In this document: in pieces, positions 1 to 64,000 of the stretch | How positions within the stretch are numbered: position 1 is the first letter of the stretch | Layout of the letters: each line of letters opens with the position of its first letter | Source: Cetorhinus maximus | Taxonomy: Eukaryota | Length of the DNA stretch: 64,000 nt | NCBI RefSeq assembly: GCF_964194155.1 | Contig: NW_027597516.1 | Location: forward strand, 1 to 64,000 | Direction of reading: 5' to 3' | Position numbers and translations under genes: made by a program | The notes under the pieces: generated by a model | Seen by the model: the letters and a program-made list of their open reading frames with translations, nothing else | What the model was told of the DNA's origin: nothing | Databases searched by the model: none

Positions 1-1600
1 GAGGAACTTAAAATAATCACCGTCACCAGGGACAAGGTTCTGGGAAAACTATTAGATTTAACAGCTAACAAGTCCACAGGACCTGATGGCCTACATCCTC
101 GGATTTTAAAGAAGTGGCTACAGAGATAGAGGCATTGGTTATAATCTTCCAAAATTCCTTAGATTCTGGAAGGGTCCCAGAGAATTGGAAAACAGCTAAT
201 GTAACATCTTTATTCAAGAAAGGAGGGAGACAGAAAGCAAGAAACTACAGGCCAGTTGGCCTAACCTCTATCATAGGGAAATTGCTAGAATCAATTATTA
301 AGGAGGTTATAACAAGATACTTAGAAAATCATAATGGGATCAGGCAGAGTCAACATGGTTTTGTGAAAGGAAAATTGTGTTTGATTAATTTATTAAGAAT
401 TATTTGAGGAAGTAACAAGCAAGGTGGATAAATGAGGAACCTATAGATATGGTGTCCTTGGGTTTCTAAAAGGTATTTGAAAGGGTGCCATATCAAAGGG
501 TACTCCATAAAATAAAAGGTCATGTGTAGGGGGTAACATATTAGCATGGATAAAGGATTGTTTAACTAACAGAAAGCAGAGTAGGGATAAATGGGTCTTT
601 TTTTTGGATAGGCAAGTTGTAATTGTTGGAGTGCCATAAGGATCAGTGCTGGGGCCTCAGCTATTTACAATCCATATCAATGACTTGGATGAAGGGACCG
701 AATGTATGTAGCTAAATTTATCGGTGACACCAAGGTAGGTATGAGAGTAAATTGTCGAGAGGGAGTAAAGAATCTACAAAGGGATTTAGATAGGTTAAGT
801 GAGTGAGCAAAAATTTGGCAGATGGAGTATAACATAGGAAAATGTGAACTTGCCCACTTTAGGAGGAAGAATAGAAAAGCAATATACTATTTATATGGAG
901 AGAGATTGCAGAGCTTGATGGTACAGAGGGTTCTGGGTGTCCTAGTACATGAATCACAAGAAGTTAGTATGCAGGTACAGCAAGTGATTAGGAAGGCAAA
1001 TATTATAAAAGAATATAAAAGTAGGGAAGTTTTACTGCAGCTGTATCGGGCCTTTGGTGAGGTCATACCTGGAGTACTGTGAACAGTTTTGGTTTTGTTA
1101 TTTGAAAAAAGGTATAATTGCATTAGAAGCAGTTCAGAGAAAGTTCAGTCAACTCATTCCTAGGCTTATCTTGTGAAGAAAGATTGAGCAAATTGGCCTA
1201 TATACATTGCAGTTTAAGAATGAGAGGTGATCTTAGTGAAACATTTAAGGCCCTAAGGGGACTTAATAGGGTGGCTGCCAGGAGAATGTTTCCTTTTGTT
1301 GGTGTGACTAGAACTAAGGTGCACAGTTTAAATATAAGAAGTCTCCCTTTTAAGAAGGAAATGAGAATTTTTTTTCTTTCAGAGGGTGGCTAGTCTGTGG
1401 AATTCTCTTCCCCAGCAAGCAGTGGAGGCTGGATCATTGAATTGATTCAAGGCTGAGTTAGTTAGATTTTTGATAGACAAAGAGTCAAATGCTTTGGGCG
1501 GCAGAAAGTGGAGTTGAGACCACATCAGATCAGCCATGAACTAATCGAATGGCAAGCAGGCACTGAGGGCAGAATGGCCAACGCCTGCTCTGATATTCCT
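1..1600 (+). mobile_element. CR1-clade LINE, decayed RT region and 3' end
   Basis: Fragmented ORFs carry CR1 ORF2 motifs (VPENWKTANVTSLFKKG, NYRPVGLTSIIGKLLE, SQHGFVKGKLCL, KEYKSREVLLQLY), with stops and frameshifts. Confidence 0.9.
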
Positions 1601-1895
1601 ATAAAGAGGTAGGTTTAAAGAAACATTTTAAAACGTGAAGTAGAGGCAGTGAGATTTAGGGAGGGAATTCCAGAACTTTAGAGCCTAGGCAGCTGTAGGC
1701 ATGGCTGCCAATGATGGAGCAAAGAGGGGGGTACATGAGAGACCAGAATTGGAGGAGCACAGAGATCTTGATGGATTGTGGGGCTGGGAGTGATTATAGA
1801 GACAGAGGGGCAAGGGAAGTCCGTGGAGAGGGGCAGTTAGTAACTGAGCATTCTTTCATCTCCATTAATGTGCACTCTTTCCTTTTCTATTACAG

Positions 1896-2078
1896 GCAGT
1901 ATGACCTGAGAGAGAGCAGCAAGCGCTCGCAGGTACTGGTGGACCTCACAGAATACTGCGGGCAGCATGTGGAAGCTAAATGCCTAGCCATTAATCCTCA
2001 GAACAATAACTACCTTGCTGTCGGGGCAAGTGGTCCCTTTGTGCGAGTCTATGACATTCGCATGATTCACAATCACAG
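1896..2078 (+). CDS. WDTC1: WDTC1 internal coding exon (WD40 region; first exon in window)
   Basis: tacag|G CAG TAT ... CAC AG|gtaagg. Encodes QYDLRESSKRSQVLVDLTEYCGQHVEAKCLAINPQNNNYLAVGASGPFVRVYDIRMIHNHR, matching human WDTC1. Confidence 0.96.
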
Positions 2079-3341
2079 GTAAGGTGGAAGTTGCTGGTAC
2101 AGTGAGAGCAACATGTACATGCTGTCCAGAATATTCCATTCAGAAAATGCTGCTTGTATCCAGAAATTGTATGTAATAAATTTCTGGGGTCCCTTCCAAC
2201 AGGAAGTGTGTGGCGAGCCCATTATTTCAGTTATAATAGATGCAGTGCCCCAAGTGTCACCCTTCCATTCAGTGCAAATTTAGGCCCTTCAGCTTGGAGA
2301 GAGTGAATTATTCCTGTTATACTGAGGTTCAGAAGAATGAGTGCCTGCTGTTTTGAGAGTTGATCCTTGTAAGAGTGGTTAGGACAATATCAGAAAATCA
2401 TTGTGTCCAGCATGCATCCCTACACTGTGTTTCTAATGCTTGGATTGCTGGGCCTTTGTTTTTTGAGGCATTGGCTGCCCTTGCCTCAGCCCACTGGTAA
2501 TTCTTCATGTATAAGCCTAGAAAGAGAGTATTGAAACAGTATCTCATGTTTTGAGCCCAATGCTGTCCTCATCAAATATCCATCCATATACAGAGCTTAA
2601 TAGGCTGCATGCAGGAGCAGGACCTTTGATTGTTTTCTGTTCTCCATGACCCAAAACACCTAAACCAGTTATCTCAGACCAACTGAGTTGAGCTGCCTGG
2701 TCATGGTCTGGGAGGTGAATCTTTGAACTTAGCAATTTGCTAATCTGTCATTAGAGATATTGTTCTTTTTTTGTGGCTGTGAAACTATCCACTGGGGCCC
2801 CAAAGCTGCGTGGAGTTAGTGGTTTTTGGACAAGTTGCTGAAAGTGACAGATTAACATTTGGATTGATACACCCTTCATCATGTCTAACATGTTGAGAAA
2901 GGAAATCTAACCTCAGCCGACTTCAAACATGGAGGCAAGAGGGTGATTGGTAATGGAGGGAGTTACTGTGAAATAATTCCCCTTGTTCCCTCTATCATGT
3001 CCAACACCATTCCATTGCTACCTCCTGTGCTCTGGTTGTCAGAAGACGTTGCACTCTGGTATCCTGGACAAAGCTGCCCCCTCCTGTTTATCTTCACCAT
3101 ATAAGGCCACATCATGGTGCAGCATTCAAAACATCCAATGGTATTTATGCAGTGCAAATTAATAGAATTCATGATATATGAATTCACTTATGTAAATTTT
3201 GGGATTAAAGCCATTTCTGTCAACTGAATGGAGGGTCACTGCGGTTTCTTGTCTGATTTCTCCCACCGCCTTCTATCGCTCTGCCGCCTCAATTCTTCGC
3301 TTTCTGTTGCGTGTAATCTTTTTCACTTTTCCTTTTGGTAG

Positions 3342-3436
3342 AAAAACAGCAAAGCAGAGCTCAACCCCTGGACTGCACACATTTTGCGACAGGTACAAGT
3401 CCGTGCCAGATGGAGCTGTTCAGTATTATGTAGCAG
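3342..3436 (+). CDS. WDTC1: WDTC1 coding exon
   Basis: ggtag|A AAA ... GCA G|gtatgc. Encodes KTAKQSSTPGLHTFCDRYKSVPDGAVQYYVAG; phase is compatible with neighbouring exons. Confidence 0.95.
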
Positions 3437-4770
3437 GTATGCAGCATTTGGTGTTCCCTCTTCATGTATGTTCCCAGGTTTGTTTACAGACCCCAAAACT
3501 ATGGTTACTTTTATTTTTCCAGTTTCAAAGTGATAATTTTTTTCCTCTCTATGTCCCTCTGTCTTTGTGTAGTATTAGTGGTCCTTGTGATACATCTGCT
3601 GAACCCTGGTGGCATATATTTGGGAACCCTAACCCAGCCCAGAACCAAGCCAAGTGCTTGTGGGGTATCTGACCTTGAGCTAATCTAATGAAGGTTGTAG
3701 CTGCTGAGAAATGGTATGTTCTTCATTACAGTAATTGAGGACCCATCAATAATCGGATGGCAGTTTTTGCACTGCATGAGCTCCATAAAATCTGATGTGA
3801 AGCATCAGAGAGTCCTCTGATTTCAGCCAGACAGTCTGAAGACTTCATTCATTTGCCACAGTAACTGATTCCTGTTTTGGGCTCAAAGACTTCGACCTGT
3901 TCCTAAGGTTTCAACACAGGAAAAGTCCAGCTTCTCACCAATCCTTTCTCTCTGCACAAATGCATCCAATTAATGGAGTTCTTTCCTATAACTCATTCCA
4001 TCATTAGACTTTTGTTGAAGTGAGTCTTGAATACAACAGCTGGCCACATGTAGAGTGCCTTTAATTTAAAACCTCCTATGGTGTTAACACGGTGTATGGA
4101 ATATAGGCATGAGCCAGGAATCGTGGGTAGTCAAAAGCCATGTGTTTGAGATTTGTAAAGGTGGTGAGAGTGGTCGAGATTTAGTGGGACTTTCCTGTAT
4201 GGATGCTGGAGGAAACAGTTGTTTGTGCTGAATATTGTGTGCAGGTCATGTTCACAAGATGTTAATCCTTTCCTGGAGCAGCTTGTCATTGTGACCGAAG
4301 TGTTGCTAATGGGTCTGTCTGTGGGGCCAGTAAGAGATGAATGAGAGGATGTGCAGTGTGTGACCAATGTTACTAAAGGATAAAACCTCAAACTAATCTG
4401 TTAATCCAACAGTAATTCTCCCTTGTCCCTGATAGCATACATCAGCTGTGTATTTTTAAAGATTTTTGTATCAGGTTTATTTACAACAAAATCACAGTTT
4501 AAACTTTAACCAGTGGGGAATTGTGTATCTATCCCTGTTCTGAACAGAGACCATCCATGACCCTAATTCTACATTCCTCTGATCACTTCCAGAATATTGG
4601 TGCTAGAAAGTGCATGTTTGGATCTTGAATGTGGTCATGTAATCCTCTTACAGTTGAATAGCTTCTCTTGCATTTGAATGGCTTGCCAGTACTGTCAGAG
4701 AGTCAATATGGCCTAAATGAGATTCTCTGGCTGTAGAGACATTTTCTTGATGTTCTGTAGCTTCTGGTTA

Positions 4771-4775
<5 letters not shown>

Positions 4776-4818
<43 letters not shown>
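4776..4818 (+). repeat. (CT)n microsatellite forming the polypyrimidine tract of the next WDTC1 exon
   Basis: Run of ctctct directly upstream of the acceptor AG at 4831-4832. Confidence 0.9.
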
Positions 4819-4832
4819 CCCCCCTCTTGTAG

Positions 4833-4948
4833 GTCATCTGCCAGTAAAACAGCCCGATTATAACAATCGCCTCCGTGTGCTCGTAGCCACTTATGTGGCA
4901 TTCAACCCTGATGGAACTGAACTCTTAGTCAACATGGGAGGGGAGCAG
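4833..4948 (+). CDS. WDTC1: WDTC1 coding exon
   Basis: tgtag|GT CAT CTG ... GAG CAG|gtagga. Encodes HLPVKQPDYNNRLRVLVATYVAFNPDGTELLVNMGGEQ. Confidence 0.96.
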
Positions 4949-4973
4949 GTAGGACAGAGGGCAATTCTTTAAA

Positions 4974-5862
4974 GGGCCTGAACTTCCTTGGAGTGGCAAT
5001 CAGTGTTGGATTGCCACTCCGTGCCTAATTTTTTACCTAAATTTTTTCCCAGCCTGTCTCGCCTGACCTTCTGACTCAGGCTGGGCAAGATCCGGGCAGT
5101 GCAGTGCATCCCTGGGGCCTAGTGTCGAACTGCAGCCGAGTCGAAGAGAAGGAGGCCACGCCCCTTTTTTCTGGCACTAGTTGCCGTAAACCAGATAAGT
5201 TTGAAGGTCCTTGACAGGCCAGGGATAAGGTAAGTGTCTAAGCTAATTGGATATGATTTGGGGAGGGGTTGTGAAGTCGGGGGGGATAGGTCAGAGGGGC
5301 TGGAGGATCGTGAGAGGTGGGCGGGGGTGGTCTGGCCTCGGATAGGCCGGGCCTGTGGGGATGGTTCGGAGGAGGGTATCGGGCCTCATGATGCGGGGGT
5401 GGTGTGCTTCAGGTCGGGCCTGGGGGCGTGGTGGTGGGGGGAGGGTGTTGGGCCTGATGGTGGGGGGTTGGGCAGTCAGGCCTCGAGGGGTGGGGGGGGT
5501 TGCTGTTGAGTCTGTGGATGTGAGAAGAGGGTGTTGGGCCTGGCGGGGTTGGTGGTGTGGGGGGAGTCCTGTGAGGGGTCAACCAGAGCCTGTACAATAG
5601 GTACCCAGAAATTGGAAGTAGTTTTACCCCTTTTAACTTTTTCTGGCTAACTATTGGTGTAACTCATTTGGAACCATTCCAAAGTTTACAATTGAATTCG
5701 TATTTCCGGATGGTTCTCAGTGCAGGGCAATTGCCCAGAGGAAGTTTGCACTTCTGGGCAATTGCCTTGCAAACCTTACCTGGGAACTTCTGAAGGGGAT
5801 TCCCCAGCGTTTCTTTGGGGTGCCCCCCAATACAACACTGGGGAACTTGGAAGTTACGGCCC
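4974..5862. mobile_element. Non-autonomous Harbinger-like DNA element (MITE)
   Basis: Termini GGGCCTGAACTTCC ... GGAAGTTACGGCCC (12/14 inverted match), G-rich interior, no transposase. The GGGC terminus resembles the Harbinger at 48395. Confidence 0.65.
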
Positions 5863-7071
5863 AATATCTTTATCTCCAAAGGAACCCAAGAAAAGTTGAC
5901 CAGTATTTGAGCCTTTTATATTAGGGTTTGAGCCTTTTATATTCGGGCCCTGTACACTGGGTGGATACTGCTCCCTAGGTCCTGTAGCTGGGGAGATACC
6001 CCTCCTCACACCCTGGGCCCTGTACCTGAGGGAGCACTCTACACCCACCCCCTCCCTGAACCAACTAGCAATCAATATTCACGCATTTTAAAAGCCATAC
6101 TTGTCCAAAAAATATACATAAAATCATTCTTTTCTTTGGCAAATTGTAACCTGCCCCTCTTCCATCATTTATAAAACCGCAAACTATTCCCAGGAGTCAG
6201 ATGGCTACAACAGTGCATGTTTTCCCACCACCGCTCCCCCAGCCCCGTAGAGCCATAGATGTAGAACAGAATGTTTTCTATCCCCTCCAATCGAAATCTG
6301 TGATTTGAATATGTTGAGGTAATTAATGGGATATAAGACAGGAACACTCATGCACAGTGCCTTGAAGGGGTGTTGATGAGTAATTACTCAGATATTGCAT
6401 GAGACATCACTGAGTATTCCTTTAGAAAGATTGCTTTAAAGTTCGAGGCAAACCAGACTGTTTGACAGGCTGGGGGCCGCTTGTACTTTGGGTATAAATT
6501 TAGATAAATATAGCTTGAGTTGCAATTGAGCAAAAAGTTGAAATGGAAATGTGCCAAATTTGCTGCACGCTTGTGTGACACAGCAGATAATGGCTGTGTG
6601 GGAGGGACAGGAACCCTCAACCATGAAAGAAATCTCCCTCCCACTCCCCATCTTACACTGTCCCTGCAAACATGATTTAGTTGCTAATTATGCCCATTGT
6701 TGATCAGCAGCAGAACAGTTGCTGTGGAAATGTTAAACTTGGAACACAAACAGAAATATTTCACACAAGTGGAACTCATTCAAAGCTTGCTGCATGTGCA
6801 TAAGTTAGAGCCTGCTTGGGTAGATTTTACCCTATTCCGTTTTCCTTCTTTGATTTTAAGGGAACTGTAGTATAACTGAAACATCCCATCCCGGATTCCT
6901 GATGTACATAAGGCAGAACGTTCATTCTTCCCATTTGCCAAGCTCCTTGTAGAGCTTTGTTGAAGGATTAATTAGTTGATTGGATGCTAGACTGCACTAA
7001 TCCAGTTTGGTTTTGCAGCTACACTGCACAAGTTAATTCACAGCAAGCAAATAAATGTCTCTCGTTTGCAG

Positions 7072-7147
7072 GTCTATTTGTTTGATCTGACGAATAAGCA
7101 AAAGCCCTACACATTTCTGCTACCCAAGAAGTGCCACTCCTCTACTG
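7072..7147 (+). CDS. WDTC1: WDTC1 coding exon
   Basis: tgcag|GTC TAT TTG ... ACT G|gtgagt. Encodes VYLFDLTNKQKPYTFLLPKKCHSST. Confidence 0.95.
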
Positions 7148-9419
7148 GTGAGTTGTTTAGTGTGTGTAATATCTGTGGCAGGTAAAGGGACAGTGAATGT
7201 TGTGCACCACACTGTCTAGCCTCCTTCATCCTCACTGCCCATGTCTGAGGTCCTCCCCAAGTATTTTCTGTACAAAATCTGAGACTGAGAGGGGACAGTT
7301 CCTGGGACTATCTCAAAACCAGTGGCTTGCAGGGGTGGATGGAAAAAAATTACAAACAACAATATGTTAATGACCAGATAATCTATTTTTTGTGTTGTTG
7401 ATTGAGGGATAAATTTTGGACAGGACACCACAGATAACTCAGATAAGCAGGGGTGGATATTTGGGACCATAATCCATGATGTCTGAAATGCCAAGGAAGA
7501 TCAATTAATAATATCTCAAAAATCTACATGCATCATTTGTTAACTTTTCCTTTATAAACCCCGTGTCCACATTTCTAATGGAAACTGCCTATGTAAACTT
7601 GTGATGCTATAATTACACTCTCCTGCCTGTGGGAATGCTGCAGTCCACTACTGGCAGTAGACGTAATTACACTGATACGGTGTACAGTTTCCATTAGAAA
7701 GGGGAAGCTACATACCTGCTTGACAGATAAAGAGATAAAAGGATATGCTGATAAAGTGAGCTGAAATTAATAGACTGGGTGCTTATGCAGGGTCTGTTAT
7801 GTTGTAAATTCTATAAAATATTTACTTACAGATGAGAACAAAATGTATGACTTTAAAAATGGGATTGACTCACATCTGTGCTCTTACTCAATTATCCCCC
7901 ACCCCAAACTTCACCTGAACTTCGCACATCTTCTCAGTCCATAGTTTTAGATGTTTTCCTGAGTAGCAGACATCGATACTAATATTGAAAAATGTAGGTT
8001 TCTCCAGGATTAAGTGACATGGGATTTTCATGTTTAGCAGGCACTGAAACCAGGGACAAAGGATCAAGATGAATTTGGATGAAGGCCCATCAATTCTTTT
8101 CACCTCATTTATTCAGAATACCAACTCTGCTATCTCCCTATTACAACACTGAAACAGACAGGCATAACCTTGTTTGAAGCTCCAACAACCTACTGCACTT
8201 AGCACAGTACTGAGTAGCCTAGAATATGTGTTCAAGCAGTCAGGCTTGAACTCTCAATCTTGTAACCCAGAGTTAGTGCTACCCACTGAGCCAAGCTGAC
8301 ATCCAGTTGACCAAAGTTCAGTGTTTTCATTGTAAGGTCAATAGATGTTGTGAGAAACCTGATTACAAAGTACTTTACTCACAAACTCTAACTCTGCTCA
8401 GGCCTTGGACAGAGTGCCAGCAGCTGCTATATTAGTGGTGGCCTCTTTCAAAAATCTGAGATTCCCAAATATCCCTGTAAGAGTCCCAAACATATGAAAG
8501 CCTAATTCCAGAGTTATGACATGGGGTCAACATCAGGAAGAACCAGAAACATCAGCTAGTGAATAGAAAAGTTAAAACTTGACTCAGAAAAGTGTATCCT
8601 TTTTAATTTCACAAATCCTTGACTGAAAGATACCACTATAGTAGTTCAAATGCTCTCGCTTCTCCCCTAGAATCCTGACAGTACCTGTGCATTTGCTCCC
8701 TTTCTGTAGAGATTCGTTAAAAGGCCCAAAATTGCAAATGCTGGAAACACTAAACGGGTATTCTGCTTGCTTCTGTGGGGAGAACAGACCAGCTTGATTT
8801 CAGTTATAGCGCCTTTGTCATGGAGGGTTCTTCTTCTTCGCCCTCTGATTCTTTCTCTACCCTGGTTCATTGTAATTGTTTATCTTTCTCTGTTCCCAAA
8901 CATCACACGCACGCGTGCGCACACACATACACTCATGGATTTAACCTGGGCGGTGCAGCCTTGCCGCTCATCAGGATTTTGATGATAGATCAGTATTGGG
9001 TTTGAGGGGCTAGTTTTGGATAATTTGAGTCTTGTGCTTCTCTATGTTTTATTCTATTTGTATTCAGTTTCTGTGTATTTTTTATTTTGTTCAGCATGTG
9101 AACTTTGATCTCACTGTTACAATCTGGTTAGGGAGAATTAACATTTAAAGAGAAATCCGAATACCTGTCTTTAACCAGTAGAACTATGCCACAAGATTTC
9201 ACTTTCTTTTTAAACAAAACACATACTTTATTGTAAAAGAGTAAAATAAAAGAATTAAATAAAACACACGCTATTAATTCAACATATAATTACATACGTT
9301 ATGCACTCAGGTTTACTTCTTACTTCCCCCAAGAATTCTCTCAAAAGACACACATGTTAAAGTTATTTACTTCTGCTGGGGCAACCCATAAAGAGTATCC
9401 ACCCTTTCAAATAAACATT

Positions 9420-10840
9420 TTAACCAGCTAGATCAGATCACCCTTGATCCTCTATACTCCAAGAAATATAAATCTAATCTGTCCTCGTAATTTAAACCCT
9501 TTAAGCCCTAGTATTATTCTGGAGATCCTGCGCTCACTGCTCCAAGACCAATATATTTTTGCTGAGGTACAGTACCTAAAACTGCACGCAGCACTCCAGA
9601 CACAGACTAACCAGGCTTTTCATACAACTGAGCATAACTTTCTAGCCTCCATGAGATAAAAGCCAACATTACATTCACTTTTGTAATTGTATTTTGTACT
9701 GTACTAGCTTTTAATTCCTATTCTCTTTGCTGATAGTTCCTAGTTTGTTCCTGGTTTCTCATTTAGAAAATGGTCAGATTTATCTTTGCGTCCAAAATGG
9801 ATGACTCGTACTTGCCCATACTGAGCTCCAGCTGCCACGGTTTTGCCTGTTCACTTAATTTGTCTCTAACTTGTTTTTTTTTCCGGAGTACTGAGACAAA
9901 CGATCCACCAGCAGCTCCAAGAAACAAAAATTGTGCTTCCGAAATCTCTTGATATCGATTCTGCACGGATAATGTGCAAGCGCCTCGTCCATGTGCTATT
10001 CACAGCAGAAACCCTTGTAGCTTCCTGTCTCCATCTGTACTAATTACTAGCCCCACCCAAATTTGTGTCATCTGCAAACTTGAATATACAATTTCTGTTC
10101 CTTCATCAAAGTCGTTGATAGATAAGCTAAGGCTCGAGAACACGTCCCTGAGAAAAAAACACTTATTACATCCTGGTAATCTGAGCACGTATGTTTTCTC
10201 CATACTCTCTCATCTCCCCCGCTCCAACCAATATCCAACTGAAGTTAATTGGCTACCTCCAATTTCCTTGAAATAAGTAGGAAAATGGAGTGGAGAGGGA
10301 TATAATTGATGAGCCACCGAAGGTTCTCAAGCTGTAAGGAAAGTAAATAAGGTTTAAGGAATTATTACTTGTCTAGTAAAGTATTAAGGCTCTGTAACTC
10401 AGTGTAATGTATGGCTTTGCTACATTTGCACTTGGATATGAAAGTGGTGCCAGAGGACTAGAGGGTTGCAAATATTGCATGCCTGTACAAAAAGGGAGAT
10501 TGAGGCACAAGAGGGGGTACAGAAGAAGACAATATGGAGGCAATCTATACTTTATTCTAATAGTTACAGAATGAGAATTCAGATCATTCATTTGAAAAAT
10601 AGTGACTCAAGGGATGAGACTTAATGTTTTTAAAATTGTAAATCATTTGGGTGTAACATTTTTGGATGACTATTGAAATGTATGGTGATAGATGCTGATA
10701 ACATTGACAAAGGGTTAGGTTAGCTGCCAGAGACTCAGTTCTTTCCATTCTGTTTGCTGACCTCAAGCAGGTTACCAGCGGATATAAGAAATCTTGAAAA
10801 TGCTTTAGGAGATCCTAAGGGAGGACATTAGGCTGTGGAA
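9420..10840 (-). mobile_element. Highly decayed CR1 LINE fragments
   Basis: Minus-strand remnants of RT motifs (INDFDEGTE, tgtgtcatctgcaaact = SKFADDT reversed). Confidence 0.6.
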
Positions 10841-11155
10841 GGTAGCTGTGATCTGGATGACCTATAATATCCAGCAGCTTGCTTGCCTTATGCAATCTGA
10901 AGGGAAGTTCCATCAAATTTTCCTGAAATTGACCGCAATTTCATTTTGTTTTTTTACGCTCCTTCCTCCCTTCCCAGGATTAACACTACAAACCACTGGT
11001 CTGCTCATGTGTGGAATAGATTACCATAAATGGTTATTGAAGCCATATTATTTAAATAGCAATAAAAACAGAAAATACTGGAAATACAACTGCTTCTGAT
11101 GTAAGGTCACAGACTTGAAACATCAACCCTGTTTCTCTCCACAGCTGCTGCCAGA

Positions 11156-13450
11156 CTATTGAACCATAGAAAGGTTACGGTGCTGAAAGAGGCCATTCAG
11201 CCCATTGTATCTGCACCAACCAAAAAAGAGAAGAAAAAAATCAGGCGCTTGTTTTAATCCCACTTTCCAGCATCTGGTCTGTAGCCTTGCAGTACAGCAC
11301 TTGAGGTGCACATCCATGTACCTTTTAAATGAGTTGAGTGTTTCAGCCTCAACCACCAATTCAGACAGTGAATTATAGATGCCCACCACCCTCTGGGTGA
11401 AAAGGTTTTTCTTCATGTCCCCTCTCATCCTTCGACCAATCACCTTAAATCTATTCTCCCTGGTAATTGACCCCTCAGCTAGGGGAAACAGGTCGTTCCT
11501 GTCTATCCTATCTAGGCCCCTCATAATTTTGTACACCTCAATTAGATCACTCCTCTGTTCTAATGAAAACAACCCTAGCCTATCCAATCTTTCCTCATAG
11601 CTGCAAATTTCAAGCCCTGGCAACATTCTTGTAAACCTCCTCGGTGCTCTCTCCAGAGTAATTATGTCCTTCCTGTAATGTGGTGACCAAAATTGTGTAC
11701 ACAATTCCAGCTGTGGCCTAACCAGCATTTTATACAGTTACAACATTAAATCCCTGCTGTTGTATTCAATACCTCGTACATTAAAGGAAAGCATTCCATA
11801 TGCTTTCTTGATCACCTTATCCACATGTCCTGCCACCTTCAGGGACCTGTGGACATGCACTCCAAGCTCTCTCATTCCCTCAACCCCTCTAAATATCCTC
11901 CCATTTATTGAGTATTCCCTTGCTTTGTTGCCCTCCCCAGATGTGTTACCTCACACTTTTTCAGATTGAATCTCATTTGATACTTTTCCGCCCACTCAAC
12001 CAAACCCTTGATATCATTCTGGAGACAACAGCTATCCTCTTCACTATCAACGGCCAATTTTTGTATCATCCGCAAATTTCCCGATCGTGTCTTCCACATT
12101 TAAATCCAAACAATTTAATCATATGCAACAATCAGCTAGGGCCCCAACACTCAGCCCTGTGGAATACCACTGGAAACCACTTTCCATTCTCAAAAACATT
12201 CTTCGGCCATTACCCTTTGTTTCCTGCCACTGAGCCAATTTTGGATCCAACTCATGTCTTTCCCCTGTATCCAATGGGATTTCACTTTTCTGACCAGTCT
12301 GCCATGTGGTACCTTGTCAGATGCCTTACTGAAATCCATGTAGACAACATCCACTACACTGCCCTCATCAGCCCTCCTTGTTATTTCCTCAAAAAATTAA
12401 TTTAAGTTAGTAAGACATAATCTTCCCCTAACAAAATCATGCTGACTATCCCTGACCAATCCGTGCCTTTCTAAGTGACAGTTTATCCTGTGTCTCGGAA
12501 CTGATTCCAATAATTTTCCCACCACAAAAATCAGGTTGACTGGCCTATAATTTTCTGGCCTATCCCTCGCACCCTTTTCAAATAATGGCACAACGTTTGC
12601 AGACCTTCAATCCTCTGGTATCTTGCCTGTATCTAATGAGGATTGGAAAATGATCCTCAGAGCATCCTCTCTTTGCTCCCTGGCTTCCTTTAACAGCCTG
12701 AGATACAATCCATCCAGCCCTGGTGATTTGTCCACCTTCAAGGGTGTCAGTCCCTCCAGTACTTCCTCTCTCATTATGCTTATTGTATCTAATATTTCAC
12801 ACTCCTCCTTGTCTGCATTATCCCTTTCCTTATTGAAGAAAGAGACAAAGTACTCATTGAGAACCCTATCCAAATCTTCAGCATCAACAAATAAGTTACC
12901 ACGTGCATCTCTGATAGGCCCTACCCTTTCCTTAGTTATTCTCTTGCTCTTAATGTACTGGTAAAACATGTTTGGGTTTTCTTTGATTTCACCTGCCAAT
13001 ATTTTTTCGTATCCTCTCTTTGCTTTCCTCATTTCCTCTTTTACTTCACCCTTGTACTTTCTATACTCCCCTAGGCTTTCTACAGTATTAATGACTGTCA
13101 TAAGCTTTCTTTTTCTGCTTTATTTTAACCTGTATGCTTCTGGATAAACAGAGGGCTCTAGATTTGGTGGACATGTCTACACTGTGCCCATAGATTCTCG
13201 CTTTTGAATGCCTCCCACATAAAACTGACACTGTTTTCCCTTCTGGTAGCTGTATCCAGTCCGCTTTCACCAGTTCACCTCGCAGCTTTATAAAATTTGC
13301 CTTCTCCCAATTTAGAACTTTTACTCCTGTTCTATCTTTGTCCTTTTCCATAATGATGCTAAATCTAACTGCATTATGGGTCACTATCTCCAAAATGGTC
13401 CCCCACTGCTACTTCATTCCCCTGTCCAGCTTCATTTCCTCCCCTCATTT
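11156..13450 (-). mobile_element. CR1 LINE (3' part), interrupted by the LINE at 13451
   Basis: Minus-strand ORFs: LVRPQLELCTQFWSPHYRKDI, PLFEKGARDRPENYRPV, KVDKSPGLDGLY, VLNWEKANF. Confidence 0.92.
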
Positions 13451-16400
13451 AGGGGAGATGATGGCATAGTGGTATTGTCACTGGACTGGTAATCCAGAGA
13501 CCCAGGGTAATTCTCTAGGCACTGGGTTCAAATCCTACCATGGCAGATGGTAGAATTTGATTTAAATAAAAATCTGGAATTATAAATCTAATTAAAATCT
13601 GGAATTATAAGTCTAATTAAAAGTCGATTGTTGTAAAAACCCATCTGGTTCACTAATCTGTCGTCCTTACCTGGTCTGGCCTACATGTGACTCCAGATCC
13701 ACAGCAATGTGGTTGATGTTAAATGCCCTCTGAAATGGCCTAGCAAGTCACTCAGTTGTATCAAACCACTACAAAGTCACTAAAAACGAATGAAACCAGA
13801 TGGACTACCCGGCATTGATCTAGGCACTGGAAATAACAACAGTAATCTCAGCCCTGTTGATTCTAACTGCCAAAATGGGGAGAGCTGTCTCACAGACTAG
13901 TCAAGCAGCAGCCTGACATAGTTATCCTCAAGGAATCATACCTTACAGATAATGTCCCAGACACCACCATCACCATCCCTGGTGGTGACACAGTGATATA
14001 CAATCGGGAAGGAGTTGCCCTGGGAGTTCTCAACATCGACTCCAGACCCCATGAAGTCTCATGGCATCAGATCAAACATGGGCAAGGAAACCTCCTGCTG
14101 ATTACCATGTACCACTCTCCCTCAGCTGGTGAATCAGTGCTCCTCCATGTTGAATTGGAGGAAGCACTGAGGGTGGCAGGGGTGCAGAATGTACTCTGGG
14201 TGGGGGACTTCAATGTCCATCACCAAGAGTGGCTCGGTAGCACCACTACTGACCAAGCTAGCAGAGTCCTAAATGACATAGCTGCCAGACTGGGTCTGCG
14301 GAAGGTGGTGAGGGAACCAACAAGAAGGGAATACATACTTGACCTCATCCTCACCAACCTGCCTGCTGCAGATGCATCTGTCCAAGACAGTATTGGTAGG
14401 AGTGACCACTACACAGTTGTTGTGGAAACGAAGTCCTGCCTTCACAATGAGAATGCGCTCCATCGTGTTGTGTGGCACTATCACCGTGCCAAATGGGATA
14501 GATTTTGAACAGATCTAGCAGCTCAAGACTGGGCATCCATAAGGTGCTGTGGGCCATCAGCAGCAGCAGAATTGTACTCAACACAATCTATAACCTCATG
14601 GCCCGGCATATCCCCCACTCTACCAATACCATCAAACCAGGGGATCAACCCTGGTTGACTGAAGAATGCAGGAGGGCATGTGAGGAGCAGCACCAGGCAT
14701 ACCTAGAAATGAGATGTCAACCTGGTGAAGCTATAACACAGGACTAGTTGCGCGCCAGACAGCATACGCAGCAAGCGATAGACAGAGATGAGTGATCCCA
14801 CAACCAACAGATCAGATCTAAACTCTGCAATCCTGCCACATCCAGTCATGAATGGTGGTGAACAATTAAACAACTCACTGGAGGAGTAGGTTCCACAAAA
14901 ATCCCCATCCTCAATGATGGGGGAGCCAACACATCAGTGCAAAAGATGAGGCTGAACCATTTGCTACAATCTTCAGCCGGAAGTGCTGAGTGGATGATCC
15001 ATCTCTGCCTCCTCTGGAAGTCTCCAGCATCATAGATGCCAATCTTCAGCCAATTCGATTCACTCCACGTGATATCAAGGAACACCTGAAGGCACTGGAT
15101 AGTGCAAAGACTATGGGCCCTGACAATATTCTGGAAATAGTACTGAAGACTTGTGCTCCAGAAATTGCCACGCCCCGAGCCAAGCTGTTCCGGTACAGCT
15201 ACAACACTGGTTCTGTGAAAATCCACCCCGTCCAATTACCAGCCCATCAGTTTACCCTCAATTATCAGTAAAGTAATGGAAAGGGTCATCAACAGTGCTA
15301 TCAAGCAGCACTTGCTCAGCAATAATCTGCTCACTGACGCTCTGTTTGGGTTCCACCAGGGCCACTTGGCTCCTGACCTCATTACAGCCTTGGTTCAAAC
15401 ATGGACAAAAGAGCTGAACTCCCAAGGTGAGGTGAGAGTTACTGCCCTTGACATCAATACTGCATTTGACCGAGTGTGGCATCAAGGAGCCCTAGCAAAA
15501 CTGGAGTCAATGGGAATCGGGGAAAACTCTCCGTTGGTTGGAGTCATACCTAGCACAAAGGAAAATGGCTGTGGTTGTTGGAGGTCAGTCATTTCAGCTC
15601 CAGGACATCACTGCAGGAGTTCCTCAGGGTAGTGTCCTCGGCCCAACCATCTTCAGTTACTTCATCAATGACCATCCTTCTATCATTAGGTCAGAAGTGG
15701 GGATATTTGCTGATGATTGCACAATGTTTCAGCACCATTCGCGACTCCTCAGATACTGAAGCAGTCTATGTCCAAATGCAGCATGACCTGGACAATATCC
15801 AGGCTCGGGCTGACAAGTGGCAAGTAACATTCACGCCACACATGTGTCAGGCGATGACCATCTTCAACAAGAGAGAATCCAACGATCGCCCCTTGATGTT
15901 CAATTACAATACCATCACTGAATCCCCCACTATCAACATCCTTGGGGGGTTACCATTGACCAGGAACTGAACTGGACTAGCCATTTAAATACTGTGGCCA
16001 CAAGAGCAGGTCAGAAGCTAGGAACCCTGGGACGAGTAACTCATCTCCTGACTCCCCAAAGCCTGCCCACAATCTACAAGGCACAAGTCAGGAGTGTGAT
16101 GGAATGCCCCCCACTTGCCTGGGTGAGTGCAGCTCCCACAACACTCAAGATGCTTAACACCATCCAGGACAAAGCAGCCCGCTTGATTGGCACCACTTCC
16201 ACAAACATTCACACTCTCCACCACAGACACACAGTAGCAGCAGTGTGCACTATATACAAGATGCATTGCAGGAATTCACCAAGGCTCCTTAGACAGTACC
16301 TTCCAAACCCACGACCACTACCACCTAGAAGGACAAGGGCAGCAGATAGATGGGAACACCACCACCTGGAAGTTCCCCTCCAAATCACCTACCATCCTGA

Positions 16401-16605
16401 CTTGGAAATATATCGCTGTTCCTTCACTGTCGTTGGGTCAAAATCCTGGAACTCCCTTCCTAACAGCACGGTGAGTGTGCCTACACCACATGGACCGCAG
16501 TGGTTCAAGAAGGCAGCTCACCACACCTTCTCAAGGGCACTTAGGGATGGGCGATAAATGCTGGCCCAGCCAGTGAAGCCCACATCCATGCATAAATTTA
16601 AAAAA
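13451..16605 (+). mobile_element. Near full-length CR1-group LINE (APE endonuclease + RT) with tRNA-like 5' head
   Basis: Endonuclease motifs (WVGDFNVHH, ILDLILTN, SDHYTV) and RT motifs (ALDINTAFDRVWH, GVPQGSVLGP, IFADD). A-rich 3' end at about 16595-16605. A/B-box-like sequences at about 13461-13535. Confidence 0.9.
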
Positions 16606-16700
16606 AGACTAAATCTAGAATCGTGCCCCTTCTTGTTAGACATAAGTGCTGGCTAAAATAGTTCTCTTGAATGCAATTCAACAACTTTGGGCCCTTCACA
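16606..16700 (-). mobile_element. Continuation of the 11156 CR1 beyond the nested insertion
   Basis: The reverse complement joins as ctagatttagtc...aggaaatgaa (LDLV..GNE, endonuclease motif) across the inserted LINE. Confidence 0.7.
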
Positions 16701-17017
16701 CTGATCCACTGGGTTTTTCTTGCATTTTCTGTTTTTATATCAGATCTGCAGCGTTTGCTTTTTTTATTTTAGTAGCATTGGATAAACACGAAGAATTGTG
16801 TTAAGGAACACAGGGAAAGAGCTGGGAAATGAGAAGATGGCTCCAGTGTAGGGAGTAGTAAGCGCATGATGAACTGAGTAGTCTTCTGAACGGAAATTCT
16901 TATTCTATCATCAGTTCTATGTGAGAAGAAATAATAAACTGAATTGCCACATCTGCACATATGTACTCTCCCTGAAACTACGAGCCCAGCCTATAATGGT
17001 GGTCTTTCAACTTGCAG

Positions 17018-17114
17018 ATTTACAGAATGGAAAATCAATAGCAAATGGAGTTACAAATGGAATCCATCTCCACAGTAATGGCTTCAGGCTGTCGGATGCA
17101 TGGGCACAAAGCAG
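17018..17114 (+). CDS. WDTC1: WDTC1 coding exon
   Basis: tgcag|AT TTA CAG ... AGC AG|gtaaga. Encodes DLQNGKSIANGVTNGIHLHSNGFRLSDAWAQS. Confidence 0.93.
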
Positions 17115-17269
17115 GTAAGAGAACATTCAGCTCTGACAATAGGATTGAACTGGATGCACGCTAGTTGTGGAAACACTGGGATTGGAAACTGGGATGTGTT
17201 TGGTCTGGGACCAACAGAGCAACCCTGGGATTAGAGAGCACTGAAAATACAATTTAAAAATCTATGAAA

Positions 17270-17730
17270 AGAAAGACTTTCATTTACAGTGCCTTTCACT
17301 CAGATGTCCCAAAGCACTTTACAATTCAAAAGTACAACATTGGCTGTATTCACTACTGTAAAATAGGAAACACCTAAACCAATTTTGCACACTGCAAACT
17401 CCTGCAAACTGCAATGTGATGATGACAATTTAATTTTAAGTGATGTTGATTGAGGGTCAAACTTTGATCAGGACACGAGGGATAACTCCTTTGTTCCTCA
17501 TCAAAATAGTACCAATGGATCTTTTACATCCACCTGAGCGAACCAGTTTCTGTACTTATGTTCTGCCTCGGTTTAATGTCTCATCTGAAAGACAACACCT
17601 ACAACAGTGCAGCACTCCATCAGTGCTGCGTTAAAGTGACAGCTTAGATCTTTGTGCTCCAGAAATGCACTTAAATCCACACCCTTCCGACTTGGAGACG
17701 AGTGCTGCCGACTGAGTCATGACTGATACA
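17270..17730 (-). mobile_element. tRNA-derived SINE with L2-like tail
   Basis: The same sequence family recurs at about 18880-19090, 42220-42490 and (plus strand) 38020-38430. A tRNA-like head lies at the right end on the minus strand. Confidence 0.6.
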
Positions 17731-18119
17731 GAGGGGACCCTGCGATACGGAAGTGGGGTGATAAGGGGGCCCTGGAGTCTTGCTGGAGTTGAGGCTTAGG
17801 AGCTTTGAGGAGGCGGAGTTGGCTCAATCAGGATATGGGGGTCAGGGTCTTATAGCCTTGTAGAGGAGGGAGGGGCACCAGTTTCTGTATTAATTTCCTG
17901 CCTTAGAGCAAATTAGTGCATTCAAATTCTTTCCTCACATTTTCTGTCAGTATGTCAAATGATTTAATTCAGTGATTAAATCTCCCCACTTCTGACGGTC
18001 TTCAATAAATGGAAAATTGCATTAAAAAAATTTGGAACATTAAATGCTCAACAGTTCATCAGCTACGGTTTTATTTTTTTAGGAACAGGAACCCCTCCAG
18101 CTGGTTCTTCATTCAATCA

Positions 18120-18570
18120 AATTATGCTGATCTATATCAACTCCCATTTATCCATTTGTGGATGTTTGTTCCATATATTTTGAGTCCCTTGCCTGACAAA
18201 AACCTATTGATCTTGGCCCTGAAAATTTCAATTTACATGCGGTATGCACAGCCTTTTGGGGAGAGTGAGTTTCTGAACCTAGCTCTAATTTTAAGCTTGT
18301 GCCCCTTGGTTCTAGATTGCCCCATCAGAGGAAATAGTTTCTCTGTATCAACTTGTTGAATCCCCTATCATTTTAAGCATCTCTATTAGTTTGTCCCTTC
18401 AGCCTTCTAAGCTCAGGTGATATAATTATAATTTTAACTCTGGTATAATTCTGGTGCACCTTTGCTGTACCTCCTCCAAGGACAATATATCCTTCCTGAA
18501 GTGTTGTGCTCTGAACTGAATGTAGTATTCCAGAGGTGGTCTGACCATCACTTATACAACTCCAGTATAA
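18120..18570 (-). mobile_element. CR1 3' fragment
   Basis: Similar to the CR1 3' end at 11300-11750. Confidence 0.6.
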
Positions 18571-20000
18571 TACAAAAAATTTCCACTGCGCCTTAAAAAT
18601 GGTTCAGAAAATAAGATTTTGTCACTGAATTTTCAACCTATCTGTTGAGAAAAAGAAATCAGTCTTCGTAAATAATCATGACATGTTGGAAAGCAAAGAG
18701 ACCACAGCTGCTTCTAATCCCAGACATATTAATCAGCAAACTTGCCTGATTAATCGTAATAGAGAACCTGACAGTATTTTAAGACAGACCTGACTGAAAT
18801 ATATCTTTGACAATCCAATCTCCAGTTTAAAAGCCTTTTGGAAAAGCAATAATTTCTCTAATCCTCAGGATGAGAAAGAAAGAGAGACTTGCATTTATAA
18901 AGCACTTACTGCAATCTCGATGTCTCATAACAAGCACTTTCTGAAGTGTAGCCGCTGTCGTAACATAGAAGACATTGCAACAATTTGCCCAAAGCAAGGT
19001 CCCACAAACAGGAATAAGAAATGAGCAGGCTTTGGTGATGTTGGTTGAGGAACAAATATTGGTTCAGGGCTCCAGGGAGAAATCCCTGTTCCCTTTTGCC
19101 TTCATTTGGAATGTGTGGGGAAATTCAGCAAACTTAACATGTTTCAAAGTGGTTGAAAGCTCTGTCCAGTTATTGAGGTAAACCTATTCAGCTGTTGCCA
19201 AGGCTTTTGAGGCAGGGTGAAGCCTTGAATTAGAAGCTTTAATCAACTTAAAACATATCATTATAAACAATATAAACAATTCAATAGGTAAATTCGGTCA
19301 CGCAGAATTTCTAATTTTTTTTTCAAGATTAAAATTTTACTGTTTGCAAAATTTTGTTATGAAGGGGAAGAAATGACAATTGAAAAATTATTCCTGCGAA
19401 AACATTTTGAGTAATTCAGTTGGTTTATCAGAGACTGAAATTGCTGTAACAAGAGTGAGGGAGCTTTGCAATTATATGAAAGTTGTCATGGGCAGTTTCA
19501 ACGTTGGACACTGACATAAAAAGTATGTCTCAGTTGTGACCCAGGAAGTAAGGTTTGTCGATCAGATGTGCTAAATTTGCACACAATTTTTAATGCATAG
19601 ACCATTGAAGTACTGTTGAAATTATGGTGTTTTTAGGATGGTTAACATTGAAGTGGTGTCAGGGTTACAGTCATTTCCCAGTAAATTCCAGAGCTAGTGA
19701 TCTATTATTTCTCTTGTGGAAAATGACATAGGATGGGGGTGGGGTGGCTTGGTGGCAGGGGTGTCTGCCCTCAGCGGGGCAGACTAGAGGGACTGAATGG
19801 TCTGCTCCAGTTGCTGCCAGTTTGTGGACCATTTGATCGTAATTATATTTTGACCTTCCTCATTTCCTGACTTGTCCTGTTTGAATCTGATTGGCCTGGG
19901 GATTGTAGCATTAATGCTTCATTGAAGGATAAATCCAAAATCTGATGCATATCAGCTGAGAAATAATACAAATTTATAGAATTTAAATGTTAATTGTGCC

Positions 20001-20926
20001 TGTGATGAAAACATAATCATTTTCCTAATATTTTTCTCATTTATTGTGAAGCAGGTTTATGGGGGTAAGTATAGTTGAGTCTGTGTGTGATTTAATTACA
20101 TTTTGTAGTCAAGTAGACTGCAAGTTTGAAATCATCAAAAGAAGCTTGGTGCTCGACATGCTTATGAGTAAACATGGATGCTGGCTTAGCATATAATGTG
20201 TGAAGGGAATTTACATTTTTAGGTAAATGAAAGGATATTTTGATTTCAAAGGGATCTTAGTCTGTTTACAAATAGCCAGATAAGCGAGGCTAAAGAATGT
20301 ATTTTTCCCAAAGGTTACTGACAATATACAGTGGCAACTTGAAAGTTTTTTATATTATGAGGGAGATACAGTTTCAAAGACATATGGACCGATAGAATTT
20401 ACATATTAAAAAGAGAGAAACATATATAAAGGAGAATGAAAGGTTATGAGTCAGAAGGCCATGTAAGATGTAACAGGAGTGTGTGAAATAGCCTTAATGA
20501 AGCCCCCAGCATTTGTGCATAAGTCTGCTATCTAATGAAACTGAATCTGAGGGAAAAGCCCTTTGGAATTCCACTGTCCAGAGTATTGTGTGAACTTGCT
20601 GAGTTTGTTTTAAATCCCAAATCTATTTTGGACCATTGCCTTAAAGGGAGTGTAACTGGAAATCAGGTTAATTAGGAATTTTAGGAGTTACTATAGTAGT
20701 AAGTAATTTGTAGCTTTGTGTATGTGCTTGAAATCTTTTATATTTTGTGAATAAATATTTTAATTTAATTTTTAAAATCTCTAAAGGTCTTTGTGGACTT
20801 ATTACCTCTGAGTTCAATGCACACATCTTGTAATAAATACAAATTGCAAAACCATTGTGATAGCGTGACCAAGTTTCCCTCGTGGATTTGGTCCGCCTGG
20901 CACACATCATCTGCCATGTTATAACA
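20001..20926 (+). mobile_element. Solo LTR-like element
   Basis: TGTGAT...ATAACA ends and an internal AATAAA. Both ends are visibly similar to 30680-31506. The TSD is not perfect. Confidence 0.55.
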
Positions 20927-22223
20927 GCACCATTGTACATAAGGAAGTTATACAGCAATGCACCCCAGGAACCTGTGTTAGGACCATTGTGCTTTTTGAT
21001 AGTTAAGTGAATGACCTGGACCTGAGTATGACGGAGTATAATTTCTAAGTTTGCAGATGCCTCAAATCTCAGTAATGTAGTAAGCTCTCTCAAAGAGCAA
21101 CGGCATGATGGGTTGAATGGCCTCCTCCTGTGCTGTATCATCCTTATGATAATGCAAAGTACAGAAATGAAAACTTGGGTTGCTTTTCCTTGCAGGAAAC
21201 TCTGACTCTTCTAAGGGTTAGAGCTGGCAAGCAGTCATTCTGTTACCTCACGCCAATAGCAGTTACAATCTGGATTGGCTGGGCTGTCAGCTGGATTTGC
21301 TCAGCAAAAAGCTCGTTGGGTAGCCTTGTATCTTTTGATTGATCAGCTCAAATAGTTGTGGAGCCCAAACCTACACTCCTAATTTCTCCAGCACAGGGTG
21401 CCCTAAAGGGACCTTGAGAGAAATGATTGTTTCCCAGCACCAAGTTTAGGGAGAGAACAATATCCTGCAGGTTTTACCCAGTTTTTCCTGTTCAACCAAT
21501 ATAGGAATGAAACACACAAAGGTTCAAAGTCATTTTAAAAGTTTTTGTGTTCTGATTCAGAATTGGGACAATTTGTGAAATTTTATGCCATATATTGCTT
21601 TACAGTTGGGATTTGGGTTTTATGTCAAGTCATCGAAAGCTACCATGTCCCTACTTGCTGCCAGTTACTTTCTACTTTAAAACTGATTCATTAATCATTT
21701 GTGACAGTGATTATTCTTATGTTAGTCAAAGACTAGATGGGTATGAGAGAGTTTGTTCATTCCTTTTGAACAAATTGCAGTCTCATAGGTGTTCTTTTCA
21801 ATCCTGGGTGGTAGCGCATTATCAGTTATTGTGTGTACAATGTCACACCTTAATTCATAGGGGACAATGGCTCATGACACTGAGTAGGAGAGGCATATCC
21901 CACAGAAAGCTTGTTGTCCCTCTGGTCTTGAGTTGGCTGCAGTACTCTGCCTCATGGCATTGACATTTTGAAGTCTCTCTCAATCTGGTGACCACCAGAG
22001 CCGAATAGGGTTCGAGGCTGAACTGAGATGAATTTCTGGTGCTAAGGCTGTTAGGGAAATTTGAGAACAGTCCAGACCTGTTTCTGACAATCTTAAAACT
22101 GCAAACAGCTAACTTTTTAAAAGAAGTGTGTGTTGTGTATGACTAGTGCTAGTTATGGATATTTAACACTTTCTACTTTTTTTAGTCAATTCTGCATCTC
22201 ATTCATTTATTTTCTCCTTGCAG

Positions 22224-22397
22224 TGTTCCCTATGAGCTGCCACTTCATTTAGAGAGGCTCAAACAGCAAGCAAATGATGCCTTCTCCCGGCAACAATGGA
22301 CACAGGCCATCCAACTTTACAGCAAGGCCATTCAGCAAGCGCCTGGGAACCCCATGCTTTATGGCAACAGAGCAGCAGCCTTCATGAAGCGCAAGTG
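22224..22397 (+). CDS. WDTC1: WDTC1 coding exon (TPR region)
   Basis: tgcag|T GTT CCC ... AAG TG|gtaagg. Encodes VPYELPLHLERLKQQANDAFSRQQWTQAIQLYSKAIQQAPGNPMLYGNRAAAFMKRKW. Confidence 0.96.
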
Positions 22398-22669
22398 GTA
22401 AGGAACATCCTGCCCCAGCACCAGACCTGCCAGAGTACCCTGTGCACTGTCAGTTTTGCCATGTGTGCCGGTTTTGTCTTCTCACAGAATCCATTATTTA
22501 CTCCATACTGCACTGTGGTGATAGATGTTTGCTATTTGCACATCCTGGAGCTCTGCAAACATGAAACAGTGGGTGCAGCTCACTTTTGTAAGACTTTCAT
22601 GTTGGCAAAATATCCCACAACATTCTATGTTGGAAATGGACCCAAGCAAAAATAGGGGTAAAATTTGGG

Positions 22670-24035
22670 AAGAACATCGTGGTCAAAACTAGAGGTTCCA
22701 TGGGGGCTATGGAAAGTCGAGGAGCAATGTGGTGGGGTGGGTCGTGCGGTAGAATGCTCCTTAGGCAGTCCCTCAGTTTCGAGGATAATTTGCTTCCACT
22801 GTGATTCAATCGGTTCTGAGATGGCTATGTCCAATGTGCGATCTGCAGACTCTGCCACATGCATGCAGGTGATGCTTAGAGGGTTGGGTAGTTTAGTTGT
22901 TCGTAAGTTTGTGCGCTCTCTCAGGTGACTTGATTTCACCTCTGCGTGTTCCCAACAAAGTCTCTTGATGCGTTCAGTTGGTCAGAAGCCGGGGACTCCC
23001 ATGAGTCGATGAGAATGTTTGATCCCTTCAGGGATACTTGGAGGGCACCCCTAAAGTTTTCGTTGTCCTCCTGGGAGTCTTCTGCCACAGCCAAGTTCCC
23101 AGTAGACCAGTTGTTCTAGGAGTCTGGTGTCAGGCATACAAACCACATACCCTGCCAGCAGAGCTGGTTTTGAGTGATTATTGCCGAAATGCTGGGCATG
23201 TTAACTTGGGAGAGGACACTGCTGTTGGACCACCGTTCATGCCAGATTTGGAGGATCTTGCAATGGCACCACTGGTGGTACTTCTCCAATGATTTGAGGA
23301 ACCTGTTGTCAGTTGTCCGAGTCTCCAAAGCTTATATGAGCACTGGTCTCGCAGTTGCCCAGAAAACCATGACCTTAGTGTCAGGTTTAAGATGCTAGCC
23401 CTCGAATACTCTTTTTTCCTCAGTTGGCCAAAGGCTGGGTTGGCATATTAGAGGCAATGGTGAATTTCGTCGTCTCTGTCTGTCTTTGAGAGAAGGCTCT
23501 CAAAATCTTGAAAATGGTCCACATTTTCCAGGATTTTGGCATTGATCTTCATTAATGAGGGAAAGCATCGTGCTGTGGGAGCTGGCTGGAGGACAACCTT
23601 CATTTTCTGGGTGTTTAGTGAAAGGCTCATTTTCTAATATACTTTGGAGAGGGAGTCAACAGTGACCTGAAGCTCAGTTTCTGAGTGAGCATTCACAAGC
23701 GTCACCTACACACTGGAGCTTGGAGTGACATTAGCTTTGGATAGAAGGTAGCATAGGTTGAGAAGTTTCCCTTCTGTTCTGTAAATTATCGCCACACCTG
23801 TGGGTAAGTTGCTGAAGGTGAGGTGTATTACTGCAATGAGGAAGATGGAGAAGAGGGTTGGTGCGATGGCACAACCTTGTTTGACCCCAGTTTTCACTGA
23901 GCTAGGGTCTTTGGTGGTTCCGTTAGTGAGGATCACAGCTTGCATGGAATAGGTGAAGTGTGACGCCAAATTTCTTGAGGGCAGCCAAATTTGAGGAGGA
24001 TACTCCATAAGCTAATTGATAGAGTCAAAGGCTAG
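22670..24035 (-). mobile_element. RTE-clade LINE, 5'-truncated and decayed
   Basis: Minus-strand SVKTGVKQGCAIAPTLFSIF, LNTQKMKV..LENVDHF and KILQIWHERWSNSSVL motifs typical of RTE. Confidence 0.8.
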
Positions 24036-24704
24036 GGAAGTGGTAGAGTTAGAGAGTGACATAATGTATGGTCGTGCTGTCTTGGAGGCTCTACTCCCAA
24101 TGGTAGAGCAGGGGGGATAGGGTTGGGAAAGGTGCTAAACAGACCAGAGTTCAGAGAGCGGGTGCAAGTGGGAACTGCATTTAATCAGTAACACCCTCGA
24201 CAGAGACAGCCTGGCTCTTGTATTGCTGAACCACTCATTATTCATGACTTCTGAACTATCCATTTCCATATTTCTGTGGCATGCTATAAGAAAGTTACAT
24301 TTCTTTCCAATTCTGAGAGGGACAGAGTTCTCCTAGAATTGTATTCAATGGGACTTCAGACTCTGTGTTATGGGTTCAGTATTTCTTTGGATTTTGCTAT
24401 GAAGCAGATGTACACTGACTGTGTTGAATTCATGATTCTCAGCAGCAGCATTGTGTGTGGCAGGGTTAATAGGATTGTGTATATTCCATCTAGATTCTAA
24501 CATAACCTCCATTTAATGTCTTTGATTTAAAACATTCTTAACCTTGAGAAAAGAAAGATTAAAAACATGTACACGGATCCATGTACATCATTTTGTTTAA
24601 AAAGTAGCGTTTTTTAAACTTCGAAATGTATTTTTTCAGAGTCTGTTTGTTAGCAGTAGTCTGAGACAGAGTTCTGGAGGTTACATTTACATTAACAGCT
24701 GTTA

Positions 24705-25010
24705 TGCTTGGTAGTGGTTATGATGCCAATTCAGCAGCCCAGAGTTCAAATCCAACCATGGAAAGCTAAATTTGAATTCAGTAAATCTGGTAATCTGTGA
24801 TCTGGCACCAGGAGAATGACCATGTAAATTGCTGATTATTGTAAAACTCCAGCCTGTTCGCTAATGTCCTTCAGGGAAGGGAACTCTTGCCTATACATGA
24901 CTCTACCCCGTACTACATTGCTGACTGACAATGCAGTCACCTAGTAAGCCACTCAAACAACTTCAGGGCAGTGAATGTGGTCTTACCAAATCACTCTGAA
25001 GTAACGTTAG
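24705..25010 (+). mobile_element. tRNA-derived SINE sharing its head with the 13451 LINE
   Basis: GGTAGTGG ... GAGTTCAAATCC boxes followed by a body similar to 13560-13760. Confidence 0.65.
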
Positions 25011-25710
25011 ATAAAAATCCTTGGTCATGTGATTCAGTGCACAGCAGCCTCATGATTATTGAATAATATAAGACTGAAAATCACACTTAGTCTTCAGTCA
25101 CTCAGTTTCAAACATATTCTCTCAATGAGATGGAATAAAGACTGCCATTAGTTTAGTCAATCTTTTATTGATTGCAGTTGAAACTTCCAAGTGCCACTGC
25201 CCCCTGCCCGTCAAGCCTGCCTGTCAGGGCAATTTAATCATTGAAGTGCTTTTATTTGAGGTTGATTCTGTTTTTAAGTTAACTTCACGAGAATTTCAAG
25301 AGCAAAATATAAGTGGCGTGACATACTTGAGATGACTTATGTTCTCTTGAAAATATATGCTATTTGTATTTTTGCTTGGTTTCCCTGGATATTTTGAATC
25401 ACTAGACCTGGATATACATTTAGTGTTCTATTCATAGTAAAGCAGGCTAGTTGCTCAGTAACTGTGACATAGTTAAGTTCCAATAGTTGTTTAGATATGA
25501 AGACCCGACTCCTTCAGACAGTTTTATTGCTTGTCATAAAACTCTCCACAGCACTAGTCTCAGCTGTTATCCCTTTTATGCAACCAAATGGGCACTTAGT
25601 TAAACAACCTAATAATTAGCAATTGAACTTCTTTAACCGTTTCCTTCCCTAACAACAGTGACCTCTGGCTTATTAAACCCAGCATCTAATTTCTGTCCTT
25701 TCTTTTACAG

Positions 25711-25946
25711 GGATGGAGACCATTACGATGCCCTCAGAGATTGTTTGAAAGCAATTTCTTTGAATCCCTCCCACCTGAAGGCCCATTTCCGCCTGGCACG
25801 TTGTTTGTTCGAGTTGAAGTACGTTGCTGAGGCTCTGGAGTGCCTCGATGACTTTAAGGGCCGTTTTCCTGAACAAGCCCACAGCAGCGCCTGTGATGCA
25901 CTGGATCGAGACATCAAGGCTGTGCTCTTCGCAAAGACCGACAGCT
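25711..25946 (+). CDS. WDTC1: WDTC1 coding exon (TPR region)
   Basis: tacag|G GAT GGA ... AGC T|gtgagt. Encodes DGDHYDALRDCLKAISLNPSHLKAHFRLARCLFELKYVAEALECLDDFKGRFPEQAHSSACDALDRDI. Confidence 0.97.
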
Positions 25947-26539
25947 GTGAGTCTCAACAGCCCTGTTATCATGTGGTGACGCTGACACACTTTCTATTCT
26001 TAAACCTAAGGGGATATAAGAATCCAACCAATAGAATGCTAAATTTTCATTGTATAAAATCCCAGCAACCAGTGTATGGAGAAGTAGATACTGTAGGAAT
26101 GGCACTAAAAACTCTCCAAACTTGGGCTTATTTGGTACCAGCTACGAGCCCCCAGATATGGGTTGAGGGCCTTGGATTCATATAGGAAATCTGTTACATG
26201 AAAGGCAGTAAGTTACAGCTCATGGAATCACAATGTTTGAGTGTAGAAACAAGCCATTCATTTCATCAAGTCAGCACCAGTGTTTATCCTTATATAAACC
26301 ACACTGTCTATTACCACTCTTGTGCTCACTCCCCATGCTCTTTAATACCCTGTCTAATCCCACTCTCCCCTCTGTCTTTCCTTCGAAATCCTATTTAATC
26401 TTCCAAATATGTGACCTCCTGTTTTTCTACATTGAGCTGATCTGGTACTCATCTTTGGCCTCCTGCAATCTGTATTTAATAGAACTTTTAATATATCCTA
26501 TCCCACTTCAAAAGTGGCAAGAGCCTCAACCATGGAAGG

Positions 26540-28330
26540 AAAGGTCTGGAAAGATGGGTTTTGAGACGATCTTTAAAAGTGGAGAGAGAATTGGAGATCA
26601 GTCAGGAGTTCTAGAGAATAAGCCGAGCCAACAGCAGGTTCTGCCACCAATCAGGTGTCAGATTTGGAGGGAGTCGCACAAAAGGCCAGAGTCGGAGGGT
26701 GAAAGGCTGCAGGATCGATACAAGACTGGAGGCACTTGCAGAGATGGTGGGAAAGGCTGTGGAGAGGAAAATGAGGATTTTAACCTTAAAATATTGGGAG
26801 ACAAAGTTCCACTTAATAGCTTGGTGAGTGGGACTTATTGCAGGGCAGGAAGAGAGTAGCAAAGTTTTGAACAAGTTGGAGGTTAAGGAAGATACAGGGC
26901 AGTAGGCAGGAAGGAGGACATTGGAGTCATCAAGTCTGGAGGTGCTGCAGGTTTCAGTAGGGGAGACAGTGGGGCTGGAGCGAGGCAGTGTAGTGGAGAT
27001 TGAAATGAGTGGCCTTGGTTTTATTTGTTTTGTATCTTCACACAATTTTTTTTCCCTTTGGGAAATAGTGGGAAAGTGTTGGAAGGATTAGTAGGCTGAT
27101 TATCGGCCTGTTGAACAATATCATGAATGTCCTTCCTTGCCCAACAAGTCCTGGAGTGGGGCTTTAACCCAGAGCTTCTGGTTCAGAGGCTGGAGTGATA
27201 CTTAGTGAGCCACAAGACTTCCTCAGTGGCCTTGGTGACTGTTGGGTTGTGGGTTTGTAGCTCGGCTCTGGGTTCAACAGGTTGCCAGCATTTCGTGAAC
27301 TGGTCCAGAGTGAGTGAGTGGCTGGGTGGAAAGAGATTGGAATTGATGGAAGTTGAAAACAATGCTTTGATGTTAGGATGGAAGAAATTGTAATTCATCC
27401 AGATTTGATGTGAGGGAGCAGGGAGGAGATTGGTGGTGGAGAGACAGAGCTAGGTGTCCCCTTCTTTATAGATGGTGCCACTAAGTTGCAGCAAGTAAAT
27501 GGAGTAGAAGAGATGGCTGATAGACCCTTGGGGGACTGCAGAGATGAATGTGAAGAAATGGTCAGGGATATGTTGCTTTGGGAAAAAAAGAAACCAGATT
27601 GCTGGGAATTGAATTGGGAGTTTTGAGAGGTGGAGAGAAGGCTACAAGCAACAATGCATTCAGGTACCTTGGGAATGTTAGGGATGATATTTTAGATGGC
27701 GGGGACAAAGGTCAAAGTGTGTTTTCTAAAGAGTGGGTGGTGGAGAGTTTTGAAAGGGGATGCAGGGAAAAGTTATGTCAGCAAGCATGGGATCTTGGGA
27801 AAGAAATTTGAGTGAGATGGGGTCTTGCCACATTGGCGTGCCTCAGATTGACTCTTGTCCCATTGGCTTAGCCTCTGCATCAAATAACTGTGTCCTTGGT
27901 GATTTTAACCTCCCTTGCTCATTTCCAGAGATGGGGAGCGATGAGGCCACAGAAGGATTTAAGTACAAGGGTAAGAATATAAATTTGAGGCGATGGGGAA
28001 CAGGGAGCCAATGTATGTCAACAGGGACAGGAGTGATAACTATGGGATAACTAGGGGTAGGGAACAGGTACCAGGATTTTGGATCAGCTGAGGTTTGTGA
28101 ATACAGAAATTGTAATTCATTCAGATATGGTTTGAGGCATCATGGAGGAGGTTGTGGTGGAGAGGCAGAGCTGGGTATATATTAATGGTGCCACTAAGGA
28201 GCAGCAGGTAAATGGAGAAGACGAGATGGTTGTTGATAGATCCTTGAAGGATTGCGGAGATGAATGTGAGGAAATGGCCTGGCTGGAAGAGCAACATTTT
28301 AAACTTTGTGAAGAGCAATCAACTCGTTAG
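26540..28330 (-). mobile_element. Old L2-like LINE fragments
   Basis: Purine-rich decayed sequence. The minus strand gives RLDDSNVLL and ILQGSI..LVFSIYLL, L2-type RT remnants. Confidence 0.5.
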
Positions 28331-28577
28331 TGAGTGACACTGAGCAGGAGCTTGTACAACCGGTTTCCATGGTGACACGGGCATTGGGCAGCTGTTAACG
28401 TCCTGTTATTTGCAATACCTTTAACATTAATAAAAGGTCATTTTTATTTGGCCTAACAGTACCCTAACACTACCAGTCTTGGACAGAGGCCAAGGAGACT
28501 CCAACCTTAGTCGTTATATTTTATTTATCTACTTTGTGTTTGAACTGAGTCGCTGCTCTTATTCCTGGGTTTTACAG

Positions 28578-28752
28578 CTGAGGAGAAGAAGGCAGGAGCT
28601 ACCACCCCAATCCGCATCCGATCGAGTGGCAGGAAGGATTCCATCTCCGATGATGAAGTGATTCTGAGAGAGCGAGGTTATGATTACAAGTCACGCTATT
28701 GTGGTCACTGTAATACTACCACTGACATCAAGGAAGCCAACTTTTTTGGAAG
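28578..28752 (+). CDS. WDTC1: WDTC1 coding exon
   Basis: tacag|CT GAG GAG ... GGA AG|gtaatt. Encodes EEKKAGATTPIRIRSSGRKDSISDDEVILRERGYDYKSRYCGHCNTTTDIKEANFFG. Confidence 0.96.
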
Positions 28753-29019
28753 GTAATTTCCTAATTTACAAGGAAGCAGCAGATTTTGTTTAACACTCTT
28801 AAACTGGAATGTGTGCAGAATCAATCTTTGAATATATTGCAACAAAAGGTGACTTAAAAGAAAGTATGCAGTTGTCCATTATTCTGTAAAATGTTCCTGA
28901 GATTGTTTTTAAGGACAGTTTCCCTAGCTGTTGGGGATAGGTCCAAATTGAGTAAACATAAGGGGCATTCTCAGAATGGCAGTTCCAGTCTTACTCCCTC
29001 GTGCTTTTTTTAATCTTCT

Positions 29020-29500
29020 TTCCCAGAGATTGCTGTGGTGTTTTCATCCATGCCTTTGACACCTCCAAACTGGACTATTCTAATGCTCTCCTGAATGACC
29101 TACCATCTCGCACCCTCCATAAACTTGAGTTCATCCAAAACTCTGTTGCCTGTATCCTAAATCACACCAAGTCCCATTCACTCATTGCCCCTGTGCTTGT
29201 TGACCTAAATTGGCTTAAAATTCTCATCCTTGTGTTCAAATTCCTCCTTCAATACTAGCCTCTTGTGTGTGCATCCCCGACTTTCATTACTCCACCATTG
29301 TCCGTGCTTTCAGCTGCCTTGGCCCTAAGCTCTGCAGTTCCTTCCCTAAACCCCTCTCTCTATCTCTCTCTCCCTTCCTTTAAAACACTCCTTAAAACCT
29401 AACTCTTTAACCAGGCTTTTAGTCACCCATCGTAATATGTCCTCAGTGTCAAATTTTGTTAAAATGTTCTTATGAAGTGCTTTGATACATTTTACTATGT
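29020..29500 (+). mobile_element. L2 LINE 3' fragment
   Basis: IHAFDTSKLDYSNALL..LHKLEFIQNSVACIL motif of the L2 RT C-terminus. Confidence 0.75.
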
Positions 29501-30679
29501 TCATTTTGGGCTCAAAAGGGAATTTCCAAGAGTTTTTCCATAAAATGGCTGCGATGTTCTGTGTTTTTGTGCCTGTATCAAGGGATTGCATGGTCTGGCA
29601 GTGGATCTCTATACCCTAATCCATGAGACAGGCTTGATGGGCCTGCTGGCTTTTTCTGTGTATCTATGAAAACTTTGCTCAGTATTTGTAGAAGAGTGTA
29701 AGGGAAGTCTCGATTTTTTTTGGGGGGACTTTATCTGGAGATGAAAAGAATTAATCTAAGAGGTGGGGTTAAATGGTCAATGATAATGACAATCAGTAGA
29801 TACCTGTATTAAGGAATCAGTTCTCAAGAGGATTAGGACATTAACAAATTCAGTAGAGATGGCAGCAATAATACAGCTGTTCAAATAGGGGGAAAGGGAT
29901 AATCCAGGCAACTACTTCTGGTGAACTAGTTAGTTGTTGATTGGCTCCAATTGATTTCCTAAATTGCCTAAGTAAATGACTAGGGCATGGACTGATCAGA
30001 GATGGTCAGTGAAGAGCTGGCTAATGATGGAATTCTTTTGAGAGAATATGGAAAGCATGGGTGTGGCTGGGAGTGGGTAGGATAGGGTGGATTACACTTA
30101 TATAAATTTAAAGTATTTGACAAATTGCTGGATGGGGAACTGTTTGGCTGGGTTTAAAAAGAATATAACATTTCAAGGTTTGTTGAGCTAAGTGGACTAG
30201 CAACTCTCCTGGAGACAGAAACAGGCTACAGAAATGGGAAGATAAGTAGTAGGTGGAAAATACAGAAAGAAGTGAGGTAATAAATTTTGGAAACAGGAAC
30301 AAAGAATGCAAATACAGAGCTTGATGCTAAAATTCAGTGGGAATAGCCTGAGATTCTCCCTGTCAGATGCTCTAATCTGGATTTATTGGGATGTGTCATG
30401 TATGCTGCATTCTCATGTGGTCAAAATGGCTAAACTATTACAGCATTGAAAACTCTATGGAATAGAATATGAAAGGTCTTGGGGCTTGGTACAAAGTGGA
30501 GTTGCCTTTGAAAATAGCCTAGCTTAGCATAGGCAAGAAAGGCTGAATGGTCTCCTTTTATGTTTGAATGTCTAAAAGAAGAATAATTGACTTTGTTTAA
30601 TTTGAGTGAGTGTGCTGTGTCACTGGCTACAGATCGCCATGTTTTGTAGTTTCTTGCTCCTGAAGGCACTGTCTCAGGC

Positions 30680-31506
30680 TGTTAGGAAAATATAATAATT
30701 TTCATAATGTTATTGGAATTTATTGTAAGGTAGGAATAGTGTGTGTCTGTGTGGAACTTAATTGAATTAAAGACAGCTGGTCTGAAGGCTTTGAGGTGTC
30801 AGAAGAGAAGCTAGGTTTGAAATGTTGAATAGGTAAACATGGCTGAAGTTTTAGAATGTGAGGTATAAAGGGAAAATTTGCATTTTTAGATAAATCAGAG
30901 TAATTTGAATTTGAAAGAGGTGGTGAAATGAAAGACTTAGTCGGAAGAAGCTAAACAGTGAGTTTATTTTTACCAAAGCTCATTGATAAAATTGGTACTA
31001 TGAAAGATATTTATTATTAGCAAAGTAGAGCTGAAAAGACATATTGGGACAATGGGATTTGCATTAAGAAGGGAGAAACCTGTAAAAAGGAGATGAGGAT
31101 ATGTGTAAGAGGAAGGCATTCTAAGACTTAACAGTGTGAAAAGGCTCCAGCCTCTAAGCCTCAAGTTGCTGTCTACATGAACTGAAGTGAAGAAAACTCA
31201 CTTTGAATTTGACTGTTCAGGGTATCGTGTTATTTACCTGGATTTTTTAAAATCTCTTTTACTGTTGCCTTAACATAGTTAGATTAACTAGGAGAGCTAG
31301 GAGTTATCATAGCAGTAATTTGTAAACCTATGTATGTGCTTAAAATCATTTTTTATTAATTTAGTTTTGTAAGAAACCTATAAGACTCAGTGGTCTTATT
31401 ATTACTGAATTCAAGGCACGCATCTCGAAATAAATACAAATTGTAAAATAGTTTTGGCAGTTATTTCAAATTTCCCTCTGAGATTTGCATCTGCTGTGCC
31501 ATAACA
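30680..31506 (+). mobile_element. Solo LTR-like element inserted into a SINE
   Basis: TGTTAGG...CCATAACA inverted termini, related to 20001-20926. SINE-like sequence lies on both flanks. Confidence 0.55.
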
Positions 31507-31786
31507 AGCTTGGGAGTGAATTCTGCTGCTAATGTGCCCAAGTGACCTTGTCTGAACCTCACATTGTCTGAACCTCACAGTGATGATTAACTGGATGGGG
31601 CTGACAATTGAGCTTGATTCCGTCCTTACACACTGAACTTTGCTTCAGGAGTCACCGGCTGGTAATTGCCAATCTCTGACCCAGACACTGAGAACTGGTT
31701 GTCCCTCGTGCCGAATCAGTGACAGTCAACCCTCTCTTTCGATGTCTAAACCTTAACCTACCCTGAGACATATGAGGGATGGCCCT

Positions 31787-32734
31787 TGGGAGTGTGGAAG
31801 GTGATTCGTAGGAGTGTGGAAGGTGATTCGTAGGAGTGTGGAAGGTGATTCGTAGGAGTGTGGAAGGTGATTCGTAGGAGTGTGGAAGGTGATTCGTAGG
31901 AGTGTGGAAGGTGATTCGTAGGAGTGTGGAAGGTGATTCGTAGGAGTGTGGAAGGTGATTCATAGGAGTGTGGAAGGTGATTCATAGGAGTGTGGAAGGT
32001 GATTCATAGGAGTGTGGAAGGTGATTCATAGGAGTGTGGAAGGTGATTCATAGGAGTGTGGAAGGTGATTCATAGGAGTGTGGAAGGTGATTCATAGGAG
32101 TGTGGAAGGTGATTCATAGGAGTGTGGAAGGTGATTCATAGGAGTGTGGAAGGTGATTCATAGGAGTGTGGAAGGTGATTCATAGGAGTGTGGAAGGTGA
32201 TTCATAGGAGTGTGGAAGGTGATTCATAGGAGTGTGGAAGGTGATTCATAGGAGTGTGGAAGGTGATTCATAGGAGTGTGGAAGGTGATTCATAGGAGTG
32301 TGGAAGGTGATTCATAGGAGTGTGGAAGGTGATTCATAGGAGTGTGGAAGGTGATTCATAGGAGTGTGGAAGGTGATTCATAGGAGTGTGGAAGGTGATT
32401 CATAGGAGTGTGGAAGGTGATTCATAGGAGTGTGGAAGGTGATTCATAGGAGTGTGGAAGGTGATTCATAGGAGTGTGGAAGGTGATTCATAGGAGTGTG
32501 GAAGGTGATTCATAGGAGTGTGGAAGGTGATTCATAGGAGTGTGGAAGGTGATTCATAGGAGTGTGGAAGGTGATTCATAGGAGTGTGGAAGGTGATTCA
32601 TAGGAGTGTGGAAGGTGATTCATAGGAGTGTGGAAGGTGATTCATAGGAGTGTGGAAGGTGATTCATAGGAGTGTGGAAGGTGATTCATAGGAGTGTGGA
32701 AGGTGATTCATAGGAGTGTGGAAGGTGATTCATA
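31787..32734 (+). repeat. 22-bp minisatellite (TAGGAGTGTGGAAGGTGATTCR), about 43 copies
   Basis: Near-perfect tandem array with a period of 22 read directly. Confidence 0.97.
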
Positions 32735-32820
32735 GTAAAAGGAAATCTGTGTGACTGTAGCTAAAATTGTTCATTTTTTGTGACAAATGATTCCTGCAAT
32801 GAATTTCTCTTGTCTTTCAG

Positions 32821-33013
32821 TAATGGCCAGTACATTGTCAGTGGTTCAGATGATGGATCCTTCTTCATCTGGGAGAAAGAGACAACAAATCTTGTTCGTG
32901 TTCTGCAAGGCGACGAGTCGATTGTCAACTGTCTGCAGCCTCACCCAAAGCACTGCTTCCTCGCGACAAGTGGCATTGATCCTGTGGTTCGCCTCTGGAG
33001 CCCGAGACCAGAA
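32821..33013 (+). CDS. WDTC1: WDTC1 coding exon (C-terminal WD40)
   Basis: ttcag|T AAT GGC ... CCA GAA|gtatga. Encodes NGQYIVSGSDDGSFFIWEKETTNLVRVLQGDESIVNCLQPHPKHCFLATSGIDPVVRLWSPRPE. Confidence 0.97.
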
Positions 33014-33599
33014 GTATGAACTCTAAGTGACTGTAGACCCTGTAGTGATAGCCCTATTGGGAGAGAACAAAAGCTACCTATTAACCCAAAACTAGCCCTG
33101 AATGAGATAGCTACCTGCTGACCCAATACTATCCCAACTAAATCAATAGGACGGAGCAATTTGCCCAATTAATTCATTGGATAGGTATAGTGATGTTTGC
33201 ATTTGTGGGGTGTCCAAATATAGGGATCATAAGTACAAGATAGTCGATGCTAAATTCTGAGAGAAACTTCTTTACGCAGAGAGTGGTTAGGATGTAGAAC
33301 TTGCTACCTTATAGAGTAGTTGAGTAAATTAACATTGATGTATTTAAGGGGAAAATATATAAACACAAGAGAGGAAGGAATGAAGTTATGCTGAGGAGGG
33401 AGGTGAAGCATAAACAGAGGCATACACCAGTTGGGCTGAATTGCCTGTTCTGTGCTGTAAATTCTATGAAAAAAATTCAATTGGTCTGACCCAATGCCCT
33501 TCCTAAGTTGCCATACAATGTGTTCTATAAGTCAATGGTTTTCAAACTGTACTGCATTTTGGGAAGACTGAAGCCATTGTCTTTGGTTCCCTCCACAAA

Positions 33600-34310
33600 C
33601 TTTACTCCCTAACCAGTAACTCCATCTGTCTCCCTGGAAATTGTCTGAGGCTGAACCAGACCATTCGCAACCTAGGTGTCATACTTGTCACTGAGGTGAG
33701 TGCCTGACCACATACTGTGCCATCAGTAAGACTGCCTATTTCCACCTCTGAAATCATCTGCCTTAGCTCATCTGCTGCATGCCTTTGTTACCTATAGATT
33801 TGACCATTTCAACACACTCCTAGCTGGCCCCACACAGTTCTACCCTCCATAAACTTAGGTCATCCAAAGTTCTGCTGCCTGTGTCCTAACTTGCACCGAG
33901 TCCTCTTCACCCATCACCCCTGTACTTGCTGACCTACATTGGTTCGCAGGCAAGCAATGCCTCAGTTTTAAAATTCTCACCCTTGTTTTGAAATCCTTCT
34001 ATGTACTTACTGGCCCCTTCCTATCTCAGTAATTTCTTTCTGCCTGACAGCCCTCAGATATCTGCACTCCTCTAATTCTGGTCTCTTGCGCATCCTGACT
34101 TTAATTGGCCTGTTGTTGATGGCTATGTCTTCAGCTGCCAAGGCCCTAAATTCTGGAATTCCCTCCCCCTAAAACCTACCTCATTGGTCAAGTTTTTGGT
34201 TATCTACCCCAATACCTCCTGTGGTTTGCTGCCAAATGTTGTTTTCTGACACTTCTGTGAAGCATCTTGATGCGTTTTATTATGTTAAGGGCATCAACAA
34301 GTTGTTTTGA
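33600..34310 (+). mobile_element. L2 LINE 3' fragment
   Basis: Similar to 29020-29500 (cgcaacctaggtgtcata, accctccataaactt, ctggaattccctccc). Confidence 0.7.
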
Positions 34311-34890
34311 GTGAGGTGAAGTGGGAACAGTAAAGGCTTCCGAAATAAATTTGGTGTCAGTGGGTATCAATGATGAGCAGGAGAGAAGCTATGGGGAAGT
34401 AGTACAGAAAATGTCCTTTTTATTGAACTAAAACCTAAACTTTGACTTTTAACTTTTGTAACTGCAGGTCAGTTAATAGAGAGTGGGTCACTGGTCAGGT
34501 TTTGTTAGTTCCTTTGTAGTTTGGGACTGACTGACCCTTGAAACTACTTGAGACTGAAAGGAATGTAATTGTTCAAGCCCAGCTCAAGCTGAGCACATAT
34601 CACGGAGCGAGGCAGAGAGAGTAACTTCTGAAATGGAAATTGTACTGAGGAGGAAGGGACTGCTAAGTAGACTTACTAATTTTGTGCAAAAGGAATATAA
34701 ATTTTAAAATAAAACAAAGCAAACTTTAAAATGGCACCAGAGGAATCTTGCATGGAACATTGCATTGTACCATCAGCACACAGCACTATCACTGCTGTAC
34801 CATCCTGCCCCAGTGGTTGAGCACATGTGTTAGACTGAGGAGCTGATTAGAGCCTGGTGGGAGAGCTGATTTATGTTGTTGTTTTTCCAG

Positions 34891-35085
34891 AGTGAAGATC
34901 AAAATGAGCGAGTGATTGAAGATATGGAGGGGGCTTCACAGGCGAACCAGCGGCGAATGAATGCAGACCCACTTGAGGTCATGCTCTTGAATATGGGATA
35001 CAGGATTACTGGACTTACCAACAGCGGGATGGCCTCAGATGATGAGGAAAACTCTGAAGGCCAGGTGCAGTGCCGGCCGAGCTAA
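34891..35085 (+). CDS. WDTC1: WDTC1 final coding exon
   Basis: tccag|AGT GAA GAT ... Encodes SEDQNERVIEDMEGASQANQRRMNADPLEVMLLNMGYRITGL...GQVQCRPS followed by TAA, matching the human C-terminus. Confidence 0.97.
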   Translation, partial: SEDQNERVIEDMEGASQANQRRMNADPLEVMLLNMGYRITGLTNSGMASDDEENSEGQVQCRPS

Positions 35086-37943
35086 ACTGCAACCCCAACA
35101 ACAGCGTACTTGGGACAGACCAGGAACAACTCTCAGTTCAGTGTGTCTGTGGCTGAAAACACTGCACTGTCCTCAGCTACGCACCAAAAGCTTGGTTCAG
35201 GAAGCATTGACAGGGTTTGCATTCTTTCCAACACCTATCAGACTCACTTATGAATGAGCCCCATACCAGTCTGCAGAAGTCTCAGAGAGTGATGCTACTA
35301 CCCTCTCAGGAACAGCTAACTGGGCCAAACCTGGCCTGAATCGCATATAGGAGACTTCAAATTGTTTCTGGTGATTGGAAAAGACTCATTTGATAAGCAG
35401 ATCTTTTTGTAAATTGTCTAGATGCTGCTTTCAGTTTGTATAAATGCTTCCTCCTCTATCACATTCAGTCCCTTTGTAGTAATGGGTTCTGCACAATCCA
35501 TTAGCAACAAGCAGCCAATAATATGGAGGCAAAATGCACTCCCTTCATAGTCCTGGAGCCATCACTTAGAGTCCCAGGGCATCTTGATGCAGCTTTCATT
35601 GCAGGCAGTAGAGGGTCATGGCAGTTGTCACACCCCTCAGTCACTGCCATATTTGTGACTCCTTTGCCTGACTCTGCCCCAGTTTACAATGTTCATACAG
35701 GATGTGTAGCTAAACACGATCTAACAGAGATCTCTGCATCATCAATGGGGATGTAGGACTGTGGACACAGGATGAAATCACAATGTACATGCAGCGAGGA
35801 GACTGTCCATGGTGAAGAATGGGAGTTGTCAGGAATACTTTGTTGTGAACAATCTAGGGTGGGGTTTGCAAAGTGTAATACTGCCCTCTCCTGGAATGCT
35901 TCTTCCAGGGTGTCCTTTTACTCGGGTGTCACTAAAACTCTGCCAAGCCCCAGTCCCATCAGGAGCTCGGAATCAAATATTCCATTAGCAGAACAGATTT
36001 AAGATGAATATGGGGGGGGGAGGATTTCTTAAGTATCTTTGGTTTCTTTTGCTGGCTGTTTCTTTTTGATGACTTCTGTTGCGATGTGTGAACTAGTTTA
36101 AGTATTGAGCTATCAGCTTTGAGAAGAAGCAGCATTGCTGTTGGTAAAGCTAGAGAAGGATTGATTGGTTTAGTTCTCATTCTGATTCCTAATTTGCTGT
36201 TCAAAGTGTAGCAAATTTTGTGGGGTTTGGCTGAAAGTTGTAGTGTGAGGTAGGGGAGAATGTTTCAGTTCTGGGCAGGTTGGGGAAACACTGGGTAACT
36301 GTGTGAAAGACTGGAAAGGGAGGGAAGCAAACTGACAATGCGGTAGGAAGTAATTCAAATAGCAACAACTAACTGCAACCATTCTGTTAAACACTGACCC
36401 AAGCAATCTGAGCACTCTACCTGATTTGTAGAGTGGGTTAGCAAGCTATTGTTCTACCTCTGAAACTTGTGTTGGGATCTAATGAAGAGATGGGATTTTG
36501 CCTGCCAGTGTAAAGTTCCAGCTCGTGAAAGTTTCAGGAGGTTCCACTCAAATTGACTGAAAATGTGGCACCCAAACTGATATGTTCACAAGAGTGGCAG
36601 ATATGGGAAATGGAATGTCTTACTGACAGCAGGGGATAATGTTTTAGGGCAGAGTGCAGTGTATAAAGGAGTGCTGTTTTAAGAGGGTGTGCTATATATA
36701 AAGAGGCATGATTGTGAGGAGCTATGATGTTGTGTATAGCAGAAGGTGGGGTTAAGGTGCTGTGTATTGATTGGTTTTGCAGTGATTGATGCTACAAGTA
36801 GTCAACATTAATGATCATCTCACTTCCTGGACAAACAAATCCATAGCATGCAGAGGCTCCTCTGCTACAAGTTCTATTTGCATTTTAAGACATGTCCAGT
36901 TGCATTATACTGAATTGATGGTGAGTTTGTGTAATAGTGGTCACTTAATCCAGCTTCACTTGGAAAGATTTGTTCATCAATGTATTTTAATAGCCACTAA
37001 TTTATTGCTTTCATGAGCTGGCTGCAATCTGCAAGGCTCAGTTAGAAATTCCTCTGCCTGTGCAATAAAGGCCAAATTTGACAGGGTCAGTCACCAATCA
37101 CCTATGACTGCCCTTGCAGTTATTATACTGGGTATGCTGTGGCTGATTGATCATCTAGTTATTGATCAGTTGCTGAGAGCGTGAACTGCTAGATTATTGC
37201 AGGCTGGTGTTTCCTGAAATCCTCCCTAAGGGCTATAGCATTAGAATTCAACCAGGAGCTCATGGCTCAGTGAGGTGCCTAATCCTAGGACAGAGAGGCT
37301 GTGGTGGAGGAGCAGGCTTGATTGAAATGTTGCCAGACCCAGTGTTTCATTGCCAGCTGCTCCCACCATCAGCTATCATGCCCGTGACTACTTTGTTAAA
37401 TTACATTTTTAAAGTATAATTTAGGTTTTGGTGGGACTGTTAATAGGAAAAATTATTCCACTTAAAATCCTGCCCAATATCTTCACTGGGATTGTTGCTC
37501 ATTTGCCATTGTTTGAGTCTTGATCTGAAGCTGTAACCCCCTGTGGGGTCAGCCAGTATGTGACATGGAAAAGATCATCAGTGGGGTCAGTCAGCAGGGT
37601 TGAGTGGTGGGGTAGGTGTTTGGGTCAGTCAGTGTGCTAGATATTCCTCTGCAGTAATTGCATTCTCCCCACTCCCACCCAATTCATGAGCTCAGTGCCA
37701 ATTGCTTGTTTAAACCTCACTCAGTTTGTTGCTCCTGTCCTTGCCTGTGATTTGATGAGGAATTATCCGTGGGAAGCTGCTAACTGTAAAAATTAAATTG
37801 TTAATCCACGGTTGTGATGAGTTTAAAGCCAGCATTAAATGGCGAGTTTAGCAGAATGCTGTTTGGTTTGGTTGCTAATAATTCATACTTGTATGGGGGC
37901 TGCTGCTTTCAAGTTTGTAGTTACACTCAATGTACATCAGTGC

Positions 37944-37949
37944 AATAAA
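37944..37949 (+). terminator. Candidate distal WDTC1 polyadenylation signal (another AATAAA at 37064)
   Basis: AATAAA at the end of a roughly 2.9-kb repeat-poor stretch after the stop codon; repeats resume just after it. Confidence 0.55.
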
Positions 37950-38019
37950 AACACAAACCGCAGTACTCTGCTTGCATTCAAATATTAAACGTGCTGCACG
38001 CTCTCCAACAGCCACAATC

Positions 38020-38430
38020 TGTGCATGAGCGCTGTCACTGACCAGTGCACATCTCAGTTCGGCTTAAAATCATGGGTTTGAGTCCCACTCCAAAGACTTT
38101 AGCAGACTGATTCCATTGCAACACTGTGAAAGTGCTACACTTGCAAAAAGTGCTATCTTTCAGATGCAGTATTAAACTGAGGCACCTCCTACCTCCTCAG
38201 TTGGATGGGAAAGATCTCATGGCTACTATTGAAAGAGCAGGGGCATTCTCCTTTAGTATCCTGGCAAACATTTAGCGCTCAACCAACATCACTAAAATAG
38301 AATTACTAGGTTATTTACCCCTTTGTGTGTGGAATCTATGCACTAATTGGTAACTGCATTTCCCTACACAGCTATGGGGATGTTTTAAAGTCATAAAAGA
38401 CGCTGTCTCAATATAAAGGTCTTCCTTTTT
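38020..38430 (+). mobile_element. tRNA-derived SINE
   Basis: B-box-like GGGTTTGAGTCCC; the body is the reverse complement of the 17270-17730 family. Confidence 0.6.
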
Positions 38431-39524
38431 TATATCCAAGTAGAAAAGTAAAAGTACAAAAACTAAACCAGATTATTTATGGAGATGAATGAGCTGAGAG
38501 GTGGAAGGAGAAATTGTCACCCCCTTGCCCATCCCCCTCTTCAGTGCAATGTGATCAATTGGAGATCAGTCTTTTCAAGGTTCTGTAATGGTGTGGAGAA
38601 TATTTTGACTTGAGATCGAAAATGTCAGATTTAAAATCTCACCTCTCTGGGGTTTGGAAATTGTTTGTGCAATGGCCAACTGATGAGGTGAGCTCTCCTG
38701 ATGCCAGTCAATGTGACCAAAAGCAACAACTTTAATGAATGTGTCCAGGTGTGTGATCTGTTGTTTGGGCCCTTTAAACATTAATATCAGCACAGCCAGC
38801 AGTGCAATCCTATGGGGAAAGGGCACCTGTCACATGGAACAAATAATATGTAAACATTTGTTTTTGAATGGGGGAGGAGAGTAATCCAATGGATGTCTAT
38901 TTTGACTTACAAAAAGCTTTGGATAATGCACCAATACACGATTGAAGACTCTGCTAATACACTGACTGACTGGTTGGATGTAGGCAGAATAGTTCAAGAT
39001 GGATTTGAATTGATTTAGGAACCAGGAGTGTCTCATAGGGATTGGTGTTGGGACCATTGCTCTTTATTGTTTCTATTTAAAGATGCAGATGATGTTAGCT
39101 CAATTAAACCAAGATCTGTGCCAGTGCTAGGACAGTGGACAATACTTGACCACATCAGTCGGATCTTGAGAGCTGCGGGAACGGATTTTTGATTTGGGTA
39201 AAAGCAGTGGATAGGGCAAATGTTGAACTTGCTTTCACCCTTTAGGAAAAAGCAGGAAAGAGATCTGGGAAATCTAGTGTAGGCTGGTGGCTGTAGGTAT
39301 ATTTGTATGAGCTAAACCTCGATAGTGATATTAAATTTCCTCCCTTTGAGAACGGGTAACGATCTCCAGGAAAGGCCCTGGAAGCTGTAGTCCCACCAGA
39401 TTCAAAGGCAGAGATTGTAAATCATGTAACACCGTCTACACCCTCCCATCAAACAGTCTCATGGCAGGTAGAGCACAGATTAGAAACAGAGTAAAGCTCT
39501 CTCGGTCTATGAGTGAAATAAATA

Positions 39525-39530
39525 TTTATT
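39525..39530 (-). terminator. Polyadenylation signal of the TRNP1-like gene
   Basis: TTTATT on + (AATAAA on -), about 117 nt after the stop codon. Confidence 0.65.
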
Positions 39531-39646
39531 TTAATTTAATTTACATTCTGATTGAGAGAAGATTCAGGGTCCTGGGAAATTACGCAACCGACCTGCGGCT
39601 CCTGGCCGGTCGGCCCGTCACCCGGCCCCCTATCCCCCGGCTCCCC

Positions 39647-40081
39647 TCATTTTCTGGTCCAGGGGACGCAGCCGCGCAGCCCGAGGACGGCGGCCACTAT
39701 CAGCGGCGCCCGGTGTCCCCGGAATTTGAGGCGGGTTTTGATGTTCTGGCTGCGGGCGCTGAGTCCAATCTCCCCCAGCTGGGCGCCGCTCCGGATCCGG
39801 TTCACCAGCTCCCCGTGCTCCACCGCCTCCTGCTCGGCCCGGACCAGGATATCGCGCAGCTGCTGCAGGCCGATCTCCAGCTCCCGGACCCGGCGCTGCC
39901 GCCGCTCCATCTCCAGCAGCCTCCGCCGGGCTTCCGCAAACTCCAGGCCGCTGCTCGAGGTCAGGGCCCGGGACACCGGCTCGCTGGCCGGGCCCCGCTG
40001 CTCCTTCTCCCGCACCTCGCCGGCGGCTGGCGGCGAACTCGCGGCTCTTTGGCCCGACAGCTTTTCCCGGAGTTTCCCCAT
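39647..40081 (-). CDS. TRNP1: TMF1-regulated nuclear protein 1-like, single coding exon, 144 aa
   Basis: LEFAEARRRLLEMERRQRRVRELE...AAVLGLRGCVPW matches recalled human TRNP1 (LELAEARRRLLEVEGRRRLVSELE...ASALGLGGCVPW). Strong Kozak context (GCGATGG), CpG island and polyA signal. TRNP1 and WDTC1 are both at human 1p36.11. Confidence 0.88.
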   Translation of the reverse strand: MGKLREKLSGQRAASSPPAAGEVREKEQRGPASEPVSRALTSSSGLEFAEARRRLLEMERRQRRVRELEIGLQQLRDILVRAEQEAVEHGELVNRIRSGAQLGEIGLSARSQNIKTRLKFRGHRAPLIVAAVLGLRGCVPWTRK

Positions 40082-40117
40082 CGCCGCGTCCGCAGTTTGG
40101 CTCCGACTGCGGAGAGT

Positions 40118-40240
40118 GGGCGGGGTGGGGAGGAGAGGGGTGTGTGGGCGGGGCTAGTGCGGTGGGCGGGGCTCCCGCAGTGAGTTGGACTGGTAAGGGC
40201 GGGGCTTTGTGAGGTGGGCGGGGCTAGCAGCTTGGCGGGG
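40118..40240 (-). promoter_or_regulatory. GC-box (Sp/KLF) cluster, TRNP1-like promoter
   Basis: GGGCGGGGCT four times plus further GGCGGGG copies within about 125 bp, immediately upstream of the ATG. Confidence 0.7.
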
Positions 40241-40639
40241 GCTTTGGTACCTTCTCCAGGGCTGCAGCCTGTGCCATTCACCCAATCCCCAAACTGCTTC
40301 ACAACTTGAAGATGCCACCAGATATCAAGGAGGACAGGGACAATGTTTTAAAGACACTCTGAAGGCCTCATTGAAACGGGAACAAACTTGCTGCTAACCG
40401 TCCCATGTGGCAGCGCCTCATCAACAAGCCGCAATACAGTAGGAAACGGAGGGTATAAACTGCTGCAAAGAAGCAACAAAAAGCAAAAAGAGAGGGAGAG
40501 AGAGAGCACAACCCTTGCTTGAGAACCTCCCTCCCTCAGGGCTTGAGGAAATGGGACTGACTGGATCGCTGTATAGAGAGCTGGCATAGACTTGATGAGC
40601 CAAATACCCTCCTTCTGTGCCATACTGACTCCAAGGCTC

Positions 40640-40980
40640 TATAAACCCAGCTCCCCTAAATCCAATCCCTAATCAAAGCCTTCCCTTAAAGTCAACCCCT
40701 AACCTCAGAAACCCTAATCCCAGCTCCCCTAATCTGGACCCCCTTTAACCAAGCTCCCCTAATTCCACTACCCCTAAATTCAGCCGCCCTCCCCACCCCA
40801 AAATATACCCAGGCCCTCACTAACACTCACCCTATTTCCAGCTCCGAATCATATTCCTATAAAAATATCCCCAGAACACCTAATCCCAGACCCTCATCGA
40901 CACATTCCCCAACCTCAGTCGCTTTTTAACACAAATACCTTACTCCCAGCTGGTCACACTAACCCTCTCTAACACACTCT
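40640..40980 (+). repeat. Degenerate C-rich low-complexity tract with many CCCTAA motifs
   Basis: Repeated cagctcccctaa / ccctaa motifs. Confidence 0.6.
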
Positions 40981-41159
40981 TCCTATCTCTGCTATGTTGA
41001 GCCCTATGAAAATGATCAGGTTGAAGTCAGTACCACACAGAAAAATGCCAAACAGTAAGCAACTTCCTCAGGTGGAAACTGGTTTGGTTCACCTTCAGGG
41101 TCAGTGTGGGTTGAGGGGAACCAGATAGTGACTGGAAGGAACCAGCACAAACCTTATAA

Positions 41160-41560
41160 CTGGGTCAGGATACTGCACACACCTGTACCTCGGTCAGGGA
41201 TCTGCATATCTTTGTGCAGGAACCTGCACACATCTGTAACAGGGACAAGAACCTGCACACATCTGTACCAGGGTCAGGAAAATGCATACATCTGTACCAG
41301 GGTCAGGAACCTGCACACACCTGTACCTGGGTCAGGAGTCTGCACACACCTGTACTTGGGCCAGGAGTCTGCACACACCTGTACCTGGGTCAGGAGTCTG
41401 CACACACCTGTACTTGGGCCAGGAGTCTGCACACACCAGTACCTGGGTCAGGAACCTGCACACACCTGTTCCTAGGTCAGGAGCCTGCACACACCTGTAC
41501 CTGCGGAGTCTGCATATACCTGTCAGCAATTTGTTCACACATCTACCTGGTTTAGGGCTC
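41160..41560 (+). repeat. 29-bp minisatellite (CCTGGGTCAGGAGTCTGCACACACCTGTA), about 13 copies
   Basis: Period of 29 read directly, with degenerate edges. Confidence 0.92.
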
Positions 41561-42031
41561 TGTACACCCATCGAGGGCTGCGTTTATAATAACATACTGA
41601 AGGCTTGCCGGAGCCAGCTCAGGCAATGCTATAGTTAGTAGGAAGGACGAAGGCTAATGGATCACAGGAACTGGGGAACCGATTCAGAAATGATTCCAAT
41701 TCCCTTAATGTGCACACTGCTGTCTCTTTAAGGATTATTGTTTAATCTGCAGCATGACACTTTCACGTTCCTGTAGATTTTGTTTTATAACAACATGTGA
41801 GGGAGGTGAAAATGGGGTTCGGGCCAGGGATAAGGAGGGTTTTTTGGTCCCGAGGACCAGGAAATATTGTGCAAAACACAAATAGCCAGAATGACCCAGA
41901 ACCAGCAGCTTCACTCAGACCTGCTGCTGATGTCATCGAGAGCTTTAACAGCCCTGACCTTCATTATGAGGAGAGCAGCAGAGGACAAAGGGAGAGACTC
42001 ATCATAGTGAGAGCTGCAAACTGTTACTTGA

Positions 42032-42161
42032 ATGATGGGCTTCGCAGAGTTTTATTTCAATGTGGACAGCGGTTACCTGGAGGGACTGGTCAGAGGGTTT
42101 AAAGGTGGGATACTGAAACAGGCGGATTTCCTCAATCTAGTGCAGTGTCAGACTCTGGAGG
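42032..42161 (+). CDS. V-ATPase V0 subunit d (ATP6V0D family) exon 1
   Basis: Encodes [43 protein letters not shown]; ends GAG G|gtgagt; 130 nt. Confidence 0.95.
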
Positions 42162-43191
42162 GTGAGTTCCTATTGAACTTTGTTTTTCCAGTTCCCTTGC
42201 TGGGAGACCAAAAGAAGGGAAAGACTTGCATTTATATAGCGAAGACAGGACACCCCATAGCGCATATTAGGTACTTTTTGAAGTGTTGTCATTGTTGTAA
42301 TGTAGAAAATGCAACAGCCAATTTGCGAGCAGCAAGCTCTCACAAACAGCAATGTGCTAATGATCAGGTAATCCATTTTTGTGATGTTGATTAGAAGATA
42401 AATATTGGTTAGAACACCGGGGATACCTCCCTTGCACTTCTTTAATACAGTGCAGTGAGGTCTTTTACATCCTCGCGAGAGGGCAAATGGGGTGTGCTCA
42501 AAGTGCAATTTTTCCCCTGTGGACCCAGCCCCTGAGTATCAGTTGGAATTGCTGTGGCTATGGTGGGGAGAGGGGGTGGGGGTGCTGGTACAGGAGTGGG
42601 GGGATTGAGGAGCGGATGGAATAGGTAGAGAATAGGGTTGGGGGTGGGGAGGTTGAGGAGGGGGAGGGTGAGTAGGGTGGATTGTCGGGGGAATCCAGGG
42701 AAGGGGAGTGGGGTGTGAAGTGGAGGGGGATATGTGGAGGAGAGGGAAGATGGGGAGGAGGGGGATGTAGGTTGAAGGGTAACCGAGCCTGCTCCTGCCT
42801 TCGCTCAGTGTCTGGCTGGGTGCAGCTTCCAGTGTGAGGGCCCAGCAAAGGCGGGAAGTAGGATCCTCAGTGATTTCCCTCTTTGGCCTGTGAGCTGACA
42901 GCAAACATGTAGCAAATGTGCCTGGTTATATTAGAGGTAGTGAGTCAAGGTGACGATTTGCTGTGGACACTGAGGTATGAGCTATTTTGATAATGGAAAT
43001 GGTGGAGCTGGAGATGTCAGTCTCCCCATTGGTTCAAAGAGTGTGGAGGTTAATCCTGGGAATTAATCGCCTCTTGCCCTCAGTCCCAGCAAGGGTTAAT
43101 AATCTTGCATTTAATAAGTGGTGTTTATCGAGCACTGTTTCGTGCAGAATAAACCCTTATCTAACCAGAGACTCGTGCTGTCTTTCTGCAG

Positions 43192-43363
43192 ACCTGAAGC
43201 TGCACCTTCAGAGTACAGACTATGGCAGCTTTCTGTCCAACGAAACTGGCCCTCTCACCGTCTCCATCATTGACGACAAACTGAAACAAAAACTGCTGGT
43301 GGAGTTTGTCTATCTGCGAAATCATTCCTTGCAGCCTCTCACCACCTTCCTGGATTATATCAC
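43192..43363 (+). CDS. ATP6V0D-family exon 2
   Basis: tgcag|AC CTG AAG ... ATC AC|gttagt. Encodes [58 protein letters not shown]; 172 nt. Confidence 0.95.
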
Positions 43364-43674
43364 GTTAGTAATCGGGGTTTTGCGTTTAGTTTATTGTCAC
43401 ATGAATATTTTGAAGAGTCAGTTGAAAGCACGTCTGAGGAAATCAGTGTTTCATTAGTAACTCAGTCACATTGCTCACTGTGTGACATTGAGAGGGTGAC
43501 AGCGTGATAGAGGGAGTGATACTGAGTGAGCGACAGTAAGTGTGAGAGTGACAGAGAGTGAATGACTGCTGGGTTACATTAGCCTGGACATTGAGTTTTG
43601 ATGTGAACTTTCCCATGGCTCCAGTTCTGTGCAGTTCAGTGTAACTTGTGCCCATTGCTTGCTCTGTTTTGAAG

Positions 43675-43853
43675 GTACAGTTACATGATTGACAACGTTA
43701 TCCTGCTGATTACTGGCACATTGCACCAGCGTCCTATCTCTGAGCTCCTTCCCAAGTGCCATCCCTTGGGCAGCTTCGAACAGATGGAGGCCGTTCACAT
43801 TGCCCAGACCCCCGCTGAACTCTACAACGCCATCCTGGTCGATACACCGTTAG
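43675..43853 (+). CDS. ATP6V0D-family exon 3
   Basis: tgaag|G TAC AGT ... TTA G|gtaaga. Encodes [59 protein letters not shown]; 179 nt. Confidence 0.95.
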
Positions 43854-43949
43854 GTAAGAGATGGACTCACGGCCCCCAGTACCGGCCAGATGGCGTTCAG
43901 CACCATCTGATCAATAGTCTGGAGCAGCTGCAATACGATGTAGGACCAT

Positions 43950-45330
43950 AGTGTACTGGTCAGTGAGGAGTATCTGTGTACTGTCAGTGCTGGGGTCCGA
44001 GTATCTGTGTATTGGTCAATGCAGGGGTCTGAGTCTCTCACTGTGTATTGGTCAGTGCAGGGGTCTGAGTGTCTCACTGTGTATTGGTCAGTGCAGGGGT
44101 CTGAATGTCTCACTGTGTACTGGTCTGGTCGGTGCAGGGGTCTGAATATCTCACTGTCTATTGGTCAGTGCAGGGGTCTGACTGTCTCACTGTGTATTGG
44201 TCAGTGCAGGGGTCTGAGTACCTGTGTACTGGTCAGTGAACTTCTCTGAATGACTTACTGTGTACTGGACAATGCAGGGGATCGAGTATCTGTGTACTGG
44301 TCAGTGCAGGGATCTGAATGTCTCACTGTGTACTGGTCAGTGCGGGGGTCTGAATGTCTCACTGTGTACTGGTCAGTGCAGGGATCTGAATGCCTCGCTG
44401 TGTATTGGTCAGTGTAGGAATCTGAGCATCTCACAGTGCAGGGGTCTGGTATCTCACTGTGTACTGGTCAGGGCAGGGGACTGAGTATCTGTGTAATAAT
44501 TAGTGAAGGGGTCTGAGTGCCTCACTGTGTATTGGTCAGTGCAAAGGTCTGAGTGTCTCGCTGTGTCCTGGTCTGTGAAGAGGTCCTAGTATCTGTGTAC
44601 GGGTCAGTGCAGGGGTCCTAGTATCTGTGTACCAATCAGTACAGGGTCTGAATGTCTTCACTGTGTACTGTCAGTGTAGGGGCTGAATGTCCCACTGTGT
44701 ACAGGTCAGTGCGAGGGTCTGAAAGTCTCACTGTGTACTGGTTAGTGTATGGGTCTGTGTCTCACTGTGTATTGGTCAGTGCAGGGTTCTGAATTCTCAC
44801 TGTGTATTGGTCAGTGCAGGGGTCTGAGTGTCTCACTGTGTATTGGTCAGTGTAGAAGTCTGTGTGTCTCATTGTGCAGGGGTCTGGTGTCTCACTGTGT
44901 ACTGGTCTGTGCAGGGGTTCGAGTATCTGTGTACTAGTCAGTGCAGGGCTCTGAATGTCGCACTATGGATTGGTCAGTGCAGGGGTCTGAATGTTTCATG
45001 GTGTACTGGTCAATGCAGGGGTCCTAGTATCTGTGTACTGGTCAGTGCAGTGGCCTTAGTATCTGTGTACGGGTTGATGCAGGGGTCCTAGTATCTGTGT
45101 ACCAATCAATACAGGGTCTGAATGTATCACTGTGTACTGGTCAGTGTACGGGTCTGTGTCTCACTGTGTACTGGTCAGTGCAGGCATCTGAGTGTCTCAC
45201 TTTGTATTGGTCAGTGTAGGGGTCTGAAGACTCACTGTGTATTGGTCAGTGTGGGATCTGAGTGTCTCACTGTGCAGGGCTCTGACTATCTCACTGTGTA
45301 TTGGTCAGTGCAGGGGTCTGACTGTCTCAT
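43950..45330 (+). repeat. Degenerate minisatellite with 36-bp (CTCACTGTGTATTGGTCAGTGCAGGGGTCTGAGTGT) and shorter variant units
   Basis: Fills most of intron 3 of the V-ATPase d gene. Confidence 0.92.
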
Positions 45331-45427
45331 ACTTGCTGAGTTACAACACAGGCCATGTGTTAGATCATAGAGCATGTCAGACTGTGTGAGTATGTTGAAC
45401 ACTCACCTGGTAATTTCCATTTCCCAG

Positions 45428-45507
45428 CTTCCTTCTTCCAAGATTGCATCTCGGAGAATGACCTTGATGAAGTCAATATTGAAATATTACGAAATAAACT
45501 CTACAAG
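45428..45507 (+). CDS. ATP6V0D-family exon 4
   Basis: cccag|CT TCC TTC ... TAC AAG|gtaaga. Encodes [27 protein letters not shown]; 80 nt. Confidence 0.95.
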
Positions 45508-46025
45508 GTAAGAACAATAAATCTGATCAGAATGCATAATTTTCTCCCAGGCATCTGTTATAAGAACAAAAAGGAATAGGGGCAGAAGTCTGCTCTATGG
45601 CTCCTCAAACCTGCTTCTTCATTCATTAAGATGATGGCTATTCTTTTACATCACCTCCAGTTACCCCTACTCTCCCCATATCCCTCGATATCAATCTATC
45701 TATCTGCTGACTGAGCAACCACAGCTCTCTGTGGTGGTGAATTCTAAGGTTTCCCAGCCCTCTGAGTGGAGAAAATTTTCTTCATCTCAGTGCTAAACGG
45801 CCAACCCCTTATCCAGAGAATAACTGTTATTTTACAGATAAACCTCACCAACCCCTCGATTAAATTTCAGCCTGTAACTCACTCCTAGGTATCTGTTATT
45901 TTACCTATAAGCCCCCCTGAAACCCTGGTGAGATTATTTTTATTTCTTTCATCAATCTGAGCAGAACCCATTGATAAATGATTTCTTGCTCACTAGCCTC
46001 AGGGTTGTCAATTTTCCTGTTTCAG

Positions 46026-46103
46026 GCTTATCTCGAATCATTTTACAGCTTCTGTAAAGAACAGGGTGGGCAGACTGAAGAAGTGATGTGTCCCATCCTG
46101 CAG
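46026..46103 (+). CDS. ATP6V0D-family exon 5
   Basis: ttcag|GCT TAT ... CTG CAG|gtaagc. Encodes [26 protein letters not shown]; 78 nt. Confidence 0.95.
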
Positions 46104-46289
46104 GTAAGCAAGTTAACCACTTCCCCCACTGTGACTGCATGTCTCTGTAAAGTGTAACTCTCGCAATCTGGCTCTGGGACTCTGGAACAATAAAGGGAAT
46201 CATTAAAATAGACATTGAACAATGAACAATCAGTGATCAATGAAGGTCAGGTTTGAGCCCAGTCAAAGGGAGTTCAGGGACCAGCAGTT

Positions 46290-48394
46290 AGGATGGGATC
46301 TGTGCAACCATTTATAGGGGTTTCCACCATTGTCACTTGATTCCAAGGGTTTCAGAGCATGTGCTATATGGTTCTAGGGTCTCTGTATGAGGACTGAGTA
46401 AGCAAGACAAATATCAAATTAACAGATTGGAAGAAATCTAATTTTGAGTGGTTGAGAATTGAAATAGGGAAGAGCAACTGGAAAAAAAATACAGAGAAGG
46501 AGTGAGAGCAGCAGTGGGAAATAGTTAAATCAGTGATCAATAGAGTGCAGCAGACATCTATTCCACTTAAAAACAAGATTCATGGATGAGTAAAAAGATG
46601 AGTCAGATTGAAAAATATCAAACACTAAGTATATGAACAACATGGGAGAGGATGACAAATAGGAATATAAAGAGGTTACAAAAGAAGTCAAAAGATGAGA
46701 ATTAAGTAACTTAAAAAGGAACTACGAAACTAAATTACTCAACAATGTAAAAAACAAAATAAAATATTCTAACAACACATAAAATTATGACAGGTTTAGA
46801 TAATGTAGACAAAGAAAAAATGTTCCCATTGGCTGATGGTACAAGGAATAGGGGACAAAGATTTAAGGTTTTGGGCAAGAGATACAGTGGAGATGTGAGG
46901 AAAACCTTTTTTTACAGTGAGTAGTAATGATCTGGAACTTGCTGCCTACAAAGGTGGTGGAAGCAGAGACGAAGAATGATTTTGAAAGGAAATTGGAAAA
47001 GCACATGAGGCAAATAACCTCGCAGGGCTGCAGGACTGAAGTAGATGAGTGGGACTGACTCGTTTTACAGACTTACGGACTTACAGAAAGCTGTCAGGGA
47101 CTTAAAGGGCCAAATGGCCTCCTTCTGTGAAATTACGGCTATGACTCCATAACTTTAAATAACAAAGGATAGGGCCACTAAGAATATACAAGCTAAACTC
47201 ACAGGTACTCTCAGCAAAATGGCAGAAATAATGAATGTCTGTCTCAGTATTTACAGGGAGCCTAACAAAGTAGGCATGACATTAGAAAAAGAGAGATAAA
47301 GACATTTTAGATTTGGGGGGGGATGATAATTGATGAACTTAAAGAGGATAAGACTCCTGGTCTGGAAGGATTGTCACTTGTAACCATGCATATTAAAATA
47401 ACTTATAGAACAGAGAGCAGAGGCACCATTACATACATATAACAATTCATTAGAAAAGGGAATAATAGCAAAGAACTGTCAGACATCTAATATTATACCT
47501 ATATTTAAAAAGGGAGATAGAACAAGCCCAGAGAACTATACAAAAGCAAAGTATTGTAGATGCTAGAAATCTGAAATCAAAATAGAAAAAGATAGAAATA
47601 CTCAGCAGGTCAGGCAGCCCCTGTAGAGAAAAGCAGAGTTAATATTTCAGGTCAATAACCGAGTATTTCCAGCATTTTCTGTTTTTATTCCAGGGAGCCG
47701 CAGACCAGTTGGGGGCCGGTTAGCTCAGTTTGCTAGATGGCTAGGATGTGATGCAGAATAACCTCAACAATATTGGTTCGATTCCTGTTCCAGCCTTTAA
47801 TAAGGTAGTAGACCCATGAGTAAGGTCAGAGCATACAAAGCCAGGGACAGGTAGCAGAATAGCTACTAAACAGAAAACAGAAAGTAGGGGTAAAAGGTGG
47901 GGAGTGGTGTTTCACAGGGACCAGTGCTGATACCACTGTTGTTCACCATTTAAGTAAATAATTTTGTCTTGCAAATCAGAAGTATAATTTCAAAATTTTC
48001 AGATGACACGAAGTTACATTGTTGTTAATACAAAAGGAGAATGCAACAAACTAGAGGAAGACATTACTAAACTTGCAAAATGGGCATGTTTTTGGCAAAT
48101 GAATTTCAATATAGACTAATGTGAGGGGGTGCATTTTGTGGGAAGATTAAGGAGGCCACATACTGATGAAAAAAAAGTGTCTAAATGGGGTAGAGAAACT
48201 GAGGGATCTGAGAGCACTAAAAATAGTGCCACATGTTAATAAGGCCATAAAAATTAAATAAAGTACTGGGGTTCATTTCTGGAAGGATAGAACTGAAAAG
48301 CAGAGAGGTTATGCTAAAGCTGTATCAAACCTTGGTTGGAACACACTTGTAGTATTGTGCCCTGTCCTGGTCTTGATATCGTAAAAAGGATATA
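46290..48394 (+). mobile_element. Decayed CR1 LINE (continues at 51011-51660) hosting several nested insertions
   Basis: RT remnants (PIFKKGDRTSPENY, SKFSDDTK, KSREVMLKLYQTLV). The reading RKDI|E..FTR is split by the Harbinger element. Confidence 0.8.
47714..47795 (+). pseudogene. tRNA-Ile-like pseudogene or isolated SINE head
   Basis: Starts GGCCGGTTAGCTCAGTT as in vertebrate tRNA-Ile(AAT) and has the B box GGTTCGATTCC. The anticodon arm is degenerate. Confidence 0.6.
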
Positions 48395-51007
48395 GGGCAG
48401 AATTTTTCGCTGAGTGGGTGGGCACGCGCCCGACCCGCTCGAGTGTAAAATAACACGTGATGATGTTGGGCGAGGGTCCTGACATCATCGCGCACTCTGC
48501 ATGATATTTCGGTCAGCTGGTGTGCGCAGGAATCGGAGCCGCGCCCGCCATCAATTACCAGGCTGGTTAAGGCCATTAAAAAGGCAATTAAGCTAGATTT
48601 TACATTGCCTGTGTGACTTTGTGCTTGTCGCACAGGCAAAATGGGCAGGCGGGCAGCCGACAATTTGCTAAACCTCATCCAAGGGCGGGATAAAAAGGGT
48701 CCACAGCATTGCCAGTGCGAGTAGTGAGGAGTTTAGGAGATAGTTTGCTGCTGGTTGCTTATTGGCACTTGACAGCTTCATCTCTGTTCAGGGCTTCATT
48801 GTTAGCATTTCCAGGCTTCAGTTCAGGACTTATTGGCGTCGCCAAGGCCCCCAGAAGATTCAGACCGTGTGGACCCTTCCAGGTGTCAAACAGCCTTCCC
48901 TTACCCTGGGAATGGGGATTGTGGTCTCTGCTGGTGGCACCTCCTCTGTGGAGGAAGAGAGGGACAGAAGGGAGAGGAGGCCAGGTGCCCCAATGCAGCT
49001 TTGAGGGGAGAGAGCAATGGGAGGAGTGGCTCAGGCACAAGGCGCGCAGGGCCAGCTGGCAGTCCAAGGTGGAAGGGGCCACAGGAGACGTCACTAACCT
49101 CCTGCCAGGGTTTACAGGCAGCGATGCAGCTACCTCAATATGTCTGAGGTGCAATGCCAAAGAAGGCTCCGCCTCTCAAGGGAGACAGTGACCTCCATTT
49201 GTCAGGTGATTGGGCCTGAGATCAGTTCCGACCGTGTGGGTGGACACTCCATGCCAGTGGCTTTGAAGGTCACGGTGGTTCTCAACTTCTTTGCCTCCAG
49301 CTCTTTCCAGGGGTCAGTTGGGGATCTGTGTGGAGTCTCCCAATCAGCTGTCCACAGTTGCATCAAGCAACTCTTTTCAGGTGACTACTGACATGAGAGT
49401 CGCCACTGTCTCAATGGAGGAGGCAGTGCGCTCGGCCATGAGGGTCAATACAGTGCACATGCTCCTCATGGACCTCCGCCAAATCCTCCTGCACATCTTG
49501 CTGGACATCCAGCATCTGCTGCCTAATGGACAACTCCAGAGGCTCAACATCTGCCTTCAACTCAGCATAGTCCTGGTCCCCAGCAGTCCTCCGACTGCTG
49601 GCGCCCTGGGCACACTCTGCCTCCAACTGCACCTCAAGCGAGTGTAAAGTGCCCTCATCAATGTGCACTGACATTCTAGCCGCCGATCTAATGCCCACCA
49701 AGGTGCTGGTATCTGCGCTGCTGCCTGGTTCAGCGAGTGGGTGTGAAACAGGTGCAAATAAAGCCCGGTGGTCCTCCTGCATCAGGGTGGCCCTTCGGTG
49801 TCCAGAGAGTGAGTGCGCGCTGGCGAATCTAAGGGAGAACAAGGACATGTCATTAGTTAAAGCCATCACACTGTCACTGTGCATGCCAGGCACCCTAGTG
49901 AGACAATGGAGATCTGCATCATGGTGCCATCATCTTTCAATGATCAGTGAGGACTGCTGGTTTGAGGCTCCCATCAACAAAGAGGCTACACTAGAATGGT
50001 TGCACAGTACAAAACTTTCACCTCTGTGTACTGCGTTCTCACCTTCATCTGGCACCCCCACCTCTCCACACCCAGTTGCACGTGGAGCGTGCCAGCTCTC
50101 TAGCTCTAGGGCATCCTGCTTGAATCTGGTGAGCAGCAGCAGGTTGAGCAGGCCTCCGCCTGTATGTGACCTCTCTGATGGGTTATGGCTTGTCTTCTCC
50201 TGAAAGGACAGAGGAGCATTGATTAGTCCACTCTCTACCTGCAGCGCCATTGCAGCCTGGCCAACCCCAGCTGAGGAACACCTCACAGGGCACATCCGAG
50301 TTGCAGCCCTTGAGCCACAAGGCACTCAGTCCAAGCAGCCAGGGCTCACCCCCTTGGCCAGCTCTGGCATCATTGACAGTTGGCACTCAGACTCTAGCAC
50401 CCGAGGTCCAGGGGGGAACGGCCAGATCTTAACACTTATGCACACTGATCCATGCCAACACTGTACTTACCCTTCCTGAGCGCAGCAGGTCATTGAACCT
50501 CTTCAGGAACTGTACCCATGTGCATTGCATCACGTCATGGCTGCTAACCTCCTCCCATGCCCACTTTGTCAGATGCGGTGGCCTCCTCTTCCCATCTCTG
50601 GGGACAATGGTGTCCTTCCTGGTGGCCACCTCCTCCAGGAGGATCACGAGGCACCCATCCAAAAAGCAGGCGGCCGAGTGCCCACCCGACCTGCCCTTCC
50701 ACCTACTGGCCCGAGCCACACTCGACTCCATCACATTAGGTAACGAGAGACAGAAGAGATGTTCTTCCATGGCAGCCTTCAAGGGGCTGTTATTATTAAA
50801 CCAGCCGCCGGGTCACTGTTGGACTCAGCAGCTGACAGACCCCCTCCCCCGCCCCGCCCTTCCCAACCAGTGAGGAGCTGCGTTTCATGCTGGGCGAGCA
50901 TTAATTGGCCCGCCAACGTGAAATCAAAGCTGGGGGCCGGTCGGGGGCAGCGACCCATTTCCCAGCCGATCCTGGACCCACCGCCTGCCAAACTGAAAAT
51001 TCTGCCC
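48395..51007. mobile_element. PIF/Harbinger DNA transposon, internally deleted
   Basis: Perfect 12-bp TIR GGGCAGAATTTT/AAAATTCTGCCC and 3-bp TSD ATA. Plus-strand HARBI1-type transposase N-terminus at 49140-49380 (RLRLSRETV..KVTVVLNFFASSSFQGSVGDLCGVSQSAV). Minus-strand Myb/SANT-like ORF at 50429-50782. Confidence 0.93.
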
Positions 51008-51231
51008 ATAGAGATTTGGAGAAGTGCAAGATTCACAAGGATATCACCAGAACCGAGAAGATATACTTATTGGGGAAGACTGAACACGCTAGGGCTCTTT
51101 TCTCCAGAAAAAAAGAATAGTGAAGGGCAGCCTGAAAGAAGTCTTTAAGATTATGAAAATAGGGGAGAAGTAAAGAAGATATTTCCACTTGTGGGAGAAG
51201 CCCAAAACCCAAAACTAGGGACCATGAATAT

Positions 51232-51399
51232 TGTCTCGTGTTTAAAGACAGCAGTGCTTCTCAGTGCTTTCTCATTGCAAGTCTTTATTGAACTGAACTC
51301 AAGATGGCAGCTTCCAGAGAGCTGCGACATGGTAGAGGTCACATGACTACAGAAAGCCAGATAGGACATGTAGAACCAATTGCATTTCAAACCCAAACA
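51232..51399 (-). mobile_element. 168-bp solo LTR with 5-bp TSD
   Basis: AATAT|TGT...ACA|AATAT, with an AATAAA on the minus strand. It interrupts the CR1 3' region. Confidence 0.75.
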
Positions 51400-51745
51400 A
51401 ATATAAGATAGTTGCTAATAAATTCAATAAGGAGCTCATAAGAAACTTCTTTACCTAGAGAACAGTAAGAATGTAGACAGACACTACCAAATACAATAGG
51501 TAGAATAGATGCATTTAAGGGGATCCTACATAAGTACATGAGGGATATATTGATTTGGTTAGATAAAGTAAGATGGGAAGAGGCTCATGTGGAACATAAA
51601 CACTCCCATAGACCATTTGGAGAGAATAGCCTGTTTCTGTGCTGTGCTGTCTATGCATTTCAGTATGTCTGATTCTGAGGTATCCCTCCATGAGCACAGC
51701 CTCACTCTGGGGTTTTATCTCACTCGCTGGTATGTTCCTGTCTAG

Positions 51746-51922
51746 TTTGAAGCTGACCGCCGTGCGTTTATCATCACTCTGAACTCCTTTGGCACCGAGC
51801 TAAGCAGAGAGGATCGGGCTGCACTTTACCCTTGCTGTGGCAGGCTTCACCCAGATAGTTTGACTCTCTTGTCCAAAGCTGAGGATTTTGAGCATGTGCG
51901 TGCAGTTGCTGAATATTATGCG
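51746..51922 (+). CDS. ATP6V0D-family exon 6
   Basis: tctag|TTT GAA GCT ... TAT GCG|gtacgt. Encodes [59 protein letters not shown]; 177 nt. Confidence 0.95.
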
Positions 51923-52095
51923 GTACGTTCTCTAACTGATACCAAAGCTCTCGTTGTTACTCCAATCAATGTTCATTCAATGTGCTCTTCCTGTTCCCTG
52001 CCAGTCAAACTTTCCCATTCTGTCCTGGACCTTGACCTGTGTTAGGGTGAATGAGAAGATTCTGAGCCCAATCCAGAGCCCACAATTTCCTGTAC

Positions 52096-52228
52096 GGGCA
52101 GCTGAGACAATCTCTGACCAGACAGCTGAGGCCGTCTCCGTCTGGGCGGCTGGGACTGACTCTACCTGGGCAGCTGAGGCCGTCTCCGTCTGGGCGGCTG
52201 GGACTGACTCTACTTGGGCAGCTGAGAG
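52096..52228 (+). repeat. 48-bp tandem repeat (24-bp sub-period), about 2.7 copies
   Basis: GCAGCTGAGGCCGTCTCCGTCTGGGCGGCTGGGACTGACTCTAC occurs twice, with partial copies. Confidence 0.85.
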
Positions 52229-52596
52229 CATCTTTGTCTCAGGATTTACCTGGCGACCTTGTCACATGGCACCTGCTCCCACTGGCGTTGGGAGGAGGCC
52301 CTTCAGTGGCCGGTAATTAACTATTTAAAGGCCTCAATTGGCCTAAGGGCAAGTGAGCTGCTTGACGCCTACCCTGCCACTGGTAAATACCAGTAGGGAT
52401 GGGTAGGCAACAGGCAAGGCACCCCTCCCATCCCATCCCATCTGATTTTGCACTACTCCGCTGCCCCCCCCTCCCCGCCAACATCCAGCCTGCTCCTATT
52501 GGTGGGGGTGGGGTGGGTTGGTCTGAATTCCAGGCTGTGGGACCCTTTCCCAGGATTATGTTTATTTCTGACCTGCCTCTTATTCCCTTCTGTCAG

Positions 52597-52674
52597 GAAT
52601 ATAAATTCTTGTTTGAAGGTGCAGAGAAGAATTCAGATGAGAAGACGCTGGAGGACAAGTTCTTTGAATATGAG
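52597..52674 (+). CDS. ATP6V0D-family exon 7
   Basis: gtcag|GAA TAT ... TAT GAG|gtaaag. Encodes EYKFLFEGAEKNSDEKTLEDKFFEYE; 78 nt. Confidence 0.95.
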
Positions 52675-53396
52675 GTAAAGGCCCCAAAATGGTCCCTCAG
52701 TCCTCCCATCCCCTCTCACCCCCTCATCCCTTTTCATCACCTATACCCCACCCTCATTCACCTCAATCCCCTCTCCCCCTTTCACCCTTCACCCCTACAC
52801 CTTCCTTCTTCCTTCAATCCCCCCCACCCACCTCCACCCTTACCAATTCCACCCTCCTCCAACCCCCTCACCACAATGTGTATCAGGTGGGGTGCATTTT
52901 GTTTCTGCAGAGTTTGAGTTGAGGCTGTATTTGTGGATTAAATACATTGGCCAGGAGCTGGGTCAGACTTGGCCTGGTGATCAAGACACGCTCCAGAGTA
53001 AAGGATGGAGCTGCTGCAAGCTATAAAAACCTGAAGCATCCCAAACCATGGCCGATTCTTTTGGTTTGGTGCTTTGTGTGAGAAACACTGGGGAAACATC
53101 CTGAACTGCAGCCTGGGTAGAAACACCGGGGATGGACAGTCCTATGTTAGTTACAATACATTGAAATGTTTCCCGCCCAAATCAGGCAGGAGTGAGGTAA
53201 CAGGGACCATTGCCAAAGGATACGAAGACATTGACAGTGCTCAATTCTAACGGACCAGGAAAAGGACAGGGGGCTTTCAGCAAAAGTAACTTGTTCCCAA
53301 AATAAGTGGCTCACCCACCTCAGTCCAGGGTGCTCACACACTACATGGCCTCACCCTTCTTTATCCAACTGTAAATCTCACTCTCTTCCTTCCCAG

Positions 53397-53558
53397 GTGA
53401 AACTCAATGTGCTGGCGTTTGATAACCAGTTTCACTTTGGGGTGTTTCACGCTTACATGAAGCTGAAGGAGCAGGAATGTCGGAATATCGTCTGGATCGC
53501 AGAATGTATAGCCCAGAGGCATCGCACTCGTATCGACAACTACATCCCCATACTCTAA
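53397..53558 (+). CDS. ATP6V0D-family exon 8 (last)
   Basis: cccag|GTG AAA ... Encodes [53 protein letters not shown] followed by TAA. Total CDS is 1056 nt. Confidence 0.95.
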
Positions 53559-53988
53559 CTGCAAATCACCTAAGCCATGACCAGTGCCTTAGTAACCAGT
53601 GACCAATGACCAACTGCTGTAAATTGTCCCAGTAACTGACCCTCAGTAACCAGCCTACAGCAACTTACTCTGAGTAACTGCCTCGCCCATACAGCCTCAA
53701 GCAACCTGCAATTTGCTCATCCTGTAACATGCCCTCAGTAATTAATCTTTAGCCATTTGTTGATCTCAGTAATCAGTCCTGAGGCAGCAACCCCTGGTTA
53801 GTAGACTAATCATTCGCTCAACCCCTGGGCTGGAGATGCTGTGATCCCAGTAATAACTCCCTCATTGCTATCTGTCTGATTTAGTGTGTTCTGCTAAATA
53901 ACCTCATTTCATCATGATTTGGAGTGGATGCACCTGCCTGAGGTGTCCAATCAGAAATGAGAACTATTCCTTGTGTACAAAATAGTCC

Positions 53989-53994
53989 ATTAAA
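53989..53994 (+). terminator. Candidate polyA signal (ATTAAA) of the V-ATPase d gene
   Basis: About 430 nt after the stop codon, just before repeats resume. Confidence 0.5.
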
Positions 53995-54319
53995 ACAATA
54001 TCATTCTTACCTAATGGGCTTTTTAAGTTCTGTCAAATGTAATGTAAGAACATAAGAAATAGGAGCAGGAGTAGGTGGCCCCTGGAGCCTGCGCCGCCAT
54101 TCAATAAGATGATGGCTGATCTGATTGTGGACTTAACTCCACTTTCCTGTCTGCTCCCGCCTCCACCCCCCCCCCCCCAATAACTCTTGACTCCTTTGTA
54201 AATGAAAAATCTATCTAACTCAGCCTTGAATGTATTCAATGACCCAGTCTCCGCTGCTCTCTGGTTAGTGAATTCACTAAACATAGCACATGTGGAAGAT
54301 TGCCACACACCCCAATTAT

Positions 54320-55840
54320 ATTTCGTATTGGATTTTCACACTGTACCTGTCACACTGTGTGATGGGATTTTCACACTGTACCAGTCACACTGTGTATTGT
54401 GATTTTCACACTGTACCAGTCACATTGTATGATGGGATTTTCACACTGTACCAGTCACACTGTACGATGGGATTTACACATGGTACCAGTCACACTGTGT
54501 ATTGTGATTTTCACACTGTATCAGTCACATTGTATGATGGGATTTTCACACTGTACCAGTCACACTGTACGATGGGATTTACACATGGTACCAGTCACAC
54601 TGTGTATTGTGATTTTCACACTGTACCAGTCACATTGTATGATGGGATTTTCACACTGTACCAGTCACACTGTACGATGGGATTTACACATGGTACCAGT
54701 CACACTGTGTATTGTGATTTTCACACTGTACCAGTCACATTGTATGATGGGATTTTCACACTGTACCAGTCACACTGTACGATGGGATTTACACACGGTA
54801 CCAGTCACACTGTGTATTGTGATTTTCAAACTGTACTAGTCACATTGCGTATTGCGATTTTCACACTGTACTAGTCAGACTGTATGATGGGATTTTCACA
54901 CTGTACTTGTCACACTGTGTCATAGGATTTACACACAGTACCAGTCACATTTGGTATTGTGATTTTCACACTGTACCAGTCAGACTGTATGAAGGGATTT
55001 ACACACGGTACCAGTCACACTGTGTAGTGGATTTTCACACTGTACCAGTCACAATGTATGATGGGATTTACACACTGTACCAGTCACACTGTATGATGGG
55101 ATTTACACATGGTACCAGACACACTGTGTATTGTGATTTTCAAACTGTACTAGTCACATTGCGTATTGCGATTTTCACACTGTACTAGTCAGACTGTATG
55201 ATGGGATTTTCACACTGTACTTGTTGCACTGTGTGATGGGATTTACACACAGTACCAGTCACACTATGTATTGTGATTTTCACACTGTACCAGTCACACT
55301 ATGTATTGTGATTTTCACACTGTACCAGTCAGACTGTATGATGGGATTTACACACGGTACCAGTCACATTGTATAGTGGATTTTCACACTGTACCAGTCA
55401 CAATGTATGATGGGATTTACACACGGTACCAGTCACACTGTGTATTGTGATTTTCACACTGTACTTGTCACACTGTCATGGGATTTACACATGGTACCAG
55501 TCATATTGTGTAATGGAATTGTCACACTGTACCAGTCACATTGTGTAATACAATTTACATACTGTACCAGTCACGCTGTATGATTAGTTTTACACATGGT
55601 ACCAATCATACTGTGTATTGTGATTTACACACTGTACCAGTCACACTGTGTATTATGATTTCCGTACTGTACCAGTCACATTGTATGATGTATTTTCACA
55701 TTGTACTAGTCACATTGTATGATGGGATTGTCACACTGTACCAGCCATATTGTGTAATGGAATTGTCACACTGCTCCAGTCACACTGTGTATTGGATTTA
55801 CATTTGGTACCAGTTATACTGTTTAATGGATTACCACACT
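54320..55840 (+). repeat. 35-bp minisatellite with a 105-bp higher-order unit
   Basis: Monomer TTTTCACACTGTACCAGTCACATTGTATGATGGGA; three variants recur in fixed order at about 54340-54830. Confidence 0.93.
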
Positions 55841-55844
55841 GCCC

Positions 55845-56240
55845 TGTGGGGTGCAGTAGTCTAGTGGTTCTGTTACTTGTCTAGAAATCCAGGGAACATG
55901 AGTTCATATTCCATTAGGGCCATTTAAGAAATTTAATTCAGCTTTAAAAAGCTGGGAAAAAAATACTAGAATCAGCAAAAGTTATAATGAAGCTATTGGA
56001 TTGTTGTAAAAACCTAACTGGTTCACTAATGTACTTTAAGAAGAAACCTGCCATCCTCACCCAGCATGGCCTATATGTGACTCCAGACCCACATTAGCAT
56101 GGTCGATTCTTAACTGACCTCTGAAATGGACAGTTGTGTCAAACTGCTCTGCAGCAGTTCATGAACAATGCCCACCACCAACTGAGATGGACAATAAATG
56201 TGACTTTGCCAGCAATGCCCACGCCTAGAGAATTTTTTTT
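55845..56240 (+). mobile_element. tRNA-derived SINE sharing head and tail with the 13451 LINE
   Basis: Head and body resemble 13455-13760; the tail gatggacaataaatg...gcccac resembles 16545-16600. Confidence 0.7.
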
Positions 56241-56244
56241 CACT

Positions 56245-56345
56245 AACAATATTAGCAACAATAACAGTTGTAATAACAAACAAAAATAGTAACAGGAAAA
56301 ACAACAGTGATAATAATAATAACAGTAATAACCGTTAACAACAAT
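56245..56345 (+). repeat. Degenerate (AAC/AAT)n microsatellite
   Basis: aacaataacag / aataataataacag runs. Confidence 0.75.
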
Positions 56346-56914
56346 ATAAAAGAGCTGGGTTTCGGTAAATTGGCAAATTTATACGAAGGAACCAGACCAG
56401 CTAAATCCCTTCTTTGATCTACTTTCTAAGGAACCATCTGGGATTTTACCTCTCAGCTATTGACCTACAAATGAATCATGTTAGATTAGGTTTGCTGATC
56501 CAAGTAACACAAGCCAGTTTGCGTTGAAATTAGATTGTCACACTGCTTCAGTTACACCGGATGTAATTGGTTCATCTCACTGTGCCAATGCTGTATAATG
56601 GGGTTTTGATACTGAGCCAGTCGCATAGTGTGTAATGGGTTTGTCACACTGTGTCAGTCACATGCTGGGCCATTGATGCCTAATAGGACTATAAAGCTGT
56701 GTCAGTCCAATTTTGTCTAATGTGTTCTTCCATGCTTAAGAATCAGTCTCCTTTGCTGGTATGAATTTGTCCGGCTGTGGCTTTGCGTTTAAACTCTATT
56801 ATTACTCATGGAGTCCACCTCACCCACACCCTCAATTCAGCTAAAGAATCTACAAAATTACCTGCACGTAAATTTAGGATTTTACTGTTTGAGTAGTTGA
56901 GAAACAGAATTTCG

Positions 56915-57104
56915 TTGTATTTGTTCATGAAATGTGGGCATCACAGGCAAGACTAGCATTTATTGCCCATCCCTAATTGCCCTTGAGAAGGTGGTGGGGA
57001 GCTGCCTTCTTGAACCACTGCAGTCCATGTGTTGTAGGTACACCCACAGTGCTGTTAGGGAGGGAGTTCCAGGATTTTGACCCAGCGACAGTGAAGGAAC
57101 GGTG
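56915..57104 (-). mobile_element. 3' end of the CR1-group LINE family seen at 13451
   Basis: Reverse complement of 16420-16600. Confidence 0.8.
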
Positions 57105-59338
57105 CAGGCATCACTAGTGTGTCCAGTGAGTGTGAGGCCTGACCATCACTTTGGTCTGGAGTTACACACTGCACAGGGAAGAGGCCCTGGACTGAGACAC
57201 CTGCCTTTATCACTCACATTTGAGTGACACAAACACTGCTCATCAGAACAAGGAACCATAGGCAAGGAGACATCCTTGGGAGTTTATATACAATGGTGAA
57301 CATTAAGTACAAGTGATTACCACCCATGCCTACTACAACTACATCTTCTTAACCTTTCTAACCCTGTCTTGGTTCTCCCTTGAAATCCACAGTGGAGGTG
57401 GAGGCAGCCTGCTGACTGCTACGCCCTGTCTGTGATGACCTTGGCAGGCGTCCTCTGAAGAGTCACGAACTGGAGGGCCCAGGTTTGATTTCGGGGTCCT
57501 GCTGCCTGGCAGTGCCACCCTTCTCGGCCTGTGGAGATGGAGCTGCTGGGATCACAGGAAAAGGGGATTTGGATGGGCCGGACACTCCCGGAGTCATCTG
57601 GGCGGATGGCCCCAGGGTGTCCACCTGCTGATCCTCTTCCCTATGGGTGCCTGAGGGCCCCTGACTGACCCCTTGAGGAGAAGGGGAATCTGGAGTGAGA
57701 TCGAGCTGCCCCGTACCCCTCCTGTGTTGACACTGCTGGAGGCCAAATATGGCGTCAGTGATGGGAGTACGGCCCATGCAGTGGTGCAGGACCAATGTCC
57801 TGGACCAAGGTTTCCATGACGGCTGCCATCCTACCAGTGTTGACCTTGGTACATTGGCCTGCCAGCGCTATCATCTCAGACTGAAGGCAGATAGACTCCT
57901 CCATCGTGCTTTACAATCTGAGGAGTGCAATGGACATCCCTTCCTGATGTTCCCGAGGTTGCCTTAGCAGTTCCAGCAACTGAGGTATGACCGAGTCCAG
58001 AGGCTCCTCATCTGACTCGGACTCAGCAGATTTCTGGCCTCCAGCAGCCCTCCGAGTGCTGGAAATCTGGGAAGTTCCTGCCACCACCAGCTGTGTATCA
58101 GACAGTGCGATGTGTTCACCAGAATGTGACCCTGAGGCTACTGCAGCACTAGGTCCCACCGAGGTGTGTGTCTCTGCACTGGTGGAGGGTGTGGGTGAGC
58201 GCTGTGATGGGTCTTCAATTAACATGTCATCAGCATCTTCTTCCGAGGTGCTTTCGAGGCTTGAGTCGAGGGCCTGGCTTGTTGGCTGCATCCCAGATGT
58301 GCCTGCGAAAGCAAGGAGAGATAATTAGTGCATGGCAGGGGACTGCGGAACAGGGGAACCGTCTCACAGTATGGGTGATGGATGTTGCACTGCTGGATCC
58401 TCACTTGGTTGAGCACCGCCGACCTCACTGTCAGCACAGGACTGGTCCAGATCCTCGCCGGCCAACTGGATGACTCTATTTTCAAAGTCTGTGAGGACTT
58501 TGATGTCAGGCATTCCCCCACCAGTCTGCTACCCCTCCCTTTTGTTGTGTACCAGTTTGTCCTGCATGAATATAGATGGAGAAAGTATAAGCAGGATGCC
58601 TTCCAGGCCAGATGAGAAGGATGCCTGGTACGTGTGGGTGGTGGGTGGTGCCATGGGCAGGATGAAGACATGATCCGCAAGGCAGATGAAGGTGTGTATG
58701 AGAGAGTGAATGATGATGTCCCCTTGAACTGACAGTAAGTGCGATCCCTGAGGATGTGTGATGGGTTTGTGAGTGTGTGAATGGAGAGTGATGAGAAGAG
58801 TGACTTACCCTGGTGGAACAGAGGAGATCATTCATTTTCTTTCAACACCGGGTGGCTGTCCTCTTTTGCAGGGCATTGGTGTTGACCACTGCTGCCACCA
58901 CCTCCTATGCTGGATTAGTGACCTTGTTTGCTGGTCTTCACCCAGAGTTGGGGTGGAGGACTGCATGGCGAGCCTCCACTGCATCCAGTAGGTGCCCGAG
59001 GGAGGTGTTGCTAAATTTGGGGGCAGCATGTTTCCTCCCTTTGGCAGCCATGACTTTACAGCAGCTGCCGATCCCTTAGAGAGTTCCAGCTCTGTGCAAA
59101 GGCACCCTTTAAATATGGAGCCCGGGTTACTGATGGCCTGAGGTGGCAGTGGGGCAAGCGAATCAGAGGCCACCCCACCAGCGATCCAGCGTGTTCCCCG
59201 GGAATGCATAATTAATGAGGTGGGACAGGCCAGGAATGGGACAATATGACATGAAAACCCATCATTGCAGCCAACAGGTAAAATGTCCTCTTGCCCGCCC
59301 GCTACTGCATCTTGTGCAAATCTGGGATGATTCCGCCC
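57105..59338 (-). mobile_element. Second Harbinger element, left-truncated, retaining a decayed Myb/SANT gene
   Basis: Right end GATGATTCCGCCC (GGGCGGAATCATC TIR-like). The minus strand at about 58810-59050 reads MAAKGRKHAAPKFSNTSLGHLLDAVEARHAVL...KKMNDL with stops. Confidence 0.8.
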
Positions 59339-59389
59339 TCAATGTTCAGAAGACTCAGAACCTCTTTGTGAGACCTACTGAACATACAA

Positions 59390-60040
59390 GATCATGCATT
59401 TATATAGCAGCTTTAATGTAGTAAACAGTCCCAAAGTGTTTCACAAGAGTGCTATCAGACAAAATTTGACATCAAGCCATATATAGAGGTATCAGGACAT
59501 GTGACCAAATGTTTGGTCAAAGAGTTAAGTTTTAAAGAGTGTCAGAAAGGAAGCATAGAGATGAAGGAATTTTCAGAACCTAACCCTAGTCAGTTGAAAG
59601 CATGGTTGCGGATAGTGGACTGATTAAAATTGGGGATGTACAAGTTGTAAGAATTTGAGGAGAGCAGAATCTGGGAGAGTTGTAAGGCTGGAGATTATAG
59701 AGATAGGGAGAGGGTGAGGCAATGGAGGGATTTGAACACAAGGAGGAGAATTTTAAATTCTAGGCCTCACTAAACTGAGCATGTAGGTAAGTGAGCACAG
59801 GGATGATGGGTAAAAAGGACTTGGTGCAAGTTAGAACACAAGCAACCAAAGTTTTGAATGAGCCCAAGTTTATTGAGGGTGGAAGGCCAGTCAAGAGACC
59901 ACAGGAATAGTCAAATCTGGAGATAACAAAGGCATGGTGAAGGTTTCGGCAACAGATTAGCCACGGCAGGCGTGGAGGCAGGCAATGTTACTGAGGTGGA
60001 AATAGATTTGGTGATGGAGCAGATATGAGGTCGGAAGTTC
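59390..60040 (-). mobile_element. L2 LINE 3' fragment
   Basis: Reverse-complement similarity to 29020-29500 and 33600-34310. Confidence 0.7.
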
Positions 60041-62214
60041 ATCAAACAGGATCCACACTCACTGGTTGGGACTATCACATCTGAATTATACTCATGAGCA
60101 TCCCAGAATCTGGACAGAACATTGATAATTTAATATTATTTGAAATAAAATGTTAATTTAATAAAAATATAACTTACTCATATTGCCTACTGTTTTGTAC
60201 ATTGAATTAGACATCATTAGTATAAATTGTGAGATTTCTGTCAATGGAAGAGCGGGCCAGTGCATTAGTTCTAACAGGAAATGATTGAGGAAATGGTCAG
60301 TGTCTGGGTCTGGGGTCTGCACCAGGAGTGAAATGTAACTGTCTCAAAATACATGTCACCTCGTCATTGATCCCATGTCACTCATATCATTTATCATGTC
60401 ACTTTCATCGATTATATGTCACCCCATCATTTGTTATGGTTTACATAAAGCTCAGTCGGTGTCGCTAATAGATTCCAGTAACTCTCCCACAATTGATGTA
60501 AAACTAACCGGCCTGTAATTATCTGTTTTCTCTTTTCCTCCTTTTCTAATGGAGTGACATTTGCAATTTTCCAATTCAACGGTGCAATTTCTGAATCTAG
60601 AGATGGGACAAAGTGCTGAGTACTATCTGATCCTAGTACAATATACTGTAGTTAAGAAGGTAATGTTATTCCCGTGGGACACTATGCCACTCATGCTATG
60701 TATGAGATTTCTGTTCATAGGAGACTCACCTGTTCACCTGGTCTCTCTGTTATGACAAGTTGTAAAATGTGTGTCCTATTTGGGCTGTGTTCACTGCCCA
60801 AGTTAAGTCATTCCGTTAATTTAATTGATATACATATAGTGCTCTTTCAGATTGATGCCATTTTGCAAATATTGCCTCAGATTCAGGTATGGGGTTTGAG
60901 AATACGGAGAAACCAGGAAATTTAACAATGTAGCCATTCTGCATGAAGTCAGACTAATTACAGTTTAATTAGCTTTTGCTGTTTTCTGCATGATCGACTG
61001 GTCTGAAATTTGGCCTTGGGATACTCGCAAACCAGGCCTTAGTGCTTTTATTTCAAATGTTCTCTCTATTATTTTAATGAAGGTATTAATAGTAAATGGG
61101 TTAATAGTTGCCAAAAATAAATCAAGGGAGCAACCTCGGGTGAACTCATTAAGTAAAGGTCAGTGGATATTATACAGCAAAAGCCCAGGAATGTTATTAC
61201 TCCACACTGCGAGTAATGTAGGGAACGTGCAACCGATGGGTGATGATTGGTGTTCACAGGGAAGTTTTTATCACCTTTTCCCTGGGTGAGGCATGCAGGC
61301 TTTGTATAGGGTATGACATTGTATTTACATTGGATAGTAATGACTCTCTCTTCAGGGGTATTATTGTAATCTCCAGTCATATAGTCCCTTCTAACCTGGG
61401 GTATTATTATCTTCCATTGACCCCCTTTTATTTTAGCTACTCATGAACTCCCCCTTTCATGGTCAAAATAGAAAGAACATTTCCAAGAGCAGTTGAGTCT
61501 GCTGTGAACAGAAAATTACATCCTTATGTAGGTGATGACTGGGATAGTGTTCCTTTATTCCTAACTTTCTCAACCACATAGTTTGTACTAGGATCATATG
61601 TATTCTTACCACTTCGTCCCATCTTTTTGGAAAGGTGATAAACACCACACTGTCAAACCCCGCATTGTGGCTAAAACTTGTTGCCCACTAAATCAGGCTC
61701 CATGTAGCACCACTGTGATACAATGGGCAAACGAGGAAGCAGTACAAAGCTTGTGTACTGTCTGCCTCAATGAGACTGGGTGCCAACATTTGTGACTTGT
61801 GATCACCAGGCCTGAAAATGGGTGCAGATGAACTTTTAGCGTGTAGTTAGATATATTTGCAAGTGAAATAATTACACAGAAGCAATAGATTGCAACAGGT
61901 TGCTAATGGCATGGGTTGTTAATTCATAGGCATTAATTGTTCCCTCTAACATAGGGCATTGTTGGCACCCCATTTTTTACATGTTGTTTTGCCCTCTTTA
62001 TATCAACTAATAATTAATAGTGACATCCATCATTTCTGTATTGAACATCGTCTGTTGTGGCTGCAGTGGCCGATTCATCAGTGGCAGTGTCTTCCGCAGC
62101 TGGCACAGATGGCCAGCATGGTCCGAATACGACTGGTGTTTTCCTTCCAGTGGGCTCTCTTTTCTGTCATCTGGACATTTCTTTCGTCTTCAGCTTTGCC
62201 AATGCCTTCTCTGA

Positions 62215-64000
62215 CTTTTTTTTTATTCGTTCATGGGATGTGGGCATCACTGGCTAGGCCAGCATTTATTGCCAGTCCCTAGTTGCCCTTGAGAAGGTGG
62301 TGAGCTGCTTCTTGAACCACTGCAATCCATGTGGTGTAGGTACATCTATAGTGCTGTTTGGAAGGGAGACCCAGCAACAGTGAAGGAACGGAGATATATT
62401 TCCAAGTCAGGATGGTGAGTGGCTTGGAGGGGAACTTACAGGTAGTGATCTATCTGCTGCCCTTGTCCTTCTAGATGGTAGTAGCCATGGGCTTAGAAGG
62501 TGCTATCTCAGTGGCCTTGTTGAATTCCTGCAGTGCATCTTATAGATGGTACACACTGCTGCCACTGTGCGTCGGTGGTGGAGGGAGTGAATATTTATGG
62601 ATGTGGTGCCAATCAAGCGGGCTGCTTTGTCCTGGACAGTGTCAAGCTCCTTGAGTGTTGTGGGAGCTGCACTCATCCAACTAAGTAGGGAGTATTTCAT
62701 CACACTCCTGACTTGTGCCTTGAAGGTGGTGGACAGGCTTTGGGAGTCAGGAGATGAATTACCCACTGCAGGATTCCTAGCCTCTGACCTGGTTTTGTGG
62801 CCACAGTATCTAAATGGCTAGTCCAGTTCAGTTTCTGGTCAATGCTAACCCCCGGGATGTTAACAGTGGGGGATTCAGCGATGGTAATGCCATTGAATGT
62901 CGAGGGGCGATGGTTAGATTCTCTCTTGTTGGAGTGGATCATTGCCTGGCACTTGTGTGGCATGAATATTACTTGCTACTTGTCAGCCCAAGTCTGGATA
63001 TTGTCCAGGTCTTGCTGCATTTGGACATAGTATCACAGAATCACAGAACTGTTATGGTGCAGAAGGAGACCATTTGGCCCATCGTGTCTGCACCGGCTCT
63101 CTAAATGAGCATCATGACTTAATGCCATTCTCCTGTCTTTTCCCTATACCCTTGTACATTGTTTCTATTCAAATAATCATCTAATGCCCTCTTGAATGCC
63201 TCGACTGAACCTGCCTCCACCACACTACCGGGCAGTGCATTCCAGGTTTGAACCACTCACTGTGTGAAAAAGTTTTTTCTCATATCACATTTGCTTCATT
63301 TGCAAATCACTTTAAATCTGTGCCCCCTCGTTCTCGATCCTTTTACGAGCGGGAACAATTTCTCCCTATCTACTCTATCCAGCCCCTCATGATTTTGAAC
63401 ACCTCTATTAAATCTCCTCTTAGCCTTCTCCTCTCCAAGCAGAACAGTCCCAGCCTCTCCATTCTATCTTCAGAACTAAAGTTTCACATCCCTGGAACCG
63501 TTCTTGTAAACCTGTTCTGCACTCTCTCCAATGCATTCACACTATTCCTATAGTGTGGCACCCAGAACTGTATATACTCCAGCTGAGGTCTAGCTAGTGT
63601 CTTATATAAATTCAGCATAACCTCCCTGCTTTTGTACTCTATGCCCTTATTAATAAAGCCCAAGCTACTGTATGCTTTATTAACTGCTCTCTCTACCTGT
63701 CCTCCCACCTTCAACGATCTATGTACATATACATCCAGGTCCCTCTGGTCCTGCACCCCACATGGACTGCTTCAGTATCTGAGGAGTCATGAATGGTGCT
63801 GAACATTGTGCAATCATCAGCGAACATCCCCACTTCTGACCTTATGATGGAAAGAAGGTCATTGATGAAGCAGTTGAAGATGGTTGGGCCGAAGACACTA
63901 CCCTGAGGAACTCCTGTAGTGCTGTCTTAGAACTGAGATGATTGACCTCCAACGATCACAGCCATCTTTCTTTGTACTAGGTATGACTCCAACCAATGGA
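62215..64000 (-). mobile_element. CR1-group LINE (same family as 13451), interrupted by a CR1 and running off the window
   Basis: Minus-strand ORFs KAQVRSVMKYS..DKAARLIG and SNKRESNHRP..DQKLNW; T-run at the 3' end. Confidence 0.9.
63029..63759 (-). mobile_element. 5'-truncated CR1 nested in the 62215 LINE
   Basis: ORF QRDLDVYVHRSLKV..GIEYKSREVMLNLYKTL, (CACAGAAT)-type tail, and ACAT on both flanks. Confidence 0.88.

What the first reader, a model, noticed from the sequence alone, without database searches (positions are those of the whole stretch)
39722..39919. The TRNP1-like protein looks like a barely disguised syntaxin Qa-SNARE
Seen: residues 55-120 read LLEMERRQRRVRELEIGLQQLRDILVRAEQEAVEHGELVNRIRSGAQLGEIGLSARSQNIKTRLKF. 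Recalled syntaxin-1A SNARE motif: [66 protein letters not shown]. The two align over 66 residues with no gaps (L.E.E.R, LE, L.D, GE...RI, K...K[FY]). His89 sits at the zero-layer Gln. A basic patch and a short hydrophobic stretch (PLIVAAVLGL) follow where a syntaxin has its tail anchor. The GE..RI signature is clearer here than in recalled human TRNP1 (RAESLSRL). A SNARE-like helix has been noted in mammalian TRNP1. Inference: this copy preserves an intermediate state showing that TRNP1 derives from a truncated, Habc-less, intronless (possibly retroposed) syntaxin, and it might act as a minimal or inhibitory SNARE.
Basis: partly seen in the sequence, partly recalled or inferred. Interest (0 to 1): 0.85.

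Follow-up and report, generated by a model that had tools for sequence, protein, structure and literature searches.

The report
TRNP1 is a truncated syntaxin paralog
This shark gene is the counterpart of TRNP1, a regulator of brain-cortex folding in mammals, and its conserved core is homologous to the tail end of a syntaxin membrane-fusion protein, so TRNP1 likely arose as a cut-down duplicate of an intronless vertebrate syntaxin and likely no longer drives fusion.

Summary
The 144-aa ORF (39647-40081, minus strand) is a shark TRNP1-family gene. Residues 55-120 align without gaps to Qa-SNARE motifs, with His89 at layer 0. The homology is real: a TRNP1 family profile hits Qa-SNAREs in 25 of 26 PDB matches (best E 2.5e-7), and heptad-preserving shuffles reach the observed score in at most 1 of 5000.

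The best parent is not syntaxin-1. It is an intronless, transmembrane-less syntaxin (probably Syx21) in the same genome, which shares the motif and the hydrophobic Cys tail over 97 residues. Shark, hamster and coelacanth TRNP1 each rank it first among non-TRNP1 loci. It lies in a chromosome block paralogous to the TRNP1 region, which suggests whole-genome duplication rather than a separate retroposition. Trees favour Syx21 but do not reject STX11.

The shark copy is not the best intermediate: coelacanth, bichir, chimaera and even hamster TRNP1 are more syntaxin-like. There is no Habc domain, no transmembrane helix, a variable layer 0 and Arg at layers +6 and +8, all arguing against a fusion-driving SNARE. 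A SNARE-like domain in TRNP1 was already noted in print; I found the specific origin in no paper searched.

The parts
39647..40081 (-). Single-exon ORF, 144 aa, TRNP1-family protein (P0001)
   Evidence: Orthologs 68-90% identical and named TMF-regulated nuclear protein 1-like. Best hit of hamster and coelacanth TRNP1 in G000.
39722..39919 (-). Qa-SNARE-derived motif, residues 55-120, ungapped; layers -7 to +8 read V L L L L A A H V I A G L R I R
   Evidence: one long predicted helix 42-132
39662..39949 (-). Full extent of homology to the Syx21-like syntaxin, residues 45-140 (motif, basic linker and tail), one 1-residue gap
   Evidence: HMM positions 191-287; hhalign 96.0% and 97.7%
39815..39817 (-). 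His89 at the SNARE zero layer (His in 12, Arg in 12, Gln in 5, Ser in 1 of 30 TRNP1 proteins)
39731..39754 (-). Arg110 (layer +6) and Arg117 (layer +8), where Syx21 has small residues (Ser/Thr/Ala at +6 and Ala at +8 in 20 of 20)
39650..39721 (-). Basic linker and short hydrophobic tail with invariant Cys138 (39668-39670) and Pro140; Syx21-type tail, not a transmembrane helix
39950..40081 (-). Low-confidence, poorly conserved N-terminal 44 residues in place of the Habc domain; no Habc remnant
   Evidence: (pLDDT under 50 for residues 12-36), (13 of 43 invariant, against 62 of 101 in the core)
39525..39530 (-). AATAAA polyadenylation-type signal about 120 nt after the stop codon
   Evidence: one related-species contig ends at 39513
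40118..40221 (+). Five GGGCGG boxes at the edge of a CpG island (39551-40250: GC 0.70, CpG o/e 0.82); likely promoter
   Evidence: promoter role inferred
3196..38201 (+). Convergent neighbour: 3' part of a TPR plus WD40 gene (WDTC1 by recall; single copy) and its 3' UTR
   Evidence: Pfam TPR and WD40 exons, contigs over 36.0-38.2 kb; gene name recalled
42032..53543 (+). Divergent neighbour: V-ATPase subunit d (ATP6V0D-type) gene

Best explanation
The gene is the shark member of the TRNP1 family, its conserved core is homologous to the C-terminal third of Qa.IV syntaxins, and it likely arose as a Habc-less duplicate of the intronless Syx21-type syntaxin and likely works as a non-fusogenic coiled-coil helix rather than as a fusion-driving SNARE. 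Shown: family membership, the ungapped SNARE-motif homology, the shared Syx21-type tail, and the absence of Habc, introns in the coding region and a transmembrane helix. Inferred: the duplication was one of the vertebrate whole-genome duplications; the N-terminal two thirds were deleted before cartilaginous and bony fishes split; and the freed SNARE helix, with its hydrophobic stripe kept but its zero layer and C-terminal layers altered, now binds itself or other coiled coils, as measured for mouse Trnp1. The invariant Cys138 may be S-acylated as in STX11 (untested).
For: Family: a search of 1.84 billion representatives gave 31 hits at E<=1e-3, all carrying the TRNP1 core. Of 10 looked up, 8 are named TRNP1 or TRNP1-like (chimaera, coelacanth, axolotl, frog, snake, parrot, whale, hamster) and 1 more clusters with such names. 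Homology: the family profile hits Qa-SNAREs in 25 of 26 PDB matches at E<=1, with no Qb, Qc or R-SNARE among them, best 2.5e-7; hhalign to Syx21 gives 97.7%, E 1.4e-12 over 106 columns; controls. Parent: in the 4-Gb genome the best non-TRNP1 locus is the Syx21-like ORF for shark (E 0.011), hamster (1.3e-3, then STX11 0.19) and coelacanth (4e-8, then STX11 4.8e-5, STX19 0.024). A TRNP1 tail profile scores Syx21 tails at median 6.5 bits (91 of 92 scored), against STX2 1.45, STX19 0.0 and STX11 -1.8. TRNP1 joins Syx21 in all 4 ML trees that held both, with support 89/99, 93/74, 94/89 and 83/78, plus 90/80 in a reduced set. Gene structure: the Syx21-like, STX11 and STX19 genes are single coding exons, whereas the STX1-4-type genes are split at the zero layer. 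Paralogy: the Syx21-like gene lies on C8 between T-box (99.17 Mb) and TENT5 (99.46) on one side and SH3BGR (100.6) on the other; C5 and C16 carry the same three families; C22 carries SH3BGR with NUDC, KDF1 and an NHE1-type exchanger, the human TRNP1 neighbourhood by recall. Non-fusogenic. The mouse Trnp1 coiled coil alone forms 0.5-2 MDa assemblies (PMC7429739, passages).
Against: No TRNP1+Syx21 branch reached the starred threshold, and long branches meet there. AU tests do not reject TRNP1+STX11 (p 0.205, 0.161, 0.221) or TRNP1+STX19 (0.175, 0.112), and reject TRNP1+STX1-4 in only 1 of 3 tests (0.086, 0.213, 0.032). Within the motif, raw identity to STX11 equals or exceeds that to Syx21 for 15 of 16 TRNP1 rows. 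Sampling was lopsided: 95 Syx21 against 6 STX11 and 2 STX19, the last two from sharks only. The shark-weighted profile found no full syntaxin at E<=1e-3 among 1.84 billion proteins, and Pfam sees no SNARE. The scaffold is unplaced: it does not overlap the 400 kb of C22 read, the exchanger is followed there by a mannosidase gene, and only 3 TENT5 genes were found, so the link to C22 rests on recalled human gene order. Its two direct neighbours have no detected paralog near Syx21. One Syx21 of 20 also has His at layer 0, so His alone does not exclude SNARE activity. The shark lacks the N-terminal peptide that mouse Trnp1 needs for proliferation and phase separation, so mouse data may not transfer.
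Confidence: 0.6

Rival explanations
1. Same truncated-syntaxin origin, but the sister gene is STX11, its expected partner from the second genome duplication; the tail shared with Syx21 is then an ancestral state that STX11 and STX19 lost.
For: Motif identity to STX11 is equal or higher for 15 of 16 TRNP1 rows. AU never rejects it. Without Syx21, TRNP1 joins STX11 at 55/62. Human 1p36 and 6q are paired paralogous blocks (recalled).
Against: The tail profile favours Syx21. Genome-wide ranks put Syx21 first for 3 of 3 queries. STX11 lies on C14, and none of the 3 TENT5 or 6 SH3BGR matches is on C14. STX11 and STX19 share a different Cys-rich tail with each other.
Confidence: 0.22
2. In fishes the protein is still a membrane-bound decoy Qa-SNARE: anchored by S-acylation at Cys138, it would pair with SNAP-23/25 and VAMP through its intact N-terminal layers and stall fusion because the C-terminal layers cannot zip. 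This is compatible with either origin.
For: Layers -7 to -3 and +1 to +3 are hydrophobic or small. Cys138 and Pro140 are invariant in 29 of 29 aligned proteins. STX11 is held on membranes by S-acylation of its Cys tail (PMC4049605, abstract). The shark protein ends 3 residues after the Cys-x-Pro-Trp and lacks the mammalian N-terminal peptide and C-terminal extension.
Against: The zero layer varies among His, Arg, Gln and Ser, and the -3 Phe is lost in 5 of 5 elasmobranchs, which is unexpected under SNARE-pairing constraint. There is only 1 Cys against 3-6 in Syx21, STX11 and STX19 tails. The same tail persists in mammalian TRNP1, which is nuclear.
Confidence: 0.25
3. TRNP1 is an independent retrocopy of a spliced syntaxin-1 to -4 mRNA, 5'-truncated at insertion.
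For: It is intronless and lacks the 5' two thirds, as retrocopies often do. PDB top hits are syntaxin-1. AU does not reject it in 2 of 3 tests.
Against: No STX11, STX19 or Syx21 chain appeared in the PDB searches, so those ranks do not compare parents. The family HMM scores Syx21 (median 44.3) and STX11 (39.4) above STX2 (37.8), the STX1 type (32.3) and the STX4 type (26.6), the last two as motif-only rows. The tail is of Syx21 type, not a 26-residue transmembrane helix. AU rejects it with slow-evolving rows only (p 0.032).
Confidence: 0.06
4. The resemblance is convergence of a generic coiled coil.
For: No Pfam SNARE hit. The single shark sequence gives only E 0.02 in PDB. Foldseek finds nothing.
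Against: Heptad-preserving shuffles and slid registers fail. 25 of 26 PDB hits are Qa-SNAREs among 177,635 sequences. The match continues into the non-coiled tail.
Confidence: 0.02

Closest known systems
TRNP1 (TMF-regulated nuclear protein 1) of mammals; 'TRNP1-like' gene models of cartilaginous fishes
   Same: Same ~100-residue core with helix, basic patch and Leu-Gly-Leu...Cys-x-Pro-Trp tail; single coding exon; best hit in G000 for hamster TRNP1 (E 1.3e-11). A predicted coiled-coil SNARE domain at dog residues 110-171 is mentioned in PMC10647097 (passages).
   Different: 144 aa against 215-232 aa. Lacks the amniote N-terminal peptide and the C-terminal disordered extension. His rather than Arg at layer 0, Leu rather than Phe at -3. 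Lies between a WDTC1-type and an ATP6V0D-type gene.
The third intronless vertebrate syntaxin, probably 'syntaxin 21' (PMC6143360 names STX19 and STX21 as vertebrate paralogs of STX11; NCBI labels these proteins syntaxin-1A/1B/3-like). The assignment of the name is my inference.
   Same: Motif, basic linker and hydrophobic Cys tail align over 97 residues with one gap; single coding exon; no true transmembrane helix.
   Different: Syx21 keeps the N-peptide, Habc (Pfam PF00804), the zero-layer Gln (19 of 20), small residues at +6 and +8, and 3-5 tail cysteines in the two tails counted; 293 aa.
Syntaxin-11 and syntaxin-19 (S-acylated Qa.IV SNAREs without a transmembrane helix)
   Same: Intronless coding region, no transmembrane helix, motif homology (21-35% identity in shark and coelacanth rows).
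   Different: Full Habc; a different, Cys-rich tail that the TRNP1 tail profile does not recognise.
Syntaxin-1A (neuronal Qa-SNARE)
   Same: Ungapped 66-residue register; GE..RI after the zero layer.
   Different: Spliced gene with an intron at the zero layer in this genome's STX1-4-type copies, Habc, a long transmembrane helix and Gln at layer 0.

Membership tests
TRNP1 family | Sequence homology of the central helix and tail to named TRNP1 proteins | tested here: met
   Atlas cluster 'TMF1 regulated nuclear protein 1' at 0.93 for an ortholog
TRNP1 family | Conserved genomic position (human KDF1-TRNP1-TENT5B-SLC9A1-WDTC1 block, recalled) | tested here: inconclusive
   A WDTC1-type gene is adjacent; the scaffold is unplaced, and KDF1 and the exchanger are on C22
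TRNP1 family | Mammalian N-terminal 16-residue peptide needed for phase separation and proliferation (PMC7429739) | tested here: not met
   The shark N-terminus is unlike that of whale and reptile TRNP1
TRNP1 family | Nuclear localisation and self-association | not testable with these tools
Syntaxin (Qa-SNARE) | Qa-type SNARE motif by homology and register | tested here: met
   below the Pfam PF05739 threshold
Syntaxin (Qa-SNARE) | Gln at the zero layer | tested here: not met
   His89; Gln in only 5 of 30 family members
Syntaxin (Qa-SNARE) | Phe at layer -3 (Qa hallmark, recalled; Phe in all 31 syntaxin rows) | tested here: not met
   Leu79 in the shark; Phe in 21 of 30 TRNP1 proteins
Syntaxin (Qa-SNARE) | Small or hydrophobic residues in the C-terminal layers | tested here: not met
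   Arg at +6 and +8, Gly at +4
Syntaxin (Qa-SNARE) | N-terminal Habc three-helix bundle and N-peptide | tested here: not met
   No score above 0 bits for 11 N-termini or the upstream frames on the Syx21 HMM; no PF00804 hit
Syntaxin (Qa-SNARE) | C-terminal membrane anchor (transmembrane helix or S-acylated Cys cluster) | tested here: inconclusive
   11 uncharged residues, mean hydropathy 1.15 against 3.33 for STX2; one invariant Cys; acylation untested
Syntaxin (Qa-SNARE) | Forms a four-helix bundle with SNAP-25-type and VAMP-type SNAREs and drives fusion | not testable with these tools
   No partner sequences in one piece; no complex was folded
STX11/STX19/STX21 intronless clade (by descent) | Groups with the clade in a tree, single coding exon, paralogous chromosome block | tested here: inconclusive
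   Single exon met; trees favour it but do not prove it; paralogy partly recalled

The most novel reading that the evidence does not exclude
TRNP1 is the missing fourth genome-duplication copy of the STX11/STX19/STX21 syntaxins. In fishes it is still a lipid-anchored decoy SNARE that binds SNAP-23/25 and stalls fusion, and amniotes later added an N-terminal peptide and disordered tails that turned it into a nuclear condensate organiser controlling neural stem cells and cortical folding.
Probability: 0.2. Interest if true: 0.8.

Novelty: new variant of a known kind. Interest (0 to 1): 0.55.

Why it matters
TRNP1 is a much-studied regulator of neural stem cells and cortical folding. The papers I read treat it as a low-complexity coiled-coil protein with poor non-mammalian matches and no stated origin. 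These results give it a likely parent and a date before the shark/bony-fish split, plus a graded series (coelacanth, bichir, chimaera, shark, amphibian, amniote) from syntaxin-like to derived. That makes two open questions testable: what its coiled coil and invariant Cys-x-Pro-Trp tail bind, and when the nuclear role was gained. It would be a clear case of a membrane-fusion protein fragment co-opted into nuclear regulation. The surprise is tempered because a SNARE-like domain in TRNP1 was already predicted in passing and automated annotation names two shark orthologs t-SNARE-domain proteins.

Tried and rejected
Pfam: no SNARE or Syntaxin hit for the ORF, its 7 aligned orthologs or 30 family members. 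The PF05739 and PF00804 genome searches did not list the window.

Structure: AlphaFold gave one long helix (pTM 0.40) and Foldseek found nothing at E<=1e-3, which is uninformative for a single helix. Atlas feature hits to SNARE clusters were 0.80-0.86 and its structure rows were under the naming bar, so they are leads only.

Expression: no RNA holder was listed. Contigs of 4 related-organism runs guessed to be RNA cover the ORF as unspliced pieces within 39513-40118, with no cover over 38556-39407; this is only a weak hint.

Placement: I tried to put scaffold C1458 into the gap at C22:80.233 Mb. There is no unique overlap, only low-complexity G-rich repeats. TMEM222 is on another small contig. 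Direct neighbours of the Syx21-like gene were not identified: none of the 101 candidate frames from C8:99.74-99.94 Mb that I scanned (of 132) hit Pfam, and the 78 scanned from 99.94-100.02 Mb gave two non-informative hits. On C22 I scanned 150 of 280 candidates from 80.16-80.36 Mb and 92 plus-strand candidates from 80.36-80.56 Mb.

Trees: the first used columns fitted to the Syx21 HMM and is biased; later trees used ungapped or MAFFT columns. The layer table was off by one residue and is replaced. A remnant syntaxin N-peptide (coelacanth TRNP1 starts Met-Lys-Asp) was considered, but the HMM gives no support. A bacterial promoter scan was irrelevant. Earlier scan findings: nothing by sequence, nothing on TRNP1 by words. 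The paper that I recall defining Syx21 (Kloepper et al. 2008) was not held.

Full report
OBSERVATION. The window is shark DNA, an unplaced 77-kb scaffold (G000:C1458). A CpG island holds a minus-strand ORF at 39647-40081 of 144 aa. Seven elasmobranch relatives are 68-90% identical and mostly named TMF-regulated nuclear protein 1-like; UniRef names two orthologs t-SNARE coiled-coil homology domain proteins. They align without gaps to a syntaxin-1-type motif read from this genome, with 15 of 66 identities and His89 on the zero-layer Gln. The core is conserved: 62 of 101 positions are invariant in 8 elasmobranchs, against 13 of 43 in the N-terminus.

IS IT MORE THAN A COILED COIL? Pfam sees no SNARE, and the single sequence gives E 0.02 against PDB syntaxin. 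A deeper search returned 31 proteins at E<=1e-3 among 1.84 billion, all with the TRNP1 core and none a full syntaxin. Ten were looked up: 8 are named TRNP1 or TRNP1-like from chimaera to hamster, 1 clusters with such names and 1 is uncharacterised. A profile of 29 family members hits Qa-SNAREs in 25 of 26 PDB matches at E<=1, 14 of them below 1e-3 (best 2.5e-7), with syntaxin-1 above syntaxin-7 and -13 and no other SNARE class. Coelacanth TRNP1 alone reaches 2.6e-6 and hamster TRNP1 2.1e-3. Heptad-preserving shuffles reach the observed score in 0-1 of 5000 in each of 15 comparisons, and only 1 of 29 registers scores positive. The homology is real and specific to Qa-SNAREs.

WHICH SYNTAXIN? The best non-self hit of the ORF in its own 4-Gb genome is an uninterrupted 293-aa syntaxin on C8. 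The genome has two more single-exon syntaxins, named STX11 (C14) and STX19 (C16). The C8 protein has 94 close relatives from sharks, coelacanth, lungfish, amphibians, reptiles, birds, a marsupial and ray-finned fishes; a 95th hit is a syntaxin-2. PMC6143360 (passages) lists STX19 and STX21 as vertebrate paralogs of STX11, so I call it Syx21; that name is inferred, not matched to a reference sequence. An HMM of these 95 proteins aligns TRNP1 over 97 residues with one gap, through the motif, the basic linker and the tail (26.0 bits; shuffles at most 8.0). Profile against profile gives 97.7%, E 1.4e-12. Hamster and coelacanth TRNP1, searched against the whole genome, rank the window gene first, then Syx21, then STX11. 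A profile of the TRNP1 tail alone scores Syx21 tails at median 6.5 bits, STX2 1.45, STX19 0.0 and STX11 -1.8.

TREES. TRNP1 is monophyletic (100/100) on a long stem and joins Syx21 with 89/99 (biased columns), 93/74 (75 ungapped columns), 90/80 (23 rows), 94/89 (with tail) and 83/78 (slow rows). None is starred, and the tool warns that long branches meet. AU tests do not reject STX11 (p 0.16-0.22) or STX19 (0.11-0.18) as sister, and reject STX1-4 once in three (0.032). Motif identity to STX11 equals or exceeds that to Syx21 in 15 of 16 rows. STX11 and STX19 were sampled from sharks only. Descent from a Qa.IV syntaxin is firm, the intronless clade is likely, and Syx21 is preferred but not proven.

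GENE STRUCTURE AND POSITION. The STX1-4-type genes of this genome have an intron at the zero layer. TRNP1, Syx21, STX11 and STX19 have none, so TRNP1 needs no retroposition of its own. An AATAAA lies about 120 nt after the stop. Syx21 sits at C8:99.98 Mb with T-box (99.17), TENT5 (99.46) and SH3BGR (100.6) genes. C5 and C16 carry the same three families, C16 also STX19, and C22 carries SH3BGR (78.8) with NUDC, KDF1 and an NHE1-type exchanger (80.18-80.28). By recalled human gene order, C22 is the TRNP1-TENT5B-SLC9A1-WDTC1 region and C8 is the TBX22-TENT5D-SH3BGRL region. The window's convergent neighbour is a single-copy TPR plus WD40 gene that I recognise as WDTC1 (name recalled), and its divergent neighbour is a V-ATPase d gene. 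This fits four intronless syntaxin-derived genes on paralogous chromosomes. The limits are that the scaffold could not be placed, the fourth TENT5 was not found, a mannosidase gene rather than WDTC1 follows the exchanger on C22, and neither direct neighbour has a paralog near Syx21.

IS THE SHARK COPY AN INTERMEDIATE? Only locally. On the Syx21 HMM the scores are coelacanth 54.4, bichir 49.7, chimaera 41.9, hamster 35.6, whale 32.1 and this shark 25.8 bits. The -3 Phe is kept in 21 of 30 TRNP1 proteins but is Leu in 5 of 5 elasmobranchs. Layer 0 is His in 12 (fishes), Arg in 12 (mostly amniotes), Gln in 5 (frog type) and Ser in 1. The short coelacanth and chimaera proteins (147 and 157 aa) show that Habc was lost before cartilaginous and bony fishes split; no Habc remnant is detectable.

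HOW IT LIKELY WORKS. The model is a disordered N-terminus followed by one helix, residues 42-132. Layers -7 to +3 keep a hydrophobic stripe, but +4 is Gly and +6 and +8 are Arg, where Syx21 has small residues in 20 of 20. The tail has 11 uncharged residues, too few for a transmembrane helix, and one Cys that is invariant in 29 of 29 proteins. By established SNARE mechanism, fusion needs C-terminal zippering next to an anchor, so a fusion-driving role is unlikely (inference). Mouse Trnp1 is nuclear, its coiled coil self-assembles into 0.5-2 MDa species, its C-terminal part retains it in the nucleus, and its first 16 residues are needed for proliferation (PMC7429739, passages). The shark protein lacks that peptide. 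I therefore read it as a SNARE-derived coiled-coil binding helix (0.6 for origin and function together). A lipid-anchored decoy SNARE is the main functional rival (0.25), since STX11 is anchored by S-acylation (PMC4049605, abstract). Binding was not tested.

WHAT IS KNOWN. PMC10647097 (passages) mentions a predicted SNARE domain in dog TRNP1, never names syntaxin, and reports poor identity to non-mammalian sequences. PMC7429739 and PMC10032658 contain neither 'SNARE' nor 'syntaxin'. Searches for TRNP1 with SNARE (3 papers), with syntaxin (3 papers, listing only, incidental mentions), with evolution, with fish and ohnolog terms, with mammalian-specific and with Qa-/t-SNARE and paralog, and for syntaxin 21, showed no paper on this origin. 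The library lacks most subscription papers; I did not see Volpe 2006, Stahl 2013 or Kloepper 2008, I read no supplements, and gene-tree databases were not checked. PMC2639358 and PMC11558946 (passages) added nothing on TRNP1's origin.

VERDICT. Observation confirmed and interpretation partly supported. This is a known gene with a SNARE-like domain already hinted at; the likely parent, the timing and the graded series appear undescribed. New variant of a known kind, interest 0.55.

Noticed in passing
window:42032-53543 (+): A V-ATPase subunit d gene starts about 1.95 kb from the TRNP1 start codon, head to head. Only two such loci were found in G000 (this one and C6:99.47 Mb). By recall mammals have no such gene beside TRNP1, so it may be a paralog they lost.
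   Followed up: partly
G000:C8:99.976 Mb (L002:1483-2364, -): An intact single-exon syntaxin (probably Syx21), conserved from sharks to a marsupial but labelled syntaxin-1A/1B/3-like by NCBI. No placental mammal appeared among its 95 hits, and my search for its name found one paper mentioning it in vertebrates.
   Followed up: yes
P0159-P0163: A derived TRNP1 subgroup (one member named from a frog) has Gln at the SNARE zero layer, a shortened tail and, in most, a long Ser/Pro-rich N-terminus.
   Followed up: partly
P0031: One ray Syx21 also has His instead of Gln at the zero layer.
   Followed up: no
P0148, P0150, P0151: The Met-Pro-Gly-Cys start of mammalian TRNP1 is also seen in reptile-type proteins but not in fishes or amphibians, which suggests an amniote addition.
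   Followed up: no
G000:C22:80.18-80.49 Mb: Order NUDC, KDF1, assembly gap, NHE1-type exchanger, GH47 mannosidase. Only 3 TENT5 genes were found in the assembly, so the fourth may lie in the gap.
   Followed up: partly
window:31789-32735, 43947-45330, 54298-55841, 41137-41567: Intronic or intergenic tandem arrays; the first has a 66-bp unit with 95-99% identity between copies.
   Followed up: no
window:13867-16607; L046:6203-6667: Degenerate LINE endonuclease and reverse-transcriptase fragments, and an LTR-element integrase fragment just beyond the window.
   Followed up: no
L046:8700-9100 (scaffold position about 72.8 kb): A GC-rich stretch ending in ATG followed by a splice-donor-like sequence, probably the first exon of a further gene on the + strand.
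   Followed up: no
P0166, P0146: One database protein joins a teleost TRNP1 N-half to a bacterial response-regulator domain, and another holds a tandem duplicate of a bird TRNP1 core; both are probably assembly or gene-model artefacts.
   Followed up: no

Follow-up and report, generated by a model that had tools for sequence, protein, structure and literature searches.

The window, a 64,000-nucleotide stretch of Cetorhinus maximus DNA, carries on its plus strand an intact V-ATPase V0 subunit d gene, which is composed of eight exons (1056 nt) encoding 351 amino acids plus a stop codon, and of seven introns, all of the GT-AG type. The intact frame, exon number and protein length read by an earlier note on this DNA were borne out, and the motifs it listed are found in the spliced protein. 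Exons of the gene are covered by spliced contigs from relatives, in runs from two studies. A single presumed RNA run labelled with this species gave no contig over exon 6, which says nothing about expression either way. Its coding-exon lengths equal those of d1 at all eight exons (8/8), and the gene is therefore not a retrocopy. The following features were annotated:

1699..35085, plus strand: WDTC1-like gene, 3' part (WD40 and TPR exons), from ORFs and TPR Pfam matches
39647..40078, minus strand: TRNP1-like single-exon ORF of 143 aa, from the top Atlas match and the ORF
42032..42161, plus strand: ATP6V0D2-like exon 1 with the ATG, 130 nt, from the gene model; a relative's spliced contig begins at 41977 (run X6)
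43192..43363, plus strand: exon 2, 172 nt, from the gene model; spliced in run X4 and run X6 contigs
43675..43853, plus strand: exon 3, 179 nt, from the gene model and relatives' spliced contigs
45428..45507, plus strand: exon 4, 80 nt, from the gene model and relatives' spliced contigs
46026..46103, plus strand: exon 5, 78 nt, from the gene model and relatives' spliced contigs
51746..51922, plus strand: exon 6, 177 nt, including codon 251 (51857-51859), from the gene model
52597..52674, plus strand: exon 7, 78 nt, from the gene model; spliced in a run X4 contig
53397..53558, plus strand: coding part of exon 8 and stop codon, 162 nt, from the gene model and relatives' spliced contigs
53559..54050, plus strand: likely 3' UTR; a relative's contig aligns as far as 54050
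53989, plus strand: candidate polyadenylation signal ATTAAA, from a hexamer scan

The TRNP1-like ORF has 'TMF1 regulated nuclear protein 1' as its first Atlas match (cosine 0.93) and 20 relatives at E values up to 0.001, and matches no Pfam family below E 0.6. It lies inside a CpG island (39501-40500) and is arranged head-to-head with the d gene, the two start codons being ~1.95 kb apart. The WD40/TPR gene, whose 5' part lies beyond this contig, we take to be WDTC1 on the basis of its motifs, a name that agrees with the skate annotation.

Conservation of the protein

The protein agrees with a great white shark RefSeq protein at 350 of 351 residues (99.7%), and the orthologues compared, from seven sharks and rays, are 90.9-99.7% identical to it. 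The great white protein matches the Pfam family PF01992 (vATP-synt_AC39) along the full profile (1-339 of 339, E 1e-101), and four window exons directly pass the cut-off of this family. Among columns that are the same in at least 95% of the homologues, 157 of 158 are kept, the exception being Gly251Ser: codon 251 specifies Ser in the window and Gly in all 276 other aligned homologues. Judged from this conservation, Ser251 may impair the protein of this individual or species. Most of the changes that had been regarded as private to this gene are common to other sharks and rays, and Ser251 alone is private. Among the differences listed, 18 codons are touched, 15 of them synonymously.

Subunit d loci in the assembly

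A query of the assembly with coelacanth d2 gave 16 matches, eight at each of two loci, and neither three further exon searches nor a Pfam family search of the assembly detected a third d locus. The second locus, on contig C6, is a canonical d1, 96.9% identical to the cuckoo d1 and located 52 kb from an AgRP-like exon, with a PSKH-type kinase ~240 kb away. On C11, a match of 41 residues (E 0.197) was recovered by neither the coelacanth d2 nor the Pfam family search and was treated as chance. The window gene is thus the only d2-clade gene detected in a genome assembly that may be incomplete. The window belongs to an unplaced contig of 77 kb, and the TMEM222-family match sits on another contig (C3519); since the region is fragmented in the assembly, a further d copy may have escaped it. 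The earlier note had put forward, as its main claim, a third vertebrate paralogue in the form of an ohnologue lost in mammals, to be checked by locating separate d1 and d2 genes beside this one: the d1 is present next to AgRP, a separate d2 was not found, and the claim is unsupported, both by the two d loci detected and by the phylogeny described below.

Phylogenetic placement and diagnostic residues

Two trees were built, the first from 31 of 47 rows after the removal of 16 that were long-branched or redundant, and the second from 30 rows with mammals and eel left out. In both, the window gene and its shark and ray orthologues join bony-vertebrate d2 (100/98) to the exclusion of d1. A FastTree phylogeny of 263 rows (261 of 320 stored proteins, 300-400 aa in length, and the two models from the same genome) likewise united sharks and rays with bony d2 (98); in it the bony and shark clades contained no row of one another, and a third shark clade was not seen. 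Among the matches listed, which include 15 of the 29 shark-cluster members, neither chimaera nor hagfish was present. AU tests gave p 0.0053 for a grouping of sharks with d1 (p 0.033 with lamprey added), and p 0.045 and 0.011 for sharks placed outside d1+d2; the values 0.045 and 0.033 are marginal, and the groupings were tested when an initial tree was already known.

The shark and ray sequences form a sister group to bony-vertebrate d2 as a whole and do not fall inside it, with moderate support for the monophyly of bony d2 (80/56 and 86/87 in the two trees). Because such a position suits both an orthologue and a 2R sister copy, hidden paralogy is conceivable. The branch from the shark split to the bony crown measures 0.038-0.046, versus 0.079-0.099 for the d2 stem (two trees), its shortness being a weak hint of speciation.

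At 33 columns diagnostic for d1 versus d2, the window protein has the d2 state at 19, the d1 state at six and neither at eight. It shares 10 of 18 d2-derived states and none of the six d1-derived ones; the d2 states span residues 7 to 342 without any d1 block, and five of the six d1-type residues are ancestral. The mixture of d1-like and d2-like motifs seen previously is real as regards the motifs; as judged from the alignment, however, the 'd1-like' ones are ancestral states retained by non-mammalian d2 and are not specific to d1. The apparent mixture resulted from a comparison made with the fast-evolving mammalian d2.

Genomic position

The address of the gene near WDTC1 and TRNP1, singled out early as unusual, is real, and in this genome the place upstream of WWP1 that d2 usually takes has neither an assembly gap nor a d gene. 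In a bichir gene model d2 is fused directly to a C2-WW-HECT ligase, and it was a query with this ligase, and not the RMD1-3 search, that anchored the 8q21-like block on contig C4; the RMD1-3 family search of the assembly gave matches on C5, C19 and C33 and none on C4. The 400 kb upstream of the best ligase match contain no N and no d exon. A three-exon PSKH-type kinase is present in this interval, the ORFs of which were read by eye and in part, so that small genes could be overlooked. Three short DNA matches were found in the C4 interval, none with protein-level support: one of 32 nt (E 0.002) inside the WWP1-like gene, and two of 24 and 21 nt (E 0.35).

In the little skate, Wdtc1 lies on Leri_26C at 22.33 Mb and a gene labelled Atp6v0d1-1 at 22.38 Mb, ~50 kb away, while Wwp1 is on Leri_4C (PMC10115646, SI Table 10); this d gene next to Wdtc1 was identified from its table label and position. 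Synteny beyond the present genome was drawn from the one fused bichir gene model and from published passages and tables. The Simakov supplements gave no match for the chicken chromosomes queried.

Origin of the window gene

The window gene is most probably the shark orthologue of ATP6V0D2, likely moved together with its introns from the neighbourhood of WWP1 to that of WDTC1 and TRNP1. We infer orthology in preference to 2R sister paralogy, as well as the direction and the date of the move. The ancestral place of d2 would have been upstream of WWP1, from which the gene would have been transferred as intron-containing DNA, prior to the divergence of sharks and rays. A relocated d2 had been the fallback proposal of the earlier note, and it is the one that the data favour, given the empty WWP1 slot and the skate d gene by Wdtc1. 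For the split from bony d2 the tree topology fits speciation and 2R alike; parsimony and chromosome identity favour speciation. In the literature searched, which covered mainly papers outside subscription and part of the skate supplement, no relocation of shark d2 and no third vertebrate d gene was described.

A place upstream of WWP1 is typical of bony d2, although an orthologue by descent need not have it. Since the gene does not occupy this position, a small share of probability was kept for 2R sister paralogy. The gene would then be the beta-subgenome sister of d2, originally located by ASIP on a chromosome similar to GGA20; cartilaginous fishes would have kept this beta copy and moved it to the WDTC1 region, bony vertebrates would have lost it, and sharks would have lost the true d2 along with the A2 agouti gene. 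It is unlikely, though conceivable, that reciprocal loss in this manner masks a third jawed-vertebrate d lineage. The branching of the window gene outside all bony d2 fits such a history, and so does the WWP1 slot, which lacks both d2 and A2 agouti, as one deletion could account for both: only two agouti loci were found in the assembly, and no A2 agouti gene is reported in skate (PMC3397983). Ohnologues retained in chondrichthyans alone are, moreover, described in a figure legend of the skate paper (PMC10115646). The scenario nevertheless requires the same move and two additional losses. The ASIP-like and ITCH-like loci are on C13, whereas the window gene is not. According to the skate data (PMC10115646, SI Table 3), LER26, which carries the skate d gene, is tentatively assigned to 'KJ_2beta', whereas LER4 (DJ), where Wwp1 lies, has LER21 as its beta partner; the d family is presumably a member of linkage group D. 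The branch that separates the bony crown from the shark split, being short, also speaks, weakly, against it. If true, this history would amount to a clean reciprocal ohnologue loss and would be relevant to the debate on the AgRP/ASIP/A2 paralogon.

It is very improbable that the gene represents an independent d3 lineage, separated at or before the duplication into d1 and d2, which survived in cartilaginous fishes alone, with a separate shark d2 either present or lost. In its favour, the raw identity of the window protein is about equal to d1 (76.9-77.8%) and to non-mammalian d2 (73.8-79.8%), and its chromosomal position is unusual; against this, placement outside d1+d2 was disfavoured by the AU test, ten d2-derived residues are held in common, and the assembly and the 263 rows revealed neither a separate d2 nor a third shark clade. 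Still more doubtful is a diverged d1 duplicate, or a d1/d2 chimera formed by recombination or gene conversion, which could draw on the protein of exon 3, 95% identical to the d1 of the same genome, and on the name 'd 1-like' carried by some RefSeq models, but is contradicted by the AU test of sharks with d1, the lack of d1-derived states and of any d1 block, and the ancestral nature of most d1-type residues. An assembly artefact, haplotig or decaying pseudogene, as the unplaced 77 kb contig and a Ser at an otherwise invariant Gly might suggest, is scarcely credible in view of the 77.8% identity to the other d locus, the orthologues in all seven sharks and rays compared, the spliced contigs in relatives and the predominantly synonymous differences.

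Predicted function

Subunit d caps the c-ring of the V-ATPase and connects the ring with the D/F central stalk, and in mammals d1 is ubiquitous. Mammalian d2 is reported from kidney, osteoclast and lung (PMC2835735). The role that we infer for shark d2 is by analogy: it may be used in place of d1 in specialised proton-secreting cells, for which V-ATPase/pendrin ionocytes of the gill, kidney, and resorbing cells of the macrophage lineage are, with moderate confidence, the likeliest sites.

Comparison with known subunit d genes

Read in this way, the result assigns to the d2 clade the shark RefSeq models inconsistently named 'd 1-like' or 'd 2-like', and it supplies a candidate isoform for the base-secreting cells of the shark gill. 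It would imply that d2, known from mammalian osteoclasts and kidney, was retained under constraint in boneless animals, and that a single gene moved between chromosomes in a lineage with an otherwise very conservative karyotype.

The window gene resembles bony-vertebrate ATP6V0D2 in its clade, its length of 351 aa, its d2-derived residues and its identity of ~80% to coelacanth and bichir d2, but it adjoins WDTC1/TRNP1 instead of lying upstream of WWP1, and is without the A2 agouti neighbour. Mammalian ATP6V0D2 is far more diverged than the shark gene, to which oryx d2 is 66% identical. With ATP6V0D1 it has in common the family, the length, the coding-exon lengths and a full-length match (E ~1e-190; solved structures PDB 6vq6, 6wlw), yet a separate d1, 77.8% identical, resides beside AgRP on C6, and no d1-derived residue is shared. 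Shark and ray RefSeq proteins (XP_041069149.1, XP_067863032.1 and XP_051892346.1) are direct orthologues already present in the databases, from which the window protein differs in being the only one with Ser251.

Gene structure and transcripts

Contig C1458, whose first 64 kb form the window, is 77,164 bp long and belongs to a 3.99-Gb assembly that is fragmented in this region. Two features carry the discussion:
window 42032-53558, plus strand, V-ATPase V0 subunit d gene of 8 exons (130, 172, 179, 80, 78, 177, 78 and 162 nt)
window 39647-40078, minus strand, intact single-exon TRNP1-like ORF of 143 aa (Atlas TRNP1 cluster, 0.93)

All introns of the d gene are GT-AG and the frame is open over 351 aa, bearing out the intact 8-exon gene described in the earlier note, and the product shares 350 of 351 residues (one difference) with a great white shark RefSeq model, which places the source among sharks near that species. 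Transcript support consists of contigs from presumed-RNA runs of related organisms: a single intronless 1,607-nt contig of run X6 covers exons 1-6 and 8 as well as the 3' UTR, the 77 letters at the place of exon 7 being unlisted; run X4 provides two intronless contigs (exons 2-4 and exons 5-8), and runs X1 and X3 single-exon pieces only. Codon 251 (window 51857-51859) encodes Ser, where every one of the 276 other subunit d homologues aligned has Gly. Contigs from two runs of a single sample, which may be the one that was assembled, agree with the window here, and a relative has a Gly codon; Ser251 may be either fixed in the species or an individual variant. Minisatellite-like tandem arrays lie upstream of exon 1 (41160-41560), in intron 3 (43950-45330) and downstream of the gene (54290-55190), and LINE-like reverse-transcriptase fragments are found at about 11.1-16.6 kb.

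Two subunit d loci found in the assembly

Genome searches with four exon queries, a full-length coelacanth ATP6V0D2 (d2) query (16 matches, eight per locus) and the Pfam family all pointed to one pair of loci, in the window and at C6:99,467,923-99,504,728. A third paralogue beside separate d1 (ATP6V0D1) and d2 genes, as first proposed, is not supported by these searches of the assembly. The C6 gene, with coding exons equal in length to those of the window gene, encodes a protein whose identity is 96.9% with cuckoo d1 and 77.8% with that of the window, and is d1. An agouti-family exon lies 52 kb from it, and a paralogue (84% identical) of a kinase on sequence C4 about 240 kb from it. Within this genome, the names AgRP, ASIP, PSKH1/2, WWP1/WWP2/ITCH and TMEM222 are our own, given on the basis of characteristic motifs, of Pfam domains and of neighbouring genes, and are not database labels.

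Phylogeny and the apparent mosaic

The window protein falls in a cluster of 29 sequences; among the 15 listed, 13 species are named, exclusively sharks and rays, with the labels 'd 2-like' or 'd 1-like'. Neither chimaera nor hagfish is among the names listed, and a separate d1 is listed for three of the 13 species. In a 31-row tree (LG+C20, six invertebrate outgroups), sharks and rays group with bony-vertebrate d2 (100/98), bony d2 has the shark clade as its sister (80/56), and lamprey groups with d1 (87/73). With a second model, mammals and eel left out, supports were 100/98 (sharks/rays plus bony d2) and 86/87, and a 263-row FastTree recovered the same two jawed-vertebrate clades without a third. 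AU tests, all made after the first tree had been seen and two of them marginal, gave p = 0.0053 for shark with d1, 0.033 for shark with d1 and lamprey, and, for shark outside d1+d2, 0.045 when lamprey was kept inside and 0.011 when it was not; placements of the shark clade with d1 or outside d1+d2 are disfavoured. In the dasyurid marsupials Antechinus and Sarcophilus, an additional diverged protein labelled 'd 1-like' (P0069, P0315, P0316), possibly a retrocopy, forms a long branch within d1.

In a comparison of d1 (five sequences) with non-mammalian d2 (eight sequences), 33 columns tell the two apart; there the window protein matches d2 at 19, d1 at six and neither at eight. When the columns are polarised on invertebrates, it carries 10 of 18 d2-derived and 0 of 6 d1-derived states, and five of its six d1-type residues are ancestral. 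All five motifs read as d1-like in the earlier note occur unaltered in at least one non-mammalian d2, four of them also in amphioxus or acorn worm. The mixed appearance arises because the comparison is coloured by mammalian d2, which has a long branch (0.41 in the 31-row tree) and is 66% identical to either shark protein.

Chromosomal position

The human genes map to chromosomes 16 (d1) and 8 (d2) according to PMC6276090. The accessible parts of two papers place ripk2, snx16, agrp2 and then atp6v0d2 in order in cichlids (PMC6916709), and ATP6V0D2 with the A2 agouti gene (AgRP2/ASIP2) on one contig in gar, skate being given there as without A2 (PMC3397983). In a bichir gene model d2 is fused with the C2-WW-HECT ligase downstream of it; used as query, this ligase matches best at C4 118.995-119.095 Mb and more weakly at paralogues on C6 and on C13. 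The neighbouring kinase is:
C4:118,748,163-118,824,600, same strand as the WWP1-like gene, PSKH-type kinase of three exons

The CpG island of the WWP1-like ligase lies about 75 kb beyond this kinase. Since C4 118.60-119.00 Mb (400 kb) contains no N and no d exon with nine protein queries, the likely ancestral slot of d2 is assembled and empty. We take human PSKH2 to be on the opposite strand to WWP1; in that case one of the lineages would have undergone a local inversion. The agouti search of this genome found two loci only (C6 and C13) and no A2, so both d2 and A2 are absent from the WWP1 region (C4:118,824,600-118,899,000), a joint absence that bears on the agouti paralogon debate. An RMD1-3 family search matched C5, C19 and C33 and not C4, where RMDN1, presumably a WWP1 neighbour, was expected; the search may have overlooked it, or the gene may have moved or disappeared. 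A degenerate-looking histone H2B-like fragment from the ORF list (C4:118,887,633-118,888,112) lies just upstream of the WWP1-like promoter.

At its present address the d gene stands head-to-head with the TRNP1-like ORF, about 1.95 kb apart. TRNP1 has been studied for its role in mammalian cortical folding. The ORF has 20 relatives (best 90% identical), and weaker Atlas leads to SNARE-family clusters (0.81-0.84) give a lead towards a SNARE-derived coiled coil. The part of skate SI Table 10 available places Wdtc1 at 22.33 Mb and Atp6v0d1-1 at 22.38 Mb on Leri_26C, with Wwp1 on Leri_4C (PMC10115646); the WDTC1 address is common to batoids, the skate d gene being known by its table label and position alone.

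Origin and function

The gene is intact, belongs to the d2 clade, stands at a changed address and has kept its introns; with the WWP1 slot empty, this agrees with the relocated d2 that the earlier note held as its fallback. Most likely it is an ordinary orthologue of d2, a real gene whose address is unusual. A sister of d2 from the beta subgenome of the early vertebrate (2R) duplication would produce the same tree, but requires two further losses, and the shortness of the branch leading to the bony crown is a weak sign against it. It is also not on the expected chromosome: in the accessible part of skate SI Table 3, LER4 is DJ 1alpha, LER21 DJ 1beta and LER26 tentatively KJ 2beta (PMC10115646), and on this list the chromosome carrying Wwp1 does not have LER26 as its 2R partner. 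Given the losses and the wrong chromosome, we regard such a sister as improbable.

For a relocated d2 orthologue, d1 and d2 would have arisen, along with their agouti neighbours, when the genome was duplicated at an early stage; on the stem of sharks and rays, d2 would have moved as DNA out of the PSKH2-WWP1 interval and been inserted next to WDTC1, head-to-head with the TRNP1-like gene, A2 presumably being lost meanwhile. RefSeq already lists proteins of this clade, with '-like' names. The literature covered, with few of the subscription journals and parts of the skate supplements, gave no account of their orthology or relocation; the supplements of PMC7269912 yielded no hit, and the available portion of PMC10032658 does not extend to non-mammals.

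Subunit d connects the c-ring with the central stalk. As far as the available texts go, atp6v0d2 is missing in four stomachless teleosts (PMC10991444); mammalian d1 is ubiquitous, d2 being seen in kidney, osteoclast and lung (PMC2835735), and osteoclast fusion and acidification require d2 in mice (PMC6276090). Elasmobranch gills contain base-secreting cells with V-ATPase and pendrin (PMC13122571, in part), which by analogy would be a likely site where the window gene is used.
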